From positions 1,232,274-1,296,273 of the forward strand of contig MU053645.1 in NCBI GenBank assembly GCA_013239625.1: a DNA stretch of 64,000 bases, in the 5' to 3' direction. The position numbers and the translations under genes were made by a program. Positions 1 to 64,000 of the stretch are shown one piece after another. Numbering within the stretch: position 1 is the first letter of the stretch; each line of letters opens with the position of its first letter. The notes under the pieces were generated by a model, which did not search any database, had not been told where the DNA came from, and saw only the letters and a program-made list of their open reading frames with translations. The DNA comes from Lama guanicoe (lineage: Eukaryota).

Positions 1-479
1 GATAGAGTATCATTTTCAGGATTCTAATATTTTACAAGTGGTGACAAAATTAAAGATTATTTGAGAAAGGCTTTTACAAATGCTCTTTTCCCCAGTAGTT
101 ATTATGTGATCATTTTCACCCAAAACAAGAACTATATTTTATATCTGCTATTCAAAGATTTTAAGGGGAGAAAACTGACCCCAAAATATTTCCACTTTCC
201 TGTTTAATTGATCCCTTCCTATATTTTATGAAATGAAATGCTTAATGCTTGACTTTGATTAGTGAAATCATCTTTGAAATTCATCTTTGAAAATGAATAC
301 ATTAACCACAGAATTATTTCATATATTTCCCTTCTTGCCAATTAAAATCACGGGGGATTAGAAAAGTTGGGTACATCAAGTTTTTTAATTCATGTATTTA
401 CCAACCAGGAGAGTCCATTACTTCAATGGACTTTGATGAATAACTATTATATTTTATGATATTAAAATTGTATAGCATT

Positions 480-665
480 TTGTGTGTGCCAGGCAAATGC
501 CCTCAACTATTATATCGTATTTTCTCCTATGAATGACCTTCTGTGGTGTTATCCTCATTTTACTTTTCAGGAAACTGACACTTGTCACAATAATAAATTA
601 AGGAATAAAGGATTTAAATTTAAGTCTGTGTGACTACAAAGCTCAAGCTCTTAATCACTCCTAAA
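480..665 (-). repeat. MIR SINE fragment
   Basis: MIR core-like text (tgtgccaggc...ttatcctcattttac...ggaaactgac...ggatttaaatttaagtctgtgtgactacaaagctcaagctcttaatcact); boundaries approximate. Confidence 0.7.
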
Positions 666-2284
666 CCGTGTTTGCCCTAGAAGTTAGATGCTATGGGAGT
701 CATAAGCCAAGTCTAAGATTATAAAACATCACTCTTTGCCTTCTAGTGTGCATGCAAGACAGTAAAGAACAGCCTGGATATGTTAAGCGCTCAGGGAATA
801 TAGAGTAAGAAAAGTGTTTGGTAGCATGTTCAGTAGGTGATTCAGAATTCCCATCGAAAGGGAGAATCTGCCAAATTGCCAGTTCAAACAGTCAAAAAGA
901 AAGGCCAGTGCAATCAATCTCCTAGCAGTGTTCATCTGCAATTGCAATACCATCACTGAAATACCATCACTGATCAAGGAATGTTTCAAAACCGTGACCA
1001 CTGGGCTCCCAACATAGGGTTCCACTCATCTGTTTGAATACTAAAAGTGTCAGAAGCAGCTCAGGTTATCCCCTGGAAACCTTACACTGAAATTTAGGTT
1101 TATTACATTATAACTTTTTCCTCTTAGTGATTTTACAACCAACTTACTGTTGTGTGAAGAAAGTGTACAGAAGCATGTATAATACTCCATGTGATGGCAA
1201 TTATACTGCTATTCAATTATTTTGAAATTACTTTTTTCCCCAAAAAAGTCTTTCCCTACTGTGGCTATAAATATGCAGTGGTTCTTATTCTTGAACTTCA
1301 TATTTCCCTGAAGGCTTTGTTTTTTTTTTTTTTACTGATTCCCTAAGGTTAGTATAAAAATCCCAAAAGGCCACAGGAGGAATTCTAAAGACTAAAGACA
1401 CTGGCATAATGGCTAATGAAGGCATTAGTATTCCTCTCCTCTGAGTACCAAATCTTAATATGAGTAGGGCCATCTTGACAAGCAAGTTTTTAAAAATGTA
1501 ATTGAACTAAATCTTTTGACAGATAATTGTAATGATAATGTTATGCTCGAATGGCTTTCAAGTATAGTTTGTAAATTACCTTCTCCACTTTCATTTTTTT
1601 TCCTCCCTTACAGTACCAGGTATGTCAGGCTCCTAGTTCATGTTAATTTTTTAAAGTATCTGTATGGCATACTCTTGACTCTAGAAACCAAAACAAGTTT
1701 AACTTATGACTATTTTGACGCAATTAAAAGACCCAACTAGATATATCAGCTAGGATGCCAAGAAAATGCAATTACATTGTTTCTTAATACATTCTTACCA
1801 TCGGAGACAATTTTGATATTTATGATGTTTTCCAGCCAGTGATATATATAATCTCCAACAAATTGGAAATTACTAACACAGAGACACACAGCCCACATAT
1901 ATATCACAGATGTATTATAAAGATAATTAACTTTCAAAAGCAGTTTGTAGTCAACAAACATTCATCTCACTCTCCTACATCTTCTAATTCTATAGTCATC
2001 TGCAATGAAGTCTGGCCTTCATATTGAGATGGCCCTGAAGTCCTATGGGATCTTCAATCAGGAAACAAAAATGCAATGATGCTAATGAGATTTTACTTAA
2101 TAAGGAGGAAAAGTTGTTTCTCAATTTGACTCAAATTTGGAAAAGACTTCAATAGTTACATAGTCCAACCAATCAAGACATCATTTTTATACTATCCCTA
2201 TGTCTACCCTGCCCTCAGATACTTCCTATCATATGAAAACAATTGTATGAAGTGGCAGCTCATTCTATTATTAGCTCCAGTCAT

Positions 2285-2625
2285 TATAAATGGAGGTAGA
2301 AACAAAAAGATATGGAGACTGAAACCAAGTCGGCCAGAAATACAGAAGCAGGAAAACAGAGACAGCTAAAGACAGAGAGACAGATGGATAGGAAACAGGT
2401 GGAAAGAGAAAAAAATATACATGCAGAGGAGAAATGGACAGATAGAGAAAACATACAGCGAAGCAGAGGTTGAGCAAAAGATAGGAATGGAGAAACAAAA
2501 GGCTGACATAGCGAGAAAGGGGAGAGGGGTGGGAAATGAATTAAGAGGAATTATGAGGGAGGAACTTCTGAGAGATACCAGAAGACAAAGAGAGTAAAAC
2601 AGAAGCAAATATAGAACAAAAATGG
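2285..2625. repeat. Purine-rich (GA) low-complexity tract
   Basis: About 340 bp dominated by A/G on the + strand (gagacag, gatag, gagaaa motifs); explains spurious F/L/S-rich minus-strand ORFs. Confidence 0.7.
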
Positions 2626-3014
2626 TTAAGCAACCATAGAGTTCCAGGGACATGCTAAAACCACCTCTCAAAATATCCTTTGTTTTTCCTACAGTGATTA
2701 TAGAGCCCTTGGGTTTTGGCTCAGCAGGGAGTTCCCCAAAATGGGAGTCATTTCACAGCCTTCCTTGCAACTGGATATGAACAGGTAATTGAGTTCTGAC
2801 CATTAAGATATAACCAGAAGCGTCATGTGTCAGAGGGGTATGTCTTTTCCAGGGTTGGTTCAGTCATCAAACCTAAAAAACTATTTTTAGGCATAAGATC
2901 TTATAAGCTGTTTAGAGAAAGTCTTCAATCATTACTCACTGTTATGTGGTTTCTATATCCATCATCCAACCCCTTCTTCCTTCAATAAAAATGTATTAGC
3001 CAAAATTCTTCTCA

Positions 3015-3520
3015 AAAATGTAATGTAACTTTCATACACTGTTTATGAGATTATAAATTGGTACAGCGTTCTGGAAGGCAAATTGGCAGTACTTGGCAAA
3101 ATTCAGTGCTCGAGAATGCCTTTTCTAAGATACCATACTACAGAAATCCAAATACATATGCACAGAAATATATGCATGTACAAAGATGATTGATATAGCA
3201 CATATTGTAGTGCTCAAAATCTGGGAATAAACACCTTTCCCTAGAGGAGTGGTTGGATAAAATATGGTATATCCATACTGTTGAATATTATGCAGCTATT
3301 ACGGAGAGTGAAGTAGACAGCAATGCATAGATACGTGTAGATCTATAAGACATATGAAAACCAAATGTAATCCCATATGTAATGGAAAAATATGTACATG
3401 TGTGCAAATATTGGAATTTATTTAAAAAAAAGGTTTGGAATTTTTAACACTGTAACCCTTAGGAGGGGAGTGGGATAAAGTCCAGTGTTGAAGGGTAAAT
3501 TTCACTTTTTCACACCATAT
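3015..3520 (+). mobile_element. Ancient L1 (L1ME-like) 3' fragment
   Basis: ataaattggtacagcgttctggaaggcaaattggcag...atggtatatccatactgttgaatattatgcagct resembles the L1 ORF2 end and 3' UTR. Confidence 0.65.
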
Positions 3521-3559
3521 AGTCATGGGTCATTAATTCTGTTCTTTCAAATAATTTAT

Positions 3560-3875
3560 ATCTTTGTGCTTCCTGGCCCCATCATGACTGGTGGGGGCAT
3601 GTGTCTACTTCTGGCCAATTACTTGTGAGCAAAAGTCATTGCCCACACTTGTGCTTAACTTTCAGGCCACAGCATTTATTTGTCAATGTAATACCTTATA
3701 CAACTATCTTTCCCTCTGCCACAGTGAATGGTAGTGTTTAAGATAGTGGCTGCTCAATCACTCTGGGTCCCAGAATAAAAAGTTGTAAAGCAGAGCTCCC
3801 AGCCAAGCTGTTATAAACCACCACAGTCCAGGGACTGTTATAACAGTATGATCTAAATTATCTTAATACAATTGA
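3560..3875 (+). mobile_element. MaLR LTR (MLT1-type) fragment
   Basis: tgtgcttcctggcccc...ggggcatgtgtctacttctggccaat...ctctgggtcccaga...taaattatcttaataca, typical old MLT1 motifs. Confidence 0.55.
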
Positions 3876-4179
3876 TACATTTAAACTTTACATTGAGATA
3901 AATATACTTTATGGGTATGATATTACAATAAAAATTAATGATACCCAGAATAGCACACAATGTTCTCTACATAGAGCATTCAGAATGTAATGAGACTATT
4001 ACATGCCATGATCTAGATTCAATACACTCATGAGAATGTAACCATTGCAAGGGCAGTAATTGTGGTTTATTTTCCCATCCCTAGCACCAGTGACTAGAAC
4101 ACAGTAGATATACAACAAATTTTTCTTGAATGTGGAATGAATTAAATGATTTTTAAACCTAAACTCCAGTTTTGTATTA

Positions 4180-4600
4180 ATTCCTCTGAAATGTCTATAT
4201 GTTACTTTTAGTCTATTATTCCAAATCATCAAGACCACTTCTAAAGATAATCATTTTTAATAACTCTCCCACCAAGCTTTGTGTCACCTGAACATTTCAG
4301 AAGATGGCTTTCTTTGCCTTCAATCAAGTCAACAGAAAATTCTCAATAACATAGAATATGGAACAGATCTATAGACTACCACTACAGAACTCTCTACATG
4401 TTTACATTGGTCACTAATCTTATTGATCAACCAGGTATGAATCCATTTAACTGTACTAGAATGCACTTAATTAGCCTGTATTGGCATATCTTATCATGAG
4501 AGATTACTCATTTGATAGACCAGGCTTTTATGACATATCAGTGTAATAACTCTACCAAAAGCAATCAACAGGTTTATTTAGCCTGACTTGATCCTAAGAG
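4180..4600 (-). mobile_element. CR1/L3 LINE fragment (continues ~6035-6200 beyond the nested L2)
   Basis: accaagctttgtgtcacctg...tcaatcaagtca...aaccaggtatgaatccatttaactgtact...gcctgacttgatcct resembles antisense CR1 RT sequence. Confidence 0.55.
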
Positions 4601-4604
4601 CCAT

Positions 4605-6030
4605 TAATTTATGCACTTGACGAATTTATTGTGTGCCTACAGCAGGGATACAAATGGGAACATGATAGGTATGGTAGCCACTTTCTATGTGATCACAGTC
4701 TAATAGAAGAGAAAGACAAGCAGGTAATAACAATGAACTGTTTAAAATGTAATGAGAGGAGAAAGAATGTTTTGAGAGCTGTGAGGAGAGAAATCCACAT
4801 TTAGGAGAAAGAGAAGGTTTTCAGGAGAAAGTCACTTCTAAGCCAAAGCCTAGAACATGATAGGGAGATTGTTCTGAAAGAGGATGGTAAATCCATTGAA
4901 CTAAAATGAGTTCAATATGGCAGAACCATAGAGTGTTGGATAGGAGGAAAAGAGAGTTGACACTGGAGAGGAGAGCAAGGGTCAGGTCATGTAGAGGCTG
5001 AGTTGTGTATAGTACATCTAAGCATGGATATTCAATGGGAAATTGGAGATACTGAGAGGAGTTAAGGAAAGAGACTTGGGGATATATATATTGGGTAGTC
5101 TTAAGCATAGAGATGGTATTTAGTATCACGGGAGTACCTGAATTACCAAAGAATAGAGGCAAAATTAAAAGACGGTCAAGGATAGAGCCCCGAGAAACAC
5201 CAACATTTAAGAGATGGGCAGGTTCAGAAGTCTACAGAAGTGACTGAGGGAAAAAAGTAACAAGAGAGGTGCAAGGAAAACCAGGAGGGAAGCCAAGAGA
5301 ATAGCATATTTCAAGAATGACAACTATGTTAAATGCTACTGGGTAATCAAGTGAGTCAAAAACTAAAAAGTGCCCTTTATACATAGCCAAGAAAAGGCTG
5401 TCAGCCAAGAAAAGACTGTCAAAGACAAATCAGTGGAGTAGCAGGGTGAGAACCAGACCATATATGTAAACTGAAGAGTAAATTGAAAGTAAAGAAGTAG
5501 AACAGTGACTGAGTGGAGACAACTTTCACAAAGATTAGCTGTGAGAGGAAAGGGAGAATAGGGTAAGTTTACACCATGGATCAAGAGAACAAATTTTTTA
5601 AATAAACTGATATTTTTTCTTATGATTAGACTGAACTTATAGGTTTTGAGGGATAGTACCAGAAAATATTTTTCTTTAGTGAGTAAGAGAGACCTGAAGA
5701 AGCTTTAAAGAAAGGAGGGAAAGGAGCCGGAATAAAAGGCATTACTTGAGGAAAAGACAACATTGAGTTAATCTACAGCGCAAGAACCCTAAAGAAATCC
5801 ATGGATAAGGAAAAGTTTCTGAAGCTCAAGTGGAAGGATTTTCCATATACAGCACAATTTTTTTTTTTGATCTTCAATTAGAAATAGAAGAAAGGCAGAA
5901 ATGATAGGTGAAGGTATAGGTAAGTTTGGAGATCTTGTGGTGGGAAGTTGCCATCTTGTGGCTTCTATGTTCTCTGTGAAACTGCTGGCAAGCTTATCTG
6001 AAGAGAGGGTAGGGTAGGAGGTTTAGGAAA
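4605..6030 (-). mobile_element. L2 LINE fragment
   Basis: Begins with L2 3'-end antisense (aatttattgtgtgcctac...); contains ttgggtagtcttaagcatagagatggtattt, ccccgagaaacaccaacatttaagag, ggaaaaccaggag, ttaaatgctactgggtaatcaagtgag. Confidence 0.75.
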
Positions 6031-6618
6031 GCACATACCTTTTCAAAAGCTAAATCGTTCATTCTAGGATTTTTCTAGCATTGGATATTAAGTTCACCAA
6101 TTTAAGTTTCTAGAGCCCAAGATTTTGTTTTTGTTTTATTTTTAATTAACACATTTGATTAATATTCTTGTACTTCCATTGTTTCTATGACTTACTGTAA
6201 AAAGATTTTCAAAAAGAACTGAGTGACAGTAGCTAAAAGGGCAACTTCTCAGTTCATTGCCACACCAACTAGCTTTTCTAATCCCATTAATCCTTACACC
6301 TTCCTTTTTCCACAGCGAGTTGAGGTTTTATGGTATCTGAAGACATAATTTAACATTTACTTTGGTGTAAAATATGGGAAAAGTGAAGTTCAGTGAGATA
6401 AGGAACTTTCCCTATAGCAAGCAGCCAATGGAAGGCAAAATAAATCAATAATTTATAACATTTTTTTTCCTATCAGGAACACACCAGTGATAGTGGACTA
6501 TTGATTGATCGATAGATAGACATATCAACATAGGAAATGGGGTTAAACTCCTCTAAACATTCAGTATCAAGGACACTGTATATAATTTAAATTGCCAAGT
6601 AATAAAAACAACATGGAG

Positions 6619-7705
6619 AATGAATGTTCTCCTAGGGCAGTCTACCCAGGCAGTAGAAATAAAAGCAAAAATAAACAAATGGAACCTAATTAAACTTATA
6701 AGCTTCTGCACAGCAAAGGAAGCCATAAGCAAAACAAAATGACAACCTATGGAATGGGAGAAAAATATTTGCAAAAGATGCGACTGACAAAGGTTTAATT
6801 TCCAGGATATATAAACAGCTCATACAACTTAATAACAAAAAACAAACCACCCAATCCAAAAATGGGCAGAAGACCTAAACAAGCAGTTCTCCAATGAAGA
6901 CATACAAATGGCCAATGGGCACATGAAAAAATGTTCAGTAACACTAGTTATCAGAGAAATGCAAAATCAAAACTACAATGAGGTATCACCTCACACCAGT
7001 CAGAATGTCATCATTAAAAAGTCCACAAACAATAAATGCTGGAGAGGGTGTGAAGAAAAGGGAACCCTCGTACAATGCTGGTGGGAATGTTGGAAGACAT
7101 TATGGAAAACAGTGTGGAGATTCCTCAAAAGACTAAAAATAGACTTACCATATGATCCAGCAATCCCACTCCTGGGCATATATCCAGAGGGAACTCTAAG
7201 TCAAAAAGATACATGCACCCCAATGTTCATAGCAGCACTGTATACAATAGCCAAGACATGGAAGCAACCTAAATGTCCATCAACAGATGACTAGATAAAG
7301 AAGAGGTGGTATATTTCTACAATGGAATACTACTCAGCCATAAAAAGAATAAAACAATGCTATTTGCAGCAACATGGATGGACCTAGAGGTTATCATTCT
7401 AAGTGAAGTAAGCCATGAAGAGAAAAATACCATATGATATCACTCATATGTGGAATCTAAAATAAAAGGACACTAATGAACTCATCTACAAAACAGACAC
7501 AGACTTGTAGACATAGCAAACAATCTTATGGTTGCCAGGGAAAAGGGGGTCGGAAGGGATAAATTTGGGAGTTTGAGATTTACAAATATTAGCCACTATA
7601 TATAAAAATAGATTAAAAAACAAATTTCTTCTTTATAGCACAGGGACCTCTACTCAGTATCTTGTAATAACCCTTAATGAAAAAGAATATGAGATTAAAA
7701 AAAAA
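6619..7705 (+). mobile_element. 5'-truncated young L1 (ORF2 C-terminus, 3' UTR, poly-A)
   Basis: ORF 6908-7294 encodes the L1 ORF2 C-terminus ([29 protein letters not shown]...CTPMFIAAL); A-tail at ~7697; degenerate TSD aaaaacaacatggag (6604-6618) / aaagccaacgtggag (7703-7717). Confidence 0.95.
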
Positions 7706-8014
7706 GCCAACGTGGAGCTGTCAGAAAGACTGTATCAATGTACTTTCTTCTAATAGTGTAATACATGTAATTTGTGTTTCTAGGTTTAGATAAATGACAT
7801 CTAGTTCTACATATTCTGTTTCCTATATTTTTAATTATAAAAGGATGATAACATTTGCTCCATGAATAATTATAAAATAGTGAATTTTTTGTTATATTAA
7901 GTGAGGTAAAAGTATTATTTACTGCAATGTACTATATGAGTTCTTTTTAAATGATAGAAGAGTGCATGTCGTACTTTATCTGGGTTACTGACCACTGTAA
8001 AGTAGGGCAATGTA

Positions 8015-8230
8015 GCCTTGTGAGCCCAGCTTCACATCTTACTAGCTCTATGACCTTGGCTGAGTTACCTATACATTGTGACCTTTCACTTTTACTCATC
8101 TGAAAATGGTGGTAATAGTAATATCTACTTCATAAGGTTGTTGTTTGTATGACATATAATATCTATATAATGCCTCACCTATTATCAGATGCAGAATCAG
8201 GCATCAGTACATGTTAGTGATTGTTATCGG
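8015..8230 (+). repeat. MIR SINE
   Basis: cccagcttcacatcttactagctctatgaccttggctgagttacct...ctcatctgaaaatgg...cttcataaggttgttg. Confidence 0.8.
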
Positions 8231-9254
8231 TGCTGTTGTTGTTACTAATTCTGCTTGGGGAAGTAAGAGAAGGCTTTGCAGGGAAAGTGACACTTGGAGA
8301 AGGAACATAAGTTTTCCAGGTGAACAAGGTCGTAGGGGAGAACGATACAGACAGACAAATTCTCTGTATGTGCATGTGTGCATGCGCACATGAACACATC
8401 TTGGGCAGAAAAGGGATCACATTTTATATGGAGATAATGTGTTAATGATTTAATAATTTCTCTTCACTGGCCTATAGCTGCAAGACATTGAAGCTACACT
8501 TAGGCAAAATAAAAGTATAAGTATCCCCTTTCTTACCTCCTAGTTTTCAGAACTGAGGAATATTTATCCTGCTGTCCTACAACTCATGCCCACTGCCAAC
8601 GGAAAGGATGAACCTAGGCATCTTCCTACACCCTCCACTTGTGTAACTGTGCTCTGCTTTTTCTGCAGATACAATTGTTGATGTTTTCCCCTTTTAAAAC
8701 TTCCTTGTTTAAACCTCTTTAGGGTTCTAGGTGTCAACTGGTTCACCAGACATAACTGTTCTTAAAAATGAACCAATGGAGAAAGTTAAAGATGGATCCT
8801 TGGTAATATGCATTTTAATTTAGTCTTCTAGAGATTAATTTAATAAACATTACTTCTTTTTATAATAAAATTATGACTGTGATTGTGATTATTAACTTGG
8901 AAATCTTGTCTCCAGATCCCTGGTGTTCCCAAAACTTTTCAATGTAGTCCATCAATTTCCTATAAATGCCCAACTACAACCTGGAGTCATTCCAATTGTT
9001 TCTCAAAGTCTTTCAAAAAAATTAATCCCTTTCTTCCAACTGATGTTCTATTTGTTGATCTCTTTTCATGATAAACACTGGTAGCATCTATCAAATTAAC
9101 AACAATTTTTAAAATAACAGCATACTCAATGTGAGAACAAATATTCTCATATACTGGCAGTGAGAATATATATATTGTCACTCATTTGCTGGAGAGTAAA
9201 TTAGCCATTATATTTATAAAATAAACTTTAAAAATTACCTATCTCCAGTAATGC

Positions 9255-9805
9255 AATCAAAGATGCATGTACAATGGTGTTATTCTATGTATAACATACA
9301 CACATACACAATGGAATGTTATTCAGCCATGAGAAAGAAGGAAATTCTGCCATTTATAACTTGGATGAAACATGAGGACATTATGCTAAGTGAAATAAGT
9401 CAAAGAAAGACAAATACTGCATGATAATCACTTATATGTAGAATCTTAAATATACAGCAAATAGTAAACATAACAAAAAAGCAGACTCACAGGTATAGAA
9501 AACAAACTGGAGGTTACCAATGGGAAGAGGGAAGGGTGGAGGGGCAAGACAGGGGTAGAGAATTAAGAGGTACAAACTAATGGTGGTGATGGTTGCACAA
9601 CAATGTGAATAGGAAAAAAAAAAGAGGTACAAACTATCAGGTATAAAATAAGCTACAAGGGTATACTGTACACCACAGGGATTATAGCAAATATTTTTAT
9701 AATAACTGTAAATGGAGTATAACCTTTAAAAATTGTGAATCACTATATTGTACACCTGTAATTGATATAATATTATACATCAACTATACTTCAATTAAAA
9801 ATAAA
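9255..9805 (+). mobile_element. Older L1 (L1MA-type) 3' end
   Basis: atggaatgttattcagccatgagaaagaaggaaattctgcc...atcaactatacttcaattaaaaataaa. Confidence 0.85.
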
Positions 9806-10990
9806 GTTTTGATTTGCATTTCTCTGATAATTAGTGATATTGAGCATTTTTTCATGTGCCTATTGATCATTTGTACGTCTTCCTTGGAGAATTGCTTGTT
9901 TAGGTCTTTTGCCCATTTTTGGACTGGGTTGTTTGGTTGTTTCTTATTAAGTTGTATGAGCTGCTTATATATTCTGGAGATCAAGCCTTTGTCTGTTTCA
10001 TTTGCAAAAATTTTCTCCCATTCCGTAGGTTGTCTTCTTGTTTTACTTCTGGTTTCCTTTGCTGTACAGAAGCTTGTAAGTTTCATTAGGTCCCATTTGT
10101 TTATTCTTGCTTTTATTTCTATTGCTTGAGTAGACTGTTCTAGGAGAACATTTTTGAGATGTATGTCAGATAATGTTTTGCCTATAGTTTCTTCTAGGAG
10201 GTTTATTGTATCTTGTCTTATGTTTAAGTCTTTGATTCACTTTGAGTTTATTTTTGTGTATGGTGTAAGGGAGTGTTCTAGCTTCATTGCTTTAGTGCAG
10301 CCACTGTGGAAAACAGTATGGAGATTCCTCAGAAGACTAGGAATAAACTTACCATATGACCCAGGAATCCCACTCCTGGGCATATATCCAGAAGGAACCC
10401 TACTCCAAAATGACACCTACACCCCAATGTTCATAGCAGCACTATTTACAATAGCCAAGACATGAAAACAGCCTAAATGTCCATCAACAGATGACTGGAT
10501 AAAGATGTGATATATTTATACAATGGAATACTATTCAGCCATAAAAACTGACAACATAACACCATTTGCAGCAACATGGATGCTCTTGGAGAATGTCATC
10601 CTAAGTGAAGTAAGCCAGAAAGAGAAAGAAAAATACCATATGAGATCGCTCATATGTGGAATCTAAAAAAAAATAAAACAAACAAAACAAAACATAAATA
10701 CAAAGCAGAAACAGACTCAGACATAGAATACTTGTGGTTGCCAAGGGGGCAGGGGTGGGAAGGGATAGACTGGGATTTCAAAATGTAGAATAGATAAACA
10801 AGATTATACTGCATAGCACAGGGAAATATATACAAGATCTTACGGTAGCTCACAGAGAAAAAAATGTGACAATGAATATATATATATGTTCATGTATAAT
10901 TGAAAAATTGTGCTGTACACTGGAATTTGACACAACATTGTAAAATGATCATAAATCAATAAAAATGTTAAAAATAAACAAAAGTAAATA
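9806..10990 (+). mobile_element. Young L1 with 5' inversion (9806-10290 minus strand, 10291-~10990 plus strand)
   Basis: Minus-strand ORF2 peptide (ORF 9784-10086, ...[18 protein letters not shown]) abuts plus-strand [12 protein letters not shown]...PMFIAALFTIAKT, then 3' UTR and A-rich tail. Confidence 0.92.
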
Positions 10991-11004
10991 AAGGACATCA
11001 AAAA

Positions 11005-11668
11005 AAGAAAATGAAAATCACAATGAAACAGCACTTCACACTCACTAGGATGTATATAATTAAGGACATAAGTTTTGGTAAGAATGTGGAGAAATTGGAA
11101 TCTTCATACATCACTGGTGGTAATGTAAAATGGCACAGCTGCTTTGGAAAAGAGTTTGGCAGTTCCTTAAAAGGTTAAGTATAGAATCAACAAATGGCCC
11201 AGCAATTTCATTTCTAAATATATACTTCAAAAAATTGAAAATGTCTGTCTATACAAACATTTATACAGGAATGTTTATAACAGCATATTTATAATACCCA
11301 AAAAGTAGAAACAATTTAAATGTCCATCAATTGATGAATGGATAAATAAAAGGTAATATACAATAGAATCTTATTGGACAGTAAAAAGGAATGACATAAT
11401 GATACAATGATTCATACAGATTAATGTTGGAAACATTGTTAAGTAAAAGAAACCAGTCCCAAGAAACCAAATATTGAATGATTCCATTTATATAAAATGT
11501 CCAGATTGGCAAATTTATAGAGACAGAAAGCAGATTAGTGGTTGTCAAGGGATTAGATAATGATAATTGTTGCACATCTCTGAACATACCAAAAACTACT
11601 GAATTATACACTTTAAATCAATGAACTGTATGATGTATAAATTATAGTCAATAAAACTGTTCAAAAAT
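11005..11668 (+). mobile_element. Old L1 (L1MB-like) 3' fragment
   Basis: gaatgtggagaaattggaatcttcatacatcactggtggtaatgtaaaatggcacagctgctttggaaa...caataaaactgtt. Confidence 0.85.
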
Positions 11669-12244
11669 CAGTCATTTGATATCATAATAGAAATTTATTT
11701 GATGGATTTTTTTTCCCTTTTCAACCATATGTTTACCCATCAAAATCACAGTTCTAGATTATATGCTAAATGCATCATTCTTAAAGTTAGTCCTTTTAGA
11801 CATTTCAGGCAGGTTGGGCAATTGCTAGATTCATTCAACCCAAGGTTCCTACAATTTAAACCTCCATCACCAGGCTCCCTTTTTTCGACCCTTGGGGTAT
11901 CAGATACCATAAGATGCCTTGAAATGACACCAGGTCATCATAGTCTTTGCCATATCAGACTTATTATGTTCTCTCATTGACACATGGTGGTACTTGGGGA
12001 GTTCTTTTTCCACAATAGGAATGGAGAGTCTTCAAACTGAGTTACCAAAATCTTTATAGTTGGGGAAACGATCAGGGATAAGTACAAACAAACTCGTATT
12101 TGTGGTCTTTTTTGACATTCTGGTCATCTGATATTAAAACAGAAACACGGATTCATGTTTTAAAAAAAAACAATTTAAGCCAATACTTCCCTCAATAAAA
12201 TTAAAATTGGCTCTCTACTGCCTAAGCCAGTTCTATATACAAGG

Positions 12245-12910
12245 AGTTGTCTCAAGAAGCTAATATCCAAAATATATAAAGAACTAATACAACTCAATAG
12301 CAGAAAGAGCAAACAAGCCAATTAAAATGGCAGAAGATCTAAATAGACATTTTTCTAAAGAAGACATACAGATGGTGAACATGAAAAGATGCTCAGCATT
12401 ATTAATCATCAGAGAAATGCAAATCAAAACCACCTCACACCTATTAGAATGGCTATCATCAAAGAGAAAATAAAAACAAGTGTTGTTGAGGATGTGGAGA
12501 AAAGTGAACTGGTGGTGGGAATGTAAATTGGTGTAGTCACTATGGAAAACCATGTGGAGATTCATCAAAAAATTTAAAGTGGAGCTGCCATATGATCCAG
12601 CAATTCTACTTCTGTGTATTTATCTAAAGAAAATGAAAACATGAATTTAAAAAGATATATGCCCCTTCATGTTTATTGCAACATTATTTACAATAGTCAA
12701 GGTATGGAAACAACCTAAGTGTCTATGGATGGATGAATAGATTAAGGAATTGCAGTGTATGTGTGTATATACACACACACATATATATGTATGTATATAT
12801 AATGGAATATTATTCAGTCATTAAAAGTATGAAATCTTGCCATTTGTGACAATAAAAATAGACCTCAAGGGCATTATGATAAGTGAAATAAGTTAGAGAA
12901 AGAAAAAAAA
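12245..12910 (+). mobile_element. L1 (L1MA-like) ORF2 end and 3' UTR fragment
   Basis: taatatccaaaatatataaagaactaatacaactcaatagc...gccatatgatccagcaattctacttctg. Confidence 0.9.
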
Positions 12911-13469
12911 AAGTTATCTCCAAAACACCACAATTGAAACAATCAAGGATTCAGTAAGAGACAATCTGGTCCAACTGAGCTTAGCAAATAGCATTACCTA
13001 TATAGCAACAAACTGGCAGGAACCGATAATTCATCTGCAATTAAAAGAGCACTTTTTTTTTCAACTGAGTTATAGCCTAAAGACACATTTTACAGATAGA
13101 AAAGTTGGCAGGACTTTTTATTGAGTACACTGATCTATACTCCCTAACAAATTGTGCTATTCTTTAACTAAACTTCAATAAAAGAGTAAGTATTAAAAAA
13201 AATAAAAGAGCTAAAGTCTAGACATATATTACTACTTGGTGTCTATCCAAACAGTTATTTTCCATAAGAAATTATTAACCCTCCAAATATTTTCAACTCT
13301 ATATTTCATATTTCCTTGGAGCTACCAAAGGAGTGTTTGGACATTAGTAAAATGAGAAATAAACAATGTGAACATCTGACTTTGAAGTCAAGTACAGTAT
13401 TATGCCAAAATGTCATAAAACCCACCCCCCACACACGCAGACACAAGAGAAAATCACAATATGAATATC

Positions 13470-14410
13470 CCTTAATTTAATTAACTCGATAAGTACTGAG
13501 AATCAACAATATGTACTTAGCAGAATTAAGGATACAATATTGTGAGGAAAACAATCTTTGTGCTCATGAAACTAATATTCTATTGAGAGAAACACATCTT
13601 AATTAACTAATTATAATTACAGTAAGCAAGAGGAGATATGCATTGTCCCTAGAGACCCAGTCTAATACGTGGTGGGCAAAGGAGTCTTGCTTAAAGAAGT
13701 GACGCTAGATCTGAGCTTTGAAGAATGGGTAGGATTTAAACTAGGTTAAGAGGAAGGAAACTGTTCCAGTTAGAGGCAATAAGATATGCAAGGGCTAAGT
13801 TAGGATGGTCTGATTCAGAAACCAAAGATAGATCAATGTAACTGAAGCAGAGAATGTGTATTGAAGAGTGGTAGGAAAGAAAGCTGTAGAAGCAAGCAGG
13901 AGCCAGAACCTGCAGGGCATCGTAGGCCTTGGTAAGGAATTTGGACCTTCTCAAAGTGCAGGGGGAAGCAAAGGTTTTACGCAAGAAGTGACACAATCTG
14001 ACTATTTTGGAACAGATCACTCTAGCTGCTGTGCTAAGAATGCATAAAAGCAGCAGCAGAGATAGTAGGGGAGCATTCTCAAATTGGTACTGTTTTTCAA
14101 AGGTAATATGTTGACATGATGGCCATTAGGACAATAATAAAAAAATACTGCTGAGGCAGCATGAAAGAAGAGCTTAAACCATACAGAAATGGTAGAAATA
14201 TATACTACAGAAAAAGTTGTCGAAAAGCTGTACTTCCGTATTTGCTTGATCTCCCAGAAACTACAGACTCACTTTGCCTAGTTTTTAGATCCTGGCTACT
14301 CTTCTGATTAGAGGAGGGAAAAGACTGGGTACAGGGGGGACCAGGTTGGAAGTGTTACAATGGTCCACATGATAGATAATAGTGGCCCAGAATAGAGTGA
14401 AAATAGTACT
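13470..14410 (-). mobile_element. L2 fragments
   Basis: aaagaagtgacgctagatctgagctttgaagaatgggtaggattt...cgtaggccttggtaaggaatttgg...cagatcactctagctgctgtg. Confidence 0.7.
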
Positions 14411-15029
14411 TATCAAAAGTATCCCTAAGAGGTAACATATCTCACATAACTGATAATAGCCCTTTGTACAAGTTAACATCTTTTCCCTCAACTGAGTTCT
14501 TCCAAATAAATTCTCACTGATACCCACAATAGTTTCCTTGCCTGTTTTTTTTCTCCTTCTCCAGTAAGCATGATCTTATTGCAAAAATATACATGTTTTT
14601 CTTTTGCAAAACAGGGTTGTTACTTGAACTTGACTTGTCTGTTTGGGGGAACTCTGGAATGCACGGATCTATTTTGTGGCTCAATTTGCACATGTTCCTC
14701 TAGACACTATGGAGGACATATGCGTATCTAAGAATGTTGTAAAGTTTCCTACGTACTTAAGTTTGAATGCTTCAAGGAGGAAGTGAAAGGCTATAGTTCA
14801 CATCTTTAGGAAATGTAACAGCTCACCCTGAGCCAAGGTACTGTTCATGCCTTAAACAATACTAAACATTTTGTATAGCAATTCAGATTTTAAAGCAAAT
14901 TATTTAACAGCTTGTTTCTCTGAAAAAAGTAAAAAGAGGAGTATGATTTTGTAAGTTACACAGGCTCCTTGGGTTGAAAAAGCAAAATGTATCAGTCAAT
15001 CTGGTGGGAGAAAGAAAGAAGCAAGAAAT

Positions 15030-15510
15030 ATATACTGAGCACTATTGTGTGTCATATTCCATACTAGGTGCTTTATAGTAAAACTGTATTACAGTATAAC
15101 TGTACAATCTGCAGCCAGATTGCTTCAGAATGAGTCCTGGCTGTGTCATTTGCTAGCTGTAGGCTTCAGGCAAACTTAATCTGTTTGTATCTGTTTTTTT
15201 CCGTCTGTGAATGAGGTAACAACAGTATCTTTCTCTTGTAGGCACTATTCCATAAGGGACTTCATAAATAGGATCATACCTGGCATATAATAAGCAACCA
15301 ATCAGTATTAATTGCTATTACCATCATCATCATCTAATTCTTATAATAAGGGTAGTACTGAGTAAAATATTATTGCCACTTTACAGATAAGGACACTGGG
15401 ACCCAAAGAGTTTAGTCAAGTTGCCCTAAGATCACATAACTAGGAAGTAGTGGAGCTGATATTCAAAATCAAGTCTTTTGGACTCTAAAACCGTGTTCTT
15501 TACACTTGAT
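15030..15510. repeat. Nested MIR elements (plus-strand MIR inside a minus-strand MIR)
   Basis: tactgagcactattgtgtgtc...taggtgcttt, then ctgtgtcatttgctagctgt...tctgtgaatgagg, then cactttacagataaggacactggg...aagatcacataactaggaagt. Confidence 0.65.
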
Positions 15511-16549
15511 CATATCATCAAGAGTCCCGGGAATTCTGGGTGAAAATTTCAGCCACAGTGAAAGCTCCAAACTACGATCTAGCCTTCTCAAGTTCTAGGT
15601 TAGGGGCTGGTACAGGGAAGGGTCCACATTCCCTGACTGGTTCTCCCTGCTCTAACTATATTTCTTTCCTCTCTGGTTCTGCCCATTCCTTTCAAGGCTG
15701 GGTACATCCTAATCGTGCACTCTACTTAAGCACCTTCCCATTTTGGTCAATTGTTCCAAATCATGAACTAAGCCAGGGTCAGATTTCTTTATATGGATTT
15801 CTTCTGAGCCTGGCACAGAAAGACCAAAAAAAGTTGGATGAGAGGGGAGAGGAGAAGAAAAGAGATAATGAAGGGAAAGCATGTTATTATGTTATTATTA
15901 TTATTATATAGTAATATTGCTATCAATATTGTTATAATAATAATGAGCATATTATTTAATGGTACAAAAGTAATCACTAGAACAGAAACTCTTAACACTA
16001 GTTGCCTCTGGAGAGTGAGACTAGACCATATTTTTTTTTCTTTTGTGCCCTTCTAACTGTATCCTTTTTAGTTACTTTAACGTTTATTAGTTTGTTGTTT
16101 TGTCCAAGGGCAAGCATTGCTTCTGTAATTTGGAAAGAAATGGTTTAAATTAGCAAGCAAAAATAATTTGGTGGCTAGGCAGGTGAACAAATGACTACTA
16201 GATGGTTGCATGGTTGATTGGCATGAAGGAAGGGAGAGTGGGAAGGAGGGAGGAAAAAGGATGACTCATCTACAAAGTAGAATGCTGTGTAGCCATTGGG
16301 AAGAGTAAGGCAGGGATAAGTTCAAAGTCTGTTGTTGGTAAAGGGGCACAAGCTTGTAGAACAGTATAAAAACAAAGCTGCTTTCCAACACAGTTTACAT
16401 ACAAAAGTAATATCCACTTATCAAATAGCTAAATGGTACATGATACAGTGAAGAGTGCTGTCTCCCTTCTTATACCACATTTCCACAATCAGCAGAGGTA
16501 AGTAACTACTGTTTGAATCCATACAGACATCATTTTATATATAACATAA

Positions 16550-17020
16550 ATAAAACAAGTTTATAATGAATATCCTCATGTATATGTGTGTGTATATATG
16601 TGGGCACACATCTGTATATGTGTATTATGTTCATATGAAGATATTTTTATGAGATAAATTCTCAGAAGAATGATGGGTCCAAAGCTAAACAGATTTTATA
16701 TTTTAAAATATATTACCAAATTTTCTCCAATAAACCTAACACCAATTTATACTCCCACCAATAGCATACGAGAGTGGTTATTTACTTCACATTCTCAACC
16801 AACATTAACGTATTATTTTAATTTGCATTTACATTTTCAATTACAAGTGTGATAGAGCATCTTTTCACATATTTATGGGCTACTAATATTTCCTTTTTTC
16901 AGTAAATCTTTTTTCATATCTTTTGTCTTAATTTCCATTCATGTATTTAATTTTTTTAATGTTTTATAATGAAAATTATCCAACTGTCTATTATACACGT
17001 TACAAATATTTTTACCAGTA
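16550..17020 (-). mobile_element. Ancient L1 fragment
   Basis: accaatttatactcccaccaatagcatacgagagtg...acattctcaaccaacatt...gagcatcttttcacatatttatggg (antisense ORF2 end). Confidence 0.75.
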
Positions 17021-17707
17021 AAAAGTTTTAAAGTCAAAGTGTTCTGAAAGTCAAAAATATTAACTGCCAAGTAGAATGAATGTTCATTCTAAAAAATGAA
17101 AGCACTAAAACCCAGGTGTCTGAGGCATTCTTCTTAAAAAAGAAAAAAAGCACAGGAAGTCTTTTTTGTAGAAAAAAGAAAAAATACAGTCTATGGAAAT
17201 TGCCATCTTCAATATCACCGACTATTTACACAGCATTTTGACGATCATTAAGCCAAGAGAACCTGCAGGGATGGGATGGATACACATGCAATACATCAGC
17301 GCCTGCCAGGAAGCTGAACCACTTATAGAGTATACTCAATTTGAGGACTTCTTTTGTTCCCCTCATTCCTTTACCATGAATGGACAGGAAGGTACTTGTT
17401 TGGTAAATTGTTCCAGCAACAAAAGATTCCATATTTCTTATTTACAGTAAATGGCTAGCACCTGGAATCAGTCTGTTAGACAACATTGCTGTGAATGTAA
17501 TAAACTGAATGGTAATTCAGCCACATCCTGGCCCTTCATCCTTCAAATGACTTAGCTGTTCCTCAGTTTCAAAAGTATGAATTTGTATTGGTCAAGATTG
17601 CCCCCCAAAAGACCCTGAGAAGTCTGGGTCAGTGCCAATCCCAGGATGAGAGTGTATCAAGTCTATTCTGGGACAGATCTCAATGGCTGAGATAATGGCC
17701 CCCAGCC

Positions 17708-17913
17708 CAAGGTATGCTGGAAATGTTTACCAACCAGCTCTTCAAGGGGAAGGGAAGCTCTGGTTGATCGCCTTCGCCTATTCTTGTGGTGTAAATACTC
17801 CCACAATGGTCGATTTCAATCTACCAACCTTATGTCATTCAACACAGCATTAGGAAGAAATATACACAATCAGCTCTTACTAGCCAGACCAAACTGGTTC
17901 CGGCACACTACTG
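17708..17913. mobile_element. MER63A-like hAT-Blackjack MITE
   Basis: ggtatgctggaaatgtttaccaaccagctc...gtggtgtaaatactcccacaatggtcgatttcaa...ctggttccggcacactactg with imperfect terminal inverted repeats. Confidence 0.75.
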
Positions 17914-19959
17914 TCCTTAACTCTGTTTTAGAAACCTAATGGTACATGTATGCAGCTATTCTAGAAGCAACCTGTCCTTTGGAACTAATGTATATTCAGA
18001 CTGGGATGACTTCCACTAAGCAGCCTGGGTAAGTGTCCTGGATGACAGGCCATGATGCCAAATGTCTAGCACTCAAGCTACTGCTCTTCCCTTTAACCTA
18101 GAAAAGTTCAAAATATACAGTCTTCCCAACAGATTATTGCATACTTCCCTTACTATGTAAAAGTAAAGCATCATCAATAGATTGTTGTAAGCCATGGTTA
18201 AATACAAACAATGTAAAGGTAAGTTTCTAGACATTAAAGACAAAACAAAACAAAACAAAACAAGCTTACAAGTCTCAATCAAATTGAAAGTTTTGACAGT
18301 TTGGTGACCAGTATTTGACTTCACAGGCTGCCATTAAAAATTAATGAGAGACTGTGGATGGAAATAATACAAAATTCCAGGATCTTATTTCCTTAAGAGA
18401 TGCAAAAAAACAAGTCATAAAAATGTATGTTCTCATCTCAATAGGAGACATCTGCACACTATTCAACTATATTTTTGTTCATTGATTAAACAGACAAAGC
18501 ACATTTTTGTGAGTGAGTCCTGCCCTTTAAGATCCACTGGTACCCACAAGCAACCTCACTCAGACAAACCGAGCACAGCACTGATGTCAGAATTGCAGTT
18601 GGATCCCATGCAGACCGGTGAGACTTGCTCTGTAGCATAGCCATAGGCCAAAAGCCTCACCTTGACCTTTGTCCCCCAAAGGTATTACACTGGTCCTCAG
18701 GGAAGTAAGGTGAGTGAAAAGCTCAAATGCGACCCATTTACTAGTGACAAAAGTCAGTCATCCTAAACTAGTGGAGGTTTAGCATCATCTCTATATACGT
18801 TACTGACCCTAAGTAGGCAAACTGGTATTAGTTATTGTAGCTTTGACAGGAGGTTAACAGGGTTTGCTACATGACTGACAATCTCTTACAACCACATCCG
18901 GAAACTGCTCTCGAGTATGAGGCAAAGCTGGAGCAAACACCTTTCTTCCTGTTCACATCTTCAATCAGATTTATTCATAGTACCCTCTGCCGTTCTGTAA
19001 AAATATTACACCAACACCAGGAGGGAGAAGAAAGTCAATACACCTGCCATAAGAGACCCATCAAAGACATGGATTCACTATCACAATCAGAGAAGTGTGA
19101 GTATTCTGAGGCAGCCTGCTAACATTCCCAAGCCCCTATTAAAGGAATTTATTCCAAATGTGTTTCTTGCTTAAGGAACTGATGGGCAAATAAACATAAG
19201 ACAACAATTGTAATCAAGACTTCTTGCATGAGATACCTCTCTCTGGAGCTCTAGATACTCTTATTAAATGACAGGATTTCATTAGGTGAACTTGCATAAT
19301 ATTTGGTTCTACGCCAGAGCATTTTTACAACAGAAGAACTAAGGTATGACTAATTTAACTGATTCTCCAAAGAAAGTTGCAATGGTAAGTCAAATTAAAA
19401 ATAATGTAACCAAATCCAAATCTCCTGAATCACACTTCACCCGATGACAATGTATGGCAAAGCTACTGAGTACTGCTCATAGCCCATCTTGCTAATGGGC
19501 TGTACAGCTCTTCCTTTTCTTTCTGTTCCCTTCCTTCCTGCATTTCTTCCAGTTCTAGAAAGAAAACGAAGTATCAATCTCCCTCTTGACTGGTTAATAC
19601 CCGCTCTAAGTGAGAACAAACATCTCTCATTAAATATATTTAAAATACATACATTAAAAATATATAAAAAGCAAAATATGTATATATATATATATATGTA
19701 TTTGCTTATTAAAATGGTACCATAAAGTCAACTCTGCCAGAATCTCTTGAGATACTTGTTGTTTGTCAATCGTGAGCTGGTTTCAAAAGTTTCACGGAAT
19801 ACAAATGAATTGTTCTATGTCAAGGTCTGGTGAGCACAGTCCAAAAGCCAAGCATGGGCACTAAACTGACTAACAAAAAATAACCAGCTACCTATTACTG
19901 TCTTCCAAGTTGACCTCACCATCTCTTTTAATGTCCTATCAGTCATTTTATGCTCTGAA

Positions 19960-20450
19960 AACCTTTCCTGGATTCCTGCCTTTAGAATAAAGGCTAAAAT
20001 CCTTCATACGACCTACAAGGCCCCTCACAATATGCCAGCAGCCATACTCTCCAGTCTCACATCCAGCTAAAATTCCCATTACTTCCTGTGCTTCAGCCAC
20101 ACTGGACTTCACAAAGTCCCTAGAATATGGCATATTGTCTCATTTCCAGGATCCCACACACACTCTCCCTTGTGACTAGAACCACAGTACTTTTTTACCT
20201 GGCTAACTTTTCTCATCTTTCAAGTCTAACTTCAATATACAGCTCTTCCAGAGCGTTTCCTGATTGGCAGGTCTGACAAGACCCCTCCCTTTAACATTTC
20301 TATTGCGCCCTGTATCTCTCAATGATAACACTCAGCACACTTGTGACTATTTCTTCAATGTCTGTCTTTATTTTTATATTTTCTTCTCCATAGTATTTAA
20401 TACAGTATTATGCATACAGCAAGTGCCAATAAATACAGTTATTTAATAAG
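19960..20450 (+). mobile_element. L2 3' fragment
   Basis: ctgaaaacctttcctggattcctgcctttagaataaaggctaaaatcctt...cctggctaacttttctcatctttcaagtct...caagtgccaataaatac. Confidence 0.75.
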
Positions 20451-22669
20451 CTTTAACAATCTTTCTTGGCTAGTAATACAGGTAACCCCTCCCTGGTTTG
20501 CACATCCTAAGTTAAAGACAACTCTAATAAAATAGAACTTTAATACTGTTCCTACTTTTGAATAGGTGAACGTGCTTTCATCATTCTATTTTCACAGCAT
20601 AAAACTTGATTTACTAATACTCTGAAGAGCTTTGTAGCTTCTAATTCTGTACTACTGCTGTCCATACGATTCTCATTAAAATGAGGCCCAGACTTGATGG
20701 CAGCTTTCCATTGTTTGGTTTCGTGTCAAAAATACCTCTAGGAAACAAATTACTGTTTTCTACATAAAGCATGAACTGGCAACACTAATTCTTTTGTCTT
20801 TTTGCTAGCCCTGTAGATAATGATTTATGTTGCACTGCCTTTTATGCTATCCCCCATTTTTCTGTGATGTTTAATTTTAATGAGGATTTCTATCATCTTG
20901 TCCCTCCCTGTGCTCCCAACCAGCTTGTGCCGCTTGTCACCAAAAAGGTTTTGTTTGCATTTTCTCTCTCCTACTGCTGATTTCTTAACATTAGTTTTCC
21001 TTCCCAGATGCTGTTCTAATGGACTTCTGATCACAGCATTTCTATTAACATACACCTGAGACATGCCAACATTTAAAAAGGCAAACAAAACACACAAAAT
21101 AACCTCGCAGCCCACACATAAATGAATGCACAACCTAAAGGCTCCCTCATCAGCACTATTCCTTAAGAGTCATAGCCTTTTCCTTCAATCTGGAGTTCAC
21201 TGAGGAATAAATGGGTTTTCCTTTTTGCGTGATTCACCAAGTAGCTCAACCAACTTCTTTAAATGATTATATATGTACACTAAGCCCATGGGGAAAAAAA
21301 TTTTTATTCTATCTGTGTTTGGAGGATTCTTCAAGGTAAAAATAAACATATAAAAGGTTTTCTCCTAAGTCAACAATCGCCCTGCGTGGATCTGTTCATT
21401 CATTTAAACTAACCATCACTACACACAATGTATAAATAATTCTTCCAGGCCCCTTAAAGGACACAAACTTAGAGATGTGGTCCCTTCCCTCAAAGTCATT
21501 TCAACTAAAATGTACATCTCATCACCCTACTCCACTCCACCCCAACTCTATCACCATCTTCAGAAATAACTCCTCTGTTTTCTTCTGTTAAAGCTTCTAC
21601 AAATGAATTTTCTTTCCATCTAGTTCTACTCTATTCCTTCAGCCTTTATAAATGAATACATTTTCTTCTGTATTAGCTGAGTGTCCTTCACATGTGTATG
21701 CTATTAACATTATTTATAAACATTTAAGAAAGACCATGGAGCCCCATCTACCATGATACCTACAATCCCTACCATTTGCGGAACTCCTTTAGGTTAAAGC
21801 ATTGTCCCAAGGCCCCTCTTAATATGTAATTGTTACTTGGAAGTTACAGTACATTCTAAACCATAATATGTAATCATAAATATGTTCACTGAATAGTTTA
21901 TAAAATATAGGAACAAGAAATTTTATCATGGAAGGAAAAAGGTCAAGGGAACAATATCTACCAGAGAGCACAAGTCTAGGCAAGAGCTGAAGGGGTCTGT
22001 GACCCAACCACGACCCAACACAACGGCACCAGGTAAAGGGATTTAGAATAACCAGGCAGAGGAGAAAAGACCACCAAAGGACAGCATCACTTCCCTCACA
22101 ATTCTGTTAAAAGTCAATCTTGCATTTCAACATCTCACTTTCCTAGACCCCAAAATCTGAAAGGACAATGAGTATGGAGATGGCCGCAACTAGCAAGTTC
22201 CCTTTGTGTCCACATCAGTTGCTGAGAGTTGTCTGCAAGCCACAGAGCTGTCATGAAAACTGGCTGCAAACCACTTCTGCTGTTTCCTACTCCTATCTTA
22301 CCTATAGTCCTGTTTCCCTGCAGTCATGGTAGAAAGGCAAGTGGAGAACACAAAAAAAAAGTCTAAGTCACTAGTACAGGAAGACAAACCTACTGATATT
22401 CTCCATTGCTAGAATCCATTACCACAATTGTAGAAGGATTTTTTGTATGTCCAGAAGAATTAACTATACAATTCTTTGGAGGACAGCCATTGGTTGACGT
22501 TTCACTAAAAGTGTACTGAAAACAATATAATGCCTAATTCTATATATTTCTGAAACCTAAGTGTCCCATAATTTCTGTGAAGGCAGTATTTCAATTTCTA
22601 GACAAAAAGAATGTTTCACAAAATTTACCTAAAGTATTACTGTGAATAATGGTGAAAATAAAAACTCCA

Positions 22670-24812
22670 TCTCTTACTCGATGTTCAATAGGCACTTAAA
22701 ACTCAGGCTATCCAAAACAGAACTAAAAACCTTCCCCCCAAAGCCGGCTGTTCCTCTCATGACTGGTATCTCTGTTAATGGTGTTTCCATTCATGTCCAC
22801 TTTTTTTTAATAAGTTTATCATAAAATGAAATTTATTGTTGTTCAACTATCATAATAACTGAGTTTTACAACATTGTCATCACTCCATCTCTTGTGTCCA
22901 TTTGCAGTTAATACTCATACCCAACCTCCAGCCCTTGACAAGAAATAGTCCACTTTTTGTCTCTATGTATTTGTCCTGTCTGAACGTTTATATGGTATAT
23001 CATTTTAGTTTATCATTTTTTTGTGTCTAGCTTTTTTCAGTTAGTATTATGATTTAGAGGTTGATTCATGACAGCATGTATCAGTAGTTCATTTCTTTTT
23101 ATTGCTGAATAGTATTCCATTGTAAGGGTATGCACATCTTGTAATTGATGGAACTTTGGATTATTTCCGATTTTTCACTATTGTGATGTTTTTATGAATG
23201 TGTAGTGTAAGTCTTTGTGCAGAAATGTTTTCATTTCCCTTGGGGGGTGGGTACCTATGGGTAGAATGCTGGGTCTTACTGTAAAGTTTATGTTTAACAA
23301 TTTAAGAAATTGCCAAACTGCTTTTCAAAGAGGATGTGCCATTTTACATTCTCACCAGCAATAAATGAGGGTTACGGTTTCCAACACTCTTGTCAATACT
23401 TGTATTGTTCATCTTGTTTACTAAACCATTCGAGATGACGTGTAGTGGTATCATTACAGTTTTAATGTACATTTTCCTAATGACTATATAATTTTTTAAT
23501 TGAAGTATAGTCAATTACAATGTGCCTGTCTCTGGTATATAGCACAATATCCTAGTCATGCATATATAGAAATATATTTGTTTTCATATTTCTTCCATTA
23601 AAGGTTATTACAAGATATTGAACATAGTTCCCTGTGCTATACAGAAGAAACTTTGTAAAATCTATTTTTATATATAGTGGCTAACATTTGTAAATCTCAA
23701 ACTCCGAAATTTATCCCTTCCCACCCCTTTTCCCTGCTGGTAACCATAAGTTTGTTTTCTGTGTCTGAGAGTATCTCTGTTCTGTAAATAAGTTCCTTTG
23801 TGTCCTACTTTTTTTAGATTCCACATATAAGTGATATCATATGGTATTTTTCTTTCTCTTTCTGCCTTACTTCACTTAGAATGACGATCTCTAGGTCCAT
23901 CCACATTGCTGCAAATGACATTATTTTATTCTTTTTATGGCAGAGTAGTATTCCATTGTATAAATATACCACAAATTCTTTATCCAGTCATCTGTTGATG
24001 GACATTTAGGTTGCTTCCATGTCTTGGCTATTGACTTCCATGTCTATTGTATATACTGCTGCTATGAACATTGGGGTGCATGTGTCTTTTTGACTTAGAG
24101 TTCCCTCTGGATATATGCCCAGGAGTGGGATTGCTGGATCATATCATAAGTCTATTTTTAGTCTTTTGAGGAATCTCCAACTGTTTTCCATAATGGCTGC
24201 ACCAAACTACATTCCCAACAGCGGTGTAGGAGGGTTCCCTTTTCTCCACAGTCCCTCCAGCATTTATCACTTGTGGACTTTTGAATGATGGCCATTCTGA
24301 CTGGAGTGAGGTGATATCTCATTGTAGTTTTGATTTGCATTTCTCTGATAATTAGTGATATTGAGCATTTTTTCATGTGCCTATTGGCCATTTGTATGTC
24401 TTCACTGGAGAATTGCTTGTTTAGGTCTTCTGCCCATTTTTGGATTGGGTTGTTTGTATTTTGGTATTAAGTTGTATGAGCTGTTTATATATTCTGGAAA
24501 TTAAGCCTTTGTCAGTCGCATCATTTGCAAATATTTTCTCCCATTCTGTAGGCTGTCATTTTGTTTTGCTTATAGTTACCTTTGCTGTACATGTCCACTC
24601 TTAAAGGTAGAACTTTCAAAGTCACCCCAAACTCCTCTTCTTCATGGCACATATCCAAATCAATCATTAACATCTCCTGTATCTGTTCCTTCTTCTCTGT
24701 CCCATGACCATTGCCTTACTTCAGAGAATCATGTTTTTCTAAATTGGGCTGTTACCAAAGCCTCAGAAATGGTCTGCCTTCCTCTAAACCATCCTTCATT
24801 TTGCCTACCAAT
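22670..24812 (+). mobile_element. L2 fragment split by the L1 composite (halves ~22670-22800 and ~24600-24812)
   Basis: gatgttcaataggcacttaaaactcaggctatccaaaacagaact...ttccattcatgtccact resumes as cttaaaggtagaactttcaaagtcaccccaaactcctctc...atccaaatcaatc. Confidence 0.7.
22801..24589 (-). mobile_element. Composite L1 insertion: young 5'-truncated L1 (~23493-24589) plus 3'-transduced old L1MB-like segment (22801-~23490)
   Basis: ORF 24158-24391 is an L1 ORF2 peptide; one TSD, catgtccact (22792-22801 / 24590-24599), brackets both parts; poly-T at 22801-22808. Confidence 0.85.
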
Positions 24813-24815
24813 TTA

Positions 24816-25034
24816 CAGTTGTCCCTTGGTATCTGCAGGGGATTGGTTCCAGAACCCATCAAGAACACCAAAATCTAAAGACACTCAAGTCCCATAGCCA
24901 GACCCCTGTATCCATGGTTCCGCATCTGCAGATTCAACCAACCATGGATCCTGTGATATTGTACTTACTAACGAAAAAAATCCACATACATGTAGACCCA
25001 GGCAGTTCAAAACATGCTGTTCAAGGGTCAACTG
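24816..25034. mobile_element. MER8/MER2-like Tigger (Tc1-mariner) MITE
   Basis: TIRs cagttgtcccttg ... caagggtcaactg flanked by TA target duplication. Confidence 0.9.
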
Positions 25035-25659
25035 TATTTTCATAAGAAATACACTTTACCATGTCTCTCTTTATTATTAAATTCTCTCTATCCACCTGCT
25101 AACTGCATCATGAAATCCAAGCTCATACAGGCAGTTGGAAGATCCCCTGTGGACTTAGGTCAACCCACCTTTCCAGCTTCATCTTCTGCCTCTCCATTCA
25201 CCCACTCTCAGCCTCAGCTACTTTGCACTTCTGTTTTTAAATCTCAGCTTGTTTTCTGACTCTGTCATTTCTGCACATGCTAGTCCTACATCCTACAATG
25301 CCTCTCTCCCCTGAAAATGATCTTCCTTCAGAGCCACGAAATAATAACAATCTGAACTCTTCTCCACAGCCACTCTCTGGAAGAGCCAGGGTGCAAGAGG
25401 AGGGGCCAATAACAAAGGTGTGCAGACAAGCCTACCCAGGTACACTCAGCAGCATAACAACCAAAACAGTCAATTAGAAGCCAGACAAGGAAGGGATGCT
25501 TTGGTCCTTGAATCCTCTTTTAATTATTCACATTGATGATGCAAAATATTGATGCTCCCTGCCTGCATCCCTCAATTTTGCTCCTCTGACTAATATCTCA
25601 AGCTCAGCTCCCATCTTCAACACATCCTCACTAGCCTCTGTACTACTTGGTCACAGCCT

Positions 25660-26127
25660 CCAAGTCAGGTGTCTGGTGTCTGTGAATTTCAATGGAAAAA
25701 AAACATTGTACCATTAATTTCACTCATTTCTGATAGAAATTTAGCATTTCCTTCCATTATGAGTCTACGCAACAAACCATAGTAGTATTAGCTGAACCTG
25801 TAATGTTGTCACTAATAGAAACCACAGATAATTTTAGATCACATTACAATTGTGGCAGATGTCTCAAAATATTTACATAATTCTACTACTTCAAATTATG
25901 GTAATATAATACTGCTAGCTCTCATTAATGTGTTGATTAAAAGCATGTAAATTACTATATAAAATTTGTTTTAAAAATATTTTGATAACTATTTCAATCT
26001 AATTGGTTTCCTTTGTGAGCCTGTGTATTTTATTTGAAGCATGTATTAATAGTTTCTGAGAAGGGATCTATAGGTTTCACCAGACCACCAAAAGGGACCA
26101 AAGCATCAAAAACTTTGAGTACCTCCT
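25660..26127. mobile_element. hAT-Charlie DNA transposon (Charlie4a-like)
   Basis: gaaatttagcatttccttccattatg...caacaaaccatagtagtattagc...tctgagaagggatctataggtttcaccagac. Confidence 0.7.
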
Positions 26128-26779
26128 CTAGAACAATGCTTTTCATATGTCAGCCTGTAACAGAACTGAAATGCCTGGCCTCTATCCCCAGAGATTCTGG
26201 CTAGTTTTCTAGCCAAGGATCTTCATTTTGAACTAACATTCCCAGGTGATTTTTATGTAGCAGATCCTTGGACATTAGTTTGATAGATACGAATCTATTA
26301 ATATGTTACCTAGGTCATATTACCTAGTTGGAGGAAGATATAATATTTGCATAATTTGATGACAAATGGAAAGTTGTTAAATTTCAGAATTACTCTCTCT
26401 GTTAAGACTTGAATATTCTCAAAGCTTCACAGACTATGAGAGAAATCTTCTAATTCTTAACAGTATATTTAGAAAAAAATGTAATCCTGGTCACTTTAAG
26501 GAGGTTCAGGGTACAGGAAAAAGACATAAAAGATCAAGCATCAAGATGACTTGCAGAGTTGAAATATATGAAATATGTTGGACTTTCTCCAACAAGCTAT
26601 AGAAAATCACTGACGGTTGCCAGATTTCCCTTTTATCTTGTCTCCAACTATGGTAAGTCTACCACTACCATGATTATCATCATTAAAATGCATTTCATGT
26701 CCATCTGACTCGTCTCCTGAACCCCACGTTGTCACATGTGCATGTGTCCCTTGCACACGGCATGTCCAGTCAGCCAGCC

Positions 26780-26965
26780 AGAGCCCAGGCATCACCACTG
26801 ATGACTCCTTCCCCCTCCCACACTAAACCCAACTAAGTCTAATTAATGTGATTTCCAAAATATCTCCCAAATCTGACATTTCTCTTCATCTCCACTGGAG
26901 TCACACTAGGTGAAGTTCACTACCATCTCCTTCCTGGACCACTGCAGTAGTCCCCTTACAGATGC
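26780..26965 (+). mobile_element. L2 fragment
   Basis: gcatcaccactgatgactccttcccc...tctcttcatctccactgg...taccatctccttcctggaccactgcagtag. Confidence 0.6.
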
Positions 26966-28947
26966 TGAAAGACAGTAATTCTACTTTTTAGGGATTTCAA
27001 CTAGATATTAAGGACAGGTCATGTTTTTGCCCACAGTACTAGAAGATCTTTTCTTCTAGCCAATGTGGTTCAGAGACCCCATGTGAAATGACTGTAATAA
27101 GTCTCTGGATCACTTTTAGGTATCATAGAGACATGAGATTTGCTTTATTGCTGCAGTATGTTTTAGTGGCCAAACGACATTAAAATATTCTTTTTCTCTC
27201 TACATAATCCTAGAAATGTTCATGAAAGATTAAATGCTATTCTTCCCCAGCAGTCCCACTAGTGAAATATGTAGTCACAATGCTTAAGAAGGACATTTCC
27301 AAAATTGGACCTCGCAATGTTTCTTACCTCTAGAAGCACATATAGCTTCATAAAGACATGGAAAAGAATTGGAGGGTTTGGGGAAATACCTATGGTTACA
27401 GTATAAGAATGGAATGGAACAAAAGCCTCTGGTTAAATTCTTGGAAGTGTTACAATTTCTATGACATCTTGGGCAACTTTTAAACTCTTTTTGTGCCTTA
27501 GAGTGCAGCCCAAATTAGTGGAATATCTTAAAATGTTGGATCAGAAAGGGTACTGGGGAATGTGAAAGTGTGTGGGTAGGTGTGGGCTGTGGGTAAGTGG
27601 GCGTGTATGCACGTGTGTGTTGAATTATCACTGTACATCACTAGCCTTACGCTGTGTTCCTAAAGGTGTTTAATTAGTAGTCTGTATTTGCATCTAACAG
27701 TCAATTCTCTATCATCTGGGAGTGGAGAGTCTCAAATTTCTCTTTGTAGATGCTTAATAAGACCTATTAAGAAGCTGGGGACATGAAGATGATGTGTGTG
27801 GGCAGCAGTCCAGGATGCGTGCTTGTGTGTATCTACTAAATTGGTGTCTTATACTCCAAAACCAGATAAAATAACATTTCTTATTATGAATACCTCTGTC
27901 CCACTGCGATAGTCCAAATAATTCTTTCTCTCCCTCTCTCTCACACACAGGGGCATTTTAAAAAAATCATATGACATCTTCTAAGGCACAAAAGATGTCA
28001 ATACTGCTTCAGTTTAGCAAACAAAACCCCAAAGACCTAAAATAATTGCCATGCCTCCTTTAAAAATAGCTTAATTTATACCCCACAATACAGTATCATC
28101 TGGTCTCATTCTTAGCCGATATCAGAACTTCAGGCCTTGAAGGGAAGAGAATTTCTTGAGTTTACCAGTAGCATAAATAAGACAAACTCCCAGATCCTAT
28201 TAAGTCATACATACAATCGTATTGCAGATAAGGGAAACATGCTTCATAATTTAAGTGCAGCAATGCCTCTATTTTGATATTATCATAAAGAAATTACTTT
28301 TGTTCACAGTGTTATCTGACCTTCATGCTGAAACTGATTAAAATGTTTTTCCCCCACAACGACGACAACTGTAAATGAAAGTTGAAATGAAATATATGGC
28401 CTAACATCACTGTATAGGAGCTTTCCTGTTTAAAAAACCACCATCATAGAAGAAAGAAACCTAGGAAAGCTCATTTCTTTTTCTACCATCAACACAATTG
28501 CCTTTTACACAAAGGATATTTCATCATTCATGACAGCAAGTTGTCACTTCCAGGGACAGCTTCCATGTAACTTGGTGAGTATTTTACACAGCTTATTCAC
28601 AAGTATTATTTGTATCGAAATGAACTGTGACTTACAGCTAGGACAAATACGGACAGAATCTGATAGGCTACGGTGTATTATGCATGCATGCTGGTGGGGG
28701 CACAGCAGTTTACTGTAGCATTGGTCTCTTTTGTGTTTTTCTAGTTTTTTGTTGGTGATGGGGATTGAGGGGGGATGGAAAGATGTAGATGTTCAAGCCT
28801 CTCCTTTGCGATTTAATGCTAGCCCAAAATTAATATTATTTCTGTTTTCTGAAAAATTGCAAAGTCAAAGGAGTGGAAGCAGATCAAAGACTGTCCCAAT
28901 TTACAAAGCAAAGAAGAAAGAAGGCAAGATGGTTTCTAGGTAGGGCA

Positions 28948-29254
28948 AGACACTAATGAACTTATCTACAAAACAGAAACAGACTCACAGACATAGTAAA
29001 CAAATATGGTTACGAGGGTAGGGTAGGGGGTGGGACGGGATAAACTGGAAGTTCGAGAATTGCAAATACTAAGTACTATATATAAAATAGGTAAACAAGT
29101 TTATATAGTATAGCACAAGGAACTATATTCAGTATCTTGTAGTAACCTGTAATGGAAAAGTATGAAAACAAATGTGTATATGTACATGTAGGACTGAAAC
29201 ATTATGCTGTACACCAGAAATTGACATGTTATAACTGACTATACTTCGATAAAA
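28948..29254 (+). mobile_element. Short 5'-truncated L1 (3' UTR only) with 22-bp TSD
   Basis: L1 3' UTR ending ctgactatacttcgataaaaaa; exact direct repeat aagatggtttctaggtagggca at 28926-28947 and 29255-29276. Confidence 0.95.
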
Positions 29255-29529
29255 AAGATGGTTTCTAGGTAGGGCAGAAAATTTCCGGTAGTCTGTAGAA
29301 TACAGTTATTTTCACTTTGTGTATGTGTGTTTCCTGGTAATAGGGTGCAGAAGAGTCCTATATCATTAGCATTACAAAAAATGTCCTGGTGTGGGACTAT
29401 TTTCCAGAATAAAGGTAAGTGTGTTCCAACACCTGTATGTTAAGGCCACTCAGTGAGACTAGAGGAAGGGGCATGAACAAAGTGAGGGAACAAAATCATC
29501 TCATATGCAGCAATTTAAAGCACAAGATC

Positions 29530-29710
29530 ATGGGCTTTTAGAACTGTGAGGGAACTAAGCAGTCATCTAAATCAACCCATGTCTTTGAAAACAAGTCAGA
29601 AAACTGAGGCCAAAAAGGATCAGTGTGAGATCACACAGGTAGTCAGTGGCAGAGCCCAGCCTAGAACTCAAGTCTCCTGACCCACAGTCCAGCACTCTGG
29701 GCATCCCTTG
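29530..29710 (-). repeat. MIR SINE
   Basis: gaaaactgaggccaaaaagg...gatcacacaggtagtcagtggcagagcccagcctagaactcaagtctcctgac. Confidence 0.75.
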
Positions 29711-31276
29711 ATCATGCTAGTAAGATTCAGGTTATAGTTTGTCTCTCCTGATACATGTTGTATTTTTTTTAAAGCAAAAACGTCATATACTGGTTTCCCT
29801 TTCCTGATCATTGCTGGTACAACATTTGATCCTATTTAGATGAGCAAAGAGGGAACATGATTTAGAGCTCCCATCATCCTTTTAAGAATATTCCATCTAG
29901 ATAAGAACAATGGGTTCATTCATTCAAGAAGTGATGATTTTCAAACAAATATTATCAAAATCGTTGCGGTAAAATATTCAAAACTAGTCTGATAAGTGTG
30001 TCAAGGATAAAGACCCAACTCAAGCTAATATGGGTGGTAGAAAGAGTGACTAGTATACTAATTAGACTTTACTTTTCTTTCTATTGTCAATGCTGATAAT
30101 TTGTGTGAGATAAAGCCTCCTGCCTTCATTATTGTCAGTAAGCAAATGATAACTTTTTAAAATATCTGTGAGTCTTTTATTTCACTCTGGGAATAAAGGC
30201 TGAATCTCATAACTGGTCTCAAAGTAGAGGGTCTTACTAAGGCAAACAGGTGGTTCACTTTCACAGCACAAAGTGCGTCAGGTTCTTTTTCTTTTTTTTT
30301 TTTTTTATTTAATTTTTTAAATCTTTTAAGCTATAGGCTAGATCTTGGTTCATACAACTGCTAACAGTTGGTCTTTGCCAAAGATATTAGCCCTCTTTGA
30401 GTCTACACACATAACAAACATTATCTACTAATAATTGCACAAAAAACTCCATGTCGCAAAGTAGAAAACTACTCCCTATAATCACCTGTTACTAAGAAAT
30501 GTCATTATGTCTATAATTAAAAATATAAAACTAACCTTGGAGTGTTTTCTAAATACCTCCAAAAGGCAGACTGTAAACAGCTGTATTTCAAGCCACTACA
30601 AAAATGAGAAGAAAAAAAAAACAGTATTTTCTCTGTAGAAATCATGTCTTAAAAGGGGGAAAAGATTTCTAAGACTCAAATTGCATGCATAGCTCAAGAA
30701 ATACGGTTACCCCAAAGCAATCATGCAGGCATTGAGACAGCAAGGTTCTCTGCTCTCTAAAGCCACAAGCGAAGACTATTTAGAAGACTCCACAGACTTA
30801 AAAAATGTAGGGACCTGTAAAGACAAGTAAGTTATTTGCTTATCTTCATGAAGCTGCCCATCATTAATCTAATTTAGTTTCATGAACTTTGCTTAGTATA
30901 CTATTCCAATAGATCATGTTTTAGAAGCAAGAGCTAACTCTCCAAACCTCTACCAATTTTTCTGTAACATTTGAAAAACCTGAGAGCAGGCAAAAGTTAT
31001 CTGGTGTAAGATAATTTAGGTTTCTAGGTTCCAGAAGGAAGTTTAAGACTGGAGATTTCTGTTGCATTTCAAAAACAGGGACTTTTAAAAATGCTCTTCC
31101 CTTATTTCCAATTCCAAGCACCAACACAAGGGCTGATCCTTTATATGGCCTGGACCACGACTACATGGAGGATAAATAACTCCAGGAACTGCTGCCTTTT
31201 ACACATCAAAAAGCTCAAGGGCGGTACTATTGAACTGAAAAATGGTAGGGCTCAGAAATGGAGACAGGAAGCCTGG

Positions 31277-31352
31277 GTGAGTGAGTGTGAGTGAGAGAGA
31301 GTGTGTGTGTGTGTGTGTGTGTGTGCGTGCGCGTGAGAGAGTATGTGTGTGT
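31277..31352. repeat. Compound (GA/GT)n microsatellite
   Basis: gtgagtgagtgtgagtgagagaga(gt)n gcgtgcgcgtgagagagtatgtgtgtgt. Confidence 0.9.
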
Positions 31353-32046
31353 AGGATCCAGGCATTAAGTAATTTAGAACTTAGTGGTTAGCGGGATTCA
31401 AAATGCTGTAGAGACCTAGAAAATCACGCTGAATGGAAAGTTCTATTTCTACAATGAATGGAGAGCCAGGTGTTGTTCAGCATGAGCTGAGGACAAATGA
31501 GGATTCAAAATTCCTCAAAGCCGTCATTTTTCTCTTTTCAGGTATGACAGAATGGAAATATATTTCAAAGCAATCAAATAAAACACTCACTGAAAACAAA
31601 ACAAAAAATCACCAGGCTCATTAAGCACCAGTCACATAATGAATGCCTAGTACAAACTCAAAGCAATCCTGCTTCCTCCTTCCTACAGTTTTCTCGTGGC
31701 CAGTGGCTAGTAAACTTAGTTGATTAGGGCACAGTGCTAATGACCCAAAGGTCGGAAGTATGATTTTTATTGTCAAAAGTTCTCTTCTCTCACGTTTAAC
31801 TGACTCTTCTTTGTCCTATAGCTATAGACTACACCCCCTGCAGCCACCTTACGATTACATGCTCTTGGTCAGGATGCATATTTTTGCTAATTCCTTAACA
31901 TGACTGAAAACATACTTTGTAATTTGTTTCTTTTGATCTACTGAAAGTGAGTCAGCAGCATTAACTTTGTGGTGTGGGCCGTTCCAATAACACCGGGGCA
32001 ATCTTGAAAGATCACTGCTGCAGACAAACACAGAGAAGGAGACGTG

Positions 32047-32429
32047 TGTCTTAGTTGGCGTGGGCTGCTGTAACAAAATACCATAGACTGGTGGGCTTAA
32101 AAATAGGAATTTATTTCTCGCAGAACTGGAGGCTGTGATGTCCAAGATCAAGGTACCAGCAGATTTGATTTCTGGTGAGAGCCCTTTTCCTGGCTTGCAG
32201 ATAAACAATGGCCTTCACCCAGTGTCCTCACGGGATGGGGATAGAGAGAGAGCTCTGGTCTCTCTTTCTCTTCTCATAAAGGCACTAATTCCACTGTGGG
32301 AGCCCTCCCATCACACCTCATCTAAACCTCATTACCTCCCAAAGGCCCTGCCTCCAAATACCATCACATTTAAGGGTTAGCGTTTCAACATATGAATGGG
32401 AGAGGGGAACAAACCTACAGTCCACAACA
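32047..32429 (-). mobile_element. MLT1A-type MaLR solo LTR
   Basis: TG...CA termini; exact 5-bp TSD ACGTG (32042-32046 / 32430-32434); gctgctgtaacaaaataccatagactgg, ctaaacctcattacctcccaaaggcc. Confidence 0.92.
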
Positions 32430-32454
32430 ACGTGCTAATGTGATTTCTCTGGAG

Positions 32455-32780
32455 CTGTGTTTCCCAAAGGGTGATCTGCAGATTGCCTGCATCAAAATCA
32501 CCTGGCCTTCTAGTTAAACTGCACATTCTTGGGCCCTCATCACCAGATCAAGAGTAGTACCACAATTTCTAGGGATGAGGCTTCAAGTTTCATTTTTAAT
32601 ACGTCCCCTTCTCCCAGGTGACTCTGATCTATGTTAAAGTTTGAGAATCACTGGCTAGAGCAATAGTTCTCAGCTAAGAGGTGGCCATCAGAATCCCCAA
32701 AGGGTTTTGTTAGAATGCATGTGCCTGTCCCACAGCCTAACGAGTCAAAAATCCCTTCTGAGGGCAGACCTGAGCGTCAA
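32455..32780. mobile_element. MER5-type hAT MITE cluster
   Basis: ctgcatcaaaatcacctgg...ctcccaggtgactctgat...aagtttgagaatcactg, followed by a second partial copy. Confidence 0.7.
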
Positions 32781-35700
32781 TGGTGGAGACACATAAGGTG
32801 ATGCCAACAAACCAGGAACTGCCCTAAACCCTTTAAATGTATTACTTCATTTAATCCCCACAATAACCCTTTGAGATAGGTACCATTATTCCTCATTGTG
32901 CATGGATAGTAATTGGAACAGGATCACAGAGGTTGTAACTTATCCAGAATCACAGAGCTAGTAAGTGATGATTCTGTGATGGTGTGTTCCCAGTGCAGCA
33001 CTATAGCTTAGACATTTATTTCCGGTCCTTTCAGGGCCACCACATTTAAAAAGTGCTCTGATCCTCTCACATGGCAAGGCTTAAAGAGCTGGAAGGATGC
33101 TATCCTTCCCTTCACTGTGCTCAGAATTGAAGAGCTGTTTTTCAACAACCTAAGAAAGATTAACCCATAAATGAAAAGAGAAGCCACTAAAAAAAGAAGA
33201 GGTGCACAAGGTTCTTAGTCAAATACTTTCAGTCCTACTTGAGAGAAAAAAATAACAGCGAGAAAATGGCTTTTAGAATTAAAGGAAAAAACCTGGACTC
33301 AGACTCAAGTTTTTCCCAAGAAAAAGAAATGGGAGGCCCATCACAAACAACAAAACGCTTTGGGTCAAATTAAAGCATTCAAAATGAATGCTTGCATGAT
33401 AACCAAGATGCTTGACTTTACAGCCCAAAGAAAATTCCTGTGGGTGTTCAAATAAGTTGCTTGTGACCTGACAGCTGGCTACCACGGGAGATGAAATTTC
33501 ACAGCCCTAACAGCAGTTTAGTTTAGAAACAATAATTTAAGAACTGGGAGGAGCCACATGCATGGCAAATTGAAATGAGTTTAAGCAACAACTCTCGAAA
33601 CAGTGACCTGAGAAACTTGTTTATTGAAACTTAGGGTTGGGGGTGGAAGAGGAGGATTTTAAAGGCAGAACAATCTACTGGGGAGATTTGGAGGGAGGTG
33701 TCAAAAGAGCAAGAGGGAAAAAGTGTGTACCAATATCTCCGTTAGCCACTTTTCTCAAATTAGGGCTTACTCCGTGCTGCTTTCGGCACCATTTACATCA
33801 GAATCTTTTTCCATCGCCCCACTTCCAAACACTGCCTAATGTGCGGCACTTCTAATTAATCTCCCAAATGACTTGGTTCTACTGTTCTGCCACCGTTTCA
33901 GGTAGACCCTATGACACAGAGAGCCACAAAACGCCACTAGAAAGACAAAGCCAAACACATTTATATCACCTCTAATCACATTCAGGATTGATGTATGGAC
34001 TGAACCTCACCGTGACCTCCACAGTGGAAGGCTGTCCTGCCACTGGTCCATTTTATTATTTTCTTCGCCCAGCCCTCCTCGGCCTCTCACCTTACATGTC
34101 CTCACTTGTAATCCTGCTTCCACTGTGTCACTTCCTACACCAACATCTGCGTTTTGTCACAGCGTCTACATGTGAACAACCATTTCTTTTACAGACATTA
34201 CAAGTCAAATACATGGTCCTGCAAGGAGTATTAGTTGTACTTCAGGCCTGCATGCTTTACGATGTCAACAAGAGAGATCCATTAATTTACAGTTTTGTGT
34301 TTGGTAGGGGAGCCATATAATATTCTACGTATATTTAGTTCTCCTGAATGTAGCTTAATCAATATGGCACCTCAGGCAACCTGAAATACTGAAGGCAACA
34401 TAAAAGTATGATTGTCAGACCAAGAAATTTTATGTCCACTGATGGGAGTTTAACTGCTTTGGAGGCTGCAGAAGGTACATATATTTAGCAGATTATAGTA
34501 AAGTCAATGATAGGAAAGCATCAAAGTGATGTGTATAAAAGATACTGAGGGAGAGAAAAGTCTGCGCCTTGGACCCCAAGGCAGGGACTTCCAGGTTCAA
34601 AGCCTTGCCTGGCAGCCTTGAGCACTATAGTGGTGTCAATGATATTTTCTAACTCTGAGTGTCATAGACATTTGTAAAGCGAATGCCTCACATAGGATTT
34701 TCTGCAGTGACCTTCTCTGTGTCTCAGTTTTGACACCTGCTAAGTGGGGGGGAACCTAAACTACTTGCCTTTTTAGTATCTTAGTACCATGCTCTGGTTT
34801 ATCTCAAAGGGCTGTTCTGAGGCTCAAATGAAATGTTTGACATGTAAAGGCTGGAACAGTTTTAAAGCGCTAAACAAATGTAAAAGTGTTTTAAATTATG
34901 CATCTCCAGATATAACCAACAACTTGCATATGCTTTCCAAAACAAAGCAAATGGGCTTCTGGGCTTCGATTTTCAATTAGTCCCAAGACATACGATTTTA
35001 TTTTGTTCTAATTTTCAGAAGTAAAAACAGCAAAAGTTTCAAATTATGATCTTTATTAAGAAGGTTCTAAGCCATTTAGAAATGCTGGGCACACATATGA
35101 CTAGGCCAATTTTTTTCACTTATATGTAGGCCCCTTGAATGGCTTTTCCTTTGAAGACTAATAAAAATAAGAGGAGAGTTGAAACTGAACAGAATTGGAT
35201 TAAATTTCAATCTATATTCTGCGATTTTTTTTTCTGAGGGGGCAGGAATACTTTCCTTTAGGTTTGTAATCTCTTCACATGGTTTATAGACCAGCTATTA
35301 GTGAATAGGTTTTGTCATGTGATGAAGAGCTAGGTATTCATACCTTCGTGTGGCGCACGCTCACGCGTCCACAGCAAGGGGCTGAATCAGCAGATTCGCC
35401 TCAGGAACACTAGGATCAAAAGGCAAGCCCAGAATCCTATTTGCATGAAGGATACTAGCTAGAGCCTCTCTAGATCCCTAAGAGAAACACTGCAAAAGAC
35501 ATTATTTCATTAAACAAACATCCATTAACAACTCAATAGGTGCCACCCTGCACTGAATTGCTGGGAACACAGAGATGAAAAAGAGATGCCCTTAAGAGTT
35601 CATGCATTCTAAAATACAGAAACAAGTCAACTTCCAGGACACTAAAACTTATATCCCAGAATGAAGAATGGAAGGTAAAAACACTCCAATTCTTCCTGGG

Positions 35701-36199
35701 GCGGTGATGGGGGACTGGGACCCAGGGAAAGGAATTTAAAGGATAAACTTGTCATTTTTTATTCAATCTAAAGTATACCAATTTCTGCCTAAATACTACT
35801 ACACTGGACACCTTGTTTATTTAAAAATCTCTTTTCAAGGCATGAACACTCTGCCACTATTTACACAACTACAAAAGCGGGCAAGGCCGAGAGCAACCAC
35901 ACCTGCTGCTACGGTTTGTTAATGAACAAAAACACTTGAATTTAATTAAAGCGAACGCACAGGCTCACATACTATTGACTGACAAATTGCTTTAGAGTAT
36001 CCAAGTAACCCACAGGATGGACCCCTACAACCAATCTGAAGTGGGAAGCAAACAGGGATTTAAAAATGTGTCTGCCTAAAAAGGAGACCGATAAGACCAG
36101 CATGACTCTCCATTTATATTGAGAGTTGGTGTATTTTCTTCCAACTTGGTGAACAGGCAACAAGTAATTTTGTGACTTCTTCAAAAACATATCCACAGA

Positions 36200-36612
36200 T
36201 ACATATGTGAATGTATAGTACATCCAGATTTCTGCAATCATCACTACAATCAATTTCAGACATTTTTATCACTCCCCAAAGAACCCCCATACCAATTAAC
36301 AGTTACATGACCCAACTCCCTGCCCCAAGCCCAGTCCTAGGCAAGCACTCATCTACGTACTGCTACTCATTTTTCTATTCCAAGCACTTCATATAAATGA
36401 AATCATATAATACGTGGCATTCTGTGTATAGTTCCCTTCACCTAACATAATGTTTTCCAAAGTTACCCATTTTGTAGCAGGTATCAGTATTTTATGCCTT
36501 TTTATTGATAAATAATATTCAATTATAAATATATGCCAACATTTGTTTAGCCATTCATCAGGTGATAGACATTGGGTTGTTTCCACTTTTTAGCTATTGT
36601 GAGTAATCTTGC
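36200..36612 (-). mobile_element. Old L1 (L1MB-like) 3' fragment
   Basis: tgcaatcatcactacaatcaatttcagacatttttatcactcccc...ccattcatcaggtgatagacattgggttgtttccac. Confidence 0.85.
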
Positions 36613-36894
36613 AGCTTCTTACATTAGTTTCTAATTTAATGGGCAAATTCACAAATCACTGGTCCAGATATTAAAATATACTATTCTTTTAAGCTGACCA
36701 TTCCCCAATTCCTTCCCATGTCACCAAAAATCAATAAAATGTAAATGGAAAAACAACAGGTCTTCAATAGGCACATTACAGACACTTAAGAAATATTTGC
36801 TGACTCAGTGAATTAATGAATGAGAGAAGCCTTTCCCTCAATCGCTGCTTCTCCTTTCAGTTAAATCCCTACCAGTGCCATGGTACTGTGTCAC

Positions 36895-37310
36895 GCACGG
36901 GATGTTAGAGCCGGAAGAGACCATGGAGTCCAGGATTCATCCAACTGTGGTTCAAGAACCACATGCATCAGAACCACCAAAGGACCTTGTTAAAATATCT
37001 ATTTCTGCCCAGCCTCCCCCACGCCCCCCCAACAGGGAATCTAATTTACAAACAGTATAATTCACAGGGAATCTAATTCAGTAAATCCTGGGAGTGAGGC
37101 CACAGGAAGCTGCCTTTGTAACGAGCACCACAGGTAATTCCAAGGCACACTAAAGTTTGAGAATTATTGATCTAACTGAACCTTCCCATTCTATAGCAGT
37201 AGGAACGAAGGACTAGTGCCGGGAAGAGGCATGCTCAAGGTCACGGGATGGTAGAGTAGAGTCACAGGGATCCGAGGTTATGAATACCAAGATAGCACTT
37301 TCCATTACCT
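36895..37310. repeat. MIR with nested MER5A-like MITE (~36945-37170)
   Basis: catgcatcagaaccacc...acaggtaattccaaggcacactaaagtttgaga within MIR-like flanks. Confidence 0.6.
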
Positions 37311-39298
37311 CGGGTACCTACCTTTATCACATCTCCATCTGTTCCCTGTGAACATACACCTCCCTCACAGACTTGTTCGATAATCATCACTGTCTGACAC
37401 ACCTTAAGTGCTCAATAAATAGTAGCTATCATTTTTTCTTAAGTTTGGTCCTACGTGAACTAGATAACAAAAAGGTCTCCTATTTTGGCAGTGTTTTCTA
37501 AAAGTATAAAGTAAAAAATACAAGGTCCAAGAAGAGAATAACAGACCCAGGAGGAAGGTCTCTGTGGTTCCTGACCCAAATGCTGAAAAAGAGCCTAACT
37601 GGAGAACTGTGTTCAACCATGATCTTTTGGTGGCCAAATAAGATCTGTAGTGACATTTCCTATCCACAGTTCTGAAACTTCTGTACACCCACTGTGATCT
37701 ATTTAAAGGAGCCAGGTCTTTTTAGAAAACAGCTTCTGCCAAGTTTTCTATCAGAAGGAAATCATAAAGTAGGATACCTTCAGCCATGACTAAAAGGTAG
37801 TGGAAATTTTTCTAAATGAAACTTTATATGCCTATCAAAAAGATAGACTCAGTGCAAAACCACTGCCATGACAAAGAGGAAAAAAAAACCATAAGGGCAT
37901 TTAAAATGTTTTTTGAGTTCTTAAGTCACAGAAGTAGTGACTTGTTATAATTTAACAAAACAGAAGTGAATAAAGAAAAATTTCATCATCTCTCCTTCCC
38001 TTTTCCAATCTGCCCCACCCCCCTGACAAAAATGTATGAATTTACAATCAATCCTTCCCCATGTTTTTCTATCCTTGTATAAAACATACATTGTAGAGCA
38101 AACACACACACAATATACTTTAATGGAATCATGCCCTACTCATTGCTCTGTATCTTAACTTTCTGAAAATTTTTTTTCAGATTTATACAGTACCATAAGA
38201 CATTAACATAAAACAGCAGTCCTCTGCTCCTCCCACTCCTGAGTCCTTCCTAAATTTAGATAACTTTCAACTTTTCAAGCTGTTTCTTGTTATTAATCTC
38301 CATGTTTACAAATATGCTCATATTTCTATTTAGTAGCTAATTTTATATATTATCTATTAAGTTCTTAATATGGAAAATAATAACCAGCTACCCTGTCAGT
38401 CCTTCAAATAGATTTGCCACAATTTTACACTATTATGTATATTCACTTCTGAGCTTAATGGTATATTATGATATTATAATTTCATTTCCTTTCTTGTACA
38501 ACCTTTTGTTTTCCTTTAACTTAATAATTATCTCATTTTTACTTGAGAGAGCTTTCATTTGACTTCTATTTTCCAGTGTAAAGTAACAGTGTCATCTGTT
38601 GAGAGTGAGTGGGAAGGTAGTTGAAGAAGTGTGAAATAGCCAACTTGGAGTTCAAGGAAAGGGGTCATTAGTAAACACAGAAGAATATCTAGGTAATATT
38701 GAGGGTTCAAATGAGGTTGGAGATCATGAATTTACAAATGATATCAGTCTACATAGCTGTATGATTTCTCCAACTGTGCTCAGTTGTAAGAATGGAGGCA
38801 ATGGACAGTTGAGTTGATCCAGAGCTGAATTTCAAACCAGAAGGATTCAACAGAACAGAAGGAAGGACAATGGAATAAGAAGTTGAAGATATTAAAAAAC
38901 AGAAGTCAGAAGAGAGCTCAGCTTCCTTTCACCCATATGTATCCATACTCATCTTTCTCCTTTGTTAGGGAGGAAATTCTTATTGTCTAATGTCAATCTT
39001 TCCACCTATGAGGATAAAGGAGGACATGAAATTCCTAAACATGGGATCCAGTAGAATTATTCACTTTGAACAAAACATTAGGAAATTAAATGACTATGAG
39101 AAGGAAAAAAGGGAGAGTGAGACACACTCACATGCAAGGACAGAGCCAGAAAGTCGTCTGACAGTGAGGTAAAAGACAAGAAAATCTGCCGGAATGGGGG
39201 AATGCAGCCTGAGATGAGTGGTGAATATCTGGAATAGCTACTATGGGAAACATTTGTGAGACAAAGCTGAATAGATATATGCAAAAAGATTTCCTACT

Positions 39299-41375
39299 GG
39301 GGGCATTAAGATGACTGAGTAGGTGGACGCTGAGCTCACCTTCCCTCATGAACACATCAAAAGTACAACTACATACAGAACAACTCTCACTGAAATCGAC
39401 CTGAAGAGTAGCAGAATCGCTCTTCTACAACCAAGGCTATAAAAAAAGAAACACATGGCATCTGGTAGGAAGAGAGAAGTGATTAAGTCAAGCCTAGCAC
39501 TCCTTGCAGGGGGCCCAGAGAAGAGGGGGACATCACTGGCTCAAGGATCCTCCTTGCGGAGCAAGGGGCTTGAGCCACATATTAGGCACCCCAGACCTGG
39601 GGTCTAATACCAAGAAGATGAAAAATGTCATGGGTATTTTGATGTGGATTGCATTAAATCTGTAGATTGCTTTGGGAAGTATGGACTTTATAACAATATC
39701 AATTCTTCCAATCCATGAATGTGGGATATCTTTCCATTTATTTGTATTGCCTTCAATTTCCTTTATCAATGCCTTATAGTTTAAGAATATAGATCTTTCA
39801 CCTTCTTGGTTAAGTTTATTCCTAGATATTTTATTCTTTTTGTTATGATTGTAAATGGAATTGTTTTGTTGCTTTCTCTGATAGTTCATTAGCGTATAGA
39901 AATAATAATATACTGTTTCTTCAGTAAGTGGTGCTAGGCAAACTGGTTAGCTACATGTAAAACAAACGAAATTAGAACATTTTCTTACACCATATACAAA
40001 AATGAACCCAAATGGATTAAAGACCTATATATAAGAATGGAAACCATAAAATTCCTAGAAGAAAATAAAGGCAGTATACTCTGCGACATAAGTCTTAGCA
40101 ATATTTTTTTGGATCTGTCCCCCCAGGTAAGGGAAACAAAAGCAAAAATAAACAAGTGGGACCTAATTAAAATAAAAAGCTTTCGCATAGCAAAGGTAAC
40201 TGTCAACAAAATGAAAAGACAACCCATTGAATAGGGGAAGGTATCTGTAAATGATATGTCTGATAAGAGGTTAATATCCAAAATATATAGAGCATATACA
40301 ACTCAATATCAGAAAAACAACTCGAATAAAAAATGGATGTTCATGTATGACTGAAGCATTATGCCGTACACCAGAAACTGACACAGCATTGTAAATGGAC
40401 TATACTTCAATAAAAAATATAGAGAGAGAAACTAAAAATAAACAAATAAATAAATAAAAAGAAATGGACAAAAAAACCTAAATAGGCATTTTTCCAAAGA
40501 TGACATACAGATATCCAACAGGCACATGAACAGATACTCAACATCACTAATTATCAAGGAACTACAAGTCAAAACCACAAAGAGAAATCTCACACCTGTC
40601 AGAATGGCTGTCATTTAAAAAGACAACAAATAATAAACGTTGGTGAGGTTGTGGAGAAAAGGGAATTCTAGTACATCATTGGTAGGAAAGTAAATTGCTA
40701 CAGCCACTATGGAAAACAATACAATGGTTCCTCAAAAAATTAAAAATAGAACTGCCATATGATCCAACAATTCCACTCTTGGGTACATGTCTGAAGAAAA
40801 CAAAACCACTAATTTTAAAAGATATATGCACCCCAATGTTCATAACAGCATTATGCACAATAGCCAAGATATGGAAGCAACAAAGTGTCCATCAAGAAAA
40901 TCAATGGATAAAGAAATGTGGTATATATATAGACAGTGGAATATTACTCAGCCATAAAATAGAATAAAATTTTGCGATCTATGACAACATGGATGGACCT
41001 GGAAGGTATTATACTTACTGAAATAACACAGAGAAAAACAAATAATGTATGATATCACTTATATGTAGAACCTAAAAAATAAAAGAAGTGAATATAACAA
41101 AACAGAAACAGACTCACAGATACAGAGAACAAACTATTGGTTACCAGTAGGGAGAACGGTGGTGGGAAGGGAAAGGTAGGAGAAGAAGATTAAGAGATTA
41201 AAAACTGTTAGGTATTAAAAAAAAAAAGTACAAGGAGTAATAGAGAGTACAGGGGATATAGTCAATATTTTATAATGACTTTGAATGGAGTATAATGTAT
41301 AAAAATATCAAATTACTATGTTGTACACCTGAAAGTAATGTAGTATTGTATACCAGCTATACTTCAACAAAAAAT
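39299..41375 (+). mobile_element. Rearranged L1: 5' UTR start, inverted ORF2 piece (39621-39904), then ORF2 end/3' UTR, with a nested short L1 tail (~40338-40460)
   Basis: 5' UTR-like aagatgactgagtaggtggacgctgagctcaccttccctcatgaacacatcaaaagtacaactac; minus-strand [14 protein letters not shown]...KIPMTFF; plus-strand ETIKFLEENKG and LPYDPTIPLLG; 3' end cagctatacttcaacaaaaaa. Confidence 0.85.
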
Positions 41376-42069
41376 TTTTAAAATCTTCCTAGCAGCTCTG
41401 AAGTCCCAGTTTAGGCTGTAGACCATGCACTGGTTGTGGCACTGGTCCTGATGGTGTGATTTTTTTTTTCCTAGAGTTCAGCCATAGATATCAGAGCATC
41501 AAAAGTGATAGATTGATCCAAGAATGAGGAGTGTTCTGGGAAGGCTTAGTGACAAGATGATTCTAGGGTTAGATAAGGCTAGCAAGAAAAGCATACTACA
41601 AGATTTAGGCTGAATAAGAAAAAGTAGTTACACAAGGGGGTTACGAGATTTCTCACTAGGTTCAACTTGGAAATAATTATTCACTTTAGACTTTAAAACA
41701 AAAGTCTCTGGGCTGTTCCCATTATGCCTTTCAGCTACAAAATACAATTATCTTTCTATCAATGGACTGCAAGTACAACCTTCAAATAATAAATGGGCTT
41801 TTTTTAATTAATATGTGCCATGGTACTAATGTCTTAGATTACTTAAAAAAAATCAAAGCATTAAGAGGGTTATGTCCACAGCTCAATCTGAAGTTTTAAT
41901 TCAATTTTTATATCATGTATCTTTGTAATTATAGAAGTAATATATCCTAATTGTAGAAAATTTGAAAGCTACACAAAAGAACTAAAAATGACCTGTTACA
42001 GCAGCATGCAGGAAAAACAAAATAAATTACTTTAGCATACATAGAGAGATATACTTTTGTATCATGTTT

Positions 42070-42312
42070 AAATTCATGGGTTCTGGAGCTAGACTGGCTG
42101 GGTTCTCATGCCATAACAGTCGTTTCAAACACTTTGTGACTTTAGGCAAATTACTGAACTCCTTGATGTCTCAGTTTCCTCTTCTGAAAATAGTAATAAA
42201 AATGCTACCTATCTTCCAATGAGATAGGTTATGAGAAAATGAGTTTATATATATACAGCACTTAAAACAGTGCCCAGAATAAGTCCCTCGTAGAGGTTAG
42301 CTACCATTACTG
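42070..42312 (+). repeat. MIR SINE
   Basis: ggttctggagctagactggctgggttc...tgtgactttaggcaaattactgaact...tctcagtttcctcttctgaaaat...cagcacttaaaacagtgcc. Confidence 0.85.
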
Positions 42313-43399
42313 TGTGTATATACAGGAGATTTTTGGTCATAGTCCTTGTTCAAATGCAGTGTCAGAACCACCCATTAAAAAGGATATTAAGAGAGAACTA
42401 GAGAGTAGACCTCAGGGAAATGGACTTTTTCATATTCTAAAAAAGCTGAAGGCAAGTATTTTGTCCAGGGACATCTGGGCACCGATCTGGCCGTTTCCCC
42501 AGTTGAGGATTTGGCCTTGTTAATGCTGAGTCTGGTTCAAGAACCAGTAGAGCCTGTTAGTTCTAAACATCCCTTAAATGAAGTACAAAGATTGTTAGTA
42601 CAAGCTTTTTTTTCCCAGAATGGTGACAAAAGCTGAGTATAAAAAACTAATGTTGAAAGGGGGGGAAAAATCAGCTATATTTTTGAGTCTAGCAGGACTA
42701 TTCCCTGTACAGATAGATGGTAGCACTGGCTGCTGTAAATCTACAGGGAACTAGGGACCAGATTAAGTCCATGCTAAGATATGCTGCATCTGCGCCCATC
42801 TTATGAGGTTTTCTCCTTGTCTAATTAAATCAGGAAATTACAATGTGTGGTCCTTTCCCCACCAATCTATAATTCACCAGAAATAACGCAGGTGTTAGAA
42901 ATGGGATGTGAAATACTGCAATAACTATGTATTATGCATTTATAATATAGAAAAATAAGAGTACAAATAACACATTATTTTGGTGTAGTTAGTTGATGGA
43001 AAATTGTATTTTGGAATAAAAATAGGCCTTTCTCATATACTGCAATCACTTATTCCAATTTATCTGTTATTGTTGTATGTTTTAAACATAAACATTTTCA
43101 ATGGTAAGTAAAATGAACTTATTTTTCTTGACTTTTTCTTCCTTTATTTTCATTGTTAGGGAGTCTTTCCAAGTTACTATGATTTTATTCAAGTTATTAT
43201 ATACTTTTTTCCCCTCAGTTATCACTTGAATCCTTCTGAAATTTGCATCTAACCTTGACTAGCTTATTCTGTAAATAAGCATAACTACCACCATGCATCA
43301 AGCATTTGATTATGTACTGAGTTTAGTATATTACATGCATCATATATACTTTTATCATTCTCACTGTATATACAATTAAAAGCACAAACATTTTAAAAA

Positions 43400-44700
43400 G
43401 AAAATCCAAAATCTACCCACCTGTAATTAACATTTTGGTGAACAATTTTCTAATTTTCTATACATTTTCATGTTTATCCGCACATGTAGCAGTATACAAA
43501 TACACAGAAGTATATAGAAATTGAATTATGTTGCTTTGGAACCTACCTTTTCCATTAGATTGTATTTATGGATATATTTCCATATCAATAAACATAGGTT
43601 TACAGTATCTTTAATGTGTACATAGTAATTGGCTAAATGGACACATCCCAATTTACCTAGTCAATCCACCAGTATAGCATTAGGCTGTTTCAGAAACTTT
43701 GTTATGTAAAAAAAAAAAAAAGTTAATGAACATTCTTGTGTATGCTATCTTTCAGCACTTGCATTTATTTTCTTAGAATGAAGTCTTAGTAAAATCGTTA
43801 GCTCATAGAAGGTATGTACATTTTATACTTTTATAGATGGCCAAATAAGCTTTACATTGGAAATGTGCCAATTTAAACAGTGCATTAGATCATCCATACC
43901 CCCCACATTGCTGTTTCGTTAATCTCTTAAACCTTCTCTAATCTGATAGGTGAAATGATTAGTTTTTTTTTTGAAGTCAGTTTGTCTGTTGGTATTACTT
44001 TTTATGAATATTATGTTCATAACTTTTCATTTTTGTTAGGACATTTATTTTGTAATTGATGTGTAGGAGTTCCTTACATATTAAAAATGTCTAACCTTTG
44101 TTATGTCTCATATTTTTTCCTAGTTTGTCATTTTTTCTTATTTTTGCCAAATAGTATTTTTGGAGGTAAAATTTATTAATCTTTTCCTTTAAGTCATCAG
44201 TCTTCATAAAATGATTAGAAAATCTTCCTTAACCTCAAAACTGTAAAAATATGATCAATATAAAATATGTTAAATTATAATTAAATATATAACCCTTAAA
44301 ACATATTCTCTAGTACCTTTACAGTTTAACTTATATACATTTAAATGTGTGACCCAGCTGGGACTTTGATTTAAATAGTGAGTATAGATGTAGCTTTATT
44401 AAACTTCTCCTCGAATGACTAGCCCTGTTCTCCTAACCATATTTATTGAAAAACATTTTCCCCCAACCCATGAATCTGAAATGCCCCTTTACCAGATCTT
44501 AAAATCCATAGCATACTTAGAAATAGTTTACTATTTCCAAAGAAATAAACACCGTTCTGTTACATTGATCTGTCTGCCCCTACACAAATACCACAGTATT
44601 TAATTCTCTCATTTCTAGTACAAGGTATATGTGGAAAGGCAAGTTCCTTAAAATTCTTCAGAATTTCATCTGGAATTTTTTTTTTTTTGGTGTTTCATGT
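43400..44700 (-). mobile_element. Ancient L1 (L1ME-like) fragment
   Basis: Degenerate antisense L1 3' UTR/ORF2 (atttccatatcaataaacatagg; aattgatgtgtaggagttccttacatatt; ccatatttattgaaaa). Confidence 0.6.
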
Positions 44701-44901
44701 GATGTAAATCTCTCATTTTCCCCCTCAAATATAGAGTCAAAGTGACTCCTGTAATGTTACTAGTTTGTGTTCTAAGAGGGAAGGAAAGTCACAGCACTGT
44801 GGCACTGGAGACTGAACAAGTCTCCATAAACCCATGAAATCAGTTTCCTTTGTGAACGTGTTTCTAGGTAGAAATCAATGTGGAGAACCACCGCTGCAGA
44901 A

Positions 44902-45085
44902 CAGCCCTGTCCCATAGAACTGTCTACACTGGACGGGATGCTCTACAGCTGAACTTTCCAACACAGCAATCACAGGCCACATGTGGCTTTTGGGAACTTG
45001 AAGTGTGACTAGTGTGACTGAGGAAAGGAATTTTTAGTTTAATTTAATTGTAATCGATTTAAATTTATACAATCACATGTTTATT
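44902..45085. mobile_element. MER3-like hAT MITE
   Basis: cagccctgtcccatagaact...gccacatgtggct...ttgaagtgtgactagtgtgactgaggaa...aatttaaattt. Confidence 0.75.
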
Positions 45086-45254
45086 TGGCAAAGCATAACT
45101 ATTAAAAAATCACTGCCCTATTATACTGCTTCATAGCATTATTAGCTAATAGAGTTGGCAGTTACCTATTTAACCTGTAACTATCATTTAGATAGTGATT
45201 TTCAGTAAAAAGCTAAGGCTAACACTGAGCTCTCAATGGCAACTCAAATATATA

Positions 45255-45800
45255 AGGGATGCCCCCGTATGCATGGCACTCTGCAGAATAAGAGACAGAT
45301 TAGCCTTCAAGAAATATAAACTTTAGTAGAGGAGATGAAGTAATAAATAATAGCAACGGCTTTATAACAAGGCAAGTACCATAGAAGAGGAATCAACAAA
45401 GTATCAAGAGAGTTCCAAGAAGGGAGAAATTCTTTTGGCTATGGAACATGAGAGAAATTAGGGAGGGCTGCATGGAAGAGGTGGCATTTACGCTGCTTCT
45501 TGAATATGTTCATTCTCAACAGGCAGAGAAGTAGAGATGGTGGGGGCAGGAGGAAGACACTCCTAGGTTAAAAGAATGGCATGAGCAAAGGTACAAAGGT
45601 TATATTGAACAATAGTGATCTAGGTGCAGCTAGATCATCATGTGAGAACAAAGGTAGTGAGAAATAAGGTTGACTAGGCAGGCTGAAACTAAATCTCAAA
45701 GGGTCTCAGATTTCTGTCCAAAGAATCTGGTAGTGACTTTACAGGTAGAAAAGGGAGAATGAAGTCTCTTTAGACTAGTGTCATCTCAGCTCTAGATCTC
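45255..45800 (-). mobile_element. L2 fragment
   Basis: gccttcaagaaatataaactttagtagaggagat...ggctgcatggaagaggtggcattt...ggcatgagcaaaggtacaaagg. Confidence 0.7.
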
Positions 45801-48800
45801 AGAGCAATAATGGATTTGTGGCACTAATAAAATAAAGATTCCCAACTTAATTGCATTACCTTGGGGAAATCACTTAAATATTTGGATCCTTGGTTTCTAG
45901 CTTACGTAATATGGAAGGATCACTCACCTCACCAGTTCTGAACAGTAAGCAAGATAAGGAAAGGGGGAGAGCATTAAACAAAGTTTGAAGCAAGCACAAT
46001 ACAAATGTTAAAAATTCATAACGAAATATAGTGATCTAGCTATTTCTCATAGTGACACACACCAAAGCAGGCCAGGACAAAGCAACCCATCCAGGCATAG
46101 TAAGACTATAACAGAGAGGACTCTAAAACACAGCCTTAAGAATATTTTTTAAAAGGCAATTTCAGCAGGCAAATGGATAGGAGACGATCCATTTGAACCC
46201 CATGTGGGTCCCTGGATGCTTAAAGAATGATAGAATCTTTGGGTTAGTAGCAACAGGTCACCTAGTTCAATCTCACAAATCTGATGTCTGGACTCCCATC
46301 AAATGATTGGCCATGCTGTGTCCGTCCATACCTGCCACGGGGAAGAACTTCTTAGGGTTACAATTCAAGCTATTTAATGTACCAGACAACTCTAACTGTT
46401 AGAAATTCTTGCAGATTCAGTAACAATCCACACCACTTAATTCACTCACTAGGTAGCCAACACTTTTAAGTAAAGAACTAATAAGAGCTTCAGGAAGATT
46501 AGTTCTAATATGCAGAATATGTTGGAGAGCAGACCAGACAGCAGAGAGGTTTTTATAGCAGACCAGGTTAAGAATCTGGAGTGAGGAAAAGAGGGAGGGA
46601 GGAAAAAAGGGAGGAAGAGGGAGGGAGGGAGAATGAGACAGAGAGGAGAGAAGAGGAGAGGGTGGGGAGGAAAGAAGGGAAAAAAAAAAAACAAAGAATC
46701 CAGAGGACTTGACAGGGAGAGGTAGCAATAGGAAAAAGAAAAAGAGAAAACCTATTTCAGAGACAGAACTCGGGCATTTAATAAAGGCAGGATGCATGAG
46801 GCAGGAATGGATAATCATGCGGGAGTCACAGATGATTGAGATTGGTGGGGGTGGGGGGGTCCGATTAGTGTTTGAATACATTTTGCGTGCCAATAAAACA
46901 CCCAGATAAAGGAATAAAGCCAGCCAGTTATAAAGCATTTTGGAACTCAGGAGAAAAACCAAGGAACAGCTACATAAAACTGATGAGATTCAAGGAGAAA
47001 AATAAAGCAAGAAGGAGGCTAAAGCTGGGCTCCTTGGCACAAAGAATATGTATTTAGGTTAATTGATCAATGATTTGGAGCGGTATCCGTGGCTGGGGAA
47101 GCCCAAGAGAAACTGGCCCATGATGGACTCCCTCCGGCGCCTCTAATCTCAATGGGAGCCAGCTCAAAGTGAACCACCCCAAAGAGTCTGAACTCATTGG
47201 TGGCTTTGGCCAAACGGACCCATGCAGTACATCTTTGCATCAGGCCTTTTCGGCCAGGTATGTTTTACTTTGGTAAATCTCTTGACACTGACAGCTCAGA
47301 GTCTAAACTTAGTAAGAGGCTTATTTTCAATTGCTAGCTCAGAATAAATAAATGTTGAGTGTGCAATGTGTGCTTTAATTATCTTTCTCCACCAAGTTGG
47401 CTCTGATCACAGCTTCCCTGTGTAGTCTCAAGAGACAAACCTCAGGGGTTAAGAGTTGTGGGCTGCCGGCTACAGCCAGAAACCAGCCCTGAAAAGCCCT
47501 GTTAGCCCAACCTTGAGCTTAGGTGGTGATTTTTCTTACTTTTCTATGTTATTACTTAAGAGCAGAAACTTGGGATTTTTAAAAATTTCTTCCACTTGGT
47601 CACAGTGCATTTTCACCAAGCTTACAGTACTTTTCAAATGAAGAAGGCAATGTGTACATTCTTCTCACAGTCCTGGCTGCCATCACTACTGCCACAGTTA
47701 CAGAAACACCCAAGTACAAGGGAGAAAATATTTTTTTCTCCTTTAAGTTTCCTCATACTACAACAACCTGTCACAGAATCTACTCAGGCCATCCAGCTGC
47801 ACACAGGGGTGACTTCCTTTAAGGAACAGGTGCAAATACACAATTCTGTTTTACCGAAGTGTATAATCATTTCGACTCTACTTTAACCCATTTTACTTTT
47901 CCAGCCTTTCCTCTTCTCAAATAGAGAATTTTTTACCCTGATCCATTTCAATGAACTATGCAAGCCACCATGATCGATAAAGTGAAGGTTGTTTTAAAAA
48001 AAGGACTGGAATAGTCACTTCATAATCCATCTCTCATAAGAGAGGACTCTTTGGGGCAGATATTAAAGCTCAATAAAACGTCAATGGCTTTGTACCTGTG
48101 GAGACAGCTGTGTGTCAGGTGGGTAATTTGGGATACTCCCCAGGTAGCCACACCATCCATTCACCCTGGCAAGCAGCATATGCTCGCTCGTATGGACTAT
48201 CACCAATTATGGGTAAACAAGAAAGTTCTACTCAGTTAAAGAACCATGTCTCAGGAAATGAATAGATATATCCAAACTCAGATTTTATTTGACCTGTAAA
48301 CACCACAGTTTACACACAGGCACCCCTACGTTCCCCATGCCTGATCAGCACCTTTACCTCTGCATCCAGAGGTTCTAGCCATAGGAGCCTCATAGAAACT
48401 GAAAATGGCCCCATTGCTCAACCTGAGTTACGACCACTCAGAACTCATTGAGGGCAGCTGAGGCTAAACCAGAAAGCCCAGCTTAAATCCCCAGCCCTTC
48501 AGCTCTGAGGGCCCACCCTTGGTGGCTCACAGTCACCGGGACAGCCTTGGTAGCTGCCTGCCCCTGCTTCCCACCAGCTGGGGCTCCGGTGGGTGAACTA
48601 GGATCTTTTGGTGCCACAGCATTTTACCCACATTTAAATGCTTTCTATTTAAATGATCTGCTCCAACTGCGGGCAATTGCAGGCTGTCTAGCCCAAGGCA
48701 GCCCCCAAATTGGAGAGCTCGCACGGTGCGCAGGCAGCTCAGAGCCAGAGCCACCGCATCGGGTCCAGCCACAGCATGGTCCCGTCAGATAGTAGTGGCC

Positions 48801-49849
48801 CTGTAACAGGGGATGCTGTGCAGAGGAGGAGGACAAAGGATGGAATAGGCACAGGTAGGCACTCCCGCTGAAGCCTTGGCCCAGGCACAACTGGGAATTT
48901 CACTCACCTGAGGCCCTGGGGTAACTGCCTACTTACTGTGCGGAGAAGCAAGGAGCGCTGAGAAAAACGCGTTCTGAGCCCCAAGAACCAGCGGAAGCTG
49001 AAGTGCCTGTGACCCAGTTGGCAAAGAGCCCAGGAGCACAGTGTGGAATGGATACCACTGTCCCCAACTCCTCAGGGAAAGACCCTATGGGTGTGGGGAG
49101 TTGGGGTGTCAGTGGGGAAATGGCCCCTACTCCTCCACACCTATCCTGGACACTTAACTCCTTCCCTGCCAGGGGCCCTATAAGTGAAGTAGCCTTCCTG
49201 AGCAGTACTTGCTTGCAAGGCTTCAGGGATAGGTCCTTTCCTCCCTCCCTCGGGTCTGACCCCCACCCACCCACCCTGCGCTGTGTGATGTGTTTAATAA
49301 TCTATGATTTGGCTCCAAAGGTGAGGTTGAATGTACCGGTGGGGAGGGATAAATTATCCCTGAGTAGATTCCCCACACAAACCAAAAAGACCACACCTGT
49401 GGTAGGTTCCAGAGTAGCTTTCATCCAGCATCCCAGCCCCGCCACACCTTTCGTGGGTGGCATGGAGGAAACCTTAAATACTTCTTTCCCCATGTCTCCT
49501 GCAAAGTCCCTGGGTCACAGAGATGGAGGGCAGAGTGCAGGAACTAGGAGAAAACCCTGGAACAGAGAATTCTTACAACACACACTTCCTCTGCCAGGTC
49601 TCCTTGTCAAAGCATTTTTTCTTAAATGTCTGATAGTGACAAATCAAGATAGTTGCTCCAAGTGCGGGCCCAGAGTGGCAAGGTAGGTCACACGTGGTGG
49701 CTGCCCCTCCTTCCCCCTCCCTGGAGTTCCCTTGCAAGGAGTCTGAAGTGCAGCTTAGGAGCTGGTCAGTACTCTCTCTCAAGCAGTGGTTCAAGAGAGG
49801 GTCACTCAACTTGAGACACCTGCTCAAGGGGGAGCAGGGATTCCTGTGG

Positions 49850-52300
49850 GAAAGTAGCCAGGACACCCCAGGGTCTCAGGGCAGGCGGGCAGAGATGGCC
49901 TCAGAGCGCCAGAGCTCTCCCTTGTCTCGCGTTCGCTGGGAATCCCCAGGAGCGGGAGTGCATTGCCGGGGAACCCCTCACTTCTCCGCCCAAGAGCCAC
50001 CTTCAGCCCCATCTCCTCGCCAGTTGCTCTCTTGGCTGCGGGCAGAAATGTGGGTAGAGTCAAAAAGAAGCACCCACTAGGAGAGTGCCTTCTAGGCTAC
50101 AAAGCCCGCGCGCCAACCGCGGAGACCACAAAGATCCAGCCGCGGAAACGCAAACGCACGGGCTCCCGGCACCGGGCGGGCAGGCGCGCGCTCCTCTTCC
50201 CCGGCGAGAAGCCCCTGGCCGTGGGAGCTCTGGTCCCTAAACTTTCTGGGAGGACTGAAGGCGTAAAAGGAGACCGGCAAGCGCGTCCTGGCGCGGGGAC
50301 CAGAGATGCAGGAGAGGCAGAGTCCCTGTTGGCCTCAGCCTGCCTGCTCCCTGCTGTCACCGGAGAGCCCAGCAGGCTAACCCCTGGCCCTCGCCAGCCC
50401 ACTGTCCGATTCTGAGAATGGGCATTACCTCTGAGTCTTGCGAAACAGCCGGGGACGTCCAGCAGGGCTCAAGCGTGCAGTTCCATGTCCAGGGCGAGAT
50501 GGAAAGCTGGGTTCCAGAGAGCGCGGGCTCGAGCTTCCCGGTCGACCAGGGAGGCTGCCCCAAGGCAAGGGGGCTGGAGGAGGCGTGGGGAAGACGCTGT
50601 CTTCCAGAGCGGCGGGCAGGGCAGCCCCGCCTGTTTTCTCCACTCCCCCTCCTAGCCCAAGAGGACGCTAGGAAACTTCTCCCGCCCAGGAAAGCTTTCT
50701 AGAGTTCAGCAGAGCCTCTGTGGACTTTTCGAGGGAGCCGGACAGGGAGAGGTTAAAGAGGGTTCCTAAATCACTCGGCTCCTACGCTAAAATGGCAGGT
50801 TCCGCCTCTTGGCTCCGTGGCCAGACTCTCCTAAGTCGCCTGCCTCTCAGCCTCTTCCTTCTTCGAGACTTTGCTTCGGAGCAGCCTTGCTCCAGCTCCA
50901 CCTTTTTTTGGCCAAATGGTGCACCGCGGGACGCAGGCGCCTCAGTCCGTGGCCCTCACGCCCCTCACGAGGCACGCACTTCCCAGAGGGCAACAGTCCT
51001 ATATCCCTGGCGGCAGCGCGGGCGCAGTTGCGAACTCTGCCTGCCCGCTGCTCCAACCTTGCCCGGGAACCTCCAACCAGTGCGCAAAAGCCTATATATT
51101 TGCCCTAGCTCCGAAGAAGGAGCGGTACCCGGGAAGTGAGCTCCGGGCTCGCCTCACATCCTGCCGCCGCCTCCAAAATACGCCTAGAGTGGGGGTAGGA
51201 GGATAGTGGAAATCACTAACATCTCCATCGCTAACAGTTTGGTGCCTCCAGGCTGACTGATTACACCGGGGAGGAGGTGGGGATTAGAGAACTGCTCCGG
51301 CGCGTCACGGAAAAGGGTTACTGCTGCTCCTCCTCCTCTTCCACACCCCTCTGGATTTGGGAGCGCGGAGTGGGAGAGTGGGAAAGGATGCCAAACTTCC
51401 CTCTTCTTTCCTGGGAGAAGGAAAGCGCGTCCCAGCAGCGCCGTCTAGCGTCCGTACCAGAATAGGCCGGCCTACAGGGTTGGAGCGAGCGCTGAACCGA
51501 GTGAGCGAAGGCGGGGAAAGTCACTAAGCGAAGTTTTTCAGCTATCCTGGTCCCCAGTTCCACCCACTGAACAGGTTATCTAGTCCAGCCAGGAGTTCAC
51601 CTGCTTAGTTAACCCTAGGTCAGAACGTAATATTAAAAACAAAGGCCACCTAATTGTATCCATAATATGAGCTTTGTAGTACCAGCGAGAATTCTTTTCC
51701 ACCCCTCCCACATTAGAGATTCTTAAGTCTCAGGGTCTTTCAGCTCCGCCAGGGAGGGCAGGGACCCTTGGATGGGCTCGGAGACAGAACCCGGGCCGTG
51801 ATTGTTTATGCTGCGCGTCTGAGGCTCACCGGCGGTACTCCTGACCAACTGAGTCTCCAAGGTCACGCAGCCCAGGAGCTCCTCTCTTTAAGAGTGATGG
51901 GGAGGGAGGGACTACGACTCAGGAACTGATAGGGTTTGAATTGTAGCAGATTAAGAGACCCGTTTCCACGCCAGGTATCTCCCAGAGCGTTCTGCTTGGC
52001 TCACGGGCGCCTTGCTGTTAACACACTTAACAGGATTGCTCATTTAACGGGTCAGCTGAGCGCTATGCTTCAGCATTTGCTGCTGCGCTGGGCTCCTGTT
52101 AATTTGTCTTTCTCTAAGCTTTCTCCAGCTGTTCTTCTGAGGCTGCTCCACCGCTCTGCATTAGCTACAAAGAACGAGCGAGCAAGCCAAAGACGGAGAT
52201 GCAGACAAGGACCGAGAGAAAACAACTGAGCGCTCCGAGCCTTCCGTTCGCTTCCTTGGCCGCATGGCCTCCATACACCATCCCCTGGACTTCTAAGACC
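49850..52300. promoter_or_regulatory. CpG island, probable promoter of an unidentified gene
   Basis: Abrupt switch to GC-rich, CpG-dense, repeat-free sequence (gcgcgc, ccgcgg, GC boxes such as ggcggg); no recognisable coding exon. Confidence 0.85.
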
Positions 52301-53604
52301 AAGCCTGTACAGAATTAAAGTTACTATCCCTCTCTTGCCTCTCATGAAAAGTTTATGTATTTTTCCCCCGTTGACCACCTCTCGCACGTATCAAATCCCA
52401 TGAAATCCTACCCTGGAAAACTTCTGCAATTGAGGCTAAGTCGGGGAATTGAGAGAGCCCAGGTGTGGAAGGAAAGGTCCTTTGGGCAGGAACCAAGTTC
52501 TCCCAGGTTTTTGTTGTTTATATGCACGCGATGGTGGGGGGGGGTGCTGTAGTTTTGAAACGGAAAATGTCCTGTAGTTTCTGCTTCTGTTTTCTAACTG
52601 CTCCTCTATTCTGATAAAAGCCTATTCTTCCGATGGGAACTAAGCCAGTTCTCCCTTGCTCTTTGCTACATAGCTCATGTAAGCGTCCCTCTGCCTGCGT
52701 GCTTGCCCTGAGCAGTCCTCATCACCACTTCCAGCTGTCCAGCCCCACCGATATTAGTGTTACTCCTGCTCAATACTAAGTGCTTCCAACAAGCCAGGAA
52801 TTGCAACAATACAGGGTGGAAGAACACCACCCCCTCACATTTCACTTTCCTGGTTGGGAGCCTGGTACCTAGTCTTACCTTGAGCATAGCCACGCCCTCA
52901 TGCCCCAGACCTGAGCTGAGCAGCTAAGCTGTCAGGTGAAACCATTTGGCCAAAGTGGGAGGCCTCTCACTTACATTACGGTGTTAAAGAGCCAGCATTC
53001 AGGAAGAGAGGAGCTCATTGGGAATAGCAGCCAGTAATATCCCTAAGCAAATTGTCAAGTAGAAAACACATTTTTAAAAAAATAACAAAACAAAAAACCA
53101 AAATACCCTCTTCCTGTCCTGTTGATTCCTTTTATCATCTTTCTATGTCCAGTTCCACCCAATTTCACTCTAACGCCCAGTGCCTTTATGTATCCAAGTT
53201 CTGTACTGCCTGCCCCATCAAAACTTACTCTCCTGTGTACCTACCATTCTTTCAGTACTCCTTCTGCTGATGACAACAGTTGGTGTTCCAGTCTGATAAA
53301 GGCTTAACTAATCTAGCTAACCTTACTCCCCTGGGTAACATCCACCTGTCACCAGAGGTTTAAGAAGTCTTTCCAGAATTGAGGATGTAAGGCACTATGG
53401 CAGATCAGTGGATTTTCTTTGGTACCCATCAAAGAGGGCTGCTCTTTGGCCTATCCTACTGGTCTGGTTTATGGTTAAATGAAGCAATTGCAAAAGAGTT
53501 GAGGAATATATGAATAAAGAGACCAAGGAGGAACAAAATGCCAAGAAAATGGGGACAGTACCACTGATCTCTCAAAAACAATTTAGTGAGACTTTATGGT
53601 CTAG

Positions 53605-53772
53605 GGCCTTGCTCCTCAAAGTGTTATCCATGGACCAACAGCATTGGTTGATGCCCCAATTCTGTTATAAATGCAGAATCCTGGGCCCCACCCCCAAAAT
53701 TACAGAATCAGAATCTTTGCTTTAACAAGATCCTCAGGTGATTTCAGACATATTAACGACTGAGAAGCATTT
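53605..53772. mobile_element. MER5A-like MITE
   Basis: tgctcctcaaagtgttatccatggaccaacagcatt...aaatgcagaatcctgggccccacccc...tttaacaagatcctcaggtgatt. Confidence 0.85.
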
Positions 53773-54559
53773 TCAAGAAAATCTTTCAAGTCTGCCTAGC
53801 CCAAGAAAGGGCAGTTAGTGTAATGACCCAAGGAGCTAAAAATAGGATCTGGGATCACCATTGTCAGATGATAAATATCTGATAAAGAGCAAGGCCAGAA
53901 TCATATCTGTTTAGACCAATTAGGCCTAATCTATTTCACAACTAAGGACTATATATCAAGTTATGGTTAGCATCCCTGCCTACACATGGCCTTTTTGCAA
54001 AACTGCCCTTAGTTACATGAAGATATAGGTGAGAGTATGGCACAGCTTAATATAATTCAATCACGACTGCTGAATAAAGAAATCAATTCCCATGTTCCAC
54101 TAGGGTAGAGTCAGTATCATGTTCTTCCTAATAATATTAAGAACAGGACTTTATAAAGTTCGGCAAATTATGGGCATTCGATATATGCTCCCTAATTAAT
54201 GGTGAGAAGAGGTGATAACCATTTGGTGAAGCCAAAGCTCTTTAAGAAATTAACAATTGGGATAAGCAGCTTTGCAAAAAAAACATAACCAGAAAATTTG
54301 CTGAATCTTATATTTTCCTAAGGCAAAATTCAAAGTTACTTGTGAGGATACTAAGGTGAGACTAGAGAACAGTTATTGTCTGCTTACTTACCAGGTGCCT
54401 CATATACTTGATTTTATTTCATCCATGCTCCTAGACCTGGCTGATGGCCAAAATGACTGGTTTAGCACCTTGTTAAAGATTCCTAGAACTATGCCCCAGA
54501 TCTATTAAATCCGAAACTCAAGGAGAGAACCTCCTCAGGTGGGAAGTACCTTTTTAGCA

Positions 54560-55010
54560 AAACTTAAAACCCACGAACCATAAGAAGAGATTGATAAATT
54601 TTACTGCATACTAATTAAATAGTTCTGCAAAGGAAAAAAAAAACACCATAAGCAAAGTCAAAAGACAAACCATAAACGGAGAAAAATTGCAACAACTCAA
54701 AGAGAGAATTTTATTATATATAAAGGGCTCTGACAAATCAATTAGAAAAATAATCAACACAACAGAAAAATAGGTAAAGGACATGACTAGATATTGCAGA
54801 GTTAAAAATGTGAATGGACATGCATACATGGAGAAATAACTGTAAACTAAACCATAGTGACAAAGAAGAAATGTTCCATAGGATGCAGCATTGACGAGCA
54901 TGTGAGGAAACAGACCCTCTTTTTCAGTTAGCTCAAGTGTAAACTAGCGTGACCTCTTTGGAGAACAATAGGGCAATGTCTGTTGAAACTACTGATGTGA
55001 ACCGATTCAC
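54560..55010 (+). mobile_element. Ancient L1 fragment
   Basis: attgataaattttactgcat...accataagcaaagtcaaaagacaa...tgtgaggaaacagaccctct...tctttggagaacaatagggcaat. Confidence 0.7.
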
Positions 55011-55179
55011 CATACATGTACTCATACATAAGATATTTCTGAATGACTACGCAAGAAATTGGCAACAGTGGTTGTTTTTTGGAAGAAGGGGTGACTGGCA
55101 ATGTGAGGTGAGATTACATTTTATAATGTATTATGGGGGAACACTGGAATTTTTCACACCCTCACTGTTAAAGAATTAT

Positions 55180-55588
55180 CCATTTTCACCCTTTACCTTG
55201 TGACTTTGAGTGCCTCCCACTAGAGTTAAAGGAGCCTATTTCCCTCACTCCACTGTGATTGGCCACATGACTTGCTTTGACCGAAGGAATATTAACAGAC
55301 TTGATGCTAATGGTTTGGCTCCTCATGCTTCTGCTACCCACCAGTAGTCCTGGTACCTCCTGGTCCAAAGAGAATGATAAGATGCATGGACTAAACCTGA
55401 AACCAGCTCAGAGTGTGGGGTCAAACCCAGGTAGCCCAAATGAGATCAGGTGAACCCAAACTGACTTACAAACCAAGCTGACTTACAAACTTGTGAATAG
55501 GAAACAAATGTTTATCATTGTATGGCATTGACACATGGGTGTTTTTTAATCATAATATATTATTACAACAGTAACTGACTAATGCAAT
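55180..55588 (+). mobile_element. Old MLT1-type LTR
   Basis: ttccctcactccactgtgattggccacatgacttgctttgacc...cctggtccaaagagaatga...acaacagtaactgactaatgca. Confidence 0.65.
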
Positions 55589-55699
55589 TCCCTTTTGCTT
55601 AGAAATATTTATCATGTATATGTTATTTTCCACCTAACAAGTATTTTTTAAATCACAAAGAAATTAATTACCTATCATTAGGACATGGATTGAATAAAC

Positions 55700-56080
55700 T
55701 ACAGAACATATGTATACACTTTCCACTTAGGATTTATATTAACCTTAAATTCAGCGATAAATAGAAATGTTTGCTTTCCTGCATTTTTATACCATTAATG
55801 TCACAAACCCAAGAATGCATTGTTATCATTATTACTCTATATGATTTTATGTCTTTTAAAGAAGCAGGAAAGCAAATATATATTTATATTGTTCATACTG
55901 TTAGCCTTATTTGCTATTTCTGGTTCTCTTCATTTTTTCCTGTGGATATGAGTTACCATTGGCTGCTGCCATTATTTCCTTATTCTGATATAACATTGCT
56001 TCCACCAACCCCATTTGTGCTGTTATTGTCAAATATTACATTTCTATATGTTATAAGCCCAGCACAAACATGCAATTGCT
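55700..56080 (-). mobile_element. Old L1M fragment (left half; resumes at ~62931)
   Basis: catttttcctgtggatatgagttaccattggctg...gctgttattgtcaaatattacatttctatatgttataagccc. Confidence 0.6.
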
Positions 56081-56115
56081 TTTTTTTATTTTCCAGCATT
56101 GCATTTATTGGATAG

Positions 56116-56402
56116 TCTCGGCAGCCTTAAGTGAGTATGCCATGGGGCCCAGGCCAAAGTTCACAATAGTTTGCACCTGGTAAGAGGTAAATGTACGCAT
56201 GCGCTAGTAGCATGAGTAAGCATTATGAACACTACGCACGTGCCACTAGCATTATAAAAAGGACAAGTGCATACATCTGAGCGCGGTGTACGCCACTTGT
56301 ACTGCAATAAAGTGCTGTTTTGCTCCATGTCAGCTTCTCGTGCCTTCTTCCATTTGGGCAGCTCACCTCCTCGAATCCCTCTTCATCCTCCCTCAGCTGA
56401 CG
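56116..56402 (+). repeat. 5' LTR (287 bp)
   Basis: Direct repeat of 62304-62594; ends TC...CG (decayed TG...CA); TATAAAAA 56253-56260; AATAAA 56306-56311. Confidence 0.97.
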
Positions 56403-56404
56403 CT

Positions 56405-56422
56405 TGGTGTAGCCGGCAGGAT
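56405..56422 (+). other. Primer-binding site, tRNA-Ser
   Basis: TGGTGTAGCCGGCAGGAT, 2 nt after the LTR; 16/18 match to TGGCGTAGTCGGCAGGAT, the complement of the tRNA-Ser(AGA) 3' end. Confidence 0.9.
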
Positions 56423-56431
56423 GAGGTGAGT
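56421..56431 (+). promoter_or_regulatory. Major splice donor with preceding ATG (ATGAG|GTGAGT)
   Basis: Consensus GAG|GTGAGT with GT at 56426-56427; ATG at 56421 has A at -3. Confidence 0.75.
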
Positions 56432-56470
56432 GCTCCTTCTGTTCCCCCTTCCTCTGACGGGGAAGCTTGG

Positions 56471-57795
56471 ATGGAAACAATGTGGCCCCCTACCTCTTTA
56501 TGGCACCCAGTAGCAGCCTATTTGCTGGCGTGGGCTCCACCTGAGGATTGGGACACAGTGGCACCCAGGCCAGATGACATCCTAAAGGCTCTGGAGTTGT
56601 TGGAAAACAACGTCCCACTGCCCCACTGAGAGGCAGCTGGGAGGGTAGCCTGGATGTTTTTATCGATTTTATGTCATGCTAGCCAAGACAATAGAGAATT
56701 ATAGATGCAAGTGGAGCAGTTACAGTGCAAGGAAGAAGAATGCGAGCAGAGACTCGGAAGGCAGAAAGATGCGTGCTTGGCTCCAGTTCCACCGCCTCTT
56801 CGCGAGTGGTAAGCCCGGCCCTTCCCGTTCCACTGTGTCTATGACCTGTGGTGCAGCAGTGGGTGGAACTGGAGGAATCAGTGGCCCAGAGGGGAGCTTC
56901 TGCGGGACCACAGTGAGCGACTCAACAAGCCATCTACATGTCTTATACGTCGATGGAATTGCGGGTCTTGGCAAAGCAGTGTAAGCAGCGTATGGGTGAG
57001 TCAGCCCCTGCATGGCTATTATGCCTTTGGGATGATGGGGCTGACCAGACTGAGCTATCTCTGAAGGAGATGGGCCAGCTGGCCAGTATAAAAACCGTAC
57101 CTTTGTTGCGGGAACGGCTGCAAAACATTCCCCAGTCTAATGCTAATGCTGGCAGCCATACATTGATAAACTGGTTAATGGCTGCTGCACGCACTATGTG
57201 CGACAGTGCCGGAGATTTCCCCGAACATGTGAGTAAATGGACCACGAATTTGGAATTAGCACAAGGTGTCTGAGAAATGGGCATGCGCCAAATGATGTTT
57301 GCTTTGCAATTCCACAGTTCAGATGATGAACTCCTTACAGCTCAGATGAAGGGTCTGATTTTGGCTAACGGCCCAGCAAGAACGTTTGGGACCATGGTGG
57401 CACTACTAGCACTGTATGTAGGCCACCCCATACATGAGGTAACTGACGCTCTGGCTTGTCTAGGGTATGTAGAGGTGCGCCGAAAGGGGATACGTGCCGC
57501 CAAGACTCAAGGTGAGTCCACGACCTCCTCCCGGCAGCGACTCAGAAAGGAAAGCTCACGCAAGGGAGAAGAAAGAGGAATGCCCTGATTTCGGGAGGGC
57601 CCCAGAAAGTAAATCGCTGACAGATATGGTGCGACTTACTGGCAGCCGGCTTGGACCGTATAAAATTAGACAGCCAACCATTGGAGGTCCTGATGGCTCT
57701 ATGGAAGAAATTACTGCCTGAGCAACAACATACTCTGTTGCTGACCTCCCAACAGGCCCGAGAAGGTGGCCCTTGCTGATTTCCTCCCGGACTAG
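56471..57795 (+). pseudogene. gag: gag, disrupted
   Basis: MWPPTSLWHPVAAYLLAWAPPEDW; SYTSMELRVLAKQCKQRMGESAPAWLLCLWDDGAD; QIWCDLLAAG; stops at 56627, 56702 and 57271 plus frameshifts; ends GAC TAG (57793-57795). Confidence 0.9.
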
Positions 57796-60700
57796 GGGGA
57801 AGGCCGAGGTGTCCGGGACGTGGGGAACCCAGGTGACCAGAGGCCGCATATTGAACTATCCACTGGACCCCTACAAATAAACAGTGGGTATTGGCATTAG
57901 TAGATACAGGAGCCGAAATTACATTATTGTATGGAAATCTGGATTGCTTTTGGGGACCACAGGTTGATATAGAGGGATACGGAAGCAAGCAAATGCAAGT
58001 TAAATGAGTGACTCTGACTTTGGGTGTTGGCTGCTTGCCCCCTGCTGCATATGAAGTACATATATCCCCAGTAGCTGAGTATATCCTGGGAATAGACATT
58101 TTGCAAGGATTGGAAATACAGATGACTCAAGGGGAATTTCACCTGAGACTTCACATGGTGAAAACCGTTATATGGGGGCACCCCCATCATGCACCTCTTG
58201 ATTCTGCCACAGGCCACTCAAGTGGTGAACATCAGGCAATTTCGGTTGCCCAGAGGCCACGATGAGATAGGACAGACTAGCCTGAAACTTGAGGACGCCA
58301 GTATAATTCAGGCAATGCATAGCCCATATAACTCTCTAGTGTGGCCAGTGCAGAAGCCAGACGGCTCCCAGAGGATGACAGTGGACTACTGACAGCTGAA
58401 CAAAGTCACCCCCCCATGCACACGGCTGTGCCAAATATAACAGACTTGATGTCCCGGTTGTCCCATGAACTGGGTACTTGTCACTATGTGGCCAATGCAG
58501 TCTTCTCAATAGACAGCCCCTGAGAGCCAGGAACTATTTACATTTACCTGGGAAGGTAGACAATGGACGTTGGCTATGTTGCCACAGCGATATCTGCACA
58601 GCCCCACACTGTGCCATGGCCTGGTGGCCCAGGACCTGGCTACATGGAGCAAACCAGATACCGTTCGTTTGTTTCATTATATAGATAACTTAATGCTACC
58701 CTCTGATTCTCTTTCAGATTTGGAAACCAGTGCCACAGCGCTGTGAGAAGCCCTGGAGAGCTGGGGGTGGGCCGTGAACAAGGACAAAGTGCAAGGACTT
58801 GGATATTTTGTCAAATTCTTGGGTGTTGTCTGGTCGGGTAAGACAAAAGTGCTGCCTGAAGTGGTAATAGACAAGATCCAGGCATATTCCCGCCCTGAAA
58901 CAGTTAAACAGTTACAGACTTACTTAGGTCTTCGGGGATACTGGCGGGTGTTTATTCCTCATTTGGCCCAAATAGCTAAACCCCTGTATAAATTGATTAA
59001 GAAGGGAGAAGTCTGGGATTGGACAGATGAGGCCAAACGTGCATTTGTAGAAAGTAAGAGGGCGGTGGCCCAAGCGCAAGCACTGTGCACTGTAGATCCA
59101 GACCTCCCTTTCTGGTTAACAGTCCATATGGATGATGATAGATATTGTTCAGGCTTACGGCAAAAACATGGGCAATGGAAGGTGCCCATAGGGTTCTGGT
59201 CTCAGTTGTGGAAAGGGGCTGAATATCGGTAATTTTTAATTGAGAAACAACTGTTAGCAACATACGCATCCTTGATAGCAACTGAACCCCTGATGGGGAG
59301 GCAAGAGGCCCACATACCCCACTGCAGGGTGGATACATATGTGGGCAAAGCAACCATGATCAGTAACTGCACAGACCCCAACTCTGACGAAGTGGGGTGC
59401 TTATTTGGAACAGAGGGCCCAATACACTGCTAGCCTCTTGGCTGCAGAGTTGCAGCAGGTGTTAGGGCCTGTGAGATTTGTTGCGCCTGTCATACAGACG
59501 CTCCCACATCAAGGGGTGGACCCCGCACCTAGTCCCTTTCGCAAAGCGGAAGGGACACCCTTGGGAACTGCTTGGTATACAGATGGATCTTGTAAGGGCA
59601 GTCCGCCCACTTGGGTTGCAGTAGAACTGCACCCTGCCACTAAAGCCTTCTGATATGAGACAGGAGAAGGCCAATCCAACCAATGGGCTGAGTTACGGGC
59701 AGTATGGCTGGTGTTGATGAATGAACCCAGCCCATTGCAGATTTGCAAGGATAGTTGGGCTGTATATCAAGGCCTCACATTGTGGACACCCCAATGGGCC
59801 CTGCAAGACTGGACGATTGGGCAACGACCCCTATGGGGACAGTGTATGTGGAAACAGTTGTGGGATAAAGGCCAAGAAGGTCACTATGCTATTTACCATG
59901 TACCAGGGCACCGCCCAGCCTTGGCACTGGGCAATGATGCTGCTGATGCACTAGCCCAACTTCGTCCTGCACGGGCCATGTTTCCAGGACCCAATGTAGG
60001 CCCCTGGCTCCATAAGGAACTTGACCATGTAGGCTCGTACACAATGAGGCATGTAGCTGACTGGTGGGGCCTGCACTTGAGTCAAATTGAAGCCAAGAAT
60101 GCTGTGCGGCAATACCCATAGTGTGCTAAGCACCATCTGCACTGGTGGCGATGGCCCCAACAGACGGGGAAGATTGTACGGGGGATCCAGCCATTGCAGA
60201 TATGGCAAATAGATTGCATAGGCCCATTTGCCCCTAGTACAGGCTTGCGGTACCTGCTGACAGCTGTAGACACGGCTACTGGCCTAGGTTTTGCTTACCA
60301 TGTGTCCCGAGCTACGCAGGACTCTACCATCACAGCATTGGAATTTTTATGAGACTTTTACTAGACTCCCTTAGAAATACAAAGTGATAGAAGGACCCCT
60401 TTTACTGCCCGACAGACCCAGGAATGGGCCAAGGAGAATGATTATTAAATGGACATTGCATGTGCCTTACCGCCTCCAAGCAGCAGGAATGATTGAGTGA
60501 TACAATGGCCTACTAAAAGATAAATTGAGGGCTCTCAAACCACAGGGATGAGGCTGGAACATTGCTCTGCCACAGGCGGTACGTCTTTTAAATGAGCAAC
60601 GTTGCTGTACAGGTATGAGCCCACTAGAGGAGTTATTGCAAGGGACCATTCAGAGACTCAGAGTTGGGCCCATGAAGGATGCCTCCGACATATCAGTAGT

Positions 60701-61143
60701 AGGGCATGCGTTAATATTACACGCCCCCAGGGTTTTGAACTTGGGACAACACGATATATGGGCATGGAAGGACCAGATCCAAACTGAAGGCCCCTGGCTA
60801 GCCCTTTTAGAACCATGGGGTGACGGGCTAAAGAAAGCCCTGCAGGTAACCCCACAAGCAGGGGAATGGCCTTTTGGTGTATGGGTCACCCTAGGAGAAA
60901 TGCGGGTGTCCCTACTTAAGGAGCAGAAGCCCTGCGACTCTGGGCAATTCCACTGATAGCCTCTGAAGCACTTCCAGAGTGTAACCAACCAAGTGTGGGC
61001 GGATTGGTGTGGTACCACTGCCCAGGGCGAACAGCCCTTCCTGGTGCTGTACTTTTGCAGGACGAAAGAGGCGCCTGCATTCTCCTGGGAGAGACTTGCC
61101 AATTATGGTGTCCACCTTTGCTTTATCCTTCTGCCCAGGGTAA
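57796..61143 (+). pseudogene. pol: pro-pol (PR, RT, RNase H, IN), disrupted
   Basis: PR LVDTGA (57897-57914); [38 protein letters not shown] for YIDD (58678-58689), VKFLG; RNase H WYTDGS/AELRAV/GNDAAD; IN WQID, QSD, GMIE; stops at 58005, 58390, 58744, 59230, 59651, 60119, 60362, 60498 plus several frameshifts. Confidence 0.95.
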
Positions 61144-62294
61144 CGACGAATACCGTATTCTCATGGGCACACACATTTGCACGAGTCCACAATGTCTCTC
61201 ATTGCTGGGTCTGTACTGAACTTCCCATAGACACAGGAGATGGACTACCATGGCACCTCCACCCCACATCCAAAACTAATTGGAGCACATTGACTCAATG
61301 GAACGCCAACAGGACAACAGGATCGCCCTGGGACTTGAGGCGTCGGACTATCGAAGATATGCTCCGTTGTGAGCAGGGCAATGCCCCTCCCCTAAGTGGA
61401 AGGACAGTACGGAATGGGTGGGGGTGGATGAATAGTGTCCATGTAAAATTAACAAGTCTAAGTCCCTTCTGTATCGAGCAGTGGTTTGAACGCGAGGCCC
61501 CAAACCGCACAGTGGGGTGGCTCCCCAAAGGGCTGTGTGCCAACATCACTCGCAATGTAAATGCCTCCACTTGGTGGGATGGACGGCGTTTGATTGGCAC
61601 AAAACCCACCGATTTCCTGCCGCCAGGGTATCTGTGGGTATGTGGCACCCACGGATGGTCATATCTCCCAGCTAAATGGACAGGGTGCTGTACTTGGGGT
61701 AAAGCTTACTTGCCGGGGCACATCCGGCCCACTTTAACAGAGTGCCCTGCTAACTGGGATCTGCTGCACACCCGGTGGCACCATAGAAAACATGCAGGTT
61801 GGTGGTTTTATCCCATGGCCCTGTTCCTGCCTGGGGCCGGGACCATCAGTGTAGAGTTGCAGCTAGAAGCTTTAGCTCAGCACGTATCAGCTGCATTGAA
61901 TGTTACAAGGAAAGCCATACAGGAATTATTAGATGAGACCACCCAAATGCGAAAGGTGGTTTTACAAAACAGGATAGCGTTAGACATTCCCACTACAAGC
62001 CCAGACGGCACAAGTGCTATGTTACATATTGAATGCTGTATCTATATACCAGATCACCAGAAGGGAGTCGCTGAGGCATTGCAAGAAATAGATCAAGAGC
62101 TAAATCACATAGACCATGTAACTCAAGACCCTGTTAAGGAATGGTGGTCATCCTTAAGCTCCTCCTGGAGATGGGGCCTAACTGTCCTGGCCATTGTAGC
62201 TGCCTGTTTAGTGTTAGGATGTTGTTCTCTGTATTGTTGTTGTGGTCTTTCGGCACAGTGTTGTGCTTTATGGTCCAGTGTCCCCACGACCTAG
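60993..62294 (+). CDS. env: Retroviral envelope glycoprotein (SU+TM), uninterrupted frame; true start probably supplied by splicing
   Basis: CWVC (61203-61214); seven N-X-S/T sequons; GYLWVCG...LPAKWTG; fusion peptide WWFYPMALFLPGAG; heptad repeat; ISD LQNRIALD; CC; TM helix WGLTVLAIVAACLVLG; Cys-rich tail; stop overlaps the PPT. Confidence 0.93.
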   Translation: MWADWCGTTAQGEQPFLVLYFCRTKEAPAFSWERLANYGVHLCFILLPRVTTNTVFSWAHTFARVHNVSHCWVCTELPIDTGDGLPWHLHPTSKTNWSTLTQWNANRTTGSPWDLRRRTIEDMLRCEQGNAPPLSGRTVRNGWGWMNSVHVKLTSLSPFCIEQWFEREAPNRTVGWLPKGLCANITRNVNASTWWDGRRLIGTKPTDFLPPGYLWVCGTHGWSYLPAKWTGCCTWGKAYLPGHIRPTLTECPANWDLLHTRWHHRKHAGWWFYPMALFLPGAGTISVELQLEALAQHVSAALNVTRKAIQELLDETTQMRKVVLQNRIALDIPTTSPDGTSAMLHIECCIYIPDHQKGVAEALQEIDQELNHIDHVTQDPVKEWWSSLSSSWRWGLTVLAIVAACLVLGCCSLYCCCGLSAQCCALWSSVPTT

Positions 62295-62303
62295 GGGGTG
62301 GAG
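62293..62303 (+). other. Polypurine tract
   Basis: AGGGGGTGGAG immediately before the TG of the 3' LTR. Confidence 0.85.
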
Positions 62304-62594
62304 TGTCGGCAGCCTTAAGTGAGTAGGCCGTGGGGCCCAGGCCGAAGTTCACAATAGTTCGCACCTGGTAATAGGTAAATGTATGCATGCGCCAGTAGCG
62401 TGAGTCGTCATTATGAACAATACACATGCGCCACTAGCATTATAAAAAGAACAAGTGTGTACACCTGAGTGTGGCACATACCACCCACTTGTACTGCAAT
62501 AAAGTGCTGTTTTGCTCCATGTCGGCTTCTCGTGCCTTCTTCCAGTTGGGCAGCTCACCTCCTCGATTCCCTCTTCAGCCTCCCTCAGCTGACA
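62304..62594 (+). repeat. 3' LTR (291 bp)
   Basis: TGTCGGCAG...CAGCTGACA; TATAAAAA at 62441; AATAAA 62498-62503. Confidence 0.97.
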
Positions 62595-62746
62595 GATTGA
62601 TAGACATTTCTGGAAAGGGTTAGTTAATTACACTGACCTCCCATTGCCTTTTCCAAAGGGAGTTGAATTTATTGGCCTAAGCATTTTATCTATCAAATGA
62701 CTAGCATTTTTTTCAAGTTTTGAATTTTTTCCCACATCATAGTGTT

Positions 62747-62930
62747 ATTTATTTATTTTTGTATATATATTTTTATTGAAGTGTAGTCAGTTTATAATGT
62801 GTCAATTTCTGGTGTACAGCATATGTTCATTTTCATATTTTTCACCATAAGTTACTACAAGATACTGAATACAGTTCCCTGTTATACAATATGAACTTGT
62901 TTATCTATTTTATATATGTTAGTATCTGTG
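62747..62930 (-). mobile_element. Short 5'-truncated L1 3' end with degenerate A-tail
   Basis: tttttattgaagtgtagtcagtttataatgtgtcaatttctggtgtacagc...gttactacaagatactgaatacagttccctg is the antisense of the L1 3' UTR also seen at 28948-29254. Confidence 0.85.
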
Positions 62931-64000
62931 AATTACTTTTTCAATCTGAAGAGAATAAAGGAAAAGAAATATTCCCTTATATTGTCTTTTATAATTGTAT
63001 AATTGCCTTTACTGGTGGTGGGGTTTTTTTTTTCATGTGGATTGAAATTACTTTGGGGGGATCACTGGCTTTCATACATAAGAACCTCATTTAGTATTTC
63101 TTATAAGATCGGTTTTTTGCAACAAATTCTATCATTTCATCTGAGAATGTTTGTATTTTGCCTTAATTTTTGAAATCTTTTGCTAGATGTGGATTCTTAA
63201 TTCATAGTGGGTTTTTTGTTTTTTTGGTTTTTTTTTGCTTTCAGCACTTTGAGTATGTCATTCCACTGCTTTCTGGCCTCCATTGTTTCCAAGAGAAATA
63301 ATCATTTTCTCTTGTTGGGGTTCCTTTGTATGTGATGAGTCACTTTTTTCTTCCTGCTTTTAAGATTTTTCTCTTTGTCTTTCCCTTTCAGCACCTTTAC
63401 TACGATGTGTCTGCATGTGGATCTCTCGATGTTTATCCTTGTTATAGTTCACTGGCCTTCTTGGTATGTAGATTCATGTTCATTCAAATGAGGGAGGTTT
63501 TCAGCCATTATTTCTGCAAATTTTTTTCCTACTCCTTTCTCTCCTCTCCTTTAGGTACCTCCATTACGTATAATTTAGTGTGTTTTTAATGGCATCCAAC
63601 ATTTCACCAAGGCCCTATTCATTTTTTTCATTATTTTTTCTCTCTTCTTCAGACTACATAATATCTATCGATCTTCAAGTTCATTGATTTTTTTTTTATT
63701 CCGCCAGTTGAAATCTACTACTGGGCTCCTGTAACACATATTCATTTTCAGTATTGTACTTCACAACTCCAGAATTTGCATTTGATTCTTTTTAAAAAAT
63801 AATTTCTACCTCTTGTTATTCTCTATTTTGATTGCATTTTCATCATAAATTATTTTACTTCTTTAAACACAGTTCACTTCAGTTATTTAAACATTTATAG
63901 TGAAGTCTTTGTCCATTAAACCTGACATTTTGGCCCCCTTACAGGCAGTTTCTGTTGCCTGGTTGTTTTGTTTCATTTTTCCTTTTCTTTATTGTAAATG
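62931..64000 (-). mobile_element. Old L1M fragment (right half)
   Basis: ttcagcactttgagtatgtcattccactgctttctggcctccattgtttc...ttcagactacataatatctatcgatct; antisense old L1 sequence. Confidence 0.8.

Follow-up and report, generated by a model that had tools for sequence, protein, structure and literature searches.

A short, L1-headed and polyadenylated insert in the genome of the guanaco (Lama guanicoe) carries an ERV-S-like provirus in its interior, a location supported by the anatomy of the locus. We regard as the probable reading (roughly 0.72) that the insert is an L1 3′ transduction of ∼360 bp, which was struck later by the virus. The locus lies near the right end of the window, the whole 64,000-nucleotide stretch of contig MU053645.1 that was analysed, and its features are collected in Table 1.

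Table 1. Features of the nested insert, its provirus and the flanking host L1, in window positions.
Feature	Position	Strand	Remark
Host old L1, left remnant	55740-56073	-	left bound approximate; weak alignment basis
Outer target-site duplication, left copy	56074-56084	.	overlaps second A-tail by 5 letters
Second (terminal) A-tail of retrotransposed insert	56080-56092	-	short, interrupted
3′ end of non-L1 segment, 18 bp unique sequence	56093-56110	-	AATAAA 56104-56109, 11 nt before tail
Proviral 5-bp target duplication, left copy	56111-56115	.	
5′ LTR, 288 bp	56116-56403	+	
Primer-binding site	56406-56423	+	
Leader and broken gag region	56424-57890 (approximate)	+	P0005 pieces at 56761-57522
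Broken pro-pol, class III type	57891-61084	+	dUTPase absent
Env leader (signal-peptide) exon, probable	58785-58837	+	overprinted on RT in another frame, GT donor at end
Env SU-TM exon	61139-62294	+	follows in-phase AG acceptor
3′ LTR, 291 bp	62304-62594	+	polypurine tract precedes
Proviral 5-bp target duplication, right copy	62595-62599	.	1 mismatch (gatag/gattg)
Non-L1 (putatively transduced) segment, 147 bp	62600-62746	-	second AATAAA inside at 62668
First A-rich tail (L1 tail)	62747-62775	-	
5′-truncated L1 3′ end, 161 bp	62770-62930	-	
Outer target-site duplication, right copy	62931-62941	.	minus-strand target reads TG/AAAAA
Host old L1, ORF1 remnant	62942-64000	-	PF02994

Read along the minus strand, the insert has the arrangement described by a first-pass annotation: an L1 3′ end given as ∼160 bp and now read as 161 bp, an A-rich tail (62775-62747), ∼150 bp (147 bp) of non-L1 sequence, an antisense provirus, and ∼20 bp (18 bp) of unique sequence with AATAAA. 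The second A-tail is also present, yet it comprises 13 letters only, five of them part of the outer duplication. The bracketing repeats proposed by the same annotation match at 10 of 11 letters and form the best pair in a scan of the junctions. An equally good match occurs near an arbitrary position at 85 of 55,890 window positions and at 17 of 1,020 positions in the T-rich host L1, that is, an 11-bp duplication with one mismatch has a chance of 0.15-1.7%. No separate duplication of at least seven letters with at most one mismatch was found for the L1 fragment alone in the junction scan.

The L1 piece (62930-62770) aligns to another L1 3′ end in the window (29000-29330) with 142 matches, 14 mismatches and an internal gap of ∼28 bp, and thousands of public contigs stack on 62770-62810. 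The adjoining non-L1 segment (62746-62600) has no second copy within the 64-kb window (best other match E 0.3). To the right, the insert is flanked by the minus-strand ORF1 remnant of an old L1 (PF02994, E 1e-5), which we take to be of the L1M subfamily. Continuity of this host L1 across the insert is weakly shown: an internal repeat unit aligns with the left remnant to unit position 55849 and with the right remnant from 55841, scores that were reached by 20 and 5 of 300 shuffles, respectively.

Without the provirus the insert measures 362 bp, of which ∼170 bp would be transduced. Its parts are those expected of a partnered transduction: a leading L1 3′ end with its A-tail, non-L1 DNA, a poly(A) signal within the usual distance of the end (10-30 nt), a second A-tail, and an outer target duplication whose length is in the range 4-20 bp and whose site resembles TT/AAAA. 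The two A-tails, the poly(A) signal and the duplication at TG/AAAAA match the anatomy of partnered 3′ transductions as described in parts of two studies (PMC4859970, PMC12350158). The same likeness, namely an L1 3′ end with two A-tracts and a downstream poly(A) signal, extends to a third account (PMC13009371), and the endonuclease-type outer duplication and the second genomic copy of the tail add to it; unlike in such transductions, a 6.5-kb provirus splits the tail, and a source L1 was not seen beside the second copy. According to sections of PMC13009371, the modal unique transduced part is 37-818 bp in seven of the eight most active human sources, and germline partnered transductions have a median total length of 1,520 bp. 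The insert is thus within the usual range.

The provirus (56116-62594, 6,479 bp) lies on the plus strand, antisense to the L1. Its LTRs are complete and align end to end (288/291 bp), and its primer-binding site presumably corresponds to tRNA-Ser. Together with the 5-bp duplication, the two complete LTRs indicate integrase-type insertion; both features are also expected if the provirus had been co-transduced. Outside CpG sites the LTRs differ at 17 of 254 positions (6.7%, CI 3.9-10.5). The provirus is dead, with 14 stops and three frame changes in 998 codons of pro-pol (57891-60887). Origin of the provirus as a processed pseudogene was considered and rejected because the LTRs are complete and the orientation is antisense.

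The pol sequence belongs to class III, falling in a starred 98/99 clade of 9 of the 13 tree rows that takes in a dUTPase-bearing ERV-L-type pol and leaves out the two Tyto rows and the gypsy rows. The nearest RT found is that of Talpa (62%). A tblastn search with the P0012 dUTPase gave no match after integrase at E 0.01, and pol runs into env. The env is of class I (PF00429), and three of five matches are named PABLB-like env. These features resemble HERV-S/ERV-S class III proviruses, in which parts of the literature describe class III-type pol lacking dUTPase, class I env that is PABL-like or PRIMA41-related in relatives (PMC4724089), and a 5-bp target duplication, typical of ERV-L-type elements (PMC8278194). 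The guanaco element differs as a camelid-lineage copy with short LTRs (∼290 bp), and its ERV-S likeness is one of shared features, the matches containing no labelled HERV-S/ERV-S reference.

The first-pass annotation had predicted that the non-L1 piece would have another copy, and one diverged by ∼7% is present in public contigs. Contigs from four sequencing runs (X4, X6, X12, and X13) were compared with window part 62555-62810. Record 10 of run X13 fits 62601-62730 with 11 differing letters and two small insertions, and two of the 11 letters recur in the orthologous contig of X13 itself; depth is 8.2 for the former and 9.8 for the latter. The window copy and the second copy differ at 9 of 130 positions (6.9%, CI 3.2-12.7). 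Contigs begin at 62601 in all four runs, a graph branch, and in X6 and X4 a single 31-mer (62600-62630), taken at double the depth of one contig, reproduces the bin depths exactly. Since summed depth gives no copy number, record 10 is the main evidence for the second copy, whose existence means that the piece was duplicated and is not local.

The remaining 169 letters of record 10 fit neither tail nor L1 (62731-62810), so that the non-L1 piece is unmatched over 16 bp (62731-62746); clipping of the alignment near the A-run could account for these letters. Because this contig does not continue into L1, a classical source L1 beside the second copy is not demonstrated, and this, with the shortness of the second tail, counts against the transduction reading. 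Contigs bridge the junction of 3′ LTR and flank in two of the four runs (X4 and X6). Position 62600 is uncovered in X12 and X13, a gap that can stem from a filter or from simplification of the graph and is evidence in neither direction; the same causes suffice for the second copy appearing in a right-going contig in one of four runs and in a left-going contig in none. The second copy departs from the window sequence at 62599, inside the proviral 5-bp duplication. This departure was rejected as a sign of an empty source, since both copies of the duplication share that letter, so that each order of events calls for one substitution.

Other searches added no relatives of the segment. A 20-letter pattern from it matched once in metagenome contigs, where the surrounding sequence was unrelated, and nowhere in viral contigs. 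Plasmids and phages searched by blastn with 62600-63900 gave no match. An Rfam scan of 55500-64000 and ARAGORN on the whole window yielded no matches.

We therefore propose, from this anatomy, that an L1 transcript continued beyond the poly(A) signal of its element and would have ended ∼170 nt on, at the AATAAA of 56104-56109. The L1 reverse transcriptase may then have copied this read-through transcript into an endonuclease-type site of the old L1, halting after ∼360 bp, with 161 bp of L1 copied in addition to the tail sequence and the A-tail of the source. An ERV-S-like retrovirus would later have entered the ∼170-bp tail by means of its own integrase, in opposite orientation and with a 5-bp duplication, and decayed after integration. 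The driver would be a source L1 now gone from beside the second copy, either because it was never fixed or because that copy is a sibling. A transduction does not have to co-segregate with its source L1, as stated in part of bioRxiv 2024.04.18.590093.

Three other histories were weighed against this one. The strongest of them, although unlikely, also has the provirus arriving later and takes the small insert as a 5′-truncated retrocopy derived from the end of a cellular poly(A) RNA, which was either linked to an L1 3′ end by template switching or accompanied by a second, independent L1 in its 5′ duplication. Such a history would suit a second copy whose contig diverges from the window at 62730 with no L1 piece, even though clipping near the A-run can explain the 16 unmatched letters. 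The first tail opens with an A5-rich run loosely resembling the outer duplication, and RNA switching is known to give rise to chimeric retrocopies, according to parts of PMC4859970 and PMC2912911. An independent L1, however, should carry its own duplication at the tail end, and none of at least seven letters with at most one mismatch was found; its 5′ junction would also need to hit the end of the earlier duplication by chance. Transductions are moreover common, accounting for 466 of 5,311 polymorphic human L1 insertions in the portion of PMC12350158 consulted.

Improbable, in our view, is co-transduction. In this history, a transcript from an L1 lying ∼150 bp away from a provirus already in place would have crossed the entire element in antisense and acquired its poly(A) tail 23 bp past the far LTR, and the resulting 6.85-kb cDNA would have duplicated the provirus with both LTRs. 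One pair of 11-bp duplications encloses everything, as this history would have it, and the ages are compatible with it: divergence between window copy and second copy equals that between the LTRs (Fisher p=1), so a molecular clock is unable to order the events. The antisense transcript would have met just two extra poly(A) hexamers within the provirus (58951 and 59235, minus strand), and canonical signals are bypassed at times (PMC13009371, in part). Passage of both is required, however, the poly(A) site must happen to sit just past the LTR, and 6,846 bp of cDNA, far over published medians, would end only 161 bp into L1. That the second copy shows no adjoining L1 also counts against this history.

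Precedents for L1 copying of viral RNA exist. Multi-kilobase ERV RNAs are copied by the L1 machinery, with 135 of 213 HERV-W elements described as processed pseudogenes in part of PMC5016936. The window resembles those elements in that ERV sequence is enclosed by an L1-type duplication and a poly(A) tail. HERV-W pseudogenes, however, are sense copies of viral RNA with R-U5/U3-R LTRs and a tail directly after R, whereas the window provirus has complete LTRs, is antisense to the tail, and has host DNA on both sides. An artiodactyl precedent is ARTenvV in Hippotraginae antelopes, an env gene moved by L1 with a 14-bp duplication; there a spliced env mRNA was retroduplicated, and here a full, unspliced, nested provirus with degenerate env is concerned (PMC9604959, in part). 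L1 transduction carrying a two-LTR provirus is not reported among the literature matches listed.

Both orders of integration and transduction had been offered by the first-pass annotation. Later viral integration into the ∼170-bp tail is much more likely than 6.5-kb co-transport, on the basis of anatomy and priors. Under assumed numbers, a provirus landing in some transduced tail should be far commoner than a fitting transduction of >6.5 kb, defined as one starting 150 bp before the provirus and stopping 23 bp after it. The remaining history, in which the non-L1 pieces are local ancestral sequence, L1 fragment and provirus arrived separately and the 11-mers match by chance, might draw on the T-run common to the tail (5 of 11 letters), the 1.7% chance rate in T-rich host L1 and the weakly shown host continuity, but is very improbable given the second genomic copy, an L1 fragment without a duplication of its own, and the way in which poly(A) signal, tail and duplication succeed one another at the expected distances.

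The locus most likely represents ordinary nesting of mobile elements rather than L1 transporting a whole virus. Later integration would be of little importance in itself; the three nested layers (old L1, short L1 transduction, and ERV-S-like provirus) allow a camelid ERV family to be dated in relative terms. Had co-transduction occurred, an L1 read-through transcript would have moved an antisense, unspliced two-LTR provirus with host flanks on both sides, an ERV duplication route that preserves both LTRs and the original 5-bp duplication. The locus would then mimic an independent infection, LTR-based dating would be wrong, and ordinary LTR and target-site criteria would score duplicated proviruses as fresh integrations.

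The env long frame is open for 384 codons, with its first ATG not before codon 134. It has no reading-frame breaks, compared with 17 in 998 codons of pro-pol, a difference with a chance of ∼0.1-4%. Despite this unusual open frame, env co-option is not supported by the sequence, because its furin site, ISD and CX6CC have degenerated, it is only 77-84% identical to camelid paralogues (169/219 and 74/88 columns), and no near-identical annotated orthologue is among the env matches. The gene thus lacks the syncytin-like combination of a complete ORF with start, furin site, ISD and CX6CC. Its placement by the first-pass annotation within 4 kb of a CpG island was overstated: the CpG-rich island (∼49800-52499) is 3.6 kb from the 5′ LTR and 8.6 kb from the degenerate env exon. 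For a gene behind the island, no Pfam match was found in the two ORFs scanned, of at least 70 in the list.

The probable env leader exon within RT has no ATG in its frame in the window copy. Among 37 env proteins checked, six (from alpaca, horseshoe bat, sloth, horse, donkey, and squirrel) have an N-terminus that matches an RT-overprinted frame 2.3 kb upstream of env. Judging from gene models, the signal peptide of this env clade seems to be encoded by a spliced exon that overprints RT, an unusual arrangement that may outweigh the main finding in value.

The locus is a real, ordinary three-layer nest. All features of the anatomy claimed in the first-pass annotation, in which the provirus lies within an apparent L1 3' transduction, were read directly in the sequence and occur where it had placed them (table). 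The L1 3' end, presumably similar to camelid L1, differs from the compared L1 end at 14 of 156 aligned letters, and the two bracketing 11-mers share 10 of 11 letters and form the top pair at the junctions in a junction scan; an equally good match occurs by chance at 85 of 55,890 window positions and at 17 of 1,020 in the T-rich host element. An ORF1 domain (PF02994, E 1e-5) marks this host element as an old, minus-strand L1. Its continuity across the insert is weakly indicated by an internal repeat unit, the two alignment scores of which were attained by 5 and by 20 of 300 shuffles.

Features of the insert and its surroundings in window coordinates
Feature	Position	Strand	Remark
L1 3' end, 161 bp	from 62930 leftwards	minus	compared with L1 end at 29000-29330
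A-rich tail	ends 62747	minus	after L1 3' end
Non-L1 DNA, 147 bp	62600-62746	minus	after A-rich tail
5-bp duplications			one each side of provirus
Provirus, 6,479 bp	56116-62594	plus	antisense to L1, between 5-bp duplications
18 bp with AATAAA, then 13-letter tail		minus	beyond far 5-bp copy
CpG-rich island	about 49800-52499		in otherwise AT-rich, L1-dense window; search for its gene gave no Pfam hit in two of 70 listed ORFs

The L1 fragment at 62770-62930 lacks ~28 bp internally when set against a different L1 end of the window; against the bulk of L1 contigs it shows a small gap at 62794-62800. Fragments of the L1 3' region are numerous at 6600-12900, 23000-24600, 28900-29300 and 40000-41400, and their pairwise likeness of 67-89% suggests that several L1 subfamilies are represented.

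Without the provirus the insert measures 362 bp, within the usual size range for transductions (PMC13009371), and shows the anatomy of partnered 3' transduction as published in PMC4859970 and PMC12350158. Of the two orders that had been offered, we favour later viral integration into a true transduction (probability about 0.72, with the order inferred), and relocation of the whole provirus by L1 is given low weight. A 3' transduction would first have produced a small L1-headed insert with a ~170-bp tail, and a retrovirus would later have integrated within those 170 bp, with nothing more needed.

A second copy of the non-L1 segment, as predicted for a transduction, exists in the genome. Whole-genome contigs of four of the 22 listed public sequencing runs (X6, X4, X12 and X13, organisms A, B, E and F) were aligned to 62555-62810 at 80% likeness, and one 305-bp contig of X13 (record 10) matches 62601-62730 apart from 11 other letters and two small insertions. 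Two of these 11 letters are common to the orthologous contigs of X13 and X12; at positions 62647 and 62672 the window's letter is found neither in X12 nor in the two X13 copies, which agree on another one, and the window lineage therefore carries the derived state. The other 169 letters of this contig fit neither tail nor L1, and a source L1 next to the second copy is therefore not observed; a missing source is at times expected (bioRxiv 2024.04.18.590093). Contigs begin at 62601 in all four runs, and one 31-mer (62600-62630) at twice its neighbours' depth accounts exactly for the bin depths of X6 and X4, a result used as back-up for record 10, as summed depth is not copy number.

Words of the left flank are 80-98% present in 20 of the 22 runs, across six organism codes. 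The LTR-flank junction is bridged by exact contigs in X6 and X4, and the segment-tail junction, with at least 31 letters each side, in X12 and X13. No LTR-flank contig was placed for X12 and X13, though segment and tail are there, probably owing to filtering or graph simplification.

Between the two LTRs, of 288 and 291 bp, 30 of 287 columns differ (K2P 0.114). Outside CpG sites they differ at 17 of 254 positions (6.7%), and the segment differs from its second copy at about 9 of 130 letters (6.9%; Fisher p=1). Segment duplication and viral integration belong to one era, and because the divergences are equal the clock gives no order. Within the first 180 bp lie 25 of the 30 LTR differences, and the 5' LTR (56116-56403) departs at each of its two terminal dinucleotides from the TG...CA that bounds the 3' LTR.

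A retrocopy or a template-switch chimera as the target of the later integration is unlikely, though it is the strongest of the alternatives. Co-transduction, in which L1 carried the entire provirus here, is feasible in that L1 copies multi-kb HERV-W RNAs (PMC5016936) and, in antelopes, has duplicated an env mRNA (PMC9604959), but it requires a 6,846-bp cDNA stopping 161 bp into L1, read-through of two more hexamers, at 58951 and 59235, and a poly(A) site immediately past the far LTR; it is far rarer than later integration by a rough, assumption-based reckoning, and we consider it very improbable. Nested insertions, 3' transductions and the relocation of env by L1 are each already known, and no transduced two-LTR provirus is reported among the literature matches listed, judged by titles and abstract openings with few subscription papers. 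Coincidence is hardly credible, and the second genomic copy takes away most of the argument that the segment is local ancestral DNA.

The RT falls among class III-type pols (the nearest being a Talpa protein, 62%), a dUTPase was looked for in the provirus and is absent, and env is class I and PABL-like. The provirus works like an ERV-S and is a putative member by its described traits, with a primer site presumably of tRNA-Ser type. The trait combination of class III pol, no dUTPase and class I PABL-like env is that given for HERV-S in PMC4724089. A HERV-W-style processed pseudogene (as described in PMC5016936) was rejected on the complete LTRs at both ends and the antisense tail.

The env SU-TM exon (61139-62294) has 384 codons without stop or frame change, unusual against pro-pol (14 stops and three frame changes in 998 codons; chance about 0.1-4%). 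Proximity to the CpG island within 4 kb holds for the 5' LTR (3.6 kb) but not for this exon (8.6 kb). Its nearest env relatives belong to Vicugna pacos (75%) and Camelus dromedarius (74%), which points to a camelid host. The furin site, ISD and CX6CC motif are all degenerate, a start codon is missing at its place in the env frame, and a hydrophobic-leader lookalike before the SU exon is a polypyrimidine tract that runs up to an in-phase AG acceptor, 61137-61138. Env gene models have N-termini that instead match another frame within RT (58785-58837), ending at an in-phase GT donor. Among 37 env proteins tested, this leader directly precedes the SU start in six (alpaca, horseshoe bat, sloth, horse, donkey and squirrel; 0 of 200 shuffles attain the score of each), which are among the closest relatives, and is absent from P0023, a close Logan protein, and from every distant class I env. 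A narrow literature search found no prior description of such an exon. These predicted gene models suggest that the env clade may have a spliced signal-peptide exon overprinted on RT, 2.3 kb from SU.

Follow-up and report, generated by a model that had tools for sequence, protein, structure and literature searches.

A camelid ERV-S-type provirus whose Env is probably spliced from three exons, with a putative signal-peptide core overlapping reverse transcriptase

The question raised by this locus is how an env gene free of stops and frameshifts can be translated when its frame offers no start codon of its own. In the window (the whole 64,000-nucleotide stretch of Lama guanicoe DNA analysed here), the env frame of a provirus was followed from 60960 to 62294 and has no ATG before 61359, which is downstream of the CWVC motif at 61203, as an earlier note on this DNA had observed. 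That note proposed that an ATG at the end of the primer binding site reaches env by one splice to either of two acceptors (exons from 61061 or 61139). Its coordinates were all verified, including those of the ATG and the leader donor, and both acceptors are in frame for a donor of phase 2, with products of 412 and 386 aa in agreement with the note; its inventory holds for the sites that it named, and it missed an exon inside reverse transcriptase (RT; 58718-58837) and an upstream ATG at 56327. The features are as follows:

56116..56402, + strand: 5' LTR, with TATA at 56253, AATAAA in the 56306 region and, like the 3' LTR, a short R/U5 form
56327..56329, + strand: upstream ATG, gag frame, weak context
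56405..56422, + strand: primer binding site (PBS), 18 nt, TGG...GCAGGAT, 3' of the LTR in the window and in the other copies
56421..56425, + strand: predicted Env coding exon 1, 5 nt; the ATG overlaps the PBS end; phase-2 donor, GT at 56426
57509..57517, + strand: second strong donor, end of gag; GT at 57512, 9/9 consensus, phase 1; loose end of RNA contig X4
58690..58717, + strand: RT-internal acceptor region with branch-point-like motif, polypyrimidine tract and AG
58718..58837, + strand: predicted Env coding exon 2, 120 nt in RT, one frame off RT; donor GT at 58838
61050..61061, + strand: acceptor 1, brought into the env frame solely by a lesion near 61086 that this copy alone carries
61110..61139, + strand: acceptor 2, the family env acceptor, adjoining the pol stop TAA at 61141-61143
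61139..62294, + strand: predicted Env coding exon 3, class I SU-TM without stop or frameshift; CWVC at 61203, ISD at 61962
62304..62594, + strand: 3' LTR, with the polypurine tract just 5' of it

The provirus is flanked by a 5-bp target-site duplication (GATAG / GATTG, one mismatch), and its LTRs differ by 30 mismatches over 288 aligned bases. The PBS is presumably of the Ser-tRNA type, and ARAGORN found no tRNA in the 64-kb window. The pol region carries nine stops and four frameshifts (58516-61140), and the RT YIDD site, present in the nearest Pols (55-65% identity), has decayed in the window copy. No dUTPase follows the integrase, as the Pol match reaches 61084 and the pol stop lies on the env acceptor; nor did the nine pieces scanned give a dUTPase domain match. 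The env is of class I type (CWxC, ISD, CX6CC; Pfam TLV_coat, E 1.9e-7), and its relatives carry the names PABLB-like and syncytin-Car1. According to the portions of PMC4724089 and PMC8278194 available to us, the HERV-S/ERV-S group pairs a class I env with a class III-like pol and lacks a dUTPase; it has a Ser PBS, a 5-bp target duplication and an env starting at the pol stop. With the group as there described, the window provirus has in common the class I env, the lack of dUTPase, the 5-bp duplication and the position of env at the pol stop, and probably also the class III-like pol and the Ser PBS. Within the PMC4724089 supplements available to us, neither the RT motif nor the exon motif turned up in a HERV-S entry. 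Elsewhere in the window, a GC-rich island spans about 49900-52000; no host gene was identified on reading it.

We propose, as one joint reading that we hold to be very likely, that the provirus is a decayed camelid ERV-S-type element with a class III-like pol and a class I env, and that the Env of its family is a doubly spliced product of three exons taking its signal core from a shifted-frame RT exon. Exon 1 would consist of the 5' LTR and PBS and end at donor 56425; exon 2, the 120-nt RT piece in shifted frame, would provide the core of the signal peptide; and exon 3, from acceptor 61139 on the pol stop, would encode SU-TM. In the window copy, ribosomes would pass the weak upstream AUG by leaky scanning and begin at ATG 56421, for a predicted product of 426 aa. 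As the earlier note expected, a complete Env can still be encoded. Most paralogues have an in-frame AUG higher in R/U5, which may lengthen the product by about 42 residues.

The first junction was found in RNA contigs of a paralogue. A GT..AG joint, 56423>58716, which becomes 56425^58718 when the cut is moved by 2, occurs in three contigs (X1-X3; depth 222, 217 and 114) from three runs of one study, one contig per run, with 28 letters on the short side. The contigs carry the letters of a paralogue, not those of this locus, and may stem from retrocopied DNA, the single study being one without a DNA control run; contig depth was not used for ranking, since contigs cannot rank parts. The joint shows the PBS donor in use, as the earlier note had proposed; that note was also right that env, having no start of its own, needs splicing. 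The direct junctions that had been predicted, 56425^61061 and 56425^61139, were both absent from the 15 of 64 joints listed, whereas 56425^58718 was present; 58837^61139 was likewise not among these 15. The contigs nearly identical to this locus (depth 3-5) read straight through the donor and through the two env acceptors, and no spliced RNA of this locus occurred among the RNA contigs examined. The use of the start codon, and any expression of this locus, are inferred; the sequence, the phases and the family conservation of the arrangement are observed.

The second junction, 58837^61139, is suggested by gene models. First, the NCBI alpaca model XP_015097995.1 falls into three pieces that match one paralogue (L056, L069, L009) at 98, 100 and 100%, and that map to the same three places in the window. 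Second, another locus (C. ferus LOC116668910, isoform X2) consists of the same three pieces. Third, 7 camelid model proteins connect the leader with env, and each of them includes exon 2. As for exon 2 itself, a dromedary model and a Hipposideros model switch sequence at the same RT acceptor, and the bat (Rhinolophus) and sloth (Choloepus) models, which begin within exon 2, have N-termini fitting the shifted-frame RT residues of the window at 14/16 and 12/16 positions, respectively (shuffle control: mean of about 3, with 0 of 10000 shuffles reaching 14 or 12). Near-full-length env models from three mammalian orders begin with the same hydrophobic peptide.

The sequence of exon 2 is consistent with this role. 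The exon has phases 2-2, ends at a GG/GTAAG donor and is free of stops in the env frame, although a stop interrupts the RT frame over the same stretch. Among 28 other copies, the AG, the GT and a length that is a multiple of three are each found in 26; among those 26, the env frame is open in 18 and the RT frame in 15. The exon holds a hydrophobic, signal-like core (58797-58835), and its best 11-residue hydropathy is 2.47, as compared to 1.72 for the acceptor-1 stretch, 0.68 after acceptor 2 and a median of 2.09 in 21 colinear relatives by the same measure. The peptide of exon 2 would act as a signal peptide and be cleaved as such.

As regards exon 1, ATGAGGTGAGT occurs once, at 56421, with the donor GT at 56426. 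The ATG is kept in 27/29 copies and the donor GT in 24/29; the A and T of this ATG are forced by PBS pairing, so that their conservation is no proof of start use. Without splicing, ATG 56421 opens a two-codon uORF, and it is the sole in-frame AUG of the leader in the window copy. The frame of ATG 56327, once spliced to the RT exon, stops within that exon and therefore makes an overlapping uORF for env. Splicing from the donor at 57512 would read the RT exon in the frame of RT itself. In 20/29 copies, R/U5 holds an open in-frame AUG before a moderately hydrophobic leader. An LTR-encoded signal peptide had been considered as the main answer and was dropped once exon 2 was seen in models and RNA; an LTR-encoded stretch is possible as a longer leader in the paralogues.

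Those R/U5 AUGs, together with the symmetry of exon 2, which keeps the phase when it is skipped, speak for a direct 56425^61139 splice, with either a signal-less 386-aa main product or an LTR-encoded leader as the signal of the paralogues, in the manner reported for the snakehead retrovirus. We regard this as very improbable: the camelid, bat and sloth models enter env through exon 2, the window copy lacks an in-frame upstream AUG, and the junction is missing from the 15 of 64 joints listed. The direct splice would also place CWVC at residue 24, as against 38-56 in the 21 colinear relatives.

Acceptor 2 stands out beyond chance, its AG being kept in 26/29 copies with a stop right behind it in the pol-end frame in 27/29. 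The interval 60700-61300 contains 37 AGs, 6 of them in the env frame, so that an in-frame AG would in itself be unremarkable. In 25/29 copies, the 60 codons upstream of acceptor 2 do not stay open in the env frame, which leaves no colinear signal peptide for use. This closure, and the hydrophobic peptide common to three mammalian orders, weigh against the view that RT coding gave rise to these splice sites as cryptic by-products, which serve solely in aberrant transcripts from dead proviruses, and that the true viral env start lay elsewhere. That view, which we consider very doubtful, does draw on several observations: an open alternative frame of 40 codons is frequent by chance; the RT-internal acceptor is also entered in other phases; and the donor-bearing RT motif occurs in 6/7 related Pols, birds included. 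As the bird Pols carry the motif too, its conservation may reflect RT constraint. The published HERV-L RT lacks this motif.

The C-terminal integrase match to a related Pol stops at 61084, and at about 61086 all 29 other copies differ from the window copy by a frame-shifting length, which together indicate that the lesion is real and specific to the window copy; the paralogue alignment thus agrees with the earlier note that acceptor 1 is in frame solely through an indel. In the other copies, acceptor 1 is out of frame or unalignable in 28/29 (the exception, L030, being in frame via a second private lesion), and its AG is kept in 20/29. It is also the weakest of the three acceptors (11/17 pyrimidines, no branch motif). 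The unspliced relative P0016 shows the same read-through as the acceptor-1 stretch, whose hydrophobicity probably comes largely from translation of the polypyrimidine tract of acceptor 2. By alignment, the in-frame state of acceptor 1 is an accident and not family design, and the signal peptide formerly assigned to this stretch is better placed in exon 2. A single 56425^61061 splice to a 412-aa Env with a lesion-made leader has accordingly a very slight chance of being right: it is in frame in the window copy, with CWVC at residue 50 and a hydropathy within the range of the relatives, but its acceptor is weak and poorly shared, its junction is not among the 15 of 64 listed, and the intact exon 2 makes such a leader unnecessary.

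It is useful to compare this arrangement with known systems. In ASLV, env takes its AUG from gag, needs a single splice and carries its signal peptide in the env exon. The parallel with ASLV drawn by the earlier note stands for the env start codon lying in an upstream exon; it fails in that ATG 56421 is outside the gag frame, that two splices would be needed here and that the signal core lies in RT. In the snakehead retrovirus, reportedly described by Hart in 1996, the env start codon is said to lie ahead of both gag and the common donor, with the signal peptide also upstream of the donor. The window provirus likewise has an env frame without its own start, and the ATG lies at the corresponding position, 5 nt before the donor, in 27/29 copies, where it would serve as the start; unlike in the snakehead virus, the strongest hydrophobic core belongs to a middle exon that overlaps RT. 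In complex retroviruses, the doubly spliced accessory genes tat/rev, tax/rex and rem also include a short coding exon in the middle, read in an overlapping frame, while env is singly spliced; here, it is the structural Env, and not a regulatory protein, that would need the middle exon. In the part of PMC8278194 available to us, XtERV-S has its own env start overlapping the pol stop, with a colinear signal peptide of 19 residues, and its additional ORF is located in integrase, whereas the extra exon of the window lies in RT. The portions of PMC4724089 and PMC8278194 examined describe no RT-internal env exon, and our literature search did not find one.

The window env may also have been retained by the host. 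It has no breaks, as compared to 2-19 (mean 8) in the env of 22 full-length paralogues. Its private dN/dS is 0.12-0.22, versus 0.45-0.76 in two sister copies (Fisher p 0.003-0.006), pre-insertion changes being mixed in; versus its own RNase H/integrase, p is 0.02-0.05, and the dN/dS of other copies reaches 0.23. The SU/TM border lacks a furin consensus (no R-x-K/R-R), and the first Cys of CX6CC is missing, all three Cys being present in 14/22 copies; the intact furin site and CX6CC of a syncytin-type Env are therefore both wanting. A protein search returned nothing more than 80% identical to the env of this locus and no orthologous protein, and exact look-ups of three env ORF versions matched in 0/3 cases. 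The metagenome contigs scanned with env and the viral contigs scanned with the related Pol gave no relative, and the ESM Atlas gave family-less matches only, at 0.90 or below. In the accessible part of the HERV-T study (Blanco-Melo 2017, PMC5388530), the co-opted hsaHTenv is a kept env beside decayed gag/pol, with low dN/dS and a lost furin site, and its orthologues and receptor down-regulation were demonstrated; the window env resembles it in the kept frame, the low dN/dS and the furin loss, as read from sequence alone. The window env is thus possibly a co-opted, non-fusogenic env gene, and we give host retention of this copy somewhat less than an even chance.

That the architecture by itself is both real and undescribed seems to us probable. 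The fuller proposal is tentative and rather unlikely as a whole: in mammalian ERV-S (camelids, bats and sloths), a captured class I env would have been wired in via a signal peptide and two splice sites overprinted on the conserved RT primer-grip region, making Env obligatorily doubly spliced with its level set by inclusion of the pol-internal exon, and this locus would in addition be a host-retained, non-fusogenic env with exons in the PBS and a dead RT. The usual account gives orthoretroviral env a single splice and places its signal peptide within the env exon or immediately ahead of it. Overprinting the signal peptide on RT would be a different solution, and it suggests a route by which a class I env came onto a class III backbone. 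As screens for intact or co-opted env genes require an ORF that includes both a Met and a signal peptide, ERV-S envs would be scored as truncated, and annotation by single open frames would miss the three-exon arrangement. Together with this camelid locus, the bat and sloth loci are candidates for host-retained envs.

Env of this provirus family is very probably encoded by three coding exons, the middle of which lies inside RT, is read in a shifted frame and holds a predicted signal-peptide core. The earlier note, which had Env start at the end of the PBS and reach env by a single splice, was right that env depends on splicing and missed this middle exon.

Features of the provirus and of its env (window coordinates):
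56116-56402, plus strand, 5' LTR of the 6.5-kb provirus (LTR comparison)
56421-56425, plus strand, exon 1 (ATG at the PBS end, and donor)
58718-58837, plus strand, exon 2, 120 nt, inside RT (branch-like motif, 14/17 pyrimidines and AG; donor CGG/GTAAGA)
61139-62294, plus strand, exon 3, SU-TM
62304-62594, plus strand, 3' LTR (LTR comparison)

The two LTRs show 30 mismatches over 288 aligned bases, the provirus flanks read GATAG and GATTG, and RNase H, integrase and class I env were all detected with Pfam. Counting self, the genome contains at least 33 matches to the IN/env border, at least 40 to the leader and at least 41 to the RT stretch; one paralogue is matched at 98-100% by an alpaca NCBI protein, which places the host among the camelids. 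A GC-rich, CpG-island-like region (49900-52000), with no host gene identified there, lies about 4 kb upstream. With a class III-like pol, a class I env, a putative Ser-type PBS and no dUTPase, the provirus fits ERV-S as described in the accessible parts of PMC4724089 and PMC8278194, and on this set of features it is called ERV-S-type.

Exon 2 emerged from the following lines of evidence. First, the env protein search yielded six matches, and the camelid models consist of an LTR/PBS-derived leader, about 40 residues absent near env, and the env frame from acceptor 2 (exon from 61139); tblastn placed the middle piece at 58716-58838. Second, exon 2 has phase 2 at entry and exit, as do the donor at the PBS and acceptor 2; it is open in the env frame, the RT frame having an internal stop there. 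The three-exon Env predicted for the window copy totals 426 codons. Third, of the other full RT matches, 39 in all, 28 were scored for conservation: the AG, the GT and a length multiple of three are each found in 26, an open env frame in 18/26, and all four features together in 14. Fourth, the best 11-residue hydropathy is 2.47 in exon 2, 1.72 in the stretch behind acceptor 1 (exon from 61061) and 0.68 after acceptor 2. The 21 colinear relatives have a median of 2.09 and carry CWxC at residues 38-56; used without exon 2, acceptor 2 would place this motif at residue 24. We infer from these sequence features that the hydrophobic core of exon 2 works as a signal peptide. At four paralogous loci (L033, L044, L045 and L046), the RT exon lies at most ~1.5 kb from the leader and no env match is listed nearby; they are probably internally deleted elements still keeping the exon-2 splice sites.

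Automatic NCBI models already contain exon 2 implicitly, without remarking on it. No paper describing an RT-internal env exon was found in the literature searched; subscription papers, Dfam/Repbase notes and bioRxiv supplements, beyond this scope, could describe one. The comparison drew on the accessible parts of PMC2717909, PMC8278194, PMC10536682, PMC4724089 with its supplement, PMC5388530 and PMC5210030.

Every coordinate and length in the earlier note, which had both acceptors joined directly to 56425, agrees with the sequence. Since AGs in the env frame are common (6/37 within 600 bases), paralogues were used to decide between the acceptors. The AG of acceptor 2 is kept in 26/29 copies, and 27/29 have a stop directly behind it in the pol-end frame. 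Near 61086, all 29 other copies differ from the window copy by a frame-shifting length, which bears out the proposal that a lesion private to this copy brought acceptor 1 into frame; elsewhere it is in frame only in the copy L030, via its own second lesion. The AG of acceptor 1 is kept in 20/29 copies; as an env acceptor it is an accident of the window copy. In only 4/29 copies does the env frame stay open over the 60 codons that precede acceptor 2, and in 25 it does not; the family therefore has neither a colinear env start nor a colinear signal peptide.

ATG 56421, with A at -3, is the only in-frame AUG in the leader of the window copy; the sole AUG ahead of it (56327) has a weak context and shares the frame of gag, and translation from it would end within exon 2. 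Since R/U5 is of the shorter form in both LTRs here, without an in-frame AUG, ATG 56421 is the presumed start of this copy by default, as had been proposed; for the family, the open in-frame AUG that 20/29 paralogues have further up in R/U5, and at which NCBI models start, may serve instead. Two of the three letters of ATG 56421 are fixed by PBS pairing. Long and short R/U5 forms occur among L032-L060. Two AUGs stand in the long form, one of them in env phase and the other in gag phase; the window's short form keeps the gag-phase AUG alone, which stays in the gag frame across the PBS. Two PBS types, presumably resembling two Ser-tRNA isoacceptors, occur within the family (L036-L060), and the last letters of both form the ATG.

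Four of 19 listed runs, none of them a DNA control, were compared at 85% likeness. Among the 15 of 64 joints shown, 56425^58718 is the sole GT..AG joint, with depths of 222, 217 and 114 in X1-X3 (one study), and its PBS letters belong to a paralogue, not to the window copy. The direct junctions expected earlier, 56425^61061 and 56425^61139, are not among these 15 of 64, nor is 58837^61139; contigs 97-98% like the window locus are shallow and unspliced. The first junction is thus seen at the level of the family; the second, 58837^61139, is predicted from gene models. X4, from a second study and presumed to be RNA, has a loose end at the RT-internal acceptor that matches the end-of-gag donor (GT 57512). 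This perfect donor (57509-57517) is seemingly joined to 58718 in that one run, in a phase that would fuse gag in frame with the C-terminal RT part. The C. ferus model XP_032353003.1 has a further alternative exon, a gag-region piece (window 56814-56981) between leader and RT exon.

Three-piece env models occur at two camelid loci (XP_015097995.1 and relatives; XP_032353004.1), and Rhinolophus and Choloepus env models start with a peptide homologous to the exon 2 product. Their shifted-frame fit to the window RT residues, 14/16 and 12/16 respectively, is reached by 0/10000 shuffles. CWxC is present in 53 of 162 proteins, among which a fit of at least 12 positions is confined to records from camelids (7), bats (5) and sloths (1), the next best scoring 9. 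Dromedary and Hipposideros models change sequence at the RT-internal acceptor of exon 2. The donor-bearing RT motif is present in 6/7 related Pols, birds included, and absent from the published HERV-L RT; it may be older than its env use, so its conservation alone is no evidence for an env role. Two near-full-length env models, P0012 (Rhinolophus) and P0003 (Choloepus), which start inside the RT exon and have ISD and CX6CC intact, are candidate ERV-S envs retained by bat and sloth hosts. The paralogue L009/L056/L069, annotated in alpaca and Camelus species, has a modelled product of 304 aa ending at the SU/TM border, which suggests an old orthologous locus making soluble SU.

Of the 30 copies examined, the one in the window alone has an env frame free of breaks; 22 full-length paralogues (7 partial copies excluded) have 2-19 breaks (mean 8). 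In ~2.6 kb of the pol of the window copy there are 9 stops as well as 4 frameshifts. The private changes of its env, which include some predating insertion, give dN/dS of 0.12-0.22 (SU 0.06-0.15); two sister copies give 0.45-0.76 (Fisher p 0.003-0.006), and other copies reach down to 0.23. Compared with its own RNase H/IN, p is 0.02-0.05. Against host retention count the admixture of pre-insertion changes, the similarly low value of other copies, the choice of the locus for its open env, the missing furin consensus and CX6CC cysteine, and the lack of an orthologous protein on record in protein searches. Judged from sequence, retention of this env by the host is possible, if somewhat doubtful. 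We propose 61139-62294 as a candidate host-retained, non-fusogenic env, whose pattern resembles that of the non-fusogenic HERV-T env as described in the accessible part of PMC5388530.
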